Shown piece by piece: positions 1 through 49,065 of a stretch of DNA of 49,065 nucleotides. The notes beneath the pieces were generated by a model, which worked only from the letters and a program-made list of their open reading frames with translations, did not search any database and was not told the origin of the DNA. Source of the stretch: an uncultured Campylobacterales bacterium (GTDB taxonomy: Bacteria; Campylobacterota; Campylobacteria; Campylobacterales; JAADDG01); contig CAZPVZ010000197.1 in assembly GCA_964590185.1 (NCBI GenBank), positions 1 through 49,065 on the forward strand, read 5' to 3'. Both the position numbers and the translations under genes were made by a program. Numbering within the stretch: the stretch's first letter is position 1; the number at the start of each line of letters is the position of its first letter.

Positions 1-201
1 GGAGTTAAAAATATCTTAGCCGCGGAGCTTTTTGCAAGCTCTCTCGTGGCCGATCTTCACCTTATCCCCGCATTTTTATACGTTCAGCTTAGCGGCAATA
101 TGAAAGCCGCGATAGCTTTGGCGATAGGAGCGGTCGTTGCCAACGTGTTTTCGATGGCTCTTGTTTTGATAGAAGCGGCAAAAAGCAAAGAAGAATTTTA
201 A
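1..201 (+). CDS. 3' end of an ORF entering from upstream; hydrophobic C-terminal tail of an integral membrane protein (partial)
   Basis: Frame 1 is open from the window edge to TAA at 199-201. It is absent from the ORF track because it has no start in the window. The tail ...[34 protein letters not shown] looks like a terminal TM helix. The family cannot be recognised from 66 aa. Confidence 0.4.
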
Positions 202-215
202 ATCAGAGGGGAACG

Positions 216-2666
216 ATGGAGTATAAGCCTAAAGAGATAGAAAAGAAATGGCAGAAATTTTGGATTCAAAACGGACTTTACGAACCTAAGGAGGATAAAA
301 CCCTTCCTAAGAAATACGTCCTTAGCATGTTCCCTTATCCCAGCGGAAGAATGCATATGGGACATGTGAGAAACTATACCATAAGCGACGCTTTTGCGAG
401 ATATTTTAGAAAAGAGGGATTTAACGTTCTTCATCCGATGGGATGGGACGCATTCGGAATGCCCGCCGAAAACGCCGCTATAAAGCATAAGGTTCACCCT
501 AAAAAGTGGACTTACGAAAATATAGACTATATGAGAAAAGAGTTCGATTCGCTGGGACTCTCTTTTTCCAAGGAGAGGGAATTCGCCACTTGCGACGAGA
601 TTTACAGCAAACACGAGCAGAAAATTATTTTGGAGATGTGGCGAAAAGGTCTTATATATAGAAAAAAATCTCTCGTTAATTGGTGCGAAACCTGCCATAC
701 GGTTTTGGCGAACGAGCAGGTTATAGAGGGGTGCTGCTGGAGATGCGACAATCCCATCGTGCAAAAAGAGATGTTTCAATACTTTGCGAAAATTACCGAT
801 TACGCCAAAGAACTTTTGGATGATCTTAAAAAGCTTGAAAAAGGGTGGCCCTCCCAAGTTATAACGATGCAAAGAAATTGGATCGGAGAGAGCGAAGGGC
901 TGGAGTTTGAGTTTCCTTTGGACGGAGAGAGCGCTAAGAAGCTCGGCGGAGAGATAAAAGGTTTTAAGGTTTTTACGACCAGAGCCGATACGATTTACGG
1001 AGTTACTTATGCGGCTTTGGCTCCCGAACACGAAATAGTTCTCAAGCTTTTAAAAAGCGATCTTTTGGATAACGAGACCAAAGAGAAGATAAAGAGGATG
1101 CAAGCCGTTCCTCCGAGAGAAAGAGGAAGCCGAGAGAAAGAGGGAATTTTTACGGGACTTTACGCCGTTCATCCTTTAACCGGCGAAAAGATTCCGGTAT
1201 GGATAGCCAATTTCGTCATCGTAGAGTACGGAAGCGGAGCGGTTATGAGCGTTCCGGCTCATGACGAAAGGGATTTCGAATTTGCCAAAAAGTACGATCT
1301 GCCCGTAAAATACGTAATAAAACCTAAAGAGGGAGAGATAGATAGAAGTTTTGCTTTTACCGAACCCGGAGTTATGATAAATTCCGACGGTTTCGACGGT
1401 ATGGATAGTAGGGAGGCTAAAAACAAGATTATAAAACTTTTCGAAGAGAAGGGTTTGGGCAAGAAAGTTATCAACTACAAGCTTAGAGATTGGGGAATCA
1501 GCAGACAAAGATATTGGGGAACTCCGATACCTTTGATTCATTGCAAAAAGTGTTCGATCGTGGAGGTTCCTCTCGATCAGCTGCCCGTAACTTTGCCCGA
1601 AGACGTCGAGATAACGGGAGAGGGCAATCCTCTTGAGAAGCATCCCACTTGGAAATATGTAAAATGCCCCAAATGCGGGGGAGACGCCGTTAGAGAAACG
1701 GACACTTTGGATACTTTCGTAGAGAGCAGTTGGTATTTTTTAAGATACGCCACTCCCAAAAAATATTGGGAGCAAAAGGTCGTGGATAAGGAGAGCGTGG
1801 ATTATTGGATGAGCGTGGATCACTACATAGGAGGGATAGAGCACGCCATTTTGCACCTTTTGTATTCGAGATTTTTTACGAAAGTGATGAGAGATTTGGG
1901 ATATGTGGACGTGGACGAGCCTTTCGAGAGACTTTTGACTCAAGGGATGGTTTTAAAAGACGGCGCGAAGATGAGCAAATCGAAAGGCAATATCGTAGAT
2001 CCGGACTTTTTGATAGAGAAATACGGAGCCGATACGGCGAGGCTTTTTATCCTTTTCGCCGCTCCTCCCACCAAAGAGATAGAGTGGAACGATAATGCGG
2101 TCGAAGGTGCTTATAAATTTATAAAGAGATTTGCCGACAGAAGCCGTTTTGCGAAAAAAACCGACTCTCTTTTGGATATAGATCACTCCTCTTTAAGCAA
2201 GGAGGAGAAGTTTGCGAGAAAGAAAGTTTACGAAGCTTTGAAAAAATATAACGAAGTTTACGCCTCTACTTACGCTTTCAATACGATGATAGCCGCTTCG
2301 ATGGAGGCTCTGAACGCTTTAAGCGCTCAAAATAACGAAGATGTCTGGACGGAGGGATATTATATACTCACAAACGTTTTGGAGCCGGTCATTCCTCATA
2401 TCTGCTGGGAGATAAGCAAGGAGCTTTTCGATCTTAAGAATTTCGGAAAGATTCCTTTGAAAGAGGAGGTTTTCAAAGAGGATACGATGACGATCGTAGT
2501 GAGCGTAAACGGCAAGAAAAGGGGAGATATGGAGGTTCCCAAAGATATGAGCAAAGATGAGATTTTATCTTTGGGCAAAGAAGAAGTTAAAAAATGGCTG
2601 GAGGGTAAAAATTTAATTAAAGAAATTTATGTACCCGGAAAACTCGTTAATTTCGTCGTCAAATAG
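216..2666 (+). CDS. leuS: Leucyl-tRNA synthetase
   Basis: 816 aa. Class I HIGH-type motif (HMGHVRNY), KMSKS motif (KMSKSKGN), and a LeuRS-typical N-terminus (KWQKFW...). GGGGA RBS upstream of the ATG. Confidence 0.97.
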
Positions 2667-2701
2667 ATGATGAAAGTTTTCGGTTACTTATGTTAAAATA
2701 A

Positions 2702-3238
2702 GTGACCGAAACTTTAAAGGCCGTTTTCATGCTTATAAGAGCTTTGATACTTGTGATAATTCTCTCTTTTTACGGGTGCGGATACAAGCCCGTCTCTTCA
2801 TACTCCAAAGAGGCGCTCGGAGAGTCCGTTTTCGTCGATGTCGAGTCCTCTTTGGAAGATCCCGAAAATACGGTTTTGATAAAAGACGCCATAAACGACG
2901 TTTTGGTAAGCCGCTTTCACGCAAGACTTACGAGCAAGAAGGACGCTAAAGTAAAACTCCGTCTTAAACTTAAAAAAGTTCTTTTCGAGCCTATACGCTA
3001 CGATAGAAACGGTTTCGTAACCGCTTACAACACTCGCGTGGAGTTAAGCACCGAATATGAAAGTTTGAAGGGAAAAAAGACGATAGTTACAACCGGAGAG
3101 TATGCTTTCCCGATAGAATCAAACAGCGTCATCTCCGATACCAAAAGATTCGAAGCCATTAAAAACGCTTCAAAAAAGGCGATTGACGAGTTTATTTCTA
3201 AAATCGCCGTAGAGGGACTTTTATATGACGGTAAATGA
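2702..3238 (+). CDS. lptE: LptE-like LPS-assembly lipoprotein
   Basis: Position immediately after leuS, as in many proteobacteria. Lipobox SFYGC followed by GYKP, and a small beta-rich protein. The start is uncertain: GTG 2702 lies inside a hairpin, and ATG 2729 (MLIRALILVIILSFYGC) is an alternative. Confidence 0.55.
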   Translation: MTETLKAVFMLIRALILVIILSFYGCGYKPVSSYSKEALGESVFVDVESSLEDPENTVLIKDAINDVLVSRFHARLTSKKDAKVKLRLKLKKVLFEPIRYDRNGFVTAYNTRVELSTEYESLKGKKTIVTTGEYAFPIESNSVISDTKRFEAIKNASKKAIDEFISKIAVEGLLYDGK

Positions 3239-4775
3239 GATTGCTAAAGAGGCTATCGAGATTATCAATAAAAATTACGAGCTTTTAACGCCGGAGAACT
3301 ATTTTAAGGCTTTCTGTTTCGTTGCGAAAAAGAGAGGTTTTATAGTAGAGGACTGTCAAAAGCTTGAGAAATATCTGAAAAAACTCGATCCGGTGATTCA
3401 AAACGAGGCTAAAAAATTCTCAATAAGAAACATTGACGATTTTTTCGCTTTTTTGATAGCCTATATAAACAGAGTCAATAAACTCGAATCTTCGGCGCAT
3501 ATAAAACAGCTTAGCCTTTTGATAAAAAGAATTCTTCAAGCCGTTACTCTTTTGCACGATAAAGAGGCGGCGGAATTGGCTCAGATATCTATGGACAGAA
3601 TAAGCTATACGGTGGATACGGAGTCTATAGAGCTTATAAAGGATAAATGGTTCGATTTCGTTACCTCTTACGACGACTCCTATTTAAACAAGCTCGATCC
3701 TTATTGCAAAGTTGATAAGGAAGATTTGAAAACCATGGTAAACGAGCTTGTAGAGTGTTTTGAAAACGGATGCGAAGAGAGGATAAAAGAGTCTCTCTCG
3801 AAACTCGCTCCCATACTGATAGCTTCTTTGACTCCTTCCATAGCTTCGGAAGTTGACGACGAGCTTGCCGTAATCTCTTACGAGCTGCAAAATTCTCCCG
3901 AATCTTTGACGGCGGAAGGCTTTTTGGAAGATTTGAAAAAGATGATCAAAAGAAGAAAACAGCTCGATAAGGATAAGGTGAGGGAGAAGGTTGCGGTTTT
4001 GAACTCTCTTTTGCAGGATATCTCTTTTAAAATTATAGAGCTTGTAGAAAAGAGCAATTTAAGCAACGAAAAGATCAAAAAGATAAAGAACGATATAAAA
4101 AATACCGACTTTCAAGAAAGCTCTTTGGAGGCGATTCAAAAGAAGCTTTTAAAAATAGCCCAATCTTTAGAGATAGAGACCGAGAGTCTTTCCAACAAGA
4201 TGGAAAATCATAAACAGATTATAAAACAGCTTTATACGAGAGTGAAAAAGCTTGAGAAAGCCTTGATGCTCGCAAAAAGAGAGATAAAGATAGACTTTTT
4301 AACCTCCACTCTTTCAAAAAGAGGGCTTGACGAAGAGATGCATAAGGCCGAGGAGAGCTACAAGAGATATAAAACCAACTATTCGGTGTGTTTTTTCGAT
4401 ATAGACTACTTTAAAATTATAAACGACACTTACGGTCATGACGCGGGAGACGTGATTTTAAAAACGATAGGGGAACTTTTCAGAAAAAACGCAAGAGAAG
4501 TCGATATAGTCGGAAGATACGGGGGAGAGGAGTTTGTGGTTATACTTCCCAACGTGGATTTGAAGGGAGCCATTAAATTTGCTAATAAAATGAGACTGTT
4601 GGTTAAATCCAACCGTTTTATTTATAAAAACGAGCGTATTTACGTCTCTATAAGCGGCGGAGTAAGCCAAAGAAAGGATCATAGAAGTTTGGAAGAGACT
4701 TTAAATGCCGCCGACGAACTTTTGTATAAAGCCAAGGCGGCCGGAAGAAATAAAATAATGCCGGAATTCGGATGA
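3225..4775 (+). CDS. Diguanylate cyclase (C-terminal GGDEF domain, long coiled-coil N-terminal region)
   Basis: C-terminal FFDIDYFKIINDTYGHDAGD...RYGGEEFVVILP. The GGEEF active site has an RxxD I-site (REVD) 5 residues upstream. No TM segment. The start overlaps the lptE end by 14 nt. Confidence 0.85.
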   Translation: MTVNEIAKEAIEIINKNYELLTPENYFKAFCFVAKKRGFIVEDCQKLEKYLKKLDPVIQNEAKKFSIRNIDDFFAFLIAYINRVNKLESSAHIKQLSLLIKRILQAVTLLHDKEAAELAQISMDRISYTVDTESIELIKDKWFDFVTSYDDSYLNKLDPYCKVDKEDLKTMVNELVECFENGCEERIKESLSKLAPILIASLTPSIASEVDDELAVISYELQNSPESLTAEGFLEDLKKMIKRRKQLDKDKVREKVAVLNSLLQDISFKIIELVEKSNLSNEKIKKIKNDIKNTDFQESSLEAIQKKLLKIAQSLEIETESLSNKMENHKQIIKQLYTRVKKLEKALMLAKREIKIDFLTSTLSKRGLDEEMHKAEESYKRYKTNYSVCFFDIDYFKIINDTYGHDAGDVILKTIGELFRKNAREVDIVGRYGGEEFVVILPNVDLKGAIKFANKMRLLVKSNRFIYKNERIYVSISGGVSQRKDHRSLEETLNAADELLYKAKAAGRNKIMPEFG

Positions 4776-5923
4776 AAGTAGAAGAGTTTTTAAATAAAAA
4801 GCCTCTCTTTTATAAAGAGATAGATTACGAAAGAATGCCGAGAGTTTGGCGTAAGATAAAAGACAATTTCAGATTGCCCGAGATAATTCATATCGTCGGA
4901 ACGAACGGAAAAGGCAGTACCGGAAGATTTTTGGCCTTTTATCTTTATAAAAGCGGTTTTAAGGTCGGACACTATACTTCTCCGCATGTTTTAAGATTTA
5001 ACGAGCGTATTTGGATAAACGGTAAAGAGATAGACGATCTTTCCTTGCAGAAGGCTCATGAAAAGCTCTTATCCGTTTTGGGAGAAAAAGACGCAAACGA
5101 ACTTTCCTACTTCGAATATGCCACTCTTTTGGCCGTTTTGCTTATGCAAGAGTGCGATTATATCGTTTTGGAAGCCGGTTTGGGGGGAGAGTATGACGCA
5201 ACGGCCGTTTTTGAAAGCGTTCTTACTCTTTTGACTTCGGTCGATTACGATCATAAGGAGTTTTTGGGAAATACGATAGAGGAGATAACCTCTTCGAAAG
5301 TAGGGGCGGTTAAAAAAAACCTTATCGTGGGAATGCAAAAATATGCCGAAGTTTACGGAAAGGCTTTCGAAATCTCTTTGGAAAAGAATTTTAACGTTTA
5401 TCCGTATAATCGTTTTTTAACTTACGATGAGTTAATATTATCAGGTCTTTTTATTAAAAAAGAAAAATTACCCTCTTTTTTTCTGTCTAATTTGACTTTA
5501 GCCCTATCCGCGGTTAAATTTTTAGGACTTAAGGTCGATTTAGATAAACTAAAGGGGGTAAAGATTTTCGGCAGATGTCAAAAGTTTAAAAAAAACGTTA
5601 CGATAGACGTCGGACACAATCCTTCGGCCGCGGAAGCTTTGAGAGAGCACTTTTTAGGGAAAAAAGTGGTTTTGGTTTATAACAGTTTCGCCGATAAGGA
5701 TTATTTTTCGGTTTTGAAAATTTTAAAACCCGTCGTTAAGAGGGTTGAAATAATCGATATCCGAAACGAAAGAGCGGCCGAAAAAGAGGATATGGAAAAA
5801 ACTTTAAAAAGCCTCTCGTTGGAATTTGGATATTTTGATGGGATAAAAGAGGAGGAAGAGTATCTGGTTTTCGGCTCTTTTTCCGTGGCGGAGGCTTTTT
5901 TGAAGGCTATGAATGAGAAATAA
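4772..5923 (+). CDS. folC: Folylpolyglutamate synthase / dihydrofolate synthase
   Basis: Mur-ligase P-loop VGTNGKGST with FolC-like length and context. ATGA overlap with the upstream gene. Confidence 0.85.
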   Translation: MKVEEFLNKKPLFYKEIDYERMPRVWRKIKDNFRLPEIIHIVGTNGKGSTGRFLAFYLYKSGFKVGHYTSPHVLRFNERIWINGKEIDDLSLQKAHEKLLSVLGEKDANELSYFEYATLLAVLLMQECDYIVLEAGLGGEYDATAVFESVLTLLTSVDYDHKEFLGNTIEEITSSKVGAVKKNLIVGMQKYAEVYGKAFEISLEKNFNVYPYNRFLTYDELILSGLFIKKEKLPSFFLSNLTLALSAVKFLGLKVDLDKLKGVKIFGRCQKFKKNVTIDVGHNPSAAEALREHFLGKKVVLVYNSFADKDYFSVLKILKPVVKRVEIIDIRNERAAEKEDMEKTLKSLSLEFGYFDGIKEEEEYLVFGSFSVAEAFLKAMNEK

Positions 5924-6890
5924 ACTCACAATCACCGTTTCCGATATAAACGGGACGAAGCATTATGAAGTTCATCAGGCGGTAAAGAAATTTATCGTCT
6001 ATTTTTTGGTTTTTATAGGTTTGGTCGTCGGAAGCAGCTTTTATCTTATAAATTTTTTGATGCATGAAGTGGAGACTTTGGAAAAGAAAAAAGAGATGAT
6101 AGCCGCCGAAGAGGCCAAACTGAAAGAAGAAAAGAGAGTTTTGGAGGAGCAGATAGCCAAAAAGACCGAGGAGTTTGAAAATATTCGGGACAAAGTGGAG
6201 GATATAGAGGAGCTTATAGGTCTTAAACCGGCCAAAAAGGTTGCCGGAGAGGATCTTGAGAAGAGACTCGAGCTTTTGAAAATCTCCTCCAACGAAAGAA
6301 AGGTTATTTTAAATTCCATCCCGCAAGGTTATCCGGTTAGGGGAGCTCATATAACTTCCGGTTTCGGATGGAGAATACATCCGATTTTTCATAAGAGGAA
6401 ATTTCATCACGGGCTCGATTTTGCGGGTAAGATAGGACTTCCGATCAGAGCTCCGGCGGACGGTATAGTAACTTCCGCCGGTTTTAATAGAGGAGGTTAC
6501 GGATACGTTATAAAAATAGCCCACAATTACGGGTTTGAAACCATTTACGCCCACCTTACTAAAAATTTAAAGGTGAAAGTTGGGGATTTCGTTAAAAAAG
6601 GTGATATAATTGGATATCTCGGAAACAGCGGAAGATCGACGGGACCTCATCTTCATTACGAAGTTAGGTTTTTGGGGAGGATCTTAAATCCTATCAATTT
6701 CGTAAGATGGAATATAATAAATTTCGATGAAATCTTTAAAAAGGAGGATAGAGTACCATGGCATTCTTTGGTAGAAGCAATAAAACACCAGCAAGACCTG
6801 TTCCTGCGATTGCAGCAAAATCTGCAAGCACTACAAAAAAACAAACCCAGTCGTCGGAAACGACGGTCATCGCGTCAGGAGCGAAAATAG
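5913..6890 (+). CDS. M23 (LytM-type) metallopeptidase, Csd1-like, with N-terminal TM and coiled coil
   Basis: HHGLD (HxxxD) and GPHLHYEV (HxH) zinc motifs. N-terminal TM (FIVYFLVFIGLVVG) and a K/E coiled coil. It lies directly upstream of, and overlaps, a bactofilin gene. Confidence 0.85.
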   Translation: MRNKLTITVSDINGTKHYEVHQAVKKFIVYFLVFIGLVVGSSFYLINFLMHEVETLEKKKEMIAAEEAKLKEEKRVLEEQIAKKTEEFENIRDKVEDIEELIGLKPAKKVAGEDLEKRLELLKISSNERKVILNSIPQGYPVRGAHITSGFGWRIHPIFHKRKFHHGLDFAGKIGLPIRAPADGIVTSAGFNRGGYGYVIKIAHNYGFETIYAHLTKNLKVKVGDFVKKGDIIGYLGNSGRSTGPHLHYEVRFLGRILNPINFVRWNIINFDEIFKKEDRVPWHSLVEAIKHQQDLFLRLQQNLQALQKNKPSRRKRRSSRQERK

Positions 6891-7219
6891 AAGGCAATTT
6901 CGAACTTAATACCAAACTTCACATAGACGGAGAGGTTACCGGAACGATCGTCTCCAACAATGTCGTTACGATAGGTTCCAAAGGTATGGTTAGGGCCGAT
7001 TTGAAAGCGGACAAGATGATTATAAGCGGTTCTTTCGAAGGAAACGCCGATTGCGATACCGTAGAGATACTTGCGGGAGGAAGATATATAGGGAAAGTTT
7101 TGGCAAGACAGCTTGTTATAGAGCAAAGCGGATATTTTGAGGGAGAGAGCAAAACCAAAAAAGAGGGAACTCAAACCTCCGTCATATCCGATAAAAAAGT
7201 CAAAGCCAAAGTTCAGTAA
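6758..7219 (+). CDS. ccmA: Bactofilin (CcmA-like cytoskeletal polymer)
   Basis: 153 aa. Beta-helical repeat pattern (IEGNFELNTKLHIDGEVTGTIVSNNVVTIGSKGMVRADLKADKMIISGSFEGN) and a short basic N-terminal tail (MAFFGRSNK). AAGGAGG RBS at 6741-6747. Sits between the M23 peptidase and mfd. Confidence 0.8.
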   Translation: MAFFGRSNKTPARPVPAIAAKSASTTKKQTQSSETTVIASGAKIEGNFELNTKLHIDGEVTGTIVSNNVVTIGSKGMVRADLKADKMIISGSFEGNADCDTVEILAGGRYIGKVLARQLVIEQSGYFEGESKTKKEGTQTSVISDKKVKAKVQ

Positions 7220-7251
7220 TTTAAGGACTTACCGGTTGAAAGGTTTTTATA

Positions 7252-10227
7252 TTGCAAGCTCGCATATATGAGTTTTTAAAAAATTCATATTGTGAGCTTT
7301 TAATATCCGAAAACGAAAAAGAGGCGCTTTTAGCTAAAGACGTTGCCTCTTTTTTGGGATATGAAAGCTTTGCGTTGCCCGATTTGAGAGCTTCTTTCGG
7401 AAGCGATCTGAGAGTTTACAAGGAGGAGCTTTTTTCTTTACTCTCTGTTTTAAACGACTACAATTTCTCCTCTTCGAAAAAAAAGATACTGATCTCTCCC
7501 GTAAGAACGTTAACGACTCCGCTTCCTAAGAAAGAGCTTTTTAAGAGGATGAAAATCTCTTTCGCTCAAGAGATCGATTTGGGCGAGTTTAAGGAGATGC
7601 TCTATCGTTGGGGATATAGTTTCGTCGATATAGTCGAGGAAAAGGGAGAGGTCTCTTTTAGGGGAGATATAGTCGATATATACCCGATAAACGCCGAAAA
7701 TCCTTACAGAATCTCTTTTTTCGATACGGAAGTTGAAAGCATAAGAGTTTTCGAGTGCGAAACTCAAAAGAGCTTTAAGGAAGAGCTTGAGGAGATAGAG
7801 ATAATTCCCGCTTATTTCGGATTTGAGGAGGAGGATTATCGCGAGGTTTTAAAAAGATGCGAAAATTTCGATAGCGACAGTTTTTTTAAGGATATAGCCT
7901 CTTTGGGCCTTTGGGCGCTTGGAGATAAAAGCGAAAATTATTTGGATAAGTTCGAGGCGAGATTCGTAAAAGAGATGGACGGCGTTTTGGAAGAGATGTT
8001 CTCTTTTGAAAACGCTCCCGATGATTTGAAGGAGAAGTTTTTATCCGTTTCGGTTTTGCCTCGCGAAAAGATTTATAAAGATATAGAACCGATCGATTTA
8101 AACTCCTTTCTGCGATACCACAAAGATAAAAATATTACCGTCATAGCCAAAAACGAGGCGGTTTTGAAACGAATATCCCTGGATGAAGAGATAAAGTTCA
8201 AGCCTCTTTTTAAAGAGTGGATAGTTAACGTTTTGGGGGATAGGGAGGTTATAGTCTCTTTAAACCAAAGAGTTAAAAAGAGGAGAAAAAGGGCCTCCAA
8301 ACTTCTTCTTGACGAGCTTAAACCGGGAGATTACGTCGTTCACGAAACTCACGGAATAGGAATTTTCAAAGGACTTACGCAAACTACGGTTTTGGGGGCT
8401 AAAAAGGATTTCGTTACGATAGCCTATCAGGGAGAGGATAGGCTTTTGATACCCGTTGAAAATTTGGACGTTATAGATAGATATATCGGAGATAAAGGCT
8501 CTTTGGTAACGGTTGACAAGCTCGGAAAAAACTCTTTTATGAAACAAAAGGCCAAAGTCGGAGCGAAACTTTTCGAAATAGCCAAAGAGATAGTGGAGAT
8601 AGCCGCTAAAAGGGAGCTTTCGGAAGGTTTTAAGATCGGAAGCGATTTTGAAGAGATAGAGATTTTCCAAAAAAGCGCCGGTTTCGAATATACCGCCGAT
8701 CAAATGAGGGCTATAGAGGAGATATTTGACGAGCTTGCGAGCGGAAAGGTTATGGACAGGCTTTTAAGCGCTGATGTGGGTTTCGGTAAAACGGAAGTGG
8801 CGATGAATGCGATTTTAGCCGTCAAACTAAGCGGATATCAGTCTGCTTTTATAGTTCCCACGACTCTTCTTTCCGCTCAGCATTATAAAACCTTAAAAGA
8901 GAGACTCGCTCCTTTCGGGGTTAAGATAGCCAAACTCGACAGATTCACTTCCGCAAAAGAGAAAAGAGAGATACTTAAAGGGCTGAAAGAGGGAGAGATA
9001 GACGTTTGTGTCGGAACTCACGCCCTTTTGGGAGTCGAGTTTAAAAATTTGGCTTTTGTCGTGATAGACGAAGAGCATAAATTCGGAGTCAAGCAGAAAG
9101 AGAAACTTAAAGCTTTAAGAACCGACGTTCATATACTCTCTATGAGCGCCACTCCGATTCCGAGAAGTTTGAACATGGCTCTATCCTCCATAAAGAGCTA
9201 TTCTCAGATATTGACTCCTCCGCAAGAGAGGCAGGACGTTAGAACTTTCGTTAAGGAGTATGACGAAAGGCTTGTAAAAGAGGTTATTTTAAGAGAGAAA
9301 AGAAGAGGCGGGCAGATATTTTACATACATAACAGAATAGCGAGCATAGAGGATAAAAAGAGGGAGATTTCGGAGATAGTTCCCGGTTTGAAGATACTCG
9401 TTTTGCACTCTAAGATAACGGCTTCTCAAACGGAAAAAGAGCTTTTGAAATTCGAAAGCGGAGAGTATGACGTTTTGCTTTCGACTTCTATCGTAGAGTC
9501 GGGCATCCATCTTCCCAACGTCAATACGATTATCGTTGAAGGAGCCGAAAATTTCGGGATGGCGGATCTTCATCAATTGAGAGGAAGAGTCGGAAGAAGC
9601 AACAGGCGGGGATATTGTTACTTTTTGGTAAACGATAAGGAGGGTTTGAGCGAGGTTGCCAAAAGAAGATTGATAGCTTTGGAGTCGAATTCTTATCTCG
9701 GAAGCGGTTCGGTTTTGGCTTATCACGATCTTGAGATAAGGGGAGGGGGAAATATTATAGGAGAGGCTCAAAGCGGTCACATAAAAAACATAGGATACTC
9801 TCTTTATCTGAAAATGCTTGAAGAGAGCGTGAACGAACTTTTAAACAAAGCTCCCGTTAAGAAAAAGGAGGTCGATATAAAACTCTCCGTCAGCGCTTTA
9901 ATAAGCGGGGATTATATAAACGAAGACAGGTTAAGGCTGGAACTTTATAGGCGTCTTAGCAGATGCGAAAGCGTTGAGGAGGTTTACGAAATAGAGGATG
10001 AGATGATAGACAGATTCGGAAAGCCGGATATTTTGACCAAACAGTTTTTGGATATAATTTTAATAAAAATCTTGGCGATAGGGAAAGGGATAAAATCTCT
10101 ATCCAATTATAAAGAGAATATTACCGTGCTTTACGAAAACGGGGAGAAGGTTTATTTGAAAGCCAGAAGCAAAGACGACGACGATATTTTGGATACGATT
10201 CTCTCTTTTTTAAGAAGAAAGGATTAG
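7252..10227 (+). CDS. mfd: Transcription-repair coupling factor
   Basis: 991 aa. CarD/TRCF-type RNAP-interacting region (GDYVVHETHGIG), SF2 helicase Walker A (GFGKTEVA) and DEEH box (VIDEEHKFG). TTG start. Confidence 0.95.
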   Translation: MQARIYEFLKNSYCELLISENEKEALLAKDVASFLGYESFALPDLRASFGSDLRVYKEELFSLLSVLNDYNFSSSKKKILISPVRTLTTPLPKKELFKRMKISFAQEIDLGEFKEMLYRWGYSFVDIVEEKGEVSFRGDIVDIYPINAENPYRISFFDTEVESIRVFECETQKSFKEELEEIEIIPAYFGFEEEDYREVLKRCENFDSDSFFKDIASLGLWALGDKSENYLDKFEARFVKEMDGVLEEMFSFENAPDDLKEKFLSVSVLPREKIYKDIEPIDLNSFLRYHKDKNITVIAKNEAVLKRISLDEEIKFKPLFKEWIVNVLGDREVIVSLNQRVKKRRKRASKLLLDELKPGDYVVHETHGIGIFKGLTQTTVLGAKKDFVTIAYQGEDRLLIPVENLDVIDRYIGDKGSLVTVDKLGKNSFMKQKAKVGAKLFEIAKEIVEIAAKRELSEGFKIGSDFEEIEIFQKSAGFEYTADQMRAIEEIFDELASGKVMDRLLSADVGFGKTEVAMNAILAVKLSGYQSAFIVPTTLLSAQHYKTLKERLAPFGVKIAKLDRFTSAKEKREILKGLKEGEIDVCVGTHALLGVEFKNLAFVVIDEEHKFGVKQKEKLKALRTDVHILSMSATPIPRSLNMALSSIKSYSQILTPPQERQDVRTFVKEYDERLVKEVILREKRRGGQIFYIHNRIASIEDKKREISEIVPGLKILVLHSKITASQTEKELLKFESGEYDVLLSTSIVESGIHLPNVNTIIVEGAENFGMADLHQLRGRVGRSNRRGYCYFLVNDKEGLSEVAKRRLIALESNSYLGSGSVLAYHDLEIRGGGNIIGEAQSGHIKNIGYSLYLKMLEESVNELLNKAPVKKKEVDIKLSVSALISGDYINEDRLRLELYRRLSRCESVEEVYEIEDEMIDRFGKPDILTKQFLDIILIKILAIGKGIKSLSNYKENITVLYENGEKVYLKARSKDDDDILDTILSFLRRKD

Positions 10228-10551
10228 ATGAAAAACAGAATCGACGAGATTTTCAAAAAGATAAAAGAGGGCGGTTATATAGAACTTGAGGAGACGAAGC
10301 TTTTGATAAAGCTTCTTGCCAAAAAGGATAAAAAGGAGGAAGAGAGAGAATTTATAAAAGAACAGCTTAAAGATCTTGCGAGAATGGGATTTGGAGGAGC
10401 GGTGACGGCTCTCCCTTTCGGGAGCGTGCTTTTTCTTTTGATGGCGAAATCTTTAAAAAAGGCCGGAGACGTTGAGCTTTTGCCTTCCGGTTTTTTGGAG
10501 GACGCGAAACTTCATAAACTCGTTGAGGAAGAGAAAAAGAAGAAAAAATAG
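10228..10551 (+). CDS. Small hypothetical protein with one central hydrophobic segment and a K/E-rich tail
   Basis: The ATG directly follows the mfd stop. 107 aa with one TM-like segment (GFGGAVTALPFGSVLFLLMA). No family recognised. Confidence 0.5.
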   Translation: MKNRIDEIFKKIKEGGYIELEETKLLIKLLAKKDKKEEEREFIKEQLKDLARMGFGGAVTALPFGSVLFLLMAKSLKKAGDVELLPSGFLEDAKLHKLVEEEKKKKK

Positions 10552-10563
10552 AAAGGAGATTTT

Positions 10564-11379
10564 TTGAGAGTAGGATTTATAGGGGACGTTTGCGGAAAAC
10601 CCGGAAGAGATATGATAAGGAGACACTTAAAAAGAGTTAGAGAAAAACATAAGATAGATTTCGTAATAGCCAATACCGAAAATGTTTCGCACGGAAGCGG
10701 TCTTTTGCCAAATCACGCGGCCGAGCTTTTCGATGCCGGAATAGACGCGATGACGGGAGGAAATCATACTTGGGCCAAAAAGGAGATTATTTCCCTTTTG
10801 GATAAAGAGCCCGTTTTACGACCTCTTAACTATCCCAAGGGCGTACCGGGAAGAGGGAGTTTGATATTTGAGGTGTGCGGGGAAAAAGTAGCCGTTATAA
10901 ACTTGATGGGATACTTTACGATGCCCCCCGTTAACAATCCTTTCGTAGATATAAAGGAGGAGGTCGAGAGGATAAGGAGCGAAGGCGTAAAAAACGTGAT
11001 CATAGATTTTCATGCGGAAGCTACGAGTGAGAAGAGAGCTTTGATGGAAATGCTAAAAGGGAAGGTTAGCGCTATTTTAGGTACGCATACCCATATAGGA
11101 ACGGACGATCTTTTGATAGAAAAGGGAACTTTTTACGTAACGGACGTGGGACTTACCGGGTGTAGAGACAACATCATAGGAGTTAAAAGCGAACCTATCG
11201 TAAGAAGATTTCTAACCGGGCTTCCTTCGAGATTCGAAGTTCCCGACGACTGTCGGAAGATTTTTCAAATGGTGATTTTCGAATTGGAAGAGGGAAGAGC
11301 CAAAGAGGGATATAAGATAAAAGCTTACGACGAAAAGGAAGAGGAGATAACTCAGAAAGCTTTTATCGAGGACGAGTGA
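10564..11379 (+). CDS. YmdB-family metallophosphoesterase (2',3'-cyclic-nucleotide phosphodiesterase-like)
   Basis: GDVCGKPGR, TENVSHGSG, GNHTW, DFHAEATSEK and GTHTHIGTDD motifs in YmdB (TIGR00282-type) order. TTG start after an AAAGGAG RBS. Confidence 0.8.
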   Translation: MRVGFIGDVCGKPGRDMIRRHLKRVREKHKIDFVIANTENVSHGSGLLPNHAAELFDAGIDAMTGGNHTWAKKEIISLLDKEPVLRPLNYPKGVPGRGSLIFEVCGEKVAVINLMGYFTMPPVNNPFVDIKEEVERIRSEGVKNVIIDFHAEATSEKRALMEMLKGKVSAILGTHTHIGTDDLLIEKGTFYVTDVGLTGCRDNIIGVKSEPIVRRFLTGLPSRFEVPDDCRKIFQMVIFELEEGRAKEGYKIKAYDEKEEEITQKAFIEDE

Positions 11380-12223
11380 TAAGGAAACTTCCGGCTATTA
11401 TTACGAAAGCTCCGAAGGTTTGAAGAGGAGTCGGGATTTCGTTTAAAAATGCGTAAGCAAAAACGAGGGTGAAAAGAGGTATGAAAGAAGCCATCGCGCT
11501 TAGTTTCGTTACCGATATTCTGTGCAAAGCTTCCACCCATAAGATCTTTCCGAATCCTAAAACCAAAAGGCCGTTTAAAGCGAGATAGATTAGGACCTCT
11601 TTATATTCTTGCCATTTTACGGGCGGTTCGAAAAAGTAGGCGAAAGCAAGTACGAAAGGGAGGGCGAAAACGGTTCTGAAAAGAAGAATGGTTTCGCTCG
11701 AGACTTTTTCTCTCGCTTTTTTTTGATATAGATTGGCTATCGGAGCTATTGCGGCCGCTAAAAGTATGAGAAGATCTCCTTTATTTATCCTAAACTCTCC
11801 CGGAAAAAGCACTATCAAAGCGCCGATTCCCATCAAAAGGGCGCCTAAAGAGTGGATCGGATCCATCTTCTCTTTTCCGAAAAGATTAAAATATAGATAT
11901 GAAAAGAAGATCTGCATTAAAAGGATTACCGACATGTTTGCGGCGGTAGTGTAAGAAAGACCGATATAGAGAAGAGAAAAGAGAATAGTTATAAGGAGTG
12001 AAGTTAGTATCAGATCTTTTAAAGCTTCTCTTTTTAAAAATTCGTCGAATCTTTTTTTTAAAAAGATGAGAGCCGAAAAGAATATCGTCGCGAAAATCAA
12101 CCCTCCGGCATATGAGTGTACGGCTCCTATCTTTTTTACGGCGATAATCGACCATATCGGAAAGATTCCCTCCAAAACGGAGAGTAAAATCGCAAGGAGT
12201 TCGCCTTCTCTCTCTTTCGTCAA
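11363..12223 (-). CDS. EamA/DMT-family transporter
   Basis: 286 aa with about 10 hydrophobic helices in two similar halves, typical of DMT/EamA permeases. Confidence 0.75.
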   Translation of the reverse strand: MTKEREGELLAILLSVLEGIFPIWSIIAVKKIGAVHSYAGGLIFATIFFSALIFLKKRFDEFLKREALKDLILTSLLITILFSLLYIGLSYTTAANMSVILLMQIFFSYLYFNLFGKEKMDPIHSLGALLMGIGALIVLFPGEFRINKGDLLILLAAAIAPIANLYQKKAREKVSSETILLFRTVFALPFVLAFAYFFEPPVKWQEYKEVLIYLALNGLLVLGFGKILWVEALHRISVTKLSAMASFIPLFTLVFAYAFLNEIPTPLQTFGAFVIIAGSFLITRPR

Positions 12224-12233
12224 ACTTTTCCTT

Positions 12234-13043
12234 TTAGAAATTGATTAAGATTCGATCCAAAAGCGAAGTTGGAAGAACTCTTTTTGCAAACCCCAAAAGA
12301 TAAGTCGCTTTGGTTATGTAATATCTGGGTTTTGGGTTTTTTGCGAGAATTATTTTATAAACGGTTTCGGCTACCGCCGACGCCGGCAGAATGAAAGGAA
12401 CGCTGCTTTTTTCGCTTTTTAGAGTTTTTTCGTAGATCTTTTTAAATCGCGAATTTTCGATGTCAACGTTTCTTTTGAGATTTTTTTTTGCGTTTTCTCT
12501 GAATTTGCTCTCGATCGGTCCCGTATTTAACGAAATTACATGAACGTTCGTTTCTTTAAGCTCCAGGCGTAAGGTATCGCTAAGTCCTTCCACCGCGTAT
12601 TTGCTTGCGTTGTAGGCTCCTCTAAAAGGCATGGCCACGAGTCCCAAAACGGAGCTGTGCTGTATTATTTTGCCGTATCCCTGTTTTAACATCACCTTTA
12701 AAACTTCTCTCGTAGCTTCGTGAAGACCGAAAACGTTCGTTTCAAACTGCTCTTTCAAAACTTTCGTTTCTATATCTTCCAGCGCTCCCGGTTGTCCGTA
12801 TCCCGCATTATTAAACCATATATCTATTTTTCCGTCTCTTTTTACGACTTCTTTTATCGTATTTTTTATGCTTTCGTAGTCTCTCAAATCAAGACGAAAG
12901 GCCTCAAAACCCATCTCCTTAAGTTTTTTTACGTCATTTTCTTTCCTCGCCGACGGATATACTTTAATCCCTTTTTCTCTGAGAAAAAGAGCGGTTTCCA
13001 ATCCTATTCCGCTACTGCAACCGGTTATTACTATGTTTTTCAT
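12234..13043 (-). CDS. Short-chain dehydrogenase/reductase (SDR) family oxidoreductase
   Basis: ITGCSSGIG Rossmann motif, NNAG, and YNASK catalytic motif. I place the start at ATG 13043 (MKNIVITGC...), which forms an ATGA overlap with the cutA stop, rather than the track start at 13064. Confidence 0.85.
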   Translation of the reverse strand: MKNIVITGCSSGIGLETALFLREKGIKVYPSARKENDVKKLKEMGFEAFRLDLRDYESIKNTIKEVVKRDGKIDIWFNNAGYGQPGALEDIETKVLKEQFETNVFGLHEATREVLKVMLKQGYGKIIQHSSVLGLVAMPFRGAYNASKYAVEGLSDTLRLELKETNVHVISLNTGPIESKFRENAKKNLKRNVDIENSRFKKIYEKTLKSEKSSVPFILPASAVAETVYKIILAKNPKPRYYITKATYLLGFAKRVLPTSLLDRILINF

Positions 13044-13354
13044 TCCGTTTCCTCGTCGATCCATTTAAGATATTTTTCGCTTCCATCTAAAATCGGAACG
13101 GATACGATTTCGGGAGTTTCGTAGTTGTGATTTTCCTCTATCTCTTTTTTTATCTTTTCGAAAAGAGAAGTTTTGGTTTTTATATTTAAAATGATCTCTT
13201 CGGAATTTTCCAAATTTCCTTTCCATCTGTAACTGCTTTTTATCGTATGGGATTGAATACATGCGGCGAGTTTTTTCTTTAGGAGATTCGAAGTAATTTT
13301 TAAGGCCGTTTCCTTATCGTTTGTCGTAGTTTGAACGATGCAATATTTTTCCAT
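13040..13354 (-). CDS. cutA: CutA divalent-cation tolerance protein
   Basis: 104 aa. CutA-like pattern (VQTTT...LAACIQ...YRWKG...E...KT....E....H.YE.PEI). AAGGAGGG RBS. Confidence 0.8.
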   Translation of the reverse strand: MEKYCIVQTTTNDKETALKITSNLLKKKLAACIQSHTIKSSYRWKGNLENSEEIILNIKTKTSLFEKIKKEIEENHNYETPEIVSVPILDGSEKYLKWIDEETE

Positions 13355-13417
13355 TTTTATGACCCTCCTTTTTTGGGAGGATATTTTATACTTTGTTAGC
13401 TAAAAGATTTAAGAGGT

Positions 13418-13447
13418 AAAAGCGGGAAGGAAACTTTTCCCGCTTTT
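13418..13447 (-). terminator. Stem-loop terminator downstream of the FN3/DUF4214 gene
   Basis: 11-bp stem AAAAGCGGGAA / TTCCCGCTTTT (13418-13428 and 13437-13447) with an 8-nt loop, 2 nt past the stop codon. U-rich on the transcript. Confidence 0.6.
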
Positions 13448-13449
13448 GA

Positions 13450-16044
13450 TTAAGCTTTTATGTCGGAGATGAATTTATATTCCGGAGAGTTGAATATGTA
13501 GTCTATGAGTTTTTCTCTCGTTAGGTCTTCTTGGAGTCTTTTCGTCCAATATTCAAGACCCATTTTTTCCGGCTCTCTGTTTAGGATCGTTCTGTAAGCC
13601 GCTTTTACGAAATCTTCGTCGGAAAGATTTCTCTCTTTAAACTCTTTGGAGAAAAAGAAGTCTTTTATGACTTGCTCGTAGGTGGTTTCGTTATTTTTTA
13701 GTTTTTCGACCCAATACTCTATCTCTCCGTAAGAGCCTTTTCTTCCGAGTATCAGATAGTAAAGACTCTCTATTCTCGAATAGAGCATGTCGTTCTCGTC
13801 GAAAGGTTTTAGGTCGTAGGATTTTGCGAGTTTTATAAACTCGTTGGTATATACGAGCTTATCGAAAACCAAGTCTCTGTTTAATATTCCTTCATTCAAT
13901 ATTTTGCTCCAATATGCCAACTCTCCCGGCAAAGGCTCTCTTTGATAAAGAGTAACGTAGATTTTTTTGACGTACTCTTCGTTTGAGAGGTTTTTGTTTT
14001 GCAATTCGTGAGTTAGTACGAAGAATCCTTTCGCTACGGCCGCCGCGCTATCTCCGTTTTTTAATCTTTTCGTCCAGTATTTCAATCCCTCTTCTTCCGG
14101 TTCTCTGTCTAAAACGGTGTTATAGAGGTACCTTACGTAGGTCATTGCCGGATCTTCGCCGGTTTTTATTTTGATTTTGGCGGGTTTTGAGTCTCCGTAA
14201 TCGTTAAACGCCACCACTTCGTATTCGTATTCGGTATCGGGAGATAGGTTTTCGTCGGTATATTCCGTCGTATTTTCGTCGAGAGTGGCTATGACTTCTC
14301 CGTCTCTTAAGATTTTAAATCCGGTCTCGTCCGGTAGATCGTTCCAGGTTAGGATTACGCTCTCGTATCCTTCGGATTTCGCTTTGAGTCCGGTTACTTC
14401 TCCCGGCACTCCGGAATCCGTTTTAACTTTTGCGGATACCGCCGGGGAATCGACTTCTCCGTTTGTGGCTATGACTTGATACTCATATTCTTTCGCGGCC
14501 GTCAGATTGTCGTCGGTATATTCGGTTACGTTTTCATCGACGGTCGCTATAAGTTCTCCGTCTCTTAAAATTTTGAATCCGGTTTCGTTATCGCTCGTGT
14601 CTTCCCAAATTAGAGTGACGCTGTGAGGAGTGATATTTGCGAAGGTCAGATTTGCCGGAGCGCTTAATTCTACGATTTTTTCTTTAGTGGTTACGCTTAT
14701 CGGATCGCTTTCGCTCTCTCCCCCTTCGTTTATCGCGACCACTATATAAGTATAAGTCGTGTTGGATGAGAGATTTTCGTCGGTATATTCCGTCGTATTT
14801 TCGTCGAGAGTGGCTATGACTTCTCCGTCCCTTAAGATTTTAAATCCGGTTTCGTCGTCGGAATTGTCGCTCCATTTAAGAGTTACGGAATCGGAGGTTA
14901 TTTCGGTTGCGTTTAAATCGGAGGGAGCTTTCGGAATGGATATTTCTTCGGGGACTTGGACGCTCAAAGAGACTCCTTCGCTTTTTCCGGCTTCGTTTAC
15001 CGCTTTTACGGTGTATAGATACTCTTCTCCGCCGCTTACGTTGTTATCCGTATATGTGGTGGTGTTTGCCGGAACGGTTGCTATCAGAAGATCGTTTCTA
15101 TATATCTCGAAACCGCTTTCGTCGTCGCTCGTATCCTCCCATTTTATGGTAACGGAGGATGCGTTTACTTCGGCTGCTTCCAAATTAATCGGTTCGGAAG
15201 GGATCGTTACTTCTTTCGGAGTTTGAACTTCTATGGAAACTCCTTCGCTCTCTCCCGCTTCGTTGAAAGCTTTTATTTCGTATGTGTATAGAGTATCTTG
15301 CGTTAGGTTCGTATCGGTGTATTCGGTTGCGTTTTCTTCGAGGGTGGCTATAAGTTCTCCGTCTCTTAAGATTTTAAATCCCTCTTCGTCGTCGCTTAAA
15401 TCCTCCCATGTCAAAGTTACGGAGTTTGGCGTGGAGTTTGATACTTGCAAGTTTCCGGGAGATTCGGGAATCGTTACTTCCGGTTCCTCTTTCCCGTCGC
15501 TTAGGATGATGTCGTCGAACCTTCCGCTGCCTCTTACTATTAATCCCTCTACGCTCAAAAGGTCGGTATTTGGCATCAGTTCGTGGAGTTTGTCTTCGAG
15601 ATTTACTTTGAAAGTGTGCCACCGACCGTCGTCCGCGTCCGTTCCGAGTCCGAAAGAGAGCTCCGAAAATCTTATAACTTTTCTATCTTCCGAACAGTTG
15701 CAAAAAGTTATGTATCTGTTTCCGTCGGTCGTTTTCGTCATGACGTATATTACGAAACTCGAATCGCTTTTTTGCTTCCATTCGAGGATGAAATGATCTT
15801 TATCGTTCCAAAGGGAACCGTCCTCTTTCGTAAGTAGAAAAGAGTTTTGTTCTCCGTCTCCTTTTAACTCGATGACGTTGCTTTGAAGCTCCTCGTCGTA
15901 CACTCTTTTTATGGAGGCTCCCGGAGGCGTGTCGTCGAGTACTTTCCATTTTGCGGTATCTCCGCTTTCGGCATCTTCATACACTATGCTGCCGGCATGC
16001 ATCAGACCCGCTAAGGCCATAGCCACTGCAAAGGTTTTCCACAT
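13450..16044 (-). CDS. Large secreted surface protein: N-terminal jelly-roll-like domain, 5 FN3 repeats, C-terminal DUF4214-like repeats
   Basis: Signal peptide MWKTFAVAMALAGLMHAG. Five ~88-aa repeats (VTLTWED.SDDE.GFKILRDGE.IAT..EN.TEYTD.NL....Y.Y.V.A.NE.GES). The C-terminal repeats follow Y..L..REP..EGL.YW...L. Confidence 0.85.
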   Translation of the reverse strand: MWKTFAVAMALAGLMHAGSIVYEDAESGDTAKWKVLDDTPPGASIKRVYDEELQSNVIELKGDGEQNSFLLTKEDGSLWNDKDHFILEWKQKSDSSFVIYVMTKTTDGNRYITFCNCSEDRKVIRFSELSFGLGTDADDGRWHTFKVNLEDKLHELMPNTDLLSVEGLIVRGSGRFDDIILSDGKEEPEVTIPESPGNLQVSNSTPNSVTLTWEDLSDDEEGFKILRDGELIATLEENATEYTDTNLTQDTLYTYEIKAFNEAGESEGVSIEVQTPKEVTIPSEPINLEAAEVNASSVTIKWEDTSDDESGFEIYRNDLLIATVPANTTTYTDNNVSGGEEYLYTVKAVNEAGKSEGVSLSVQVPEEISIPKAPSDLNATEITSDSVTLKWSDNSDDETGFKILRDGEVIATLDENTTEYTDENLSSNTTYTYIVVAINEGGESESDPISVTTKEKIVELSAPANLTFANITPHSVTLIWEDTSDNETGFKILRDGELIATVDENVTEYTDDNLTAAKEYEYQVIATNGEVDSPAVSAKVKTDSGVPGEVTGLKAKSEGYESVILTWNDLPDETGFKILRDGEVIATLDENTTEYTDENLSPDTEYEYEVVAFNDYGDSKPAKIKIKTGEDPAMTYVRYLYNTVLDREPEEEGLKYWTKRLKNGDSAAAVAKGFFVLTHELQNKNLSNEEYVKKIYVTLYQREPLPGELAYWSKILNEGILNRDLVFDKLVYTNEFIKLAKSYDLKPFDENDMLYSRIESLYYLILGRKGSYGEIEYWVEKLKNNETTYEQVIKDFFFSKEFKERNLSDEDFVKAAYRTILNREPEKMGLEYWTKRLQEDLTREKLIDYIFNSPEYKFISDIKA
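14249..14856 (-). repeat. Pair of 83-bp near-identical direct repeats (14249-14331 and 14774-14856) inside the FN3 array
   Basis: Read directly: the two copies differ at 2 positions (14305/14830 and 14326/14851). The offset is 525 bp, which is in frame. Confidence 0.9.
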
Positions 16045-16279
16045 TTTTTCTCCTTTTGTAAATTTTTTTAATTTGTTCTTATTTTACAATGTAAACTTCC
16101 CTTTTAATATTGTATAACAGTTTTGTTAAAGAAAATTTAATAAGATTATATTTGTTGTCAGAATATTGATATAAAAAGGAGAGTCTAATATATTTTATAT
16201 ATTTAGTCAAGCGTTTGCGGCTAAGTGCGGTAAACTTTTTTTGATATAATAAATTATTATAATTTGAAAAGGCGTTTCC

Positions 16280-17062
16280 ATGAGAAAAATCGTATTTGTG
16301 TGTATTGTGGTAACATCTCTCTCTTTTATCGGCTGTTCCGGTGAAAATAATGTAAAAAAGAGCGGGATTTTCGGGGAAAAGGTCGTGAAATACAAAATGA
16401 AAAAAGGCGGATTCGAACCGTCCGGGGTTACTAAGAAGGGAGACAAGATTTATATCGTTAGCGACAACGGAAAAGCGGCAATCTTTAAAAATGGGAAAAT
16501 AAAATATTTTAAACTTAAAAATAAAGGAGATTACGAGGGCATTACGACCGACGGAAAGAGTTTTTACATAGTTTCGGAGAAAAAGGCTTCAATAGAGAAA
16601 TTTTCCGAAAATTTCGAATTTTTGAAAGAGTATAAAATAGATAAAAAATTTGACGGAAAGAGAGTTTTGAAAAAGAGAGGAAACGGATTGGAGGGAATCG
16701 CTTTTTTATACGAAGATAAGGAGGGGAAGCGTTTCGTGGTGGCGAATCAATCCTATAAAAATAAAGGTAAAGGCAAAAGCGCTCTTTTGTTCGTTGCGAT
16801 AAAGGGAGAAAAGGTTCGCACTTATGGATACGCTCCCATGAATATCGTGGATATTTCGGGTCTTTATTACGATAAAAAGAGGGATCTTTTGTATGTGCTT
16901 TCGGACACGAACGATAAGGTTTTCGTTTATAAACTGAAAGATATGAAACTTTTGAGAGAGTTTGGGGTTCCGGGTAAAGAGCAAGAAGGAATATTTAAAG
17001 ATAAAAATTATCTATATATAGCGGATGATAACGGAAAATTTTTTCAAATTAAGGTTTTTTAA
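16280..17062 (+). CDS. Lipoprotein with SdiA-regulated/YjiK-like beta-propeller repeats
   Basis: Lipobox LSFIGC. Recurring blades (KIYIVSDNGK, YEGITTDGKSFYIVSE, LEGIAFL...RFVVANQ, ISGLYYD..RDLLYVLSD, QEGIF.D.NYLYIADDNG). Confidence 0.6.
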   Translation: MRKIVFVCIVVTSLSFIGCSGENNVKKSGIFGEKVVKYKMKKGGFEPSGVTKKGDKIYIVSDNGKAAIFKNGKIKYFKLKNKGDYEGITTDGKSFYIVSEKKASIEKFSENFEFLKEYKIDKKFDGKRVLKKRGNGLEGIAFLYEDKEGKRFVVANQSYKNKGKGKSALLFVAIKGEKVRTYGYAPMNIVDISGLYYDKKRDLLYVLSDTNDKVFVYKLKDMKLLREFGVPGKEQEGIFKDKNYLYIADDNGKFFQIKVF

Positions 17063-17114
17063 AAAATAACTGTTTTATACTTGTAGAAGAGTTAAGTTTA
17101 AAAAGGAGGGGAGC

Positions 17115-19325
17115 GTGAAAAGGTTCGTTAAGTTTCTTCTGTTTTCTTTTTTGATTTTCGGAGTTTCGTCTCTTTTTGCCGAAACGGAACCGAACGAAAA
17201 CTGTTCTCAGTCGGAAACGGTTAAAGCTCTTGAAGGAGCCGTTTCCCATACCGTTTACGATATAAAAGGAACGATCGTTTCCACCAAATGGGACGAAGCG
17301 AATAACAAACCGTATTACGATATGGATTATTACCATTTCTCTCCGGGAACTTCGGGAGAGGTGAAAATAACCGCGACCGGAAGCGGAAATATGTATTTTT
17401 GGATAGGAAAGAGCGGATGCGACGTTTGGGACGTTTCTAAAGAGTTTAATTCCGTCGTTACGCGTTCTTTCAAAGTTGCGGCCGGTCAGAGAGTAGATAT
17501 AAAGGCGATGTGCAGGTGGCCTAGGACTTATGATATAAAAGTCGAGTTTATTCCCGACGACCAAGGGGCCGCGTTGCCGAAAATTTCCGTAAAGGACGCC
17601 GAGATTTCGGAGGGAGACGAAGGAGTGGCGAATATGAAATTTCTCGTAACGCTCGATAGGGCTTTCGAGAAAGAAATTTTAGTTGATTTTGCCACTTTTG
17701 ACATAAGCGCTAAAGCCGGGGAGGATTACGAAGAGAGTAAAGGAAGCTTAAAATTCGATCCGGGAGAGACGGAGAAAGAGATAACGGTGAGCGTTTTTGG
17801 AGATACGAAAAAGGAGGCGGACGAGAAATTCGGTCTGAAGCTTTTAAATCCCGTAAACGCTTCTTTGGGAGATTTCGAAGCCGTCGGAGTGATTTTGGAT
17901 GACGACGATTCCCAAACTCCCGCGAAGTTCGACGAGGAGCCTAATAACGATTGCGAGAATTCCGAAGTTATAGAGGCTCTTGACGGGATTGCCGAAAGCG
18001 GCTCTTTTTACGGCGAGGGAACCATTAGGCCCAATAGAGACGGAGAGGGCGCGGAAGCGAGAGACTATTATCATTTTACGGTCGCTACGGATGGAACCTT
18101 GGAGATCTCCTTGAAATCCGATCTTCCGATGTGGTTTGCCGTTAGCACGAGGGGATGTTTCGTTCCTTGGGTTGACGAAACCAGATGGAACGTTCAAAGG
18201 GGAGTCGCGAAAGAGGTTAAAAAGAGCGTTGAGCTGAAAGCCGGAGACAGGGTTGATATTTTGGCTTTAAGTTATAGCAATAAAAATTATGAAGCGGATA
18301 TAAGATTCACTCCTTCCCAAATTTCTCAAAAGAGAGCCGATTTGAGAGTCGTAAAAAGGGATTTAAAAGATCCGGTAAATATCGGGGAGAATGTCGTTTA
18401 TGAGATAGAGATCGAAAATATAGGAGAAGCGGCGGCCGAAAAGGTCGTTTTGAGGGATTTCATATCCGAAGAGGCATCTTTCGTAAGCGTTAGCGGAGAA
18501 GGATTTGATTGCGAAAACGATAAAAATGAAGTGATTTGCAAATACGCCTCTTCGTTGAATCCTTCGGAAAAAGCTAAGGTGATTTTAACGGTGAAGGCTT
18601 TGAAAGAGGGAGAGATAACGGACGTTACCGAGGTTTCAAGCGATACTTCCGAAAGCGATCTCTCCAATAATAGAGCGGAGGAGAAAACGAGGATAGTTAA
18701 GGCCGCTTTTGAGAAGACTCTCATCGTTCCCGTAAAAGAGGCTTACGACGACGCGATAGAGTTCGAAATGATCGAAACGAGCGGATACGTATATACGGGA
18801 GGAGGAATATCCATCCCCAAAGATTATTTAGCCGACGATATGGGTATTTTGAAAAACGATCTCGGAAAATTCAGAATAAGAGCCGCTTTTAGATTCGAAG
18901 ATGTAAATATTTCCAAAGATACGAAGATTAAGGAGGCTTATATCGAGTTTACGGCTTGGAAAAAAGATTTCGATATAGGAGTTACTCCGACATCTTTCGA
19001 AATTTTTGCCGAAGATACGGGAGATTCCGCTCCTTTTGCCAAAGGTCCCACATACGATATATCAAACAGATTTAAAGTGGATGCGAAAGTGGAGTGGCGG
19101 GACGTGGAGCCGTGGGAGGACGGAGAAGTTTATAAAACTCCCGATATTAAATCTCTTTTGGAAAAAGTTATTCAAAGAGATGATTGGAGTTTGGGAAATC
19201 CGGTAACTTTTTTCGTAGAGCCGTCGAAAGAGTGTACGCACAATGACGAGTGTTATAGAAGAGCTTACGATTTCGATACCGATCCTTCGAAAGCTCCGAA
19301 ACTCATTATCAAATATGAAGAGTGA
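17115..19325 (+). CDS. Secreted multidomain protein: PPC-like / Calx-beta / PPC-like / DUF11-like / unknown C-terminal domain
   Basis: GTG start after AGGAGG, with a signal peptide. Two EPN(E/N)(N/D)C...DYYHF modules (pre-peptidase C-terminal type). A Calx-beta-like segment (ISVKDAEISEGDEGVANMKFLVTLDRA...VDFAT.D.SAKAGEDYE...G.L.F.PGETEKEITV.V.GD...E.DE.F.L.L). A DUF11-like segment (ADLRVVK...PVNIGENVVYEIEIENIGEAAAEKVVLRD). Confidence 0.75.
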   Translation: MKRFVKFLLFSFLIFGVSSLFAETEPNENCSQSETVKALEGAVSHTVYDIKGTIVSTKWDEANNKPYYDMDYYHFSPGTSGEVKITATGSGNMYFWIGKSGCDVWDVSKEFNSVVTRSFKVAAGQRVDIKAMCRWPRTYDIKVEFIPDDQGAALPKISVKDAEISEGDEGVANMKFLVTLDRAFEKEILVDFATFDISAKAGEDYEESKGSLKFDPGETEKEITVSVFGDTKKEADEKFGLKLLNPVNASLGDFEAVGVILDDDDSQTPAKFDEEPNNDCENSEVIEALDGIAESGSFYGEGTIRPNRDGEGAEARDYYHFTVATDGTLEISLKSDLPMWFAVSTRGCFVPWVDETRWNVQRGVAKEVKKSVELKAGDRVDILALSYSNKNYEADIRFTPSQISQKRADLRVVKRDLKDPVNIGENVVYEIEIENIGEAAAEKVVLRDFISEEASFVSVSGEGFDCENDKNEVICKYASSLNPSEKAKVILTVKALKEGEITDVTEVSSDTSESDLSNNRAEEKTRIVKAAFEKTLIVPVKEAYDDAIEFEMIETSGYVYTGGGISIPKDYLADDMGILKNDLGKFRIRAAFRFEDVNISKDTKIKEAYIEFTAWKKDFDIGVTPTSFEIFAEDTGDSAPFAKGPTYDISNRFKVDAKVEWRDVEPWEDGEVYKTPDIKSLLEKVIQRDDWSLGNPVTFFVEPSKECTHNDECYRRAYDFDTDPSKAPKLIIKYEE

Positions 19326-19343
19326 GACTTTTAAAGTCTCGCT
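19321..19343. terminator. Short palindromic hairpin between convergent genes
   Basis: AGTGAGACTT-TTA-AAGTCTCGCT spans the two stop codons. It has a short stem and a weak U-tract. Confidence 0.35.
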
Positions 19344-19661
19344 CTATTTTAAAAGATGTCGCAGGCGGGAATTATCCAAAATTTTCGCTACTTTGGCAAA
19401 TGGCTCCGTCTCTATCAAAATTTTATATTTTTCATAAGTTTTCCAAACTTTCAAGGCTTTTTCTCTTTTGCCTCTTTTATTCAATTCGAGGGCGACGGAA
19501 GCGTTTATAAAGCCTTTTAGGATAAGCGTTTCGTCGTCTTTCGTTTTTCTTCTTGGAAACCATATCTCTTCTAAAACTTCGTGGGCTTTATAAAACTGCT
19601 CTTTTTCTATCATATCAATAAAAATTTCGCACGCTTTCGTCAAAATTCTTCCTCTTTGCAT
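19344..19661 (-). CDS. DUF309-family protein
   Basis: FYKAHEVLEEIWF motif typical of DUF309. The first 44 aa of the track ORF (start 19793) overlap the ppx-like gene and look like out-of-frame junk. ATG 19661 (or 19613) is the likely start. Confidence 0.6.
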   Translation of the reverse strand: MQRGRILTKACEIFIDMIEKEQFYKAHEVLEEIWFPRRKTKDDETLILKGFINASVALELNKRGKREKALKVWKTYEKYKILIETEPFAKVAKILDNSRLRHLLK

Positions 19662-20551
19662 CCTTTTATGGCCGCTCCCTCTCTTAGAGAGTCGTCTATA
19701 ACTACTATTTCGGAAAAACCGCAAGTTTTTATAAGGGAGATTAGAAGATATATTCCGGCGATGATAAATTCTCCTCTTCCGGTTCCGACCCACTTTTCTC
19801 TCTCTTTTACGTCAAGTTTTAAAAGATCGTGCAAGGCTTTTGAAATATCTTCTACGGAGAGGATTTTTCCGTTTATTTTTTCGTAATCGTAATTTCCGTA
19901 GGACATATCGTTTAAAAATGCGGTTATCGTGGTGGCCGTTCCTCCCGTTGCGGTTAAGACGGTAGGTTTTTCGTAATCTTTATAAAGTTTTTCCAAAAAA
20001 GGTTTCAGCTCTTTTTCGTAAGCTTTCGGGGCGTTTTTTTTGATGTTTTTTACGGTTTCGTACTTTTGTGCGAAAGTTACTATGCCTATGTTTACGCTTT
20101 TTATCAGAAGGTCTTTTCGGTTTTTTATCACTATTTCGGTGGAACCTCCTCCCAAATCCGCCGTTATGAAATTTTTTTCGTTTTTATTTAGTTTTTTTAA
20201 TCTCTCTTCCACGGCCAAGGCCGTTAATCTCGCCTCTTCTTCTCCGCTTATTATTTTAAACTCTATTCCCGTCTCCTCTTTTATCTTTTCTATGATCTCT
20301 TTTTTGTTTTCCGCCATTCTCAATGCGGCGGTCGCGACGGCGATTATTTTCTCTTTTTCGAAATTCAAAACTTTTTCGGCCTCTTTCAAAGCCTTTATGA
20401 TCCTATCCGCCGTTTCTTTTTTTATGATCGGCCTTTCGTGCATTCCTTCCGCCGTTTTTACAATTTTCTCGAACTCTTTGACTCTTTCGAAAGTTTTGCA
20501 GTCGAGTTTTACGCCTCTTAGCGTGTTGGAACCTAAATCGAGAGCTATCAT
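19640..20551 (-). CDS. Ppx/GppA-family phosphatase (short, ASKHA-fold only)
   Basis: IALDLGSNTLRG N-terminus and DLGGGSTE phosphate-2 motif. 303 aa. Confidence 0.85.
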   Translation of the reverse strand: MIALDLGSNTLRGVKLDCKTFERVKEFEKIVKTAEGMHERPIIKKETADRIIKALKEAEKVLNFEKEKIIAVATAALRMAENKKEIIEKIKEETGIEFKIISGEEEARLTALAVEERLKKLNKNEKNFITADLGGGSTEIVIKNRKDLLIKSVNIGIVTFAQKYETVKNIKKNAPKAYEKELKPFLEKLYKDYEKPTVLTATGGTATTITAFLNDMSYGNYDYEKINGKILSVEDISKALHDLLKLDVKEREKWVGTGRGEFIIAGIYLLISLIKTCGFSEIVVIDDSLREGAAIKGCKEEEF

Positions 20552-20606
20552 CTTTTCACTTCACTTTTTGATATAATTTCTAAAATTTAAAATAAGGAAT
20601 TATACA

Positions 20607-21389
20607 ATGAAATTGGGAGTAAATGTAGATCATATAGCTCTTTTGAGAGAATCGAGAAAAATTAACGATCCCGATCCTTTGGAAGCGGTTTTATTGGCAA
20701 AAAGAGCCGGAGCCGATCAGATAACGATCCATTTGAGAGAGGATAGAAGACATATTAACGATTATGACGTTAAAAGAATTATAGAAAATTCTCAGCTTCC
20801 CGTAAATATAGAAAGTTCGATAGATCCGGAGATTATAGAGTATATAGCTTCTCTTTCTCCTCACAGAGTAACGATAGTGCCGGAGAGAAGAGAGGAGGTT
20901 ACGACGGAAGGGGGGCTTGATTTCGATTACGCTTACGACAGGCTCGATAGCGTGGTTCATTATCTGAAAGCGAGGGAGATAGAGGTCTCTTTGTTTATAG
21001 ATCCTACTAAAGAGGCCGTTAAAGCTTCGAAGATTTTAGGTGTTCAGTGGGTTGAGTTTCATACCGGAAAGTATGCCAACATATTTGCGATGCTTTATAG
21101 CAATCTCAAATCAACTCCCAATTCCATAAAGGATCTTGAAGTTGAGAGGAGCAGACTGAAAAAGATGTTAAACGCCTCTTTGAAAGAGCTTGAAGAGGCC
21201 GTAAACGAAGCTTGCGAGTTCGGTTTGAAGATTGCGGCCGGACACGGACTCAATTATCAAAACGTTTACGATATTTTGAAAATAGAAGGAATAGAAGAGC
21301 TTAACATAGGTCAAAGCATAATCGCAAGAAGTATCTTCGACGGTTTCGAGAACGCCGTTAGAGAGATGAAAAGAATTATTTCAAGATGA
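20607..21389 (+). CDS. pdxJ: Pyridoxine 5'-phosphate synthase
   Basis: LGVNVDHIALLRE N-terminus, ITIHLREDRRHI, GHGLNY; 260 aa. Followed by pdxA. Confidence 0.93.
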   Translation: MKLGVNVDHIALLRESRKINDPDPLEAVLLAKRAGADQITIHLREDRRHINDYDVKRIIENSQLPVNIESSIDPEIIEYIASLSPHRVTIVPERREEVTTEGGLDFDYAYDRLDSVVHYLKAREIEVSLFIDPTKEAVKASKILGVQWVEFHTGKYANIFAMLYSNLKSTPNSIKDLEVERSRLKKMLNASLKELEEAVNEACEFGLKIAAGHGLNYQNVYDILKIEGIEELNIGQSIIARSIFDGFENAVREMKRIISR

Positions 21390-22321
21390 AAAAGATAGCC
21401 GTAAGCGTTGGAGATTTAAACGGAGTCGGGATTGAGATAGCTTTGGAGGCTCACGGCGAGATATCGAAAATTTGCAAACCGGTTTATATGATAAACGAGG
21501 TTATGTTAAAAAGAGCCGCTAAGCTTTTAAACAGGAAGATTCCGAAAGATTTTAAGATAGTGGAATGCGGAGGTGTTTTCGAGATAAAGCCCGGAAAAGC
21601 GAAGGCCGATAGCGGGGCTTTTTCGTACGCCTCTTTCTTGAAAGGGGTGAAATACGTAAAAAAAGGAAAAGCTCATGCCCTCGTAACTCTTCCGGTTAAC
21701 AAGGAGGCTTGGAAGAAGGCTTCGATCCCTTATAGGGGGCATACGGAGGCTTTAAAAGCGATATTCGGAAAAAATCCCGTTATGATGATAGGATGCGATA
21801 AACTTTACGGAGCTTTTTATACCCATCACATACCACTAAAAGAGGTTCCAAAAGAGATAAAAGTTAAGAAATTAAAAAGATTTTTGATTGATTTTTATAA
21901 AAATATCAAAGAGAGCCCGATAGGCGTTTTGGCATTGAATCCTCACGCCGGAGACGGAGGGGTGATGGGAGATGAGGAGCGGAAAATAGAAAAGGCGATA
22001 AAAAAGGCCAACGACAAATTGAAAGAGAAGATTTTTATCGGACCTTTGGTGCCTGATACGGCCTTTACCGAAAAAAATAGGAAGTTTATAAAATATTTCG
22101 TATGTATGTATCATGATCAAGGACTTTCGGTTATAAAGGCTTTATATTTTAACGAAAGCATAAATGTAAGTTTGAATCTCCCCATAATCAGAACCTCCGT
22201 AGATCACGGAACGGCTTTCGATATAGCCTACAAAAAAGCCTCTCCCTCGACTTTAAGCTATATTAACGCCGTTAAGGAGGCCGTAGCGCTTAGCGACAAG
22301 AGGGGAGAAGGGTTTATTTGA
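21386..22321 (+). CDS. pdxA: 4-hydroxythreonine-4-phosphate dehydrogenase
   Basis: GDLNGVGIEI, GHTE, NPHAGDGG, YHDQGL and RTSVDHGTAFDIA motifs. ATGA overlap with pdxJ. Confidence 0.93.
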   Translation: MKKIAVSVGDLNGVGIEIALEAHGEISKICKPVYMINEVMLKRAAKLLNRKIPKDFKIVECGGVFEIKPGKAKADSGAFSYASFLKGVKYVKKGKAHALVTLPVNKEAWKKASIPYRGHTEALKAIFGKNPVMMIGCDKLYGAFYTHHIPLKEVPKEIKVKKLKRFLIDFYKNIKESPIGVLALNPHAGDGGVMGDEERKIEKAIKKANDKLKEKIFIGPLVPDTAFTEKNRKFIKYFVCMYHDQGLSVIKALYFNESINVSLNLPIIRTSVDHGTAFDIAYKKASPSTLSYINAVKEAVALSDKRGEGFI

Positions 22322-24209
22322 TGCGGAGATAGTCTATTCTATCGAGCGTATCCGGATTTACGGTTTCCATTTCTATATGTTCTCCGTCTATATTGAAAAA
22401 GACTACCGCGTTTTGAGTGGTGAAGTTTTCGGCGGCTTCGCTCCAGGGAAGTTTTTCCTGAGCGTAGTAGGGAGCTCCTCCCGCTCCGTTGTTTATTTGC
22501 CAAATCGGTCTGAAGAACTCTTTATCGGTTATTTTTTCCTTATCCCAATTATCCGGATACAGATTCAGCTCTTTCGTAATCAGCATTCTGTTGTAGTTGT
22601 GCTCGTCTCCGGTCAATACCGCCACGACTTTCGGACTTTTCATCATTATTTCAAGAAGCTCGTCTCTTACCTCTATGATTCCTTTTTCGGCCTCTTTTCC
22701 CGCTACGACGGCTCTTTGATCGTTATTTCCCCCGTACCACATATCCTGTTTGCCGTGCCCTCCGTTGGGAAATAAAGGAGTGTGGACGGTTACGAATATG
22801 TGATCTATGTTTTCGTCTTCGGTATATTCTTTTACCGTTTTTTCGAACCATTTAAGTTGATTTTCCATTATATATCCGTGGACGTTTCCGCTTGTGAATT
22901 TTCTGTCGCTCATCGAAGGGGCGTAAAAATAATCCGAATTTAAAACTATCATCGCCACGTTGGCGTAAGTGTAGGAGTAAACGTTTTCTTTATATGAAGG
23001 AAAGTCCGTTTTGTTAGGATCGGGATCCAAGGAGGAATTGTCTTCGCTTTCGGGACCGTTTTCGAAATTGGAAAAGGCTTGCGCAAATACCGCTTCGCTC
23101 GATTCCGTTTCGAAAGGAAATTTATCGATTTGAATCTTCCACCACGGATTTCCGTCGTCGAATTTATATACGACCGCCTCGTGATTTCCCATGCCTATAT
23201 AAAAAGGTATGTAGTGCCAATAGGGTTCTAAAACGCGTTTGAAATTTTCGTATTCGTAGAGAGTTTCTTCTTTGGTCGTTTTATAACCGTTTATAACGTC
23301 TCCCGTTATTTGGACGAAAGAGGCTTTTTTGTAAGATGCCAAAGCTCCCACTTTTTTTAAGATATATCCGTTTACTCCTCCTATATATCTCTCTCCTCCT
23401 CCGTTAGAGGCTCTGCAATCGCTTATGTAAGCGAAAGTGAAAGGGGTTCTGCTTCCCTCTTTCGGTGCCGTTTTGAAAAAGTAAGATGTCGTGTATCCTC
23501 CGTCTAAAAGTATTTCGTATTTATATAAAGTGTTCGGTTTTAAAGAAAAGACTTTTACTTCGTGATGTTTGCCGGCTCCTTTTGTAAAAAATACCTTTTC
23601 TCCGTTGTTTAGACTTATTCTCGCGAAGCTCTCCTCTTTCGTATCGAAAGTGATAACGGCGCTTGTTGAGGTTAGTTGATTTATGAAAGGACCGCTTATT
23701 ATGTAGTTTTCTATATCGAAAGAGCCTGATCGTTTGAAAAAGAGTTTGCCGTCGTATAAAATTTTCCCGCTTTTGTCCGTTACTCTGTATCCTATCGTTC
23801 CCTCTTTTTTCTTCTCCCAGTCTATCATATCGTATCGGCCGCTCATTTTCGTTATGTCTATTCTCGCTTCTCCGTTTTTAATGGCGGAAATTTTTTTGAA
23901 ATAGACCGGATATTCGTATTTCCCGTCTCCCTTTTTTATAAATCCGTAATATAGTTTTCCTTCGATATTTTTGAAATCGAAAACGATTCCTTTATCGTCT
24001 CCTCTCATGTCTCTAAATTGTTCGAGAGTGTATTTCGCTTTCGGTTCTATCCAATCGTAAACGATGTCGTCTTTTTTTATTTGAAGCTCGTTGCCGCTTT
24101 TTATTATATTGGTATATACGGAAGGTATTTCGTCCGGCAGAGCGTAAGCGTTTGAAGATAGGAAAAGAGGGAAAGAGATGCCCAAAATATTCAATACGAG
24201 ATTTTCCAT
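22314..24209 (-). CDS. Secreted calcineurin-like metallophosphoesterase (purple-acid-phosphatase-like architecture)
   Basis: Signal peptide. N-terminal beta-sandwich region, then GDVINGY, GMGNHE, VTVHTP and TGDEHNYNRM motifs. Confidence 0.7.
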   Translation of the reverse strand: MENLVLNILGISFPLFLSSNAYALPDEIPSVYTNIIKSGNELQIKKDDIVYDWIEPKAKYTLEQFRDMRGDDKGIVFDFKNIEGKLYYGFIKKGDGKYEYPVYFKKISAIKNGEARIDITKMSGRYDMIDWEKKKEGTIGYRVTDKSGKILYDGKLFFKRSGSFDIENYIISGPFINQLTSTSAVITFDTKEESFARISLNNGEKVFFTKGAGKHHEVKVFSLKPNTLYKYEILLDGGYTTSYFFKTAPKEGSRTPFTFAYISDCRASNGGGERYIGGVNGYILKKVGALASYKKASFVQITGDVINGYKTTKEETLYEYENFKRVLEPYWHYIPFYIGMGNHEAVVYKFDDGNPWWKIQIDKFPFETESSEAVFAQAFSNFENGPESEDNSSLDPDPNKTDFPSYKENVYSYTYANVAMIVLNSDYFYAPSMSDRKFTSGNVHGYIMENQLKWFEKTVKEYTEDENIDHIFVTVHTPLFPNGGHGKQDMWYGGNNDQRAVVAGKEAEKGIIEVRDELLEIMMKSPKVVAVLTGDEHNYNRMLITKELNLYPDNWDKEKITDKEFFRPIWQINNGAGGAPYYAQEKLPWSEAAENFTTQNAVVFFNIDGEHIEMETVNPDTLDRIDYLRIK

Positions 24210-24365
24210 TTCAAAGTCCTTTTGGTTATCGTTTTTTTCTTACGGGAAAATTATTATCTTTTGGCATTATAACATATTTTTATGTAAAAAATACTATAAT
24301 AAGTAAAAATCTTTTTCTATAATAATTTATAATTATTTTTATTTTATTTATGTTATAATCTAATA

Positions 24366-25304
24366 ATGAAAAGAAAGCTGATTACCGTTTTTTTGCTCCC
24401 TTCCTTACTGTCGGCCGGAAGTTTAGATTTTTATTTGGATTACTTCGTTAAAAAAAGAAAAGAGTTTTCAAGAAAGTTTATAGATTTAACCGAAGAGCTT
24501 GATAATTATATTTCGGGAAACTATATAGGCTACGCTCCGGTTGAGGATAACTATCTGAAAGTTACCTTCTCCACCAGATTTAAAGACGGCAGATTGAGAT
24601 TTAATCCGAGCGTAAGGGCGAGGATAGATCTTCCTAAAACGAGAAATAAATTTCAGCTTGTTTTAACGGAACATGACGAAGAGATAACTCACCAAGATAT
24701 AGGAGAAGAGTACGGAGATAAAAAACAGAGTTACGGTTCTTTGCTCGGACTTAAATATTTTATCAATAATAAGATTTTTACGAAAACAAGTTTAAGTGTA
24801 GGTTTGAAGTTTAAAACGCCTTTGGATTTTTATACCCGCTTAAAGCTCCTTCGCGTTTGGGATTTGAGCGAAAAATGGCAATTGATAGGGGAACAGAAGT
24901 TTTATCTTTTCTCCCATCGCGGATTTCAATCTTTTACGACGGTCAACTTCGATAGGAAGATAGATTCCGTTTTTATGTTCAGAATTTCCAATAACGCGAT
25001 TTATAAGAAAAAAGAGGATCTGTTGGAGATAGGTCACTCTTTGATGCTTTTTCAGCATTTAACCAAAAGGGACGATTTGATATACAGCGCTTCCGTTTAC
25101 GGTAAAACCGAGAATCTGGAAAATAAACCTCCCGCGGTTTCGGCTTATGAAATAAGAACCGTCTATAGACACATTTTAAAAAACAGATGGATTACTTTCA
25201 GCGTTATTCCGGCCGTTTATTGGGATAGAGATCATAGTTTCAATCCGAATCTCTCCTTAAGTTTCAACTTCTCCATACTTTTCGGAAAGTACGATATCTA
25301 TTAA
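24366..25304 (+). CDS. Putative outer-membrane beta-barrel protein (unknown family)
   Basis: Signal peptide MKRKLITVFLLPSLLSAG. Alternating amphipathic beta-strand pattern throughout, and an aromatic C-terminal residue (…FGKYDIY). Confidence 0.5.
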   Translation: MKRKLITVFLLPSLLSAGSLDFYLDYFVKKRKEFSRKFIDLTEELDNYISGNYIGYAPVEDNYLKVTFSTRFKDGRLRFNPSVRARIDLPKTRNKFQLVLTEHDEEITHQDIGEEYGDKKQSYGSLLGLKYFINNKIFTKTSLSVGLKFKTPLDFYTRLKLLRVWDLSEKWQLIGEQKFYLFSHRGFQSFTTVNFDRKIDSVFMFRISNNAIYKKKEDLLEIGHSLMLFQHLTKRDDLIYSASVYGKTENLENKPPAVSAYEIRTVYRHILKNRWITFSVIPAVYWDRDHSFNPNLSLSFNFSILFGKYDIY

Positions 25305-25629
25305 TTTTCCTAAATCGTAATAATTAATTTGTAATAAAGATTATTTCTAAACGGAAGAGTTTATAGTTTGAAATAGTTTACGTTTTTTCCCTTTTGTTTC
25401 GAAACTTAATCTAAAAATCAAATTAATTCAATAAATTAATAAAATTTTATATTTATATAATAATTATAATGGTAAAATTGTTCGAAATAGGGATTAATAT
25501 CCGTTTCTTTATATAAAAAAATTTACTAATAAGAAACGGAAGTAAAGAAGTTTATATAAGCTTTCCGTTATATAAATTTTTAAAAATTGATCTTAAAATT
25601 AAGAAATAAAATAAACACAAGGGGAAAAG

Positions 25630-28600
25630 ATGAAACGACTCTTTAGCTTTTTTATTCTGTTGTCTCTGCTTTTTGCGGCGGCTCTTTTTGGCAAGTCGCA
25701 AATTATTTACGATAAGTTGGCTTCTTTCGGAGGAGCCTATAACGGAGTGGCGACCGACGGGAACTACTCTTTCGTAGCTTCCAAAAACGGTCTTAAGATT
25801 TTGGACGTATCGGATAAAGCGTCCGTAAAATTGGTAAACTCTTTGGATACCGAAAGCGAACTTAAAAAGGTGGCGCTAAAGGACGATTACGTTTTTATAG
25901 CAAGCGATGAGAATACTTTAAAAATCGTAAAAAAAAGCGATCCTTTGAATCTTGACGATTCGGTAGTTATAAAAACGAGCGCTCCGATTACCGACTTTAC
26001 CGTATATCAAGGTTATCTTTACATAACCATATCGGAAAACGGACTTGAAATTTTTAAGATGCCTACCGTTGAGATGATATCCCTATCGAGCGTAACCGAT
26101 ACCAACGGAACCGCTTCCGCCGTGGCGGTTGAGGGGGATTACGCTTACGTTATCGATAAGTTTAAAGGAATGCAGATTATAAACGTCGCTAACAAATTAA
26201 ATCCTTCTCTTGCGGGTTTTTATCCTTACACTTCTCCGGTTAGCAATCTCGCCGTAAGCGGCGATTACGTCTATTTCGCCGACGGTTACAACGGAATAGA
26301 GGTCGTATATGTAAAGGATAAGAATAAACCTGTTCATTTTACGAAAATAGATACCCAAAGTTACGTTTACGACGTAAAGATAAGCGGGGATTATTTGTAT
26401 GCCGCTTGCGGAACCGGAGGAGTTAAGATTTATAACATTTCCGAGCCGGAATCCGCTTATAAAGTCGGAGAGTACGATACTAAAGGGAGCGCGAGAGGAC
26501 TCTTTCTAAAAGACGATTATCTATTCGTGGCCGATTATGACGGAGGACTCGATATTTTGGACATTAATAATCAAGGTTCCGTTTACAATCCGTATTTGGC
26601 CGGAGCCTACTCCACTCTTGCCGGCGTTTATAGCGTAATGAGAGAGGGAGAGTATCTTTATGTCTCCGATAAAAGCGTGGGAGTGGCTATTTTCGATCTT
26701 TCCGACGAAAACAACATCACTTTGGCGGGAACTTATAAAACGAAAGAGAAACCGCAGGACGTTTTTAGTGACGGAAATTACCTCTATATAGCGGAAGGAA
26801 AAGGCGGGCTTGAGATAGTTGACGCTACCGATAAGAGCGATCCCGTTCTTAAAGGAGCGATCGATATAAACGATGCGGACGCGTTGAGAGTTAAGGTAAA
26901 AGACGGCATGGCTTATATAGCGGGCGGAGACGGCGGGCTTGTCGTCGTGGACGTTTCCGTTCCGACCTATCCGACTTTGAAGGGAATTTACAATACGGAA
27001 GGGACCGTAAGAGACGTTTTCGTTAAAGACAATTACGCTTATATAGCGGACGGAATGGCCGGAGTTAAAATAATAGATATTTCCGACGATACCTATCCTC
27101 TCGTGGGAAGCGTCGATACCGACGGATACGCTATGGGCATAAAAGTTGTGGGAAGATACGCTTATGTGGCCGACGGAGGAAGCGGTCTTGAAATTATAGA
27201 CGTAAGCGACCCCGCCAATCCCGTTCTCATAGGAAACAACGATACGGACGCAACCTCTTACAAAAAACTTTCCGTTAGCGGAAACAACGTTTTCGTAGCC
27301 GATAGCGACGACGGAGTGGACGTATTGGACGTTTCCAATCCGATGCATCCTCAATATCTCGGAACTTATCTTTCAAAAAGCATGCTTTATGACGTAGATT
27401 CGAAAGATTCGATCGTTTACGTGGCAAACGGATCCAGAGGAGTTCAAATCGTTAAAGTTACGGTTATGCCGACTCCTCCGAGCAATTTGAAACTTGTCGT
27501 AAAAGATAGTAGAACCATAGAACTTACTTGGAGCGATAACTCCAATAACGAAACCGGATTTAAGATTTTCAGAAACGGAGTTTTGATAGCGACCGTCGGA
27601 GCGAACGTTACTAAATATACCGATACGGGCTTGATTCCCGGAGCCACTTATACTTATGAAGTCAGGGCTACGAACAACATAGGAGATTCTCTTCCGGCTA
27701 CGGCTACCGCTACTACGGAGGGAGAACCGCCTTCCGCACCTACCAATCTTATGGCCGTTTCCGTAGGAAGCAAAAGTATTAAACTTACTTGGAGCGATAA
27801 CTCCAATAACGAAACCGGATTTAAGATTTTCAGAGATAACGAACTTGTCGCGACGGTTCCGGCAAACACCACTTCTTATGTTGATACCGGTTTGGTAAAA
27901 GGAAAAACTTACTATTACGAGGTAAGAGCCACTAACGAAAAAGGAGATTCCGATCCCGTTTCGACCGAGGCTATGCCGGTGGATCCGAAAATAGAGCTTT
28001 TCGTTCAAAGACTTTATTTGAAAATTTTAAATAGAGAAGTGGATCCTAACGGTAAAAAATATTGGACCGAGAAGCTTCAAAAGGGAGCAACCGCAACTTC
28101 GGTCGCAAAAAGCTTTTTCAACAGTGCCGAATTCGTAGATCTTCAATTGAGCGATAGCGAGTATATAACGAGAGCTTACGAGACTCTTTTAAACAGAGAG
28201 CCGGATCCGGAAGGTCTTGTTTACTGGCTCCATCAGAAAGATGTGGCCGGATTGAATAGAAATCAGATCTTTTACGGTCTTGCCTTGTCTAAAGAGTTTA
28301 GCGATTTGTGTCAACAAACTTACGGAATATTGGCTTACGACGCGGCTGATTTGAGAGAGGCTTTCGTAGAGAGATTTTACAATCTCGTTTTGGGAAGAGA
28401 CGCGGATTTGGGCGGAGTTAAATATTGGACGAACGAACTTAAATCTAAGAGAAAGAGCGCCGAAGATATAGCAAACGGATTCTTCTTTTCCGAAGAGTTT
28501 AAAAACAGAGCGGTAAGCAACGAAAAATTCGTGGAGATAGCTTATAGAACCCTTTTAAACAGAGAAGCCGATTTGGAAGGAAAAAATTTCTGGGTGGGCA

Positions 28601-28707
28601 AATTGAATAACGGATATTCCAGAAGCGCCATGATTTTGGATTTCGTATATACTCCGGAGTTTGAATCTTTGGCGAAAAAATACGATATTAAGGCTCATAA
28701 CGACTAA
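25630..28707 (+). CDS. Large secreted surface protein: ~12 LVIVD-type beta-propeller repeats, 2 FN3 repeats, C-terminal DUF4214-like repeats
   Basis: Signal peptide. Recurring G.YAY.ADG..GL.I.DVS.P..P...G blades (LVIVD-repeat type). Two FN3 units (LTWSDNSNNETGFKIFR...) and then four Y..L.NRE.D.EG..YW units. Confidence 0.85.
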   Translation: MKRLFSFFILLSLLFAAALFGKSQIIYDKLASFGGAYNGVATDGNYSFVASKNGLKILDVSDKASVKLVNSLDTESELKKVALKDDYVFIASDENTLKIVKKSDPLNLDDSVVIKTSAPITDFTVYQGYLYITISENGLEIFKMPTVEMISLSSVTDTNGTASAVAVEGDYAYVIDKFKGMQIINVANKLNPSLAGFYPYTSPVSNLAVSGDYVYFADGYNGIEVVYVKDKNKPVHFTKIDTQSYVYDVKISGDYLYAACGTGGVKIYNISEPESAYKVGEYDTKGSARGLFLKDDYLFVADYDGGLDILDINNQGSVYNPYLAGAYSTLAGVYSVMREGEYLYVSDKSVGVAIFDLSDENNITLAGTYKTKEKPQDVFSDGNYLYIAEGKGGLEIVDATDKSDPVLKGAIDINDADALRVKVKDGMAYIAGGDGGLVVVDVSVPTYPTLKGIYNTEGTVRDVFVKDNYAYIADGMAGVKIIDISDDTYPLVGSVDTDGYAMGIKVVGRYAYVADGGSGLEIIDVSDPANPVLIGNNDTDATSYKKLSVSGNNVFVADSDDGVDVLDVSNPMHPQYLGTYLSKSMLYDVDSKDSIVYVANGSRGVQIVKVTVMPTPPSNLKLVVKDSRTIELTWSDNSNNETGFKIFRNGVLIATVGANVTKYTDTGLIPGATYTYEVRATNNIGDSLPATATATTEGEPPSAPTNLMAVSVGSKSIKLTWSDNSNNETGFKIFRDNELVATVPANTTSYVDTGLVKGKTYYYEVRATNEKGDSDPVSTEAMPVDPKIELFVQRLYLKILNREVDPNGKKYWTEKLQKGATATSVAKSFFNSAEFVDLQLSDSEYITRAYETLLNREPDPEGLVYWLHQKDVAGLNRNQIFYGLALSKEFSDLCQQTYGILAYDAADLREAFVERFYNLVLGRDADLGGVKYWTNELKSKRKSAEDIANGFFFSEEFKNRAVSNEKFVEIAYRTLLNREADLEGKNFWVGKLNNGYSRSAMILDFVYTPEFESLAKKYDIKAHND
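27521..27834 (+). repeat. 53-bp perfect direct repeat (27521-27573 and 27782-27834) in the two FN3 units
   Basis: Read directly: AACTTACTTGGAGCGATAACTCCAATAACGAAACCGGATTTAAGATTTTCAGA occurs twice, 261 bp apart and in frame. Confidence 0.9.
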
Positions 28708-28718
28708 AGAGAGAAGTT

Positions 28719-29636
28719 ATGATTTTTGAAGACTACTCTTTCATAGAAAACCTCTCTTTAAAAGAGAGGGAGAGGTTTTTCGGGAGCGAGAGGAAGAAAA
28801 AAAGCGAAATATCTCTTCCCCGCTCCAATATGATGGTAAATCCTTTGAATTTGAAGCATATAAACAGGATAGACGAGCTTCCCGCCGATATGATAACCTT
28901 AAATCTTGAAGACGGCGTTAGCGAAAGCAGAAAAGAGGAGGCGCTTTATAACATAGCCCTTTTTTTATCGAATCTTAAAGAGTCGAAATCCTCCGTAGTG
29001 GTAAGAGTCAATCCGATGGATGAGGGAGGAGAAGAGGAGATAAGGTTTTTGGAGGATTTCGGTTTTGACGCCGTTAGAATTTCGAAAGTCAAATCTCCCG
29101 AAGATATAGAGAGAGCTCTCTTTTTAACTTCCAAAGATATCCACATTTCAATGGAGACTAAAGAGGCTTTCGCAAATATAGGCGCTTTGAAGATAGATAA
29201 GCGTTTAACGGTTGCCAATCTCGGTATTTTGGATCTTTTAAATTCTCTCTCCATTTCTCAAAGCGTTCTTTCTTTGGACAATCCGAGTATAGATTACATT
29301 CTTTCCAAATTTTTGATAGAGTGTAAAAGTTTCGATATCTATCCGATCTCTTTTATGTATCAGGATTATAAAAATATAAAAGAGTTTAAAGAGTGGTGTT
29401 TGAAAGAAAAGAGAATGGGTTTCGGAGGGAAGCAGTGTCTCGGTCCTTTACAAGTTCAAGAAGCCAATAAAATCTTTTCCGTAACCGAAGAGGACATAAA
29501 AAAAGCGCGTTATATAGTGGAAGTTTTCGAAAAAAATTCCGAAAAGGGAATTAACGGTTTTATGGATGAAAAATACGGTTTTATAGACGAACCGATATAT
29601 AAAGACGCTCTTTTGATTTTGCGGTTGGGAGTTTGA
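28719..29636 (+). CDS. HpcH/HpaI-CitE-family lyase (citrate lyase beta / malyl-CoA lyase-like)
   Basis: LPRSNMMVNP...ADMITLNLEDGVS matches the CitE N-terminal pattern (RS.L.VP...D....DLED.V). NLGILDL, and a C-terminal GFGGKQCLGPLQV with GINGFMDEKYGFIDEP. It starts 11 nt after the LVIVD gene. Confidence 0.65.
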   Translation: MIFEDYSFIENLSLKERERFFGSERKKKSEISLPRSNMMVNPLNLKHINRIDELPADMITLNLEDGVSESRKEEALYNIALFLSNLKESKSSVVVRVNPMDEGGEEEIRFLEDFGFDAVRISKVKSPEDIERALFLTSKDIHISMETKEAFANIGALKIDKRLTVANLGILDLLNSLSISQSVLSLDNPSIDYILSKFLIECKSFDIYPISFMYQDYKNIKEFKEWCLKEKRMGFGGKQCLGPLQVQEANKIFSVTEEDIKKARYIVEVFEKNSEKGINGFMDEKYGFIDEPIYKDALLILRLGV

Positions 29637-29670
29637 TTTTCGGGAGAGGGGAAGGAAGAGAGAGCCGTTT

Positions 29671-30027
29671 TTAAAACGCGCTTTCTATATATTTTTGCAA
29701 AGAGGAGAGAGTTTGCAAACCTATGACTTTATTTACGATCATGGAATCTTTTACGAAAACTAAAGTGGGTATGCTGGTTACGTTAAATAAAGCCGCAAGC
29801 TCTTTGTCTTCGTCTATGTTTATTTTATAGATCTTTACGCCTTTGTAGTTATCTAACTTTTTTAGGTTTTCTCCGGTAACTTTGCACGGCGGACACCATG
29901 GAGCGTAAAAATCGAGTATTATTTTACCCTTTCTTATCTTTTGAGGATATTCGCTCATCGTGAGACGATCGAACGAAAATAGATTTACGCTTATAACGAG
30001 CAAAAGTAGAGAAAAAAGTTTTTTCAC
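29671..30027 (-). CDS. Periplasmic thioredoxin (signal peptide + WCPPC)
   Basis: Signal peptide MKKLFSLLLLVISVNLFS, a FYAPWCPPCK active site, and cis-Pro context (TSIPTLVF). Confidence 0.85.
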   Translation of the reverse strand: MKKLFSLLLLVISVNLFSFDRLTMSEYPQKIRKGKIILDFYAPWCPPCKVTGENLKKLDNYKGVKIYKINIDEDKELAALFNVTSIPTLVFVKDSMIVNKVIGLQTLSSLQKYIESAF

Positions 30028-30029
30028 CG

Positions 30030-30395
30030 CTACTCCTTAAAATATTTTTTTATACTTTCCTCCATCTCTTTGAGGTTTTTGGCTCCGACTTCTCTTCCTT
30101 TAACTTGGTTGCCTTTGAAATAGAGGATCGTAGGAACATAAGCAATTCCCATTCCAATTGAAAGATTTTTATTTTTCCCCGCATGAACGAAATATATTTT
30201 GAGATTTTTAGGATGCAGTTTTTGAATGGTTTCGTTGAGATCTTTTGAATTCGGATCTTTCGGAACGTAAAAAACTACGATTTTATTGCCGGGAGATTGA
30301 ATTTTTGCCATGAAATCTTTTTCTCCTATCTCTTCGAAGGCAAATAAAGTTACGCTAAATAGAGATACGATAAAAAAAATTAAACTTTTCTTCAT
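30030..30395 (-). CDS. Periplasmic thioredoxin-fold protein lacking the CXXC motif
   Basis: Signal peptide. Same size and fold pattern as the neighbour (VVFYVPKDPNSKD where WCxxC is expected; YVPTILYFKG), and no cysteine in the mature protein. Confidence 0.6.
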   Translation of the reverse strand: MKKSLIFFIVSLFSVTLFAFEEIGEKDFMAKIQSPGNKIVVFYVPKDPNSKDLNETIQKLHPKNLKIYFVHAGKNKNLSIGMGIAYVPTILYFKGNQVKGREVGAKNLKEMEESIKKYFKE

Positions 30396-30491
30396 AATTT
30401 TCCTTTTTTAATGAATTTTAATTTTTAATCCCATCATCTTACAATAAACTCTTTTAAGTTATAATTACGCAAAAAGAAAAAGAGGTGTCGT

Positions 30492-32051
30492 ATGAAATAT
30501 TTGATGAGTATTGATGCCGGAACCGGAAGCGTAAGGGCGGTTATTTTCGATATAAACGGGAGAGAAATCTCCATATCCCAAAGAGAGTGGACTCATCTTC
30601 CTACGAAAGGCGTTGAGGGTTCGATGGAATTTGATTTTAGAAAAAATTGGCCTCTCGTGTGCGAGTGCGTCAAAGAGGCGAGGGCCAAAGCCGGCGTAAA
30701 AGCGGATGATATTTTGGCCGTTACTTCAACGAGTATGAGAGAAGGGATAGTACTGTACGATAAAGACGGAAACGAGTTATGGGCGGTTGCGAACGTTGAT
30801 GCGAGGGCTAAAGAGGAGGTTAGGGAGCTAAAAGAGAAATTTCCGGGAATAGAGGAGGAGTTTTATAAAGAAAGCGGACAGACTTTCGCTTTGGGAGCGT
30901 TGCCGAGGCTTCTTTGGCTTAAAAAAAACAGGCCGGATATTTACGAAAAAGTCTCGAAAATTTCCATGATTAGCGATTGGATTCTTTTCAAATTAACCGG
31001 CATGCTTGCGAGTGACCCCTCAAATGCCGGAACTACCGGAATTTTTTCTCTTGAAAAAAGAGAGTGGGCTCCTTATATGGCAAAGAGAGTCGGGCTTAGA
31101 GACGATATCTTTCCTCCCGTTTTGGAAAGCGGAGAAGTTATGGGAAAGGTTTCGAAAAAAGCTTCTGAAGAGACTCTGTTGAGTCGGGAGAGTTTGGTCG
31201 TTATGGGGGGAGGAGACGTTCAGTTGGGGAGCGTGGGACTTAAAGTGGTCGAAAGCGGAGACGTGGCCGTAATAGGCGGAAGTTTTTGGCAGCAGGTGGT
31301 TAATATTGAGGGTCATAAAGTTCCCGAAGATATGAGTATTAGGGTAAATCCTCACGCCGTTTCCGGCATCTCTCAAGCGGAGGGAATAAGTTTTTTTACG
31401 GGACTTATTATGAGATGGTTCAGAGACGCCTTTTGTCAAATAGAAAAGATGGAGGCTAAAAAGATAGGAGTGGATCCGTATTATCTTTTGGAAGAGATGG
31501 CAAGCAGGGTTCCCGCGGGTTCTTACGGAATCATTCCGATATTTTCCGATGAGATGAATTACGGCAAATGGTATCATGCGAGCCCCTCTTTTTTAAATCT
31601 TTCCATAGATCCGAATATATGCAATAAAAGCGCGATGTTTAGGAGTCTCGAAGAGAACGCGGCGGTAGTTTGCTCGGTAAATCTCGATAAAATCTCCTCT
31701 TTTTCGGGAGTCGATTTTGACGAGGTGGTTTTTGCCGGCGGAGCCAGCAAAGGTTTTTTGTGGCCGCGCATTTTAGCCGACGTTACGGGAAAAAAGGTTA
31801 AAATCCCGGTCGTTAAAGAGGCGACGGCTCTTGGAGGCGCTATTGCGGCGGCCGTCGGAGCCGGAGTTTTTAAGGATATGAAAGAGGGCGCTAAAGAGTT
31901 TGTTAAGTGGGAGAAGAAAATAGAACCGGATATGAACAATCACGAGCTTTATAAAGGTGTTAAAGAGAGATGGAAAAAAGCGTATAAGGCTCAATTGAAA
32001 CTCGTTGACGAGGGCGTTACTTCTTCCATGTGGAAAGCGCCGGGATTATAA
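30492..32051 (+). CDS. lsrK: FGGY-family kinase, autoinducer-2 (DPD) kinase LsrK-like
   Basis: 519 aa. It looks collinear with my recollection of enterobacterial LsrK: DAGTGS(V/I)RAVIFD, PGSMEFD..KNW..ACEC-like start, MREGIVLY, ANVDARA, DPSNAGTTG, GGGDVQLG, FWQQVVN, RVNPH, FFTGL.MRWFRDAFC, LLEEMASRVP, IFSD.M....WYHA.PSF.NLSIDP..CNK, VVKEATALG, and ending LWKAPGL/MWKAPGL. Confidence 0.8.
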   Translation: MKYLMSIDAGTGSVRAVIFDINGREISISQREWTHLPTKGVEGSMEFDFRKNWPLVCECVKEARAKAGVKADDILAVTSTSMREGIVLYDKDGNELWAVANVDARAKEEVRELKEKFPGIEEEFYKESGQTFALGALPRLLWLKKNRPDIYEKVSKISMISDWILFKLTGMLASDPSNAGTTGIFSLEKREWAPYMAKRVGLRDDIFPPVLESGEVMGKVSKKASEETLLSRESLVVMGGGDVQLGSVGLKVVESGDVAVIGGSFWQQVVNIEGHKVPEDMSIRVNPHAVSGISQAEGISFFTGLIMRWFRDAFCQIEKMEAKKIGVDPYYLLEEMASRVPAGSYGIIPIFSDEMNYGKWYHASPSFLNLSIDPNICNKSAMFRSLEENAAVVCSVNLDKISSFSGVDFDEVVFAGGASKGFLWPRILADVTGKKVKIPVVKEATALGGAIAAAVGAGVFKDMKEGAKEFVKWEKKIEPDMNNHELYKGVKERWKKAYKAQLKLVDEGVTSSMWKAPGL

Positions 32052-32071
32052 TTTTAGAGGAAGGAAAAAAG

Positions 32072-32443
32072 ATGTATCTAACCAACGAAAAAGAGCATGA
32101 GTACAGGTTTAAGGATCACGGACCCAAATATCTTACTAAAGGTCCCAACGTCGATATGGGAGTCGTCGTTATCACTCCGGGAGAGGAGCATCCTTGTCAT
32201 AAACACGAAAAACAGGAGGAGTCTTTTTTCGTATTGGAAGGGGAGTGTTCCGTTTACGTGGACGGGAAAAAAGTGGTTTTGAAAAAGGGTGATTATCTTA
32301 TATGTTCTCCCGGTGAGGCTCATTACTTTCATAACGAGAGCGATGCGGATTTTAAAGCGGTTTTTATAAAGGCTCCCCATTTGGAGGAGAAAGATAGCGT
32401 TTATATCGATTGGAAACCCGGACAAAAATTTATAAAAGAGTAA
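32072..32443 (+). CDS. Metal-binding cupin-domain protein
   Basis: Canonical cupin motif 1 (PGEEHPCHKHEKQEESFFVLEG: HxHxxxE) and motif 2 (SPGEAHYFHN). I start it at ATG 32072, after the GGAAGGA RBS and 20 nt past the lsrK stop, not at the track start 32030, which overlaps lsrK. Confidence 0.8.
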   Translation: MYLTNEKEHEYRFKDHGPKYLTKGPNVDMGVVVITPGEEHPCHKHEKQEESFFVLEGECSVYVDGKKVVLKKGDYLICSPGEAHYFHNESDADFKAVFIKAPHLEEKDSVYIDWKPGQKFIKE

Positions 32444-32446
32444 AGT

Positions 32447-33388
32447 ATGGCGGTAGATTTCGTAAAAGATAAAGATCCTCACATAATTAAGGTTGAGAGA
32501 AAATCTACGCCTTTGGAGAAAAAAGCTCCTTTGGTGGCGACTGCGGTATCGCTTTTTTTGGCGATTATAAAACTTGTTTTCGGAGTGGTTAGCGGTTCCG
32601 TGGCTCTTTTGGCTTCGGCCGTAGATTCCATTATGGATATGTTCGTTTCCGTTTTTAACTTTTTGGCGATCAGACTTTCGGATAGGAGTCCGGACGAACA
32701 GTTTCCGTTCGGATACGGTAAAGTCGAAGCTTTGGCGGCGGCTTTCGAGGGACTTGTCGTTACCGTTTCCGGATTTTATATTATTTATGAGGGCGTGATG
32801 AAAATAGTTCGTCACGAAAGCGTGGAAAAGGTCGGTTCTTCGATAGCGGTTATGGTAATTTCGATCGTTACCGTGGGACTTTTGGTATGGTTTTTGTCCT
32901 ATGTTTATAAAAAAACGGGCAATATGGTTATAAAAGCCGATTTGCTTCACTACAAAACCGATCTTTTTAGCAATTCGGCCGTTTTGCTCTCTTTGGGAAT
33001 CATCTATTTTACGAACTGGTTTTGGGTGGATGCGGTTTTCGGTATGGCTATAGGAGCTTATATCGTAAAGGAAGCCTTCGAGCTTATAAAAGAGGGCGTT
33101 TTCGTATTGCTTGACGCCTCTTTGCCGAGAGACGAGGTTGAAAAGATAGAAGAAATCATAACGACGGACGAGAAGGTTAGCGATTTTCATTTTTTAAAAA
33201 CCAGACAAGCCGGCAAGGTTAAGTTCGTCGAGGTTCACATAGTTTTAAGACCCGATATATCTCTTCTTGATGCTCATAAAATAGGAGACGAGATAGAGGA
33301 GAAGATAAGAGATATAGATAAAGAGCATATATGGCATATTCTTATACATTTGGATCCGTATGACGATTCCAAAGATCATTCCGTATAA
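32447..33388 (+). CDS. Cation diffusion facilitator (CDF) family metal efflux transporter
   Basis: Six TM helices with SGSVALLASAVDS and HYKTDL motifs, and a C-terminal cytoplasmic domain (VHIVL....S...AH.I.D.IE..I). 313 aa. Confidence 0.85.
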   Translation: MAVDFVKDKDPHIIKVERKSTPLEKKAPLVATAVSLFLAIIKLVFGVVSGSVALLASAVDSIMDMFVSVFNFLAIRLSDRSPDEQFPFGYGKVEALAAAFEGLVVTVSGFYIIYEGVMKIVRHESVEKVGSSIAVMVISIVTVGLLVWFLSYVYKKTGNMVIKADLLHYKTDLFSNSAVLLSLGIIYFTNWFWVDAVFGMAIGAYIVKEAFELIKEGVFVLLDASLPRDEVEKIEEIITTDEKVSDFHFLKTRQAGKVKFVEVHIVLRPDISLLDAHKIGDEIEEKIRDIDKEHIWHILIHLDPYDDSKDHSV

Positions 33389-33412
33389 ATTTTAATCGAG
33401 GGGGAGCGGTTT

Positions 33413-33919
33413 ATGAATCTGAAACCGGAAAATTTCAAATCTCTCTTTGAGATAATAAAAAATTATCCCATGTCGCACGTTCTTCATATAGACGAAGGCA
33501 ATAGAGAGATAATAGAAACTTTTTTGGATTTTGTAAGGGATAAGGAACTGGTTTATCATTTAAACGTTATGGACAAAAGGCTTTTTGAAGAGTTAAAGAG
33601 CGAATTTGCGGATATGGAGCATTGTAAAATTAGAGATTTCTCTTTCGAACAGGATAGATATACGAAACATTCCGTTTTGTACGATACCGCTTTCGTTACC
33701 GCGGATATTTCGAAAGTAAAAGATTTGAAAGAGGTTTTGAAAAAACTGTATAGAGTTATGAAAAATTCCGGAGACGTTGTTTTGTTTGTCGGAGAGATGA
33801 GAGAGAAAATTGCGAATCTGCTCGTGGATCTAAATTACGTCGCGGTTAATACGATAGAGGGATTCGAGCCTTTTATCGTTTTGACGGCTAAGAAGATGCA
33901 CGGTTGGAAAAAGGTTTGA
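33413..33919 (+). CDS. Hypothetical protein, possibly a degenerate class-I methyltransferase-like fold
   Basis: 168 aa, last gene of the lsrK operon. Only a weak LKKLYRVMKNSGDVVLF pattern, and no clear SAM motif I. Confidence 0.35.
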   Translation: MNLKPENFKSLFEIIKNYPMSHVLHIDEGNREIIETFLDFVRDKELVYHLNVMDKRLFEELKSEFADMEHCKIRDFSFEQDRYTKHSVLYDTAFVTADISKVKDLKEVLKKLYRVMKNSGDVVLFVGEMREKIANLLVDLNYVAVNTIEGFEPFIVLTAKKMHGWKKV

Positions 33920-33920
33920 A

Positions 33921-33950
33921 GCAAAAGGGATTGAACCCTTTTGCTTTTTA
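33921..33950. terminator. Bidirectional rho-independent terminator
   Basis: Perfect 9-bp stem GCAAAAGGG / CCCTTTTGC (33921-33929 and 33936-33944), a 6-nt loop, then TTTTT. It lies between convergent genes. Confidence 0.75.
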
Positions 33951-35642
33951 GTCTATATCGTTTTTTAGAAGATAGGCGAGTTTTTTTAGATTTTCGTCCA
34001 TAACGGGAGTGTTTTTTATGATATATAGAAGCTGGGCGTCGCTTAGTCTGCTTTTTTGTTGAAATTTGGGTTTTAGTTTGCTCCAAAACTTTCTTACTCT
34101 CTCCAGATGGGCTTTCGCTTTCGGAGTTTCCGCTTCCAAACTTCCGAAATTCTTATCTCCTTTTAAAATATTGCTGAATATTAAAATGGAACCGTTTAGT
34201 TTTTTTCTATTTTCTTTGGGATCTATGTTCCCTTCTATTAAGAGTCTCTCTTTCGCCATTTTTTGAAGAAGGTATCTCTCTCTTTGAACGAGCGCCACTT
34301 TATGAGCCGTGTATGTTCCTATCGAGGAGTCCTCTTGCATGATTCTTTGGACTCTTAAAGTGAAAGCGTTCGTTTTTCTAAGAAGCTTTTCGTTGTTGTT
34401 TAAAACGTACAAAAGAGCGTCTCTGTCTATCTTGCCCGATAGAAATTTTTTTACGTTTTCGTAGAAAGGTTGCCACTCTTTATCTATCTCCGATAGCTGT
34501 TTTCTCGCTATTTTATCCGTAATTTTGGGTATTCCGGCCTTTTCGTCTCCGTTTATGAACGCTTTTAGCGTTTTATCGAACTGCAAGGAGCTTTCTTTCA
34601 AATTTTCAAGATGTTTTTCCGGTTCGACTCCCATTATCGTTAATATTATCTCTTTAACCATTTTTTGGGTTCGGGCTTGTTGGAGATAGGCTTCGTTTAT
34701 CAGTTTGTCGTTTTGACTGATCGCTTTTTCGAAAGAGTTTACTATCTGGGATATTTTGGAGATTTTGATTTGTCTTTTTATCGACTGTTCGTACATTTTG
34801 ACGGCTTTGTCCATCTCTTTGAGAGTCAAAGCCAAAGCGTCCGTTATGGCTTTTAATCTCTTTTTAGAGTATTTTTCTTCGTTTAGCGTAGGTTTTATCT
34901 GATCCCAATAACCTTTTACGATAAGAAGCTGCTGTTTTATGTTGTTTAATTTGCATCCTTTGCTTCCTATCTCCTTATCTCCGTAAAGGAGGGCTTTTAA
35001 ACTTCTATCGAAAAGGTTTATCGTTTTTTTCAACTCTTTTTTATTTTTTTCCGGTTCTATTCCCAAATCTATCAAAAGGAGCTCTTTAGACATCTTTTGA
35101 GTGAGCATCCTTTGTCGTCCGGCTATGTTTATGTCGTTTGCTATGTCTATTTTTAGTTTGGATAGGTTTCCGCTTTGTTCCACGAACATCGTAACGGCTT
35201 TATGCATATTTTTTAGAAGCGGAACGTTTTTGCGGGAAATATTTAATAAAACCTCTCTTGAGGTGTTTCCTTTCAAAATCTCTTGCAGATCCTTTTTGAA
35301 ATCTTCCCACAGCTTTTGAACTTTTCTCAGTTGCGTCTGTATGCTTTTCGAATTCGTTTTTGCGAGTCTTAACTCTTTATCCCCGTGCATCAGACCGTTT
35401 AATGTTTTTTCGAAAAGTTTCATGGAACTTTCAAGGTCTTTTTTGTTTTTTTCTACATCTATTCCCTCGGCTATTAAAAGAGCGTCTTTAGACATCTTTT
35501 GAGTGAGCATTCTCTGTTTGCCGGCTAAGTTGATGATGATTCCCATCTCTTTGTCGGTTATGGCAAACAGAGCGCTTGAGGTTAAAAACATTAACGTCAA
35601 AAAGGATAAAATGACTCTTTTAAACGCGTTGAACTTTTGCAA
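33948..35642 (-). CDS. Stand-alone periplasmic protein with four PilJ-N / NarX P-box-like sensor repeats
   Basis: Signal peptide. Four ~130-aa units, each opening with a P-box-like motif (INLAGKQRMLTQKMSKDALLI; INIAGRQRMLTQKMSKELLLI; AYLQQARTQKMVKEIIL; ALVQRERYLLQKMAKERLLI) and ending with a W-containing helix (KLWEDFK, GYWDQIK, KEWQPFY, KFWSKLK). No TM or output domain after the signal peptide. Confidence 0.7.
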   Translation of the reverse strand: MQKFNAFKRVILSFLTLMFLTSSALFAITDKEMGIIINLAGKQRMLTQKMSKDALLIAEGIDVEKNKKDLESSMKLFEKTLNGLMHGDKELRLAKTNSKSIQTQLRKVQKLWEDFKKDLQEILKGNTSREVLLNISRKNVPLLKNMHKAVTMFVEQSGNLSKLKIDIANDINIAGRQRMLTQKMSKELLLIDLGIEPEKNKKELKKTINLFDRSLKALLYGDKEIGSKGCKLNNIKQQLLIVKGYWDQIKPTLNEEKYSKKRLKAITDALALTLKEMDKAVKMYEQSIKRQIKISKISQIVNSFEKAISQNDKLINEAYLQQARTQKMVKEIILTIMGVEPEKHLENLKESSLQFDKTLKAFINGDEKAGIPKITDKIARKQLSEIDKEWQPFYENVKKFLSGKIDRDALLYVLNNNEKLLRKTNAFTLRVQRIMQEDSSIGTYTAHKVALVQRERYLLQKMAKERLLIEGNIDPKENRKKLNGSILIFSNILKGDKNFGSLEAETPKAKAHLERVRKFWSKLKPKFQQKSRLSDAQLLYIIKNTPVMDENLKKLAYLLKNDID

Positions 35643-35685
35643 AGGTGTCTCCTTTTATCTCTCCGTAGTAAATTTATTCTACCGT

Positions 35686-36789
35686 TTATTTTATTTTGGG
35701 TACTTTAATGACCATGCCGACCGTAACCATGTTAGGATTCGTTAAAATATCCTTATTCGCTTCCGCTATCAATTTATATTTATAAGGATCGTTGTATATC
35801 TTTTTGGCTATGTTCCAAAGATTATCTCCCTCTTTTATTTTAACGAGGGTATAATCTTTTTCAACTTTTAAAATATCTATTTTCGAAGTCGAAACCTCTT
35901 TTAAAAGACCGACTACGTACTCTTTGTTTTTGCCGGTTGCCTGTTTGCCGACTTCGTTTATTATCTCTTTTATCAGATCTTTTTTGGATTTCGGTTTTAT
36001 CTTTACCGCGTTTTCCGTAGGAGTTTCTTCGTCTATCAGCGACGCAAGTTTATCGTCTTTGATCTTTATTCCGGCGCTCGCTATCAGCTTTTTGAGATTT
36101 TCTCTAAATAGGATTTTAGATGTTTTTTCGTCCTCTTTTACGGAAACGGGTTTGATTTCCTCCTCTTTAGATGAGAGTACGGGTTCTTTTTCCAATATCT
36201 TTTCGGCTTCTTTGCCAGATACCGAGGCCGTTTTGTCTCCTCCGAGTCTAACCACGTTGTCTCCCGCCGAATCCTCCGCCTCTTTCGCTAACATGTCCGC
36301 ATATTTCTCTTCTTCGCTTTTCTCTTTTTTCGGAGTGCCGAAAGAGGTTTGCGCGCCTTTTATCACGACGGCGTTTTCCGGTCTCATATCTTCGTCGGCT
36401 TCTTGTTCGAGCATGCTTTGATAGCTGTTTTGAGAAACTGCCGAGCGCGTTATTTTCTTTAAAGCCTCCTTTTTATCTTCCGAAGAAGCTTTTTGGGCCT
36501 CTTTTTTTATTTCTATGCTTTTGACTTTTCCCGTCAGAAGGTTTTCAAGAGCGTTTTTTTTGATGGAGACTTCCTCTCTTTTTTCGTTTTCTTTTTTAGC
36601 CGCCGTTTTTGCGTTTTCGTTCTCTTTTGCTTTAGGGGGGGAGCCGTTTTCTTTTTTGACGCTCTCTTTAACCGTATTAACCGTGTTGTCGGCTGCCGGC
36701 GTCGAAGGTGTCGAGTTGCCCATGTTCAAAAGCCCCAGCTGCCATATGATTATGGATCCTACGATTATAAAAAGTATGAATTTCCACAT
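35686..36789 (-). CDS. Membrane-anchored LysM-domain protein with a long K/E-rich linker
   Basis: N-terminal TM (MWKFILFIIVGSIIIWQLGLL), low-complexity K/E/A region, and a C-terminal LysM (YTLVKIKEGDNLWNIAKKIYNDPYKYKLIAEANKDILTNPNMVTVGMVIKVP). Confidence 0.8.
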   Translation of the reverse strand: MWKFILFIIVGSIIIWQLGLLNMGNSTPSTPAADNTVNTVKESVKKENGSPPKAKENENAKTAAKKENEKREEVSIKKNALENLLTGKVKSIEIKKEAQKASSEDKKEALKKITRSAVSQNSYQSMLEQEADEDMRPENAVVIKGAQTSFGTPKKEKSEEEKYADMLAKEAEDSAGDNVVRLGGDKTASVSGKEAEKILEKEPVLSSKEEEIKPVSVKEDEKTSKILFRENLKKLIASAGIKIKDDKLASLIDEETPTENAVKIKPKSKKDLIKEIINEVGKQATGKNKEYVVGLLKEVSTSKIDILKVEKDYTLVKIKEGDNLWNIAKKIYNDPYKYKLIAEANKDILTNPNMVTVGMVIKVPKIK

Positions 36790-36811
36790 AATATCGTAAC
36801 TCCTTTTTTGA

Positions 36812-37462
36812 TTATTCTTCCGGAATTACCGTCGTAAGTCCGAGCATCTGCCAGTTTTGCATACCGCCTCTGTAATAAAATATTTTGTTTGCGGGATATC
36901 CCATTTTGATTAGGGCTTTTATTGCGTGAGGGGATTGCGCGCACCACGGGCCGTTACAGAAAAATAGAAGTTTTTGAGCGTGAGAGAAATCCCATTTTCC
37001 GTTTTTGTACTCCGCTCCCAAAAGCTCCAATATTTTTTGAGTGTAAGGATCTTCTATGCCTCTGGTAAAAAGAGTGAAAGGGATATTGATGGCTCCCGGA
37101 ATCGTTCCGTTTCTGTACCATTGAGGAAGTCTTGCGTCTATCAGCAATCCGGTGTTGTTTTTAACTTCCGTTTTTAGAAAATTCAAAAGTTCCAACTCTC
37201 CGTAAAGTTTCACTCCTTTTGCCACCTGAATCGGTTGAATGCAAAAAGGAGGGCACGGTCTGGAAGTTTTGGCATAGCTGTTTTTTAACTTGTGTTTCGT
37301 ATCTTGTATTCTTTGAATTCTTACCGTTTTTCCTCCGTGTTCCACGTCCACGTAAGGGAGTCCCTCGGCGATATTTACCTCGAGTCCGAAAGCGGATAAG
37401 GAAAATACCGTTAAAGAGAGCAGTGTAGCTTTAATTTTCGACGATGAAAATCTAAATGGCAT
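36812..37462 (-). CDS. Periplasmic rhodanese-domain sulfurtransferase-like protein
   Basis: Signal peptide. Rhodanese pattern (LLIDAR.P..Y..G.IPGAINIP ... LLFFCNGPWCAQSPHA...L...GY..I.YYRGGMQ.W) plus an additional RPCPPFC motif. Confidence 0.75.
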   Translation of the reverse strand: MPFRFSSSKIKATLLSLTVFSLSAFGLEVNIAEGLPYVDVEHGGKTVRIQRIQDTKHKLKNSYAKTSRPCPPFCIQPIQVAKGVKLYGELELLNFLKTEVKNNTGLLIDARLPQWYRNGTIPGAINIPFTLFTRGIEDPYTQKILELLGAEYKNGKWDFSHAQKLLFFCNGPWCAQSPHAIKALIKMGYPANKIFYYRGGMQNWQMLGLTTVIPEE

Positions 37463-37674
37463 CTTAACTCCTTTTGAATATTATTTTATTTTTTAATATC
37501 GGCAATTTTATACGATTCGACAGTTTTTATTAAAATTTAATTTACTTTAAAAATCACAAATAAATATGATCTTTTGTATTTTAACATAAAAACCTCTTAA
37601 CTTTTAAAAGTAAATGATATCGTTTTTTTCAAAAAATAAACTTTAAATTATAATCAAGGGAGCTTTTTTTATTC

Positions 37675-37694
37675 TTTTTATCAATTGATAAAAA
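37675..37694. promoter_or_regulatory. 20-bp perfect palindrome TTTTTATCAATTGATAAAAA in the divergent intergenic region (candidate operator)
   Basis: Read directly and checked base by base. It sits in the 506-bp AT-rich spacer between the rhodanese operon and the FlgO-like cassette. No known regulator is assigned. Confidence 0.3.
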
Positions 37695-37890
37695 AAATCG
37701 ATTTTCTCTTTCTCGTCAAATCCCTTTTTTTCAAATGTATTAACATTTTTATTTATTTTTTATCCTTTTTAAAATCTCTGTATGAATGAATATTTTTTAT
37801 TTGTTTTCGGAACCTTTTTTCTATTTAAATATATTTTAGTATTTCGGTAAATCTGATAAAAACAAAATATAAAAAAATTAGCTAAAAAGT

Positions 37891-37917
37891 TAAAGTATTA
37901 AATCGTAGTGACGATAT
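37891..37917 (+). promoter_or_regulatory. Candidate sigma28 (FliA) promoter: TAAA-N15-GACGATAT
   Basis: TAAA at 37891-37894, exactly 15 nt, then GACGATAT at 37910-37917, against the textbook TAAA-N15-GCCGATAA. It lies 66 nt upstream of ATG 37984. Confidence 0.5.
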
Positions 37918-37983
37918 ATAAAGATATGAAAATAGGTTAAGCGTATATTCGGTGCGTTTGACTAAAATATGAAGGAGATGTTT

Positions 37984-38262
37984 ATGAAAATAACTAAACT
38001 GCTATTATTCGGAGTATCGGCTTTGGCCGTCGCTTCTTTGATGAGCGGTTGCGCTCAAAAACCGGCTCAGGCCGCTTGCGATACGCCGGATTTTTGCAAA
38101 CCTCAAGTGAAAGTTAAGGTTAAAATAAAAAAGGTGCCGGTAAGCGAATGCGCTAAAAGAGTTAAAACGGTCGTTTATAAAGGTATTTGCAAACATTGCA
38201 ACGGTAATTTTCCCGTTAGCGTAAGAGAAAACAGTTGTTGTGAAGAAGGAGCATGCAGATGA
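37984..38262 (+). CDS. Cys-rich mini-lipoprotein (cassette copy 1), unknown family
   Basis: GAAGGAG RBS 6 nt before ATG 37984 (track start 37969 is too close). Lipobox LMSGC, with 8 further Cys in the mature ~70 aa. Paralogous to 39156-39428. Confidence 0.75.
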   Translation: MKITKLLLFGVSALAVASLMSGCAQKPAQAACDTPDFCKPQVKVKVKIKKVPVSECAKRVKTVVYKGICKHCNGNFPVSVRENSCCEEGACR

Positions 38263-38924
38263 AAACTAAAAAGCTGATAAGTTTGGTGGGAGCCTCGATT
38301 TTATTGAGCGCCTCTTTGATGGCGGGAAACTATCCTTATGCTCAAAAAGTGCAAAGTTACGGATACGACTTTAATTCCAACGCCGCGGGATACATTAATC
38401 AGATAGTCGGTACGATTGCCGATCAGTTGGCTCAAAATAAAGATTTTAAAAATATCAAAGACACGCCTATAGCGGTTACTTCCATAGTCAATCTCGAAAA
38501 CTATAAAGAGACCGATAAAGTGGGAAACGTTATAGAAGAGAATCTTATTCACGAGATGCAGGTTAGGGGATTTAAGGTCGTCGATTATAAAACGATGCCT
38601 ACCATTAAAATAGGCAAACATGGAGATTACGCTTTTTCGAGGCTCCTTTACGAGCTTAGAAAAGAGCAGCATATAAATTACGTTTTGGCGGGAACTTATA
38701 CGAAATACAGCGACGGTATAGCCGTAAATTGCAGATTGATAGACTTAAGAAACAACGTCGTCGTTTCCACGGCTCAAACTTTTATTCCGGCTCAGCTTTT
38801 GAGAGTCGTCGATTATAAGAGCGGTTTCGATATCTATCCCGGGGATAAGGTTGTAACCAAAGTTAAAGTGGTTAAAGTCGTTCCGAAAGTTCAGGAGAAT
38901 ACCATTTTATTGGATTCCGAGTAA
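38259..38924 (+). CDS. FlgO-like periplasmic protein (cassette copy 1)
   Basis: ATGA overlap with the upstream stop, and AAGGAG 8 nt upstream. Sec signal (…SASLMA/GNYP). Central pattern PIAVTSIVNLEN....D..GN.I.ENLIHEMQVRGFKVVDYK......I...GD..FSR........INYVLAGTYTKY.DGIAVNCRLIDL..N.VVS.A, as I know it from the FlgO/TolB-N/LpoB-like family. Confidence 0.65.
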   Translation: MKTKKLISLVGASILLSASLMAGNYPYAQKVQSYGYDFNSNAAGYINQIVGTIADQLAQNKDFKNIKDTPIAVTSIVNLENYKETDKVGNVIEENLIHEMQVRGFKVVDYKTMPTIKIGKHGDYAFSRLLYELRKEQHINYVLAGTYTKYSDGIAVNCRLIDLRNNVVVSTAQTFIPAQLLRVVDYKSGFDIYPGDKVVTKVKVVKVVPKVQENTILLDSE

Positions 38925-38931
38925 TTTTAGC

Positions 38932-38966
38932 ATCGATAGGTTTTTCCTATCGATCTTTTTCTTTTT
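38932..38966 (+). terminator. Rho-independent terminator after cassette copy 1
   Basis: Perfect 9-bp stem ATCGATAGG / CCTATCGAT (38932-38940 and 38946-38954), a TTTTT loop, then CTTTTTCTTTTTG. Confidence 0.8.
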
Positions 38967-39155
38967 GTTTCTCTTCGTTTTCTCTCGTTTTCTTCCTCTT
39001 CCCGTGTCCTTTTTGGAAACATGTAAAAACTATAAGTCAATATATTTTACCAAAGTAAAAAATTAATATTCGATTAAGAAAACTTGTCATAAACTGTAAT
39101 TAACAAAGGGCATTTCATATACCTTTTGGGTATTTCTTAAGAAAAGGAGGTTGAG

Positions 39156-39428
39156 TTGGTAAAGGTGAAAAGAGCCTTGACTTTCTTAAGCTTTTTTTTA
39201 TTCGCCGCATTCTCGCTAAACGGGTGCAGTGCCGTACAAAACGGCAAATGCGCGTCTTTTTGCGATAAAAATTATTACGCGGCTAAAAGAAGCGTCGTAA
39301 AGAAGGTCAAGGTGAGCGAGTGCGCAAGGAGGGTTAAGACCGTTGTATATAACGATATTTGCACAAAATGCTCTTATCCTGTAACGGTAAGAGAGAATAA
39401 CTGTTGTTCCAAAGGAGGTTGCAGATGA
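39156..39428 (+). CDS. Cys-rich mini-lipoprotein (cassette copy 2), unknown family
   Basis: TTG start 5 nt after AAGGAGG. Lipobox SLNGC, and the same 8-Cys pattern as copy 1 (SECA[KR]RVKTVVY..IC..C..PV[ST]VREN.CC....CR). Confidence 0.7.
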   Translation: MVKVKRALTFLSFFLFAAFSLNGCSAVQNGKCASFCDKNYYAAKRSVVKKVKVSECARRVKTVVYNDICTKCSYPVTVRENNCCSKGGCR

Positions 39429-39778
39429 AAGCGTTCGTAAAAAGCTTAGCGGCGATTTTTCTTTTAACCGGAGTTTTAAACGCCGGAGGAGTTACTTTGC
39501 TCGGAGTCGGCGCGGGAGTTAATTTGTTGGGATTGCAAGTGGGAGCCGGGGCTTCAATAGGTATCGGGACTACGGCTTCTTCCGAGAGAGGAAGTTCTTC
39601 GGCCGCTTTGAAAAGCGATGAAAGATGCGGCGCTTGCGTCTCTTCCACTTGCTGTTTTAAAGTAAAAAACGATTGTCCTCCTTTTATGTTCGATAACGCG
39701 GGAATAGAAGAGAGAGTCGTAAAAGTGGAGGAATATTACATGATCGAGGGGTGTCCCGTTTGCGTAAGTTGTAATTAG
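39425..39778 (+). CDS. Secreted Gly-rich / Cys-rich small protein, unknown family (only in cassette copy 2)
   Basis: ATGA overlap with the upstream stop, and an AAAGGAGG RBS. Signal peptide MKAFVKSLAAIFLLTGVLNA, a G/V/L-rich segment (GGVTLLGVGAGVNLLGLQVGAGASIGIG), and a C-terminal 8-Cys region (CGACVSSTCC...C...CPVCVSC). Confidence 0.6.
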   Translation: MKAFVKSLAAIFLLTGVLNAGGVTLLGVGAGVNLLGLQVGAGASIGIGTTASSERGSSSAALKSDERCGACVSSTCCFKVKNDCPPFMFDNAGIEERVVKVEEYYMIEGCPVCVSCN

Positions 39779-39787
39779 GAGGCCGTT

Positions 39788-40432
39788 ATGAGATCAATAA
39801 AATGGCTTCTTGTCGTTGCGGTTTTATCCGTTTTGGGTTTGAGCGCGGGAGAAAACTATCCCTCCTCCCGCAAAGTCCAATTTTTCGAATTCGGTACTAA
39901 CGCCAACGCTGCGGGATATGTAAATCAGATAGTCAGCGCCATAGCGGATCAGTTGGCGCAGAATAAAGATTTCGCCAATATCAAGGATACTCCGATTGCC
40001 GTTACTTCGATAGTCAATATCGAAAATTTGCAAAAGACGGATAAATTCGGAAACGTAATAGCGGAGAATTTGATTCACGAGATGCAGGTTAGGGGTTTTA
40101 GAGTCGTCGATTATAAAACGATGCCCACCATTAAAATAGGCAAAAAGGGAGATTTCATATTCTCTCGCATAGTTAGCGAGTTGAAGAAAACTCAGAAAAT
40201 AAATTATGTTCTATCCGGAACTTATACCAAATATAGAACCGGTATAGCCGTAAATTGCAGGATTATAGACATTACTACCAACGTGGTGAAATCTACGGCT
40301 CAGATTTTCGTTCCGATAGGCTTGATTAACGCCGTAAATCATCCTTACGGAGTCTATAAAAAGAGCAGGACTAAAGTTATAAGATTCGTTCCTAAAGTCA
40401 AAGAGCACACGATAATTTTGGAAGAGATGTAG
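39788..40432 (+). CDS. FlgO-like periplasmic protein (cassette copy 2)
   Basis: Aligns over its full length with 38259-38924 (NAAGYVNQIVSAIADQLAQNKDFANIKDTPIAVTSIVNIENL; NLIHEMQVRGFRVVDYKTMPTIKIGK; GIAVNCRIID). Sec signal …GLSA/GENYP. Confidence 0.65.
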   Translation: MRSIKWLLVVAVLSVLGLSAGENYPSSRKVQFFEFGTNANAAGYVNQIVSAIADQLAQNKDFANIKDTPIAVTSIVNIENLQKTDKFGNVIAENLIHEMQVRGFRVVDYKTMPTIKIGKKGDFIFSRIVSELKKTQKINYVLSGTYTKYRTGIAVNCRIIDITTNVVKSTAQIFVPIGLINAVNHPYGVYKKSRTKVIRFVPKVKEHTIILEEM

Positions 40433-40433
40433 G

Positions 40434-40468
40434 AGATGGAGTCTATTTTTTCTCCATCTTCGCTTTTT
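40434..40468 (+). terminator. Possible hairpin terminator after cassette copy 2 (inside the 3' end of convergent aroK)
   Basis: AGATGGAG / CTCCATCT 8-bp stem (40434-40441 and 40452-40459) with a 10-nt loop and a TTTTT run 4 nt downstream. Weak. Confidence 0.3.
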
Positions 40469-40964
40469 CCATTATCTCTTTTACTATTTTGTCTATATCT
40501 TTATCTTCCACGTCTATTATTATATCGGCGCATTTTTCGTATTGAACGCTTCTGGTGTCAAAGAGCTTTTTGGCTTTTTTGAGATCTTTTAGCAGGGGTC
40601 TCTTTTTTAGTTTCTTTTTGGCGTTAGGATGTTTTTTTATTCTTTTCAAAATGGCTTCGAAACTTGATTTTAGATAAACCACTTTTCCGATTTTATGAAG
40701 ATTTTTAACTTTAAAAAATCCTCCTCCGGTTGAAATGATGGTATCGGTTACGTTTTTTTCGAGCCATTTCGCCGTTTTTTTCTCAAGTTCCCTAAAATAT
40801 TCTTCTCCCTCTTCTTTAAAAATATTTTTAATTTTTCTGTTTTCCAAGCTCTCTATCAGATCATCGGTATCTATTGCAAATATTCCGCTTTTTTTGGATA
40901 ACGCTCTCGCTATCGTTCCCTTTCCGACTCCCATAAAACCTATAAGTATCAGATTTTTACTCAT
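40443..40964 (-). CDS. aroK: Shikimate kinase
   Basis: [12 protein letters not shown]-loop, DTD, and GGG lid motif. 173 aa. Confidence 0.9.
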
Positions 40965-42333
40965 CCTCTTCCTTTTCTCCCCTTTTTTTCGGAACCAAGA
41001 TTATCGGAGAGCCTTCGAAATCGAAGTTCTCTCTCAGTCGGTTGATTAGATATCTTTTGTAACTGAAATGAAGAGATTTGGGTCTGTTCATAATAAGAGC
41101 GATTTTGGGAGGTTTTACGTCAAATTGAGTGGCGAAGTATATTTTTACCTCTTTTCCTTTATCGCTCGGTATGTGGTGTTTCGCGTTTGCGGATTTGATA
41201 AGTTCGTTTAATTTCGAGGTGGGAATTCTTCTCGAGTAATTTTCGTAAACTTTTAAGATTTTATCTTTTATTTTGTCCACTCTTTTTCCGGTTGAAGCCG
41301 AAACCGTTATTATGGGAGCGAACGAGAGAAATTTGAATCTGTATCTCACCTCTTTTACGCTCTCTTCGTAGCTTTTTAAAGCTTTGTCCCATTTATTTAG
41401 GACTATGATACAACCGAGTTCGAACTTTTCGACCAAATGGGCTATCTTTTCGTCAAGCTCCTTAAACTCTTCGCTAGCGTCCAAAACCAACAAAGCGATA
41501 TCCGCTTTCTCAAGCATCTTTTCGGTTCTGTTTAACGCGTATCTCTCTATTCCTTCTATTTTTCCTCTTCTTCTTATCCCGGCTGTGTCTATAAAGTTTA
41601 TGATTTTGTTTTCGTAATATATGTAATCGTTGACCGGGTCTATGGTGGTTCCCGCGATTTCGCTAACTACGGCTCTCTCTTCTTTTAAAAGAGAGTTTAG
41701 TAAGGAACTTTTCCCTACGTTTACTCTTCCTATGATGGCGACTTTTATTTCGTTGCTCTCTTCCTCTTCGCTCGTTTCGTTTTCCTCTTCGAGAGAGGAG
41801 AGAAAGCTTTCAAGATCCTCGTTCGTATCTTCTTCCAAAGTAACGGTTTCGGGAAGAAATTTCTCCAGCCAGTCTAAAAGTTTTTCGACCCCTCTGTTGT
41901 GAGAGACGGATATCGGGAAAAAATTTTCTGCTCCGAAAGAGAGAAATTCCCACGCTCTCTCCTGCTCTTTTTCGTTATCTATTTTGTTGACTATCAAAGC
42001 TATCGGTTTATTTAATTTTTGCAGTTTGAAAAAGATGCTTTTGTCTTCGTCGTCCGGAAGATATTTCCCGTCCACCATGTAGAGGATTATATCAGCCTCT
42101 TTAGCGGCTTTTAAGGATTTTTCCTTCACTCTTTTAAAGAGTTCGTCGGATTCGTCCAATCCTCCGGTATCTATGATAACGGCCTCTTTTTCTCTGATTT
42201 TAACCTCTTTTTCGTTTATGTCTCTCGTCGTTCCGCTGATTTCCGAAGTTATGGCCGTTCTTTGCTTCGCTATTCTGTTAAAAAGAGAGCTTTTTCCTAC
42301 GTTGGGTTTGCCTAAGAGTGCTATTTTTTTCAT
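40957..42333 (-). CDS. der: Ribosome-associated GTPase Der/EngA
   Basis: Two tandem GTPase domains ([12 protein letters not shown] / DTGG / NKID and [12 protein letters not shown] / DTAG / NKWD) and a C-terminal KH-like domain. Confidence 0.95.
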
Positions 42334-42408
42334 TTTTTATTTTTTGCTTTCGTAAAATATAAAAGGAATTTTAACAAAATTTAAATAAAATATGGAAAAT
42401 TTTTTAAA

Positions 42409-43164
42409 GTGAATAGTATGAGAGCGTTTATAGCGATAACTCTTTTTTTGGTTAATCTTTTCGGATATCAAATCAGCGCGAAATATAAAGTAACTTTCGG
42501 ATTTTTCGGAAGAGTGGGCGTTTCCGAGGCTTTTTTGGAAAGAAACGCAACCGATTATCATATCAAAGTTACGGCGAAGGCTACCGGAATATCGGCTAAA
42601 CTTAGCAGACACAGGCACGAAACTTATGAGAGTTTCGGCAAAGTCGTAAACGGGGTTTTAAGACCGCATAAGTTTATCAAAATCAGAAAGAACGATAAAA
42701 AAACGGATATTAGAACTCATATTTTCGATTATAAGAAAAAAGTCGTTTATGTGGAAAAAAAGAGTATAGAAGATGGAGAGGTTCAGGTTAAATACGATAT
42801 TTTGGATTATTTTGCGAAAGACGATATTCTAACCCTCTTTTTTAATTTAAAAAAATATTTAAATAACTTTACAACAAAGAAGGAGATGATTTTTTATGCC
42901 GTAGGGGCGAACAAAAAGGACGGTCATGTTAACATCTATACTCCCAAAGGAAAGGAAGCTAAGAGAATAAGGAGGCTTTTGGAAGCGAAAGGGCACGTTT
43001 TGGTAGTTATCATAAATCAAAAGATTTTCTCCAGCAAAAAAGGGGAGCTTTATATAGATTTGGACAAAGACGGACTGTGTACCACCGCCGTTTTGAAAGA
43101 CGTTATATTTTTCGGAGACATAACGGGTAAAATGGTGGAAAAAAGAGTAAAGGAAGATAAATGA
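42409..43164 (+). CDS. Secreted hypothetical protein (DUF3108-like)
   Basis: Signal peptide. Beta-rich, with a Y.V..G..G......L......Y.I...A opening that resembles DUF3108. ATG 42418 is an alternative to GTG 42409. ATGA overlap with kdsA. Confidence 0.45.
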
Positions 43165-43961
43165 TACTGATAGCCGGTCCTTGCGTGATAGAGAGCAGGG
43201 AAAACGTTTTTAAAATTGCCGAAGCTTTAGAGGAGTATCGGGAAGATAGGAGGATAGATTTCTATTTTAAGGCGAGTTTCGACAAAGCCAACAGAACGAG
43301 TTTGGAGAGTTTTAGGGGGCCCGGACTTAAAAAAGGGCTGAAGATATTAAGAGAGGTCAAAGAGGCTTTCGGCTATAAGATTTTAACCGACGTTCACGAA
43401 ACTTGGCAGGTTCGGGAGGTTGCCGAAGTGGCGGACGTTTTGCAAATACCGGCTTTTTTGTGCAGACAGACCGATCTTTTGGTTGAGGCGGCTAAAACGG
43501 ACAGGATAGTGAACATAAAGAAAGGGCAGTTTATGAACCCGGCCGATATGAGATATTCCGTCTCGAAAGTGCTTTTAACCAGAGGTTTTAAGAAAAGCGA
43601 TTACGAAACTTCTAAAAAAGCCGGAGTCTGGCTGACCGAGAGGGGGAGCTCTTTCGGATACGGCAATCTCGTCGTTGATATGAGAAGTTTGGTTATTATG
43701 AGAAATTTCGCTCCGGTTATTTTCGACGCCACTCACTCGGTTCAGATGCCGGGAGCGGAAGGCGGCAAAAGCGGAGGCAAAAGGGAGTTCGTCGCTCCTT
43801 TGGCAAGGGCCGCCGCGGCCGTTGGAGTTGACGGATTCTTTTTCGAAACTCATTTCGATCCTTCGTCGGCTTTAAGCGACGGAGCGAACATGCTCCCTTT
43901 AGAAGGGTTGCGAGAGAGCGTAAGAGAGATATTTTCTATTAAAGAGGCGCTCTCTTTTTGA
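43161..43961 (+). CDS. kdsA: 3-deoxy-8-phosphooctulonate (KDO-8-P) synthase
   Basis: [19 protein letters not shown](T)[14 protein letters not shown], and [10 protein letters not shown] motifs. Confidence 0.95.
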
Positions 43962-43996
43962 TACAATAGCGAAAAATTTTTAAAAAAGGTGATTTT

Positions 43997-44461
43997 ATGA
44001 ACGTGATAGAAGGTAAACTCTATTTGGAAGAAGGGATTAAAATAGCCATCATAAACAGCAGATTTAATCATATAGTAACCGATAGACTTGTCGAAGGGGC
44101 GAGAGACGCTTTTATAAGACACGGGGGAGACGAAAACAATCTCGATCTCATTTTGGTCCCCGGAGCGTTTGAGATACCTTTCGTGCTCGATAGGGTATTG
44201 GCGAGTAAAAAGTATGACGGAGTCTGTTGCGTCGGAGCGGTTATTAGAGGAAGCACTCCGCATTTCGATTACGTTGCGGCGGAAGCGACCAAAGGCGTAG
44301 CCAATACGGCTTTGAAATACGGTATGCCCGTAACCTACGGAATTTTGACGACGGATACGATAGAGCAGGCCATAGAGAGAGCCGGAAGCAAGGCCGGAAA
44401 CAAAGGTTTCGAAGCGATGACGGGGCTTATAGAGATGATAAATCTTTATAAACTGTTTTAA
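43997..44461 (+). CDS. ribH: 6,7-dimethyl-8-ribityllumazine synthase
   Basis: [30 protein letters not shown], and GILT motifs. Confidence 0.95.
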
Positions 44462-44469
44462 GGTTTAAG

Positions 44470-44874
44470 ATGGCTACGAGACATCAGGCGAGAGAGGCCG
44501 TAACGACCGTTTTATACGCTATCGATGTGGGGAACGAGGGGATAGATAAGTATATAGACGAGCTTTTGGAAGATAGAAAAATAAGAAACAAACAAAAAGA
44601 GTTCGCTTTATCCCTTTATAAAGGAGTTACCGAACATCTTGAGGAGATAGACGAAGTTATAAAGAAAAATCTCGTGGATTGGGATTTCGAAAAGGTCGGT
44701 AAAATCGAGAGAGCCATTTTGAGGCTCGGAGTTTACGAACTTTTGTTTACCGATACGGATAAGGCGGTCGTTATAGACGAAGCGCTGGAGAGCGTAAAAA
44801 GGCTTTCCGAAGAGAGGGCCGCTAAGTTCATAAACGCCGTATTGGACAAGATAGCCAAAGAGTACAAAAAATGA
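44470..44874 (+). CDS. nusB: Transcription antitermination factor NusB
   Basis: RHQAREAV..LY N-terminus, ERAILRLG.YEL, and INAVLDK. Conserved position after ribH. Confidence 0.93.
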   Translation: MATRHQAREAVTTVLYAIDVGNEGIDKYIDELLEDRKIRNKQKEFALSLYKGVTEHLEEIDEVIKKNLVDWDFEKVGKIERAILRLGVYELLFTDTDKAVVIDEALESVKRLSEERAAKFINAVLDKIAKEYKK

Positions 44875-45554
44875 AACTTTGCGTAGCTTTGGATCTTCCT
44901 TCGAAAGAGGAGAATCTCTCCCTTTGCAAAGAGCTTAGAGAGTTTAATATTTGGTTAAAGGTGGGATTTAGAAGTTTTATAAGAGACGGTAAGGATTTTT
45001 TGGAAGAGATAAAGTCGATTAATTCTTCTTTTAAGATATTTTTGGATTTGAAACTCTACGACATTCCAAATACCATGGCGGATGCGGCGGAAGAGATAGC
45101 CTCTTTGGGAGCGGATATGTTTAACGTTCACGCTTCAAGCGGAGAGAAGGCTATGAAAGAGGTTATGAAGAGGCTGGAGAGATTTGAAAAAAGGCCTCTC
45201 GTTTTGGCCGTAACGGCTCTTACGAGTTTCGATAGGGAGAGTTTTAAAAAGATTTATAACGATGATCTTGAAAAAAAAGCCGTGGAGTTTGCAAAGAGCG
45301 CTTTTTCGTGCGGTCTTGACGGAGTGGTTTGTTCCGTGTTTGAAAGTTTGAAGATAAAAGAGAGTACCGATAGAAACTTTTTGACTTTAACTCCCGGAAT
45401 AAGACCTTTCGGAGAGGATGGAGGCGATCAAAAAAGGGTCGGAAACATAGAGGTTGCGAAAGAGTACGGAAGCGATTTTATCGTGGTCGGCCGTCCCGTT
45501 TATAAAGCCGAAAATCCCAAAGATGTCGTGGAGAGAATTTTGAGAAAAATTTAA
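44871..45554 (+). CDS. pyrF: Orotidine 5'-phosphate decarboxylase
   Basis: LCVALD, DLKLYDIPNT, VHA..G, and VVGRP.Y motifs. ATGA overlap with nusB. Confidence 0.93.
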   Translation: MKLCVALDLPSKEENLSLCKELREFNIWLKVGFRSFIRDGKDFLEEIKSINSSFKIFLDLKLYDIPNTMADAAEEIASLGADMFNVHASSGEKAMKEVMKRLERFEKRPLVLAVTALTSFDRESFKKIYNDDLEKKAVEFAKSAFSCGLDGVVCSVFESLKIKESTDRNFLTLTPGIRPFGEDGGDQKRVGNIEVAKEYGSDFIVVGRPVYKAENPKDVVERILRKI

Positions 45555-45613
45555 GGAAACTATTATATTTCGTTGGTTATAATTCCTCTTCAAAAATTTG
45601 CTTTTTCGTAAAA

Positions 45614-45705
45614 GGACAGGTGGGTGAGCTGGCTGAAACCACTTCCCTGCTAAGGAAGCGTACCCACTTCGGGTACCGGGGGTTCGAATCCCCCCCTGTC
45701 CGCCA
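45614..45705 (+). tRNA. tRNA-Ser (anticodon GCU), encoded CCA
   Basis: Acceptor stem GGACAGG/CCTGTCC, anticodon stem CTTCC/GGAAG with loop CUGCUAA (GCU), a long variable arm, T-arm GGGGG-TTCGAAT-CCCCC, discriminator G, and CCA. Confidence 0.9.
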
Positions 45706-45892
45706 TTTTCTTAACGATTCTCTTCTTTATGAGCTCCCTTTGTTTTCCATTAAATCTTTCCGAAAAAAAATCATTTTGGTAAAAAATATTTATTTTGTTT
45801 ATTTTAATATTTATTTGCCGATATAAATTGTAACAACATTTTAAGTCAACTTTTGATATATTATATTGATACTTTATAAGAAAGGATAGAAA

Positions 45893-46426
45893 ATGAATCT
45901 GAGTTTGGTCGGAAGACAATTCGAACTAACGGACCCTATAAAAAATTATATAGAAAGCGCGGTAGATTCCATTCAAAAATACAATCTCGATATCATTTCT
46001 ACGAAAGTGATCATATCCGCCGATGAGAGAAACGGTAAAAAAGGATATAGCGTAGAGTTCACGATTCATCTTCCCAATAAAAACACCGTAGTCATTAAAC
46101 AAAAAGATAAGGACGTTTACGCCGCTATCGATTTGGCTTTGGATAGAGCCAAAAAGGTTTTAAGAAGGCATCACGATAAGATTAAAGACAAAAAACATCT
46201 AAAACCGGAGAAGGACGTTGCGGAGACTCCGGCCGAGATTCCCGGAATAAGTCCGGACGTTGACGAAATAGTTCCCATGGAGCTTGATCTTTATAAGCCT
46301 CTCGATATAGAGGAAGCTTTGGAGATGTTAAAAAGCGATAACAGACAGTTTTTGGTATTTGTCGATAACGACGGTAAAACGAGAGTTTTATATAAAAGAA
46401 GCGACGGAAAATTCGGTCTTTATTGA
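45893..46426 (+). CDS. hpf: Ribosome hibernation promoting factor (long HPF/RaiA family)
   Basis: N-terminal G..FELTD.IK.Y sigma54-modulation/S30EA fold, with a C-terminal dimerisation extension (FLVF.D.DGK..VLYKR.DG.FGL). Confidence 0.88.
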   Translation: MNLSLVGRQFELTDPIKNYIESAVDSIQKYNLDIISTKVIISADERNGKKGYSVEFTIHLPNKNTVVIKQKDKDVYAAIDLALDRAKKVLRRHHDKIKDKKHLKPEKDVAETPAEIPGISPDVDEIVPMELDLYKPLDIEEALEMLKSDNRQFLVFVDNDGKTRVLYKRSDGKFGLY

Positions 46427-46443
46427 TATAGAAAGCCTCTCTC

Positions 46444-47154
46444 CTAAAACGGAGAGAGAGCTTCTATGAATCTTGCTCCCCAAGGTTTTCGAGAAGTTTG
46501 ATCTATATCTCCTTCGGTTGCGTAGAGTATCTTCGCATCGGCTATGTATTTCGAATCTATCGTATTTCTTTCGTCTATGTCGTAAGGTCTTATCACTCCG
46601 CTTATTTTGATGATCTGTTTGTTTCCGTTTACCAAAAGCTCTCTGCTGCCCATTATAAAGTAGTTTCCGTTTCTTAAAACTTTCACTATTCTCGCCGTGA
46701 TGGTCGTTGTGAACTTTTCGTCTCTGGTGTTTACTCCGGAAGAGGAGAAGACGTTGCTTGAGCTGCTTTGAAATCCGATATTGGTTATTCCGTTTAAGGC
46801 GTTGGCTATCGCGGTTCCCGGGGAGCCGGAATTTGCACTTAAAACTCCTCCTCCCAACTGATTATTGTTGTTTGATTGGAGTTTCTTTTTGCCGCTTGAA
46901 GATTGAAAAATCTTTTCGTCTATCACTACCGTTACGATATCGTTTACTCTCATCGCTTTTCTGTCCGAAAAGAGCGGATTCTCTCCTTTCCCAAAAAGGC
47001 TTCCTTCGTTATTGACGATGTTTTGGTTTATTTTGGGCGGAATCTGTTCTACGTATTTGGGAGGAGTCATATTGAGAGTCGGGTCCATAGGATGTCTCGA
47101 ACATGCGGTAAAAAATAGAGCGATCGATAAAGCGGAAAGTGAAATTTTTCTCAT
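46444..47154 (-). CDS. flgH: Flagellar L-ring lipoprotein
   Basis: Lipobox FFTACS; SLF...ENPLFSDRKA.RVNDIVTV.I.E; ITARIV.VL.NGN..I.G.RE...N; I.ISG.IRP.DI...NTI.S..IADA.I.Y. I start it at ATG 47154 (GGAGAAAAA RBS) rather than 47193. Confidence 0.9.
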   Translation of the reverse strand: MRKISLSALSIALFFTACSRHPMDPTLNMTPPKYVEQIPPKINQNIVNNEGSLFGKGENPLFSDRKAMRVNDIVTVVIDEKIFQSSSGKKKLQSNNNNQLGGGVLSANSGSPGTAIANALNGITNIGFQSSSSNVFSSSGVNTRDEKFTTTITARIVKVLRNGNYFIMGSRELLVNGNKQIIKISGVIRPYDIDERNTIDSKYIADAKILYATEGDIDQTSRKPWGARFIEALSPF

Positions 47155-47220
47155 TTTTTCTCCGTTTGCGTAAACTTTTCGATAAAATATCAAGCAAATT
47201 AAGTTCCAAAAGGAGTATTT

Positions 47221-47667
47221 ATGAGCGAATTGAAAGAGAGATTGAAAAACGATCTTAAAGAGGCCATGAAAGCCAAAGACAATTTTAAAAGAGACGTTAT
47301 CAGATTTTTGATGAGCGCCGTTAAACAGGTCGAGGTGGACGAAAGAAAAGAGCTAAGCGACGAAGATATTATGAAAATCATCCAAAAATCGGTTAAACAA
47401 AGAGAAGACGCGATAGCTCAGTATAAAGAGGGAGGAAGAGAAGATCTTGTGGAGAAAGAGCAAAAGGAGGCGGAGATTTTAAAATCCTATCTGCCTAAAC
47501 AGTTAAGCGACGAAGAGTTAAAGGAGATAGTGAAAAAGGTTATAGAGGAGGTAGGAGCTTCCTCGATGAAAGATATGGGAAAAGTTATGGGAGCGGCCAT
47601 TAAGAAAACCGCCGGAAGAGCCGACGGAAAAAGAATTAACGCTATCGTCAAAGAGCTTCTTTCCTAA
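47221..47667 (+). CDS. GatB/YqeY-domain protein
   Basis: L..DLKEAMKAKD......R.L.SA.K..EVD and AIAQYKEGGREDLV.KE..E..IL..YLP.QLS..EL pattern. 148 aa. Confidence 0.85.
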   Translation: MSELKERLKNDLKEAMKAKDNFKRDVIRFLMSAVKQVEVDERKELSDEDIMKIIQKSVKQREDAIAQYKEGGREDLVEKEQKEAEILKSYLPKQLSDEELKEIVKKVIEEVGASSMKDMGKVMGAAIKKTAGRADGKRINAIVKELLS

Positions 47668-47740
47668 AGGGTTAAGGTTAAGATTTGTATTCTTTTGATA
47701 AAATCTCTTAAGATTAACAAAAAGGGCAGGGTAAGTAGAT

Positions 47741-49065
47741 ATGGATGTTAGAGAGGAGTTTTTAAAATTTTTCGAAAGCAAAGGACATAAAGTTTACGAG
47801 AGCGCTCCTTTGGTGCCCGACGATCCTTCGCTTTTATTCGTAAATGCGGGAATGGTTCCCTTTAAAAGAATTTTTACCGGAGAGGTTCCGCCTCCGAATC
47901 CCCCCAGAGCCGCAAGCTGTCAAACTTGCATAAGAGCCGGAGGAAAACATAACGATCTTGAAAACGTGGGATATACCAGACGGCATCATACTTTTTTCGA
48001 GATGCTCGGCAACTTCTCTTTCGGAGACTATTTTAAGGAGAAAGCGATAGATTACGCTTGGGAGTTCGTTACCGAAGTTTTGAAACTGCCGAAAGAGAGG
48101 CTGTGGGTTACGATACACGAAAGCGACGACGAGGCTTTCGAGCTTTGGCAAAAACACGTTTCGGCGGATAGAATAAAGAGATTCGGCGATAAGGATAATT
48201 TTTGGCAGATGGGAGATACCGGCCCTTGCGGTCCCTGCAGCGAGATATTTTACGATCAGGGAGAGGAGTTTTTCGACTCTAAAGAGGATTATCTCGGAGG
48301 AGAGGGGGATAGATTTTTGGAGATTTGGAATCTCGTATTTATGCAGTATGAGAGAGACGAAAAAGGAAATCTCCATCCTCTTCCCAAACCTTCCATAGAT
48401 ACCGGAATGGGGCTTGAGAGAGTTACGGCTATTATGGAGGGAGTTCGCAGCAATTTCGACTCTTCTCTTTTTATGCCTATTATCAAAAAGATAGAGGAGA
48501 TAACCTCCGTTCCTTACGTTTATGAAAAGGGAGCGAGCTTTAGGGTTATAGCCGATCACATAAGAAGCGTAACTTTTCTTTTGGCTCAGGGAGTGAATTT
48601 CGATAGAGAGGGGAGAGGATACGTTCTAAGAAGAATATTGAGAAGAGCCGTAAGACACGGTTATCTTTTGGGGCTTAGAGAGCCTTTTATGTATAAGCTC
48701 GTGGACGTTTTAAACTCTGTTATGGGCAAACACTATCCGTATCTGCTTGAAAAGGCTCCTTCGGTTAAAGAGCAGATGAAGCTTGAAGAGGAGAGATTTT
48801 TCAAAACGATAGCTTCCGGTTTGGAACTTTTTGAGAAGGAGCTTGAGAAAAAAGAGAAGGTTTTTAGCGGGGAGGTCGCTTTCAAACTTTACGACACTTA
48901 CGGGTTTCCTCTCGATTTGACGCAGGATATGCTTAGAGAAAAAGGTTTGAGCGTCGATACCGAAACTTTCGATAGATTGATGAAAGAGCAAAAAGAGAGA
49001 GCCAAAGCCGCGTGGAAAGGCAGCGGCGATACGAAAGCGGAGGGAGATTTTAAAGAGCTTTTGGA
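47741..49065 (+). CDS. alaS: Alanyl-tRNA synthetase (5' part; runs off the window)
   Basis: It is not in the ORF track because there is no stop in the window. My translation from ATG 47741: [47 protein letters not shown]...[41 protein letters not shown]. This is the class II AlaRS signature. The 241-aa minus ORF 47834-48559 is its shadow. Confidence 0.93.

Follow-up and report, generated by a model that had tools for sequence, protein, structure and literature searches.

Organization of the locus

The locus described here raises the question of what a kinase for autoinducer-2 (AI-2) is used for when it is encoded apart from the importer and repressor of the Lsr system. The DNA studied, referred to below as the window, consists of 49,065 nt of contig CAZPVZ010000197.1 in assembly GCA_964590185.1, from an uncultured Campylobacterales bacterium (JAADDG01). 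The source is a small-genome bacterium from deep-sea vents. The initial annotation placed four open reading frames on the plus strand, spaced by 20, 3 and 24 nt, and both coordinates and spacing agree with the ORF listing and with an alignment of start sites. The features of the region are the following:

29671..30395, minus strand, two thioredoxin-like genes with signal peptides (Pfam Thioredoxin), divergent from lsrK
30438..30465, plus strand, promoter-like site CTTACA-16 nt-TATAAT (consensus match only)
30492..32051, plus strand, lsrK orthologue, FGGY-family autoinducer-2 (DPD) kinase, 519 aa
32072..32443, plus strand, LsrK-associated monocupin, 123 aa, with a predicted 3-His-1-Glu metal site
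32447..33388, plus strand, CDF divalent-metal exporter, 313 aa, 3-nt gap after the cupin gene
33413..33919, plus strand, small protein with a predicted class I methyltransferase fold, 168 aa, 24-nt gap after the CDF gene
33918..33947, no strand assigned, intrinsic-terminator hairpin between the convergent 168-aa and PilJ-domain genes
33948-35642, minus strand, PilJ-domain gene, convergent with the 168-aa gene

The ORF list starts the cupin gene at GTG 32030 and the start conserved in an alignment of 23 homologues is ATG 32072, which gives the 20-nt gap after the kinase gene that had been reported. The TATAAT box annotated at 30460-30465 is present in the sequence and stands 26 nt ahead of the kinase start codon; together with CTTACA it is the best of 13 σ70-like sites in the region, with 10 of 12 consensus matches. 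The strong terminator claimed for the other end of the unit is plain both in the sequence and by folding, which gives a stem of 12 bp with -17.2 kcal/mol and a z of -4.26, a stability reached by none of 200 shuffles; a run of UUUUU comes after the stem. A simple terminator scan did not list it.

The kinase

The inferred kinase scores 863.8 bits against NF008187, the NCBIfam equivalog of LsrK (cut-off 528), with residues 1-519 aligned to profile positions 3-521, and the next best family is XylB with 196 bits. The Pfam domains FGGY_N (164 bits) and FGGY_C (66 bits) are both found, and the identity to LsrK of E. coli K-12 is 57% over the full length with a single internal gap of 1 aa. The DAGTGS loop is kept, as are F312 and R322 (E. 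coli numbering), which have been named as active-site residues of LsrK (PMC8028047), and the C-terminal WKAPGL pointed out in the initial annotation. In a quick IQ-TREE run on the FGGY family the protein, the LsrK of E. coli K-12 and that of a Bacillus lsr locus form a single clade (SH-aLRT 93, stem length 4.0), with XylB, GlpK, LyxK, AraB and RhaB outside and no separate subclade for the E. coli and Bacillus proteins. The LsrK identity first proposed from motifs is therefore borne out by equivalog score, identity and phylogeny. By these sequence comparisons the protein is an LsrK orthologue whose likely substrate is predicted to be DPD made by LuxS, and no other FGGY kinase was found in the genome.

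Absence of canonical Lsr partners and the source of DPD

The window contains no other lsr gene, as had been claimed, and the orphan status of lsrK holds also in the genome searches. By tblastn the E. coli proteins LsrR, LsrC, LsrD, LsrB, LsrF and LsrG had no match in this genome (G000), and LsrA matched generic ABC ATPases only; the searches for LsrA, LsrC and LsrD cover this genome only. Neither G000 nor its three genus mates (G001-G003) gave a match to LsrB, LsrR or the LsrG family NF007791, and a credible LsrF was not found in them either, with none in G000 and generic matches of 21-25 bits in two of the genus mates. HPr (PF00381), which inhibits LsrK in E. coli (PMC5983913), was likewise not found in these four genomes, and the control genomes did match. 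The genus mate G002 is 100% complete; the genome studied is 86.5% complete, which leaves room for an importer of a non-Lsr type. The genes divergent from lsrK encode the two thioredoxin-like proteins and not LsrR. Neighbours of the E. coli lsr type were found in none of 20 lsrK loci across the order, and in none of 80 cupin loci from metagenomes.

LuxS generates DPD as a side product of the activated methyl cycle. A genome search for luxS, proposed in the initial annotation, found LuxS with the HTLEH motif on contig C232, and the protein is present in 59 of 61 relatives. The luxS gene stands in line after lsrK and the cupin gene in relative G038 (contig positions 1392-3794) and near the pair in L044, L045, L053 and L139, a linkage that points to an internal source of DPD. 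The lsrK and cupin genes probably belong to a variant of Lsr-type AI-2 processing that has neither importer nor repressor and is widespread among LuxS-positive Campylobacterales.

The cupin

The product of the second gene matches Cupin_2 (PF07883) with 76.8 bits (gathering cut-off 27.2), and gave no match to an ABM or LsrG family in the Pfam and NCBIfam profiles. The motifs HxHxxxE (H43, H45, E49) and H-x3-N (H84, N88), described initially as intact, are so and are invariant across the family; E49/E50, R12, K19, K95, K100 and K107 are also invariant in the alignment of homologues, and a substrate carrying a phosphate would suit the conserved Arg and Lys that surround the metal site. The protein is modelled with a pLDDT of 94 as a single beta-barrel of ten strands. 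Its nearest solved folds are generic small monocupins with at most 27% identity (phosphomannose isomerase, KdgF, TM1459 and DddK), among which a fold search cannot separate isomerase from dioxygenase or tautomerase, and its nearest solved relatives by sequence are the cupin domains of YxaG quercetinase, a dioxygenase.

The link between lsrK and a cupin gene was noted in 2012 (Quan and Bentley, PMC3420918), and the cupin has already been called Lsr-associated (PMC3420918; PMC8876208 Table 4). It carries the annotation 'mannose-6-phosphate isomerase' in the B. cereus group, Spirochaeta smaragdinae and Salmonella, and in Salmonella (NP_460428) it accompanies complete lsr systems (PMC3420918); the SEED name is 'Cupin domain protein in AI-2-related operon'. 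The cupin of the window similarly adjoins lsrK and has the metal ligands conserved, homology being judged against the Bacillus sp. V5-8f protein. The published cupin is encoded among a full set of lsr importer and regulator genes, whereas the one described here is paired with an orphan lsrK.

LsrK is encoded directly upstream of the cupin in 41 of 59 informative metagenome loci and within 5 kb in nine more, and nine cupin loci with at least 1.7 kb of upstream sequence have no LsrK. The two genes adjoin each other in many families of Campylobacterales, and LsrK is present in 11 of 12 cupin-positive relatives, although such co-occurrence counts overstate the support since related genomes are not independent. 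In Bacillus sp. V5-8f, lsrK and lsrF flank a homologue with 53-55% identity, and another lies 3' of lsrK in a second Bacillaceae genome; a true LsrG was found in neither genome. From its sequence and gene context the cupin is thus a conserved, predicted functional partner of LsrK.

The initial annotation suggested that the cupin could replace LsrG in the processing of phospho-DPD. In favour of this are the place of the Bacillus homologue, flanked by lsrK and lsrF in a locus without LsrG, and a distribution mostly complementary to LsrG-like ABM genes: the 22 LsrK-positive relatives comprise nine with the cupin only, nine with the ABM only, two with both and two with neither, the latter being one genome that is 83% complete and one that is decaying. 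The genus of the window has the cupin and no LsrG-like ABM, and the ABM gene is restricted to LsrK-positive genomes (11/11). The two occur together, however, in a fair number of loci, namely 6 of 19 cupin-seeded genome loci and 10 of 80 metagenome loci. That the cupin works like LsrG, as a candidate phospho-DPD converting enzyme, is supported but unproven, and because it co-occurs with the ABM and with the complete lsr system of Salmonella it may act differently from, or beyond, the LsrG reaction. The resemblance to LsrG concerns the reaction proposed and where it falls in the pathway, a likeness of working and not of family membership: the fold of the cupin is a beta-barrel holding a His3-Glu metal site, and LsrG is a metal-free ferredoxin-like ABM dimer.

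The class II aldolase-like gene

A stand-alone gene for a class II aldolase-like protein of 391 aa, overlooked in the initial annotation, is located on another contig of the genome (C76:188-1363). Pfam assigns its product a class II aldolase domain, and the protein corresponds to the N-terminal 400 residues of bifunctional aldolase/short-chain dehydrogenase families. The gene adjoins lsrK in 18 of 38 loci. Among 61 relatives 20 have both it and LsrK and 38 have neither; two have LsrK only and one the aldolase only, and these three genomes are all at most 90% complete. Compared to the RhaD-type aldolase/dehydrogenases (TIGR02632/PRK08324), the lsrK-linked protein likewise matches the N-terminal aldolase half, with 430-440 bits in relatives, but in most genomes it is without the dehydrogenase half, it falls below every equivalog cut-off, and it is linked to lsrK and not to rhamnose genes.

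Proposed pathway and alternatives

An AI-2 kinase and a cupin without importer or repressor make it probable, at roughly 60%, that the organism recycles its own DPD rather than eavesdropping on its neighbours. The kinase orthology, the lack of canonical Lsr partners, the gene linkage and the phyletic co-occurrence are observed; we infer all substrates and reactions of the route that follows. LuxS (contig C232) would yield DPD inside the cell, and LsrK would phosphorylate it at C5 and thereby trap it. The cupin would then convert phospho-DPD, the likeliest reaction being a metal-assisted ene-diol shift to 3-hydroxy-2,4-pentanedione 5-phosphate, that is the LsrG reaction with a different fold. 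The stand-alone class II (zinc) aldolase-like enzyme (C76) would take the place of the CoA-dependent LsrF and cleave what the cupin forms to DHAP plus C2. Such a route would salvage five carbons or remove a reactive diketone.

Set against the Lsr system of E. coli and Salmonella (lsrRK, lsrACDBFG), the kinase is orthologous to LsrK and the proposed later steps, isomerization and C-C cleavage to DHAP and C2, mirror those of LsrG and LsrF. In contrast, the LsrACDB importer, LsrR, LsrG, LsrF and HPr were not found here, the isomerase and cleavage steps would fall to the unrelated folds of the cupin and the class II aldolase-like protein, at least three contigs share the genes between them, and the source of DPD is probably internal. 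In its fullest form, the salvage reading would describe a hitherto undescribed loop in LuxS-positive vent Campylobacterota, running from LuxS through LsrK and the cupin, as a new class of metal-dependent phospho-DPD isomerase, to a CoA-independent cleavage of the class II aldolase type giving DHAP and C2, which would close the activated methyl cycle and have the methyltransferase-fold protein as a further component. We put this complete version forward tentatively, with the odds somewhat against it; if true, these bacteria would recycle AI-2 as a metabolite instead of broadcasting it as a signal.

The initial annotation had suggested that the genes serve to scavenge or quench AI-2 as a minimal module. 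On such a reading AI-2 from neighbouring cells would enter through an unrecognised transporter, LsrK would trap it and the cupin route would destroy it. Textbooks give LsrK this role, biofilms at vents are dense and mixed, LuxS is nearly universal in the order, the genome is incomplete, and internal salvage would be compatible with re-uptake. Against it, LsrB and a sensor of the LsrR type were not found in four genomes of the genus including the complete one, nor an importer of the LsrACDB type in this genome, no importer stands beside about 100 related loci, and the lsrK-cupin pair has no conserved transporter gene as a neighbour. With luxS present in the genome, and physically linked to lsrK and the cupin gene in several lineages, uptake from outside appears improbable. 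Less credible still is a route without any AI-2 role, where a cupin isomerase, an FGGY kinase drifted away from DPD and a class II aldolase would degrade a deoxy-sugar or pentulose. The trio does parallel the logic of FucI-FucK-FucA and RhaA-RhaB-RhaD, RhaD-type domains come nearest to the aldolase-like protein, and FGGY specificities are known to shift; but the kinase is far above the LsrK equivalog cut-off and shares a clade with LsrK from the canonical loci of E. coli and Bacillus, adjacency to luxS recurs, the LsrG-like ABM is confined to LsrK-positive genomes, and the cupin family is found also inside true lsr loci. A sugar transporter is not conserved near the trio either.

Internal salvage might also hold with the cupin in another role than that of LsrG, either hastening the opening of cyclic DPD to the linear substrate ahead of the kinase, like KdgF, or cleaving phospho-DPD as an O2-dependent diketone or reductone dioxygenase similar to Dke1 or acireductone dioxygenase. 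KdgF is among the closest solved folds and the YxaG domains are the nearest solved relatives by sequence, and the coexistence of the cupin with the LsrG-like ABM in some loci, and with LsrG in Salmonella (PMC3420918), is more readily understood if their functions differ. This is nevertheless rather unlikely, as exactly one of cupin and ABM is present in 18 of the 22 LsrK-positive relatives, and the gene order is kinase and then cupin. The Bacillus lsr loci that keep LsrF point the same way, with a cupin and no LsrG found. LsrF needs an isomerized substrate.

Genes flanking the lsrK-cupin pair

The four genes had initially been presented as one operon, and the distribution of the last two does not support a single functional module. 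The CDF protein contains the Cation_efflux and ZT_dimer domains (Pfam) and matches TIGR01297 with 254.8 bits (cut-off 82.35); for the FieF equivalog NF050169 it stays below the cut-off of 420, with 241.7 bits. It is the sole CDF found in the genome, and its gene follows the cupin gene only in the genus of the window (g1). The 168-aa protein had no Pfam or NCBIfam match at threshold, with UbiE methyltransferase at 15.8 bits against a cut-off of 20.1; its model has a pLDDT of 88 and all top Foldseek matches are SAM methyltransferases (TMq 0.7-0.76). The SAM motif I is degenerate (IDEGNRE versus GxGxG), in a segment outside the conserved columns of the family. The family is restricted to Campylobacterota and present in 29 of 61 relatives without being tied to LsrK, and divergent members are found just downstream of luxS in G018, G033, G037, G048 and L044. 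The 168-aa gene joins lsrK, cupin and CDF only in this genome. Both genes are probably co-transcribed with the lsrK-cupin pair in this genus or strain, for the CDF gene because of the spacing, and are not conserved parts of the lsrK-cupin module.

The two thioredoxin-like genes on the opposite strand are kept upstream of lsrK in the genus mates G001-G003 and are conserved neighbours within the genus that provide context only. The first of them has a WCPPC motif, and the second has lost the CxxC.

The kinase and its operon

The FGGY kinase at 30492-32051 scores 863.8 bits against the NCBIfam autoinducer-2 kinase equivalog, which has a cut-off of 528, with XylB next at 196 bits, and aligns over its whole length with E. 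coli K-12 LsrK at 57% identity, interrupted by one internal gap of one residue. The DAGTGS loop, the C-terminal WKAPGL and residues F312 and R322, the latter two named as LsrK residues (PMC8028047), are all kept. A quick maximum-likelihood tree places it in a clade (SH-aLRT 93) that unites E. coli LsrK, 37 homologues from Campylobacterales and the LsrK from a canonical Bacillus lsr locus, and E. coli XylB, GlpK, LyxK, AraB and RhaB lie far outside. No other FGGY kinase was found in the genome (G000), a metagenome-assembled genome of 1.91 Mb in 242 contigs and 86.5% complete; hydrothermal-vent metagenome runs contain the window DNA. The score, the identity and the tree bear out the LsrK assignment of the initial annotation, and judged by sequence the known LsrK family gains a new member in this kinase.

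The four open reading frames of the operon lie where they were first annotated, and the features of the region are:

29671-30395, minus strand, tandem thioredoxin-like genes
30460-30465, TATAAT box
30492-32051, plus strand, lsrK
32072-32443, plus strand, cupin
32447-33388, plus strand, CDF metal exporter
33413-33919, plus strand, 168-aa protein
33918-33947, terminator hairpin of 12 bp
33948-35642, minus strand, PilJ-type gene

The conserved start of the cupin is the ATG at 32072 according to an alignment of 23 homologues, and the intergenic gaps are therefore 20, 3 and 24 nt. By consensus match the TATAAT box is the top promoter-like site of the region. The hairpin ending the operon (-17.2 kcal/mol, z = -4.3) was detected by folding and is absent from a simple terminator scan. 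It is shared with the convergent PilJ-type gene, whose 564-aa product has three PilJ domains and no detected signalling domain. The thioredoxin-like genes, divergent from lsrK and kept in the genus, encode signal peptides; the first carries a WCPPC motif and in the second the CxxC is lost. In one vent metatranscriptome run (X4, searched as contigs) three short contigs match the operon, one of 151 bases within the cupin gene with 0 differences and two, each with 4 differences, of 230 and 151 bases within the CDF gene. They span no gene junction and DNA carry-over is possible, so they hint at expression weakly at best, and bases outside these contigs are uninformative.

Missing Lsr partners and presence of LuxS

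Queries with E. coli LsrR, LsrC, LsrD, LsrB, LsrF and LsrG gave no match in the genome, and LsrA found generic ABC ATPases only. In the genome and three genus mates, of which one is 100% complete, no LsrB, LsrR, LsrG-family member or HPr was detected, and the LsrF query gave generic matches only, at 21-25 bits. The description of lsrK as an orphan is thus upheld, with respect to LsrA, LsrC and LsrD in this genome and to the other partners in all four genomes. In a sample of 61 genomes from 26 families in the order, LsrK is over the cut-off in 21, and a 22nd (G055) has a partial copy ending at a contig edge; none of the 20 lsrK loci of the order that were examined has Lsr neighbours. LuxS is present in the genome, its HTLEH motif intact, and occurs in 59/61 relatives. 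In the named E. coli control genome LsrK had no match over the cut-off and LsrG had none whatever; it is presumably a strain lacking both genes and therefore does not validate these searches, and the K-12 locus serves as positive reference.

The cupin and its linkage to lsrK

Cupins of this family are 70-95% identical across Campylobacterales, Shewanella and Motiliproteus, the homologues in the last two being 73-77% identical. Residues H43, H45, E49/E50, H84 and N88 and several basic residues are invariant in the alignment. The gene directly follows lsrK in many Campylobacterales families. An independent metagenome scan yielded 80 cupin loci, 59 of them informative; LsrK is directly upstream on the same strand in 41/59, within 5 kb in 9/59 and not in view in 9/59. 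In Bacillus sp. V5-8f a 53-55% identical cupin has lsrK on one side and lsrF on the other, and lsrA, lsrC, lsrD and lsrR belong to this locus too. In this genome and a second LsrK-positive Bacillaceae genome the cupin follows lsrK and no LsrG is over the cut-off; in E. coli K-12 no cupin homologue was found. The cupin was rightly proposed as an lsrK-linked partner, as shown by the metagenome loci, the recurrence across families and the Bacillus lsr locus.

The pairing itself has been in the literature since 2012, with a function that was only proposed. Quan and Bentley noted a 'mannose-6-phosphate isomerase' consistently adjoining lsrK in the B. cereus group, Spirochaeta smaragdinae and Salmonella, and suggested a role in phospho-AI-2 processing (PMC3420918). 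The Salmonella cupin is likened to ours solely by its description in that paper. At least three phyla have this cupin accompanying lsrK, and the literature adds Salmonella and the B. cereus group (PMC3420918).

Lone cupin copies are found at G007:C168:20682-21050, G030:C37:40460-40828 and G024:C34:13229-13600 in three other relatives, with no lsrK, aldolase, ABM or luxS gene within 8 kb on either side, so the physical linkage is not universal.

Aldolase-like, ABM and LuxS neighbours

Clustering of the neighbour genes over 38 lsrK loci gave three further families. One, a class II aldolase-like protein some 390 aa long and equivalent to the N-terminal half of the bifunctional RhaD-type aldolase/dehydrogenase families, is encoded in 18/38 loci. 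A small ABM protein of about 95 aa is found in 9/38, with a weak match of 22-34 bits to the LsrG equivalog (cut-off 135). LuxS is found in 4/38, and in one relative (G038) lsrK, cupin and luxS follow each other on one strand. The aldolase-like gene of our genome lies on another contig (C76, 188-1363) and its product is 52-54% identical to the lsrK-adjacent copies; a third thioredoxin-like gene (1408-1737) is located 3' of it.

Distribution of LsrK and its candidate partners among the relatives

LsrK and aldolase-like protein together: 20/61
LsrK without aldolase-like protein: 2/61, both ≤90% complete
Aldolase-like protein without LsrK: 1/61, 88% complete
Neither LsrK nor aldolase-like protein: 38/61
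ABM protein: 11/61, LsrK-positive in every case
Cupin only: 9/22 LsrK-positive genomes, including the window's genus
ABM only: 9/22 LsrK-positive genomes
Cupin and ABM: 2/22 LsrK-positive genomes
Neither cupin nor ABM: 2/22 LsrK-positive genomes, one 83% complete, the other with stop codons in the aldolase gene

The complementary occurrence of cupin and ABM in the LsrK-positive genomes, counted over related and hence non-independent genomes, is the best support for the cupin doing the job of LsrG, and suggests such a replacement. The complementarity is imperfect, since both genes are present in 6 of 19 cupin-seeded genome loci and 10/80 metagenome loci. Replacement of LsrG by the cupin, as proposed initially, is supported in part.

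In G055 the truncated lsrK adjoins an aldolase-like gene with three stop codons (C120:1-1190), and the module may be decaying there. The aldolase-like matches G007:C2:8302-9459, G025:C2:68616-69803 and G030:C88:15091-16233 lie within open frames of 654-671 aa, which suggests full bifunctional aldolase/short-chain dehydrogenases and not the stand-alone 390-aa form. Of these, G007 and G025 account for both relatives in which cupin and ABM occur together.

A possible route for DPD salvage

From its presence and linkage, LuxS should produce the AI-2 precursor DPD in the cytoplasm, and LsrK would, by orthology, phosphorylate and so trap it as phospho-DPD. Genomic context and chemistry suggest that the cupin might then isomerise phospho-DPD by a metal-stabilised ene-diol shift, turning the 3-keto-4-hydroxy pair into a 1-phospho-2-keto-3-hydroxy arrangement, and that the aldolase-like enzyme could split this product into DHAP and a C2 unit. 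The class II aldolase family stabilises the DHAP ene-diolate on zinc. We give internal DPD salvage by LuxS, LsrK, cupin and aldolase-like enzyme a probability of about 0.6, and the scavenging or quenching module proposed initially would become a route by which DPD is recovered within the cell.

Uptake of external AI-2 through an unrecognised importer we regard as unlikely, no LsrB having been found in the four genomes of the genus. A deoxy-sugar pathway without connection to AI-2 would fit the RhaD-type relationship of the aldolase-like protein; the equivalog score of the kinase and the luxS-containing loci speak against it, and it appears improbable. Somewhat less doubtful is another role for the cupin, either a KdgF-like linearisation before the kinase or an oxygen-dependent diketone cleavage, which overlaps with the salvage route. 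The predicted cupin model (pLDDT 94) has generic small cupins as its nearest solved folds, at ≤27% identity (an archaeal phosphomannose isomerase, KdgF, TM1459 and DddK), and the fold therefore leaves the reaction unsettled; the complementarity with ABM favours an LsrG-like step, as in the salvage route.

A debate going back to the 2000s (for example PMC2561040) asks if AI-2 truly signals between species or is chiefly a by-product of the activated methyl cycle. The question could naturally be put to the test in a lineage that has DPD synthesis, the kinase and candidate breakdown enzymes but lacks an importer, a receptor and a repressor. If true, DPD salvage would provide two enzyme families so far uncharacterised, the lsrK-linked cupin and the stand-alone RhaD-type aldolase, with their first function. 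In the searchable literature we found no paper on lsrK in Campylobacterales, nor the importer-less Campylobacterota arrangement with a class II aldolase-like partner and luxS linkage. The kinase, cupin and aldolase-like protein are small and soluble, so the proposed route is directly testable in vitro.

The CDF and 168-aa genes

The two distal genes, annotated initially as part of the module, are better left out of it. The CDF protein scores over the TIGR01297 cut-off and falls short of the FieF equivalog; no second CDF was found in the genome, and the gene order cupin-CDF is confined to this genus. Its most likely role is that of a general divalent-metal exporter of the cell, transcribed together with the lsrK-cupin pair. 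A 49%-identical CDF upstream of lsrK in three metagenome loci of a second lineage (L097, L104 and L107, with two opposite-strand genes intervening in L107) was considered as a sign of functional partnership and rejected.

No family match at threshold was found for the 168-aa protein. Its predicted model confidently adopts a class I methyltransferase fold, the SAM-binding motif I of which is degenerate, and a C-terminal AKKMHGW motif is kept in the family. Members occur in 29/61 relatives, LsrK-positive or not, and in the genus mates they are located elsewhere in the genome. In G018, G033, G037, G048 and L044 (8835-9338) divergent members are encoded on the luxS strand 140-370 nt downstream of that gene, an arrangement that several families of the order show, and luxS-linked relatives in L045 and L053 are counterparts by sequence clustering; in G004 a member is upstream of lsrK. 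The family may be an unrecognised partner of LuxS. Its recurring tie to the methyl-cycle theme is unexplained and is not counted as evidence for DPD salvage.

In the metagenome locus L113:230-7240 (contig Ga0316209_1000131) and the similar L097, L104, L107 and L110, lsrK and cupin are not adjacent but are separated by a 110-aa ORF, a 420-aa ORF and genes for a ZnuA-type binding protein and an ABC-3 permease, and trxA, a 164-aa ORF and trxB follow. The 164-aa ORF after trxA in L113 was considered as a relative of the 168-aa protein and is unrelated. With this gene content, metal-transport and thioredoxin genes lie near the lsrK-cupin pair in two lineages.

Follow-up and report, generated by a model that had tools for sequence, protein, structure and literature searches.

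What role would two neighbouring gene pairs, each encoding a small Cys-rich lipoprotein and a larger Sec-exported protein, play in an uncultured Campylobacterales bacterium? We analysed the contig that carries them (CAZPVZ010000197.1 of GenBank assembly GCA_964590185.1, 49,065 nt; hereafter the window). All five ORFs of the locus were confirmed at the positions originally predicted, and the peptide motifs quoted in that prediction were present in the translated proteins. We designated the small lipoproteins A1 and A2, the large proteins B1 and B2, and the product of the additional gene X. The TGA of A1 and the ATG of B1 overlap as ATGA (unit 1); A2 and X overlap in the same way, and B2 comes next (unit 2). 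The TTG start of A2 aligned with the ATG of an orthologue. The gap between B1 and B2 is 0.9 kb.

Table 1. Features of the duplicated locus (positions in the window).
Feature	Position	Strand	Description
Sigma-28 (FliA)-type promoter motif TAAAGTATTAAATCGTAGTGACGATAT	37891..37917	+	66 nt upstream of A1 start
A1	37984-38262	+	92-aa small lipoprotein, lipobox LMSGC, 8 Cys after the lipid Cys
A1 core, VKTVVY...FPVSVR hairpin			Member of undescribed family
B1	38259-38924	+	221-aa Sec-exported FlgO-domain protein without lipobox
Probable gene-conversion tract in B1	38550..38620	+	92% DNA identity to 40076-40146
Intrinsic-terminator-like hairpin, 9-bp stem and T-run	38932..38964	+	End of transcription unit 1
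Conserved non-coding block upstream of A2	39029..39110	+	Presumed promoter or operator of unit 2; not a sigma-28 site
A2	39156-39428	+	90-aa small lipoprotein, TTG start, lipobox LNGC, 8 further Cys; A1 paralogue
X	39425-39778	+	117-aa secreted orphan with signal peptide
B2	39788-40432	+	214-aa Sec-exported FlgO-domain protein without lipobox; B1 paralogue
Conversion-tract counterpart in B2	40076..40146	+	92% DNA identity to 38550-38620

Profile searches assigned both large proteins to the FlgO family. B1 matched Pfam PF17680 (FlgO) with an E value of 8.9e-41 (139.2 bits) and B2 with 1.6e-41 (141.6 bits); membership is defined by a curated gathering score of 22.6 bits. B1 also aligned with the V. 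cholerae FlgO chains (PDB 9yds/9yfg; E 2e-29), with 53 of 115 residues identical (46%), and with B2 at 65% identity over 196 aa (E 4e-94). The FlgO-like identity that had been proposed was thus borne out. The hairpin of the B proteins has the sequence VVDYKTMPTIKIGKHGDYAFSR. The signal peptides of B1, B2 and 27 relatives were all of the signal-peptidase-I type, and a lipobox was found in none of these proteins. As judged by sequence, this branch of FlgO has lost its own lipid anchor. The predicted arrangement of a lipoprotein with a soluble partner is therefore present, but it departs from the Vibrio model, in which FlgO itself is the lipoprotein.

Searches of Pfam, NCBIfam, PADLOC and PDB returned no family match for the small proteins A1 and A2; at E <= 1 they gave only noise, and the FlgP/LPP20 profile (PF02169) was not matched. 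As originally suspected, the small partner belongs to no described family and is not LPP20/FlgP-like; the A family is previously undescribed and has been annotated by nobody. It is also rare, with about 40 clusters among billions of proteins. A1 and A2 share 63% identity over their C-terminal 38 aa (E 2e-15), and the invariant core of the family is a β-hairpin ending in [FY]PVTVR. The structure model of A1 (pLDDT 70) contained one hairpin only, and a Foldseek search with it matched nothing. A natural A–B fusion was sought in P0055, a 254-aa relative, and rejected, as its extension is Tyr/Pro/Gln-rich and holds no A-like domain.

Loci from 10 lineages were examined (the window, L001–L006, L008, L010, L012, L016, L017 and L019), and in all of them the small gene lies immediately upstream of an anchor-less FlgO homologue. 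The two genes overlap or abut in most loci and are 26 nt apart in L008. A FlgO homologue was present wherever the small protein was found, in agreement with the co-occurrence expected of a pair; A–B pairing and coupling are conserved. A metagenome scan with a narrow family alignment yielded four loci, all from close relatives. The carriers are uncultured Campylobacterales outside Arcobacter and a Sulfurimonas MAG; all carriers found are uncultured organisms. They include GCA_054029535.1, GCA_018652745.1, CAYVDJ01, JALVCR01, JAADDG01 and JACAEZ01, and the Sulfurimonas MAG has the P0046/P0063 pair at L016.

Sequence comparison indicated that A and B were duplicated together. Because four other contigs of related origin (L001, L002, L003 and L023) carry both pairs in unchanged order, we conclude that the duplication is old, not recent. 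A nearly identical stretch of about 70 bp in B1 and B2 had been taken to suggest recent duplication or gene conversion. The stretch is real: within it, 20 of 22 same-amino-acid codons are identical, whereas elsewhere in the gene the figure is 65 of 110 (Fisher p = 0.003). Three related genomes have no comparable excess at this tract. It covers the conserved HEMQVRGF.VVDYKTMPTIKIGK hairpin region and is probably a lineage-specific gene-conversion patch. Recent-looking conversion, limited to this tract, is therefore retained from the original prediction, and recent duplication is not.

The upstream region of A1 was compared with known promoters. The motif found there (TAAAG-N16-ACGATAT) has its CGAT at position 22, which fits the geometry of FliA promoters in E. 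coli (PMC4183435, table 2); no Campylobacter sigma-28 consensus was stated in the literature searched, and the E. coli table was used instead. Exact matches to TAAA-N17-CGATAT occur twice in 49 kb, one of them at the site upstream of A1. In the window and L001–L003, both halves of the motif are conserved islands in a divergent AT-rich spacer. The motif recurs in 6 of 10 independent lineages, with a per-locus chance of 0.01–0.03, and it is found 4.0 times per kb in the DNA upstream of the pair, compared with 0.18 times per kb in other DNA. The other four lineages lack it at 16–18 nt spacing, and one of them (L012) has a 15-nt spacing. The gene fliA was not seen within the 49-kb window. These results back the earlier suggestion that the locus is possibly FliA-driven, and the putative regulation points to flagella. 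A hairpin equivalent to the terminator of unit 1 is visible in L001 and L003.

The conserved block upstream of A2 is presumably a separate promoter or operator of unit 2. Three candidates were rejected for this region: a sigma-28 site, as its CGAT element is not conserved among orthologues; a sigma-54 site, as no conserved GG-N10-GC was present; and a structured RNA leader, with a consensus energy of -2.9 kcal/mol. An Rfam search of the window gave one tRNA and nothing else.

Since the first gene set lies behind a sigma-28-type promoter, the locus is probably a flagellar accessory. The window also contains a gene for the L-ring protein FlgH, indicating that the host is flagellated. We lean towards reading the locus as two paralogous modules for outer-membrane-proximal flagellar motor rings, and it is probably a changed version of a motor accessory that is already known, here in Campylobacterales that are uncultured. 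B1 and B2 would be exported in soluble form, whereas in Vibrio the N-terminus of FlgO itself bears the lipid. Beneath the outer membrane they would assemble into large rings encircling the L-ring, as V. cholerae FlgO does; such polymerisation is likewise suspected for Arcobacter FlgO/FlgO'. Each B would be made in 1:1 translational coupling with A1 or A2. The C-terminal β-hairpin of A (V-K-T-V-V-Y ... [FY]PVTVR) would bind the FlgO subunit, and its N-terminal lipid would, in most lineages, tether the ring to the outer membrane. The A partner may take over part of the role of Vibrio FlgO's own lipid and of the lipoprotein FlgP. Anchoring cannot be a universal role of the A family, because about one-fifth of its members have no lipobox. 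From the comparisons above we infer the binding of A to B, ring formation, the location at the motor and the anchoring role.

The two rings might be concentric, each tethered or bridged by its own small partner. Unit 1, with its sigma-28-type promoter and a terminator of its own, would be a flagellar operon expressed late. Unit 2 would be controlled by another region, likewise conserved, and encodes one more small secreted protein. Because of these two differences, the two rings would probably be made at different times or places.

Several observations count against a role in the motor. The A–B pair is never inside a flagellar gene cluster: no flagellar gene was adjacent to it in any locus examined, and it is flanked by housekeeping or c-di-GMP/two-component genes. 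Envelope proteins unrelated to flagella have the TolB-N/LpoB/PelC fold as well. Moreover, sigma-28 regulons of Campylobacterota include genes dispensable for motility, such as those of the C. jejuni Fed proteins. The pair could instead be a general cell-envelope scaffold, in which B, through its TolB-N/LpoB/PelC-type fold, forms a periplasmic ring or adaptor (encircling an export pore, for instance, or tethering a peptidoglycan synthase or the outer membrane) and A serves as the anchor; sigma-28 control would then reflect co-expression with flagella only. We consider this unlikely, although the structures that the B1 model resembled most were LpoB, the PelC dodecamer, TolB-N, GNA1162, HpaA and CsgG (Foldseek probability 1.0 for the B core against LpoB, PelC, TolB-N and CsgG), in line with the LpoB/TolB-N-like fold guessed at the outset, and an LpoB-family and TPR cluster lies 1.5 kb from the pair in the L012/L013 carrier. 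These structural matches are at fold level only, with 10–25% identity to LpoB and PelC, far below the sequence-level likeness of B1 to Vibrio FlgO. The Pfam families LpoB, TolB_N, CsgG and PelC gave no match to B1 or B2 at E <= 1; with no such profile match and no lipobox, neither protein belongs to LpoB (PF13036). The LpoB-like alternative offered originally thus finds support in the fold and in nothing beyond it. The recurrence of the sigma-28 motif in unrelated lineages also argues against the scaffold.

A second alternative places the function in the cysteines: A1, A2 and X would be periplasmic metal/sulfur-binding or redox mini-proteins for a sulfidic habitat, and the FlgO-like protein a mere carrier or receptor. 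A1 and A2, with their CxxC and CC motifs, and X have 8 Cys each, and thioredoxin genes and a cation-efflux gene lie about 5–8 kb away. A2 also gave zinc-ribbon-like matches (DUF2614, E 0.14; NCBIfam PRK02935.1, E 0.098), but these were weak and far below the family cut-offs. Across the A family, the number of Cys ranges from 0 to 10, and the members with 0–2 Cys (L016, L017 and P0063–P0074) retain the hairpin core and are likewise paired with FlgO; the invariant residues are the V and R of PVTVR, not the Cys. We therefore regard this explanation as very improbable. The 8-Cys signature that drew attention to the small proteins is typical of the clade of the window but does not define the family, in which even the lipobox is dispensable in some lineages.

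In X, the signal peptide precedes GVTLLGVGAGVNLLGLQVGAGASIGIG. The protein has a hydrophobic stretch rich in Gly, and its C-terminus is rich in Cys (EYY..CPVCxSC). It had no meaningful match in Pfam, NCBIfam, PADLOC or PDB, and its candidacy as an A-family homologue was rejected (hhalign probability 1%). Least probable of all is that unit 2 encodes a small system for export or assembly, with X (Gly-rich, amyloid- or glycine-zipper-like) as cargo or membrane-inserted part, B2 as a CsgG/PelC-like periplasmic ring and A2 as an accessory: X is kept between A2 and B2 in five contigs (the window, L001–L003 and L023) and CsgG and PelC are among the structural matches of the B fold, but B2 is 65% identical to B1, whose unit has no X, no X-like gene was seen with the pairs in L004–L006, L008, L010, L012 and L017, the CsgG match is weak (TM 0.25), and X matched no glycine-zipper or curli family.

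Returning to the motor-ring reading, it is possible, though we stop short of calling it probable, that the β-hairpin family ([FY]PVTVR, usually lipidated) is a dedicated adaptor of lipid-less FlgO that builds FlgP-independent flagellar rings outside Vibrio and Arcobacter, with the duplicated pairs forming distinct concentric rings, one of them with X. If so, flagellar outer-membrane disks would have been re-invented by swapping the anchoring subunit. Flagellar motors have diversified to a large extent in such disks and rings, among them the H-ring of Vibrio, the basal disk of Campylobacter and the concentric rings of Arcobacter; what the Arcobacter-type disk consists of is so far a matter of guesswork. 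Our analysis extends FlgO to other Campylobacterales, where surveys reported its absence, and identifies a strictly co-inherited, previously unannotated small partner. Should A be an anchoring or bridging subunit, it would be a concrete candidate for unexplained ring densities and would exemplify how a molecular machine can evolve by modular exchange of its subunits.

Among known systems, LpoB, PelC, the TolB N-domain and CsgG have a TolB-N-like α/β fold in common with the B core; of these, PelC and CsgG assemble into rings beneath the outer membrane. LpoB, PelC and CsgG are themselves lipoproteins without a flagellar link, whereas B1 and B2 have no lipobox. The FlgP–FlgQ basal disk of Campylobacter and Helicobacter occurs in the same phylum and, as proposed for the locus, is a lipoprotein-based, outer-membrane-proximal flagellar structure encoded by a two-gene unit; however, the protein families differ, and neither A nor B had an LPP20/FlgP match in Pfam.

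Closer to the locus is Arcobacter, the only Campylobacterota genus in which published surveys found FlgO (PMC5758724, PMC9321776). An operon of two paralogues, FlgO and FlgO', has already been reported there (PMC9321776), and Arcobacter has an outer-membrane disk of 5–6 concentric rings, proposed to be FlgP-independent and tightly apposed to the outer membrane (PMC5758724, PMC9321776). By this published description, FlgO and FlgO' are neighbouring FlgO paralogues in Campylobacterota, as are B1 and B2. Arcobacter is reported to have lost FliA (PMC5758724, PMC9321776), whereas the locus has a sigma-28-type promoter and other carriers; no small partner has been described in Arcobacter, in contrast to A1 and A2 here. 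None of the 27 closest hits was an Arcobacter sequence.

In V. cholerae, FlgO assembles with FlgP into a C58 (58-mer) ring, in the outer part of the H-ring, and carries a lipid on Cys16 (bioRxiv 10.64898/2025.12.02.691832), an anchor that B1 and B2 do not have. FlgP, its partner, is an α/β lipoprotein of the LPP20 family and about 140 aa long, whereas the A partner is unrelated, has about 70 mature residues and conserves one hairpin only; no LPP20/FlgP-family gene was found by Pfam among the small proteins adjoining B1 and B2. The gene order is reversed, as the lipoprotein gene comes first in our locus, and the FlgT, MotX and MotY context of Vibrio is not present there. On the other hand, B1 and B2 belong to the same family as FlgO of V. 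cholerae and V. alginolyticus (PF17680, 46% core identity), and both systems are two-gene units with an adjoining lipoprotein gene in flagellated Gram-negative bacteria with an L-ring. The β-hairpin region by which Vibrio FlgO contacts FlgP (..RGFKVVDFKT..GDFAFSR) is the best conserved part in B1 and B2 too.

The ORF map and the sequence bore out the two-copy layout of the original prediction, which had seen a duplicated Cys-rich lipoprotein and FlgO-like protein and proved largely right overall. Unit 1 comprises A1 (small lipoprotein) and B1 (larger Sec-exported protein), and unit 2 comprises A2, the secreted orphan X and B2; the spacer between B1 and A2 is 230 nt. B1 and B2 were 65% identical (E 4e-94), and A1 and A2 were 63% identical across their final 38 residues (E 2e-15), with 8 Cys each beyond the lipid Cys.

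Features of the duplicated cassette and its surroundings
Feature	Position	Strand	Description
DUF4214 protein	13450-16044	-	very large, predicted surface protein
DUF4214 protein	25630-28707	+	very large, predicted surface protein
PilJ protein	33948-35642	-	three PilJ N-terminal sensor modules
LysM protein	35686-36789	-	membrane-anchored, Lys/Glu-rich; C-terminal LysM domain
Rhodanese gene	36812-37462
Sigma-28-type motif TAAAGTATTAAATCGTAGTGACGATAT	37891-37917		upstream of A1
A1	37984-38262	+	92 aa; lipobox LMSGC; AGGAG 7 nt 5' of start codon
B1	38259-38924	+	221 aa; ATG overlapped by A1 stop
9-bp hairpin + T-run	38932-38954		3' of B1
Conserved block	39029-39110		non-coding
A2	39156-39428	+	90 aa; TTG start preceded by AGGAGG; lipobox LNGC
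X	39425-39778	+	117 aa; ATG overlapped by A2 stop
B2	39788-40432	+	214 aa
FlgH gene	46444-47193	-	L-ring protein

Pfam and NCBIfam searches matched B1 and B2 to FlgO (PF17680; E 9e-41 and 2e-41, far over the cut-off) and to no other meaningful family. B1 also matched 'FlgO domain-containing protein' chains (PDB 9yds, 9yfg, 9yh6, 9yh7; E 2e-29, 53/115 identical) from the V. cholerae motor structure solved in situ (bioRxiv 10.64898/2025.12.02.691832). The AlphaFold2 monomer of B1 (mean pLDDT 65) displayed an alpha/beta core (70-86), and Foldseek matched this model to LpoB, the PelC dodecamer, TolB-N, GNA1162, HpaA, CsgG and FlgT, recovering the FlgO/TolB-N/LpoB-like fold class originally named. 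The first ~20 mature residues, hairpin 114-128 and the last 35 residues had low confidence; despite this, region 114-128 is the best-conserved sequence of the B family. B1, B2, their counterparts at every locus fetched and the 27 closest relatives in the databases all carried ordinary signal peptides and lacked a lipobox.

For the A proteins, word-indexed searching gave 6 relatives. Exhaustive profile searching across 1.84 billion representatives gave 23 at E <= 1e-3 and no more, and a second profile search, with divergent members included in the profile, gave 30. Four loci each came from a GTDB scan, covering a single genome per species, and from a scan of 241 million metagenome records at JGI. 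The named carriers were all MAGs (Campylobacterales, 'Epsilonproteobacteria', Sulfurimonas sp. and one Gammaproteobacteria); the family is rare, with uncultured lineages as its only carriers. Every member found was annotated 'hypothetical' and lacked a Pfam domain, and PDB, Pfam, NCBIfam and PADLOC contained no relatives. Alignments indicated a core consisting of a strand (V-x-[TV]-V-x-Y), a short loop and [FY]PVTVR, located 8-11 residues before the C-terminus, with an invariant Arg. Each protein contained 0 to 10 Cys, and 9/42 clusters had no lipobox; in Sulfurimonas-type members, both Cys and lipobox were absent. AlphaFold2 modelled A1 (pLDDT 70) with that core hairpin (strands 60-65 and 76-81) as its sole structure, and Foldseek found no structural neighbours.

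In the Sulfurimonas MAG, where the small partner has no Cys and no lipobox, a 218-aa lipoprotein of no recognised family (L016 4385-5041; LFTGC) is encoded 3' of this partner and its FlgO homologue; the lipoprotein could be the source of the missing anchor. Alternating Lys/Val runs occur in the A1 linker (VKVKVKIKKV, 38105-38135) and the B1 C-terminal tail (TKVKVVKVVPKV, 38840-38915), with similar runs in A2 and B2. These runs and the C-terminal motif common to the B family, VPKVxExT[IV]xL, are candidate strand-pairing or membrane-facing segments.

The full five-gene layout, flanked by the rhodanese gene and aroK-der, recurred in three related contigs (L001-L003) and in part in a fourth (L023); a more distant Campylobacterales MAG (L004) had one pair only. 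For distant small-protein matches (P0011, P0015, P0017, P0022, P0024), the next gene encoded a FlgO-domain protein in 5/5, usually with a 4-nt overlap; for distant FlgO-like matches (P0046, P0052, P0056), an 88-89 aa A-family gene was directly upstream in 3/3. The sole exception was P0055 (254 aa), a FlgO-domain protein that has no small partner upstream and whose N-terminus is extended by a low-complexity stretch rich in Tyr/Pro/Gln. Since the small gene directly preceded the FlgO-domain gene at the loci examined, P0055 excepted, A and B behave as a single inherited, translationally coupled unit. They were also duplicated jointly. Downstream of P0055 is a gene for a 121-aa secreted Ala/Gly-rich protein, and this arrangement (L018 8001-9235) may be an alternative answer to anchoring. 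The longest small partner has 168 aa; its carrier also has a divergent cluster, 1.5 kb away from the pair, with genes for an LpoB-family protein, a TPR protein and two unknown proteins (L012 1078-4522, L013 2-3191).

In the window only, 38550-38620 and 40076-40146 were 92% identical. Same-residue codons were identical at 20/22 positions in this tract versus 65/110 elsewhere (p = 0.003, indicative only because the tract was picked post hoc), and within it the paralogues resembled each other more than their orthologues. The tract is consistent with a short patch of recent gene conversion.

The sigma-28-type motif is one of 2 exact TAAA-N17-CGATAT matches in the 49 kb scanned, and the conserved islands of the A1 upstream spacer, as aligned with L001-L003, are its -35-like and -10-like parts. 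Its geometry is that of E. coli FliA promoters, e.g. fliC (TAAAGGTTGTTTTACGACAGACGATAAC; PMC4183435). In 6/10 independent lineages, a relaxed motif (TAA[AG]-N16-18-CGAT) occurred no more than 150 nt before the pair (chance per locus 0.01-0.03 by shuffles); its density was 4.0 per kb in the sequence preceding the pair and 0.18 per kb in the remainder of these sequences. The other exact match (5921-5947) sits where a Mur-ligase-like gene (4772-5923) meets an M23 peptidase gene (5913-6890), and could be the latter's sigma-28 promoter if its true start lies further downstream.

Orthologue comparison revealed no conserved sigma-28 or sigma-54 site upstream of unit 2; this region contains the ~80-nt conserved block, nearly invariant across five related contigs. 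Its conservation exceeds that of flanking coding DNA, an AAGTnAA element is repeated ~21 nt apart, and no RNA structure or Rfam match was found in it. The block may serve a dedicated regulator as operator or promoter. CCTTTTG (39122-39128) is able to pair with AAAAGG(AGG) in the A2 Shine-Dalgarno region (39142-39148); this energetically weak pairing, partly kept in orthologues (one compensatory pair), could form a hairpin masking the ribosome-binding site.

The window encodes FlgH; therefore, the host is flagellated. Both DUF4214 proteins carry four C-terminal DUF4214 repeats, one with five fibronectin-III domains and the other with eight LVIVD repeats plus fibronectin-III domains. The PilJ and LysM genes adjoin, and in L001-L003, too, the LysM and rhodanese genes are in synteny with the FlgO cluster.

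We conclude that the locus probably encodes a flagellar accessory built on FlgO, with a partner family that is new. The best-supported model, which we favour with some reserve, has two flagellar ring modules close to the outer membrane. Each would contain a FlgO polymer without an anchor of its own, held or bridged by the small, usually lipidated hairpin protein, the two being made 1:1 through coupling; we infer the contact between A and B, the formation of rings and their place at the motor. The main rival, a non-flagellar envelope scaffold merely co-expressed with flagella, seems unlikely. A metal or redox role for the Cys-rich proteins is disfavoured because Cys-free members retain the same core and partner, and an export system in unit 2 is disfavoured because X is missing from most pairs.

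In V. cholerae, the H-ring consists of two concentric outer-membrane-bound rings of 58 FlgO and 58 FlgP, both lipidated (FlgO at Cys16), with FlgP contacted by the second beta-sheet of FlgO (bioRxiv 10.64898/2025.12.02.691832). The key difference is that Vibrio FlgO has its own lipid anchor, whereas B1, B2 and their relatives have no lipobox. Among epsilonproteobacteria, a FlgO homologue had been reported in Arcobacter only, whose outer-membrane disk has 5-6 concentric rings without FlgP (Chaban et al., PMC5758724); FlgO and FlgO' form an operon there, and FlgO was stated to be absent from other Campylobacterota (Mo et al., PMC9321776). FlgO paralogues are now seen in Campylobacterales beyond Arcobacter, in uncultured members, and the present locus adds a small partner not mentioned in either Arcobacter paper.
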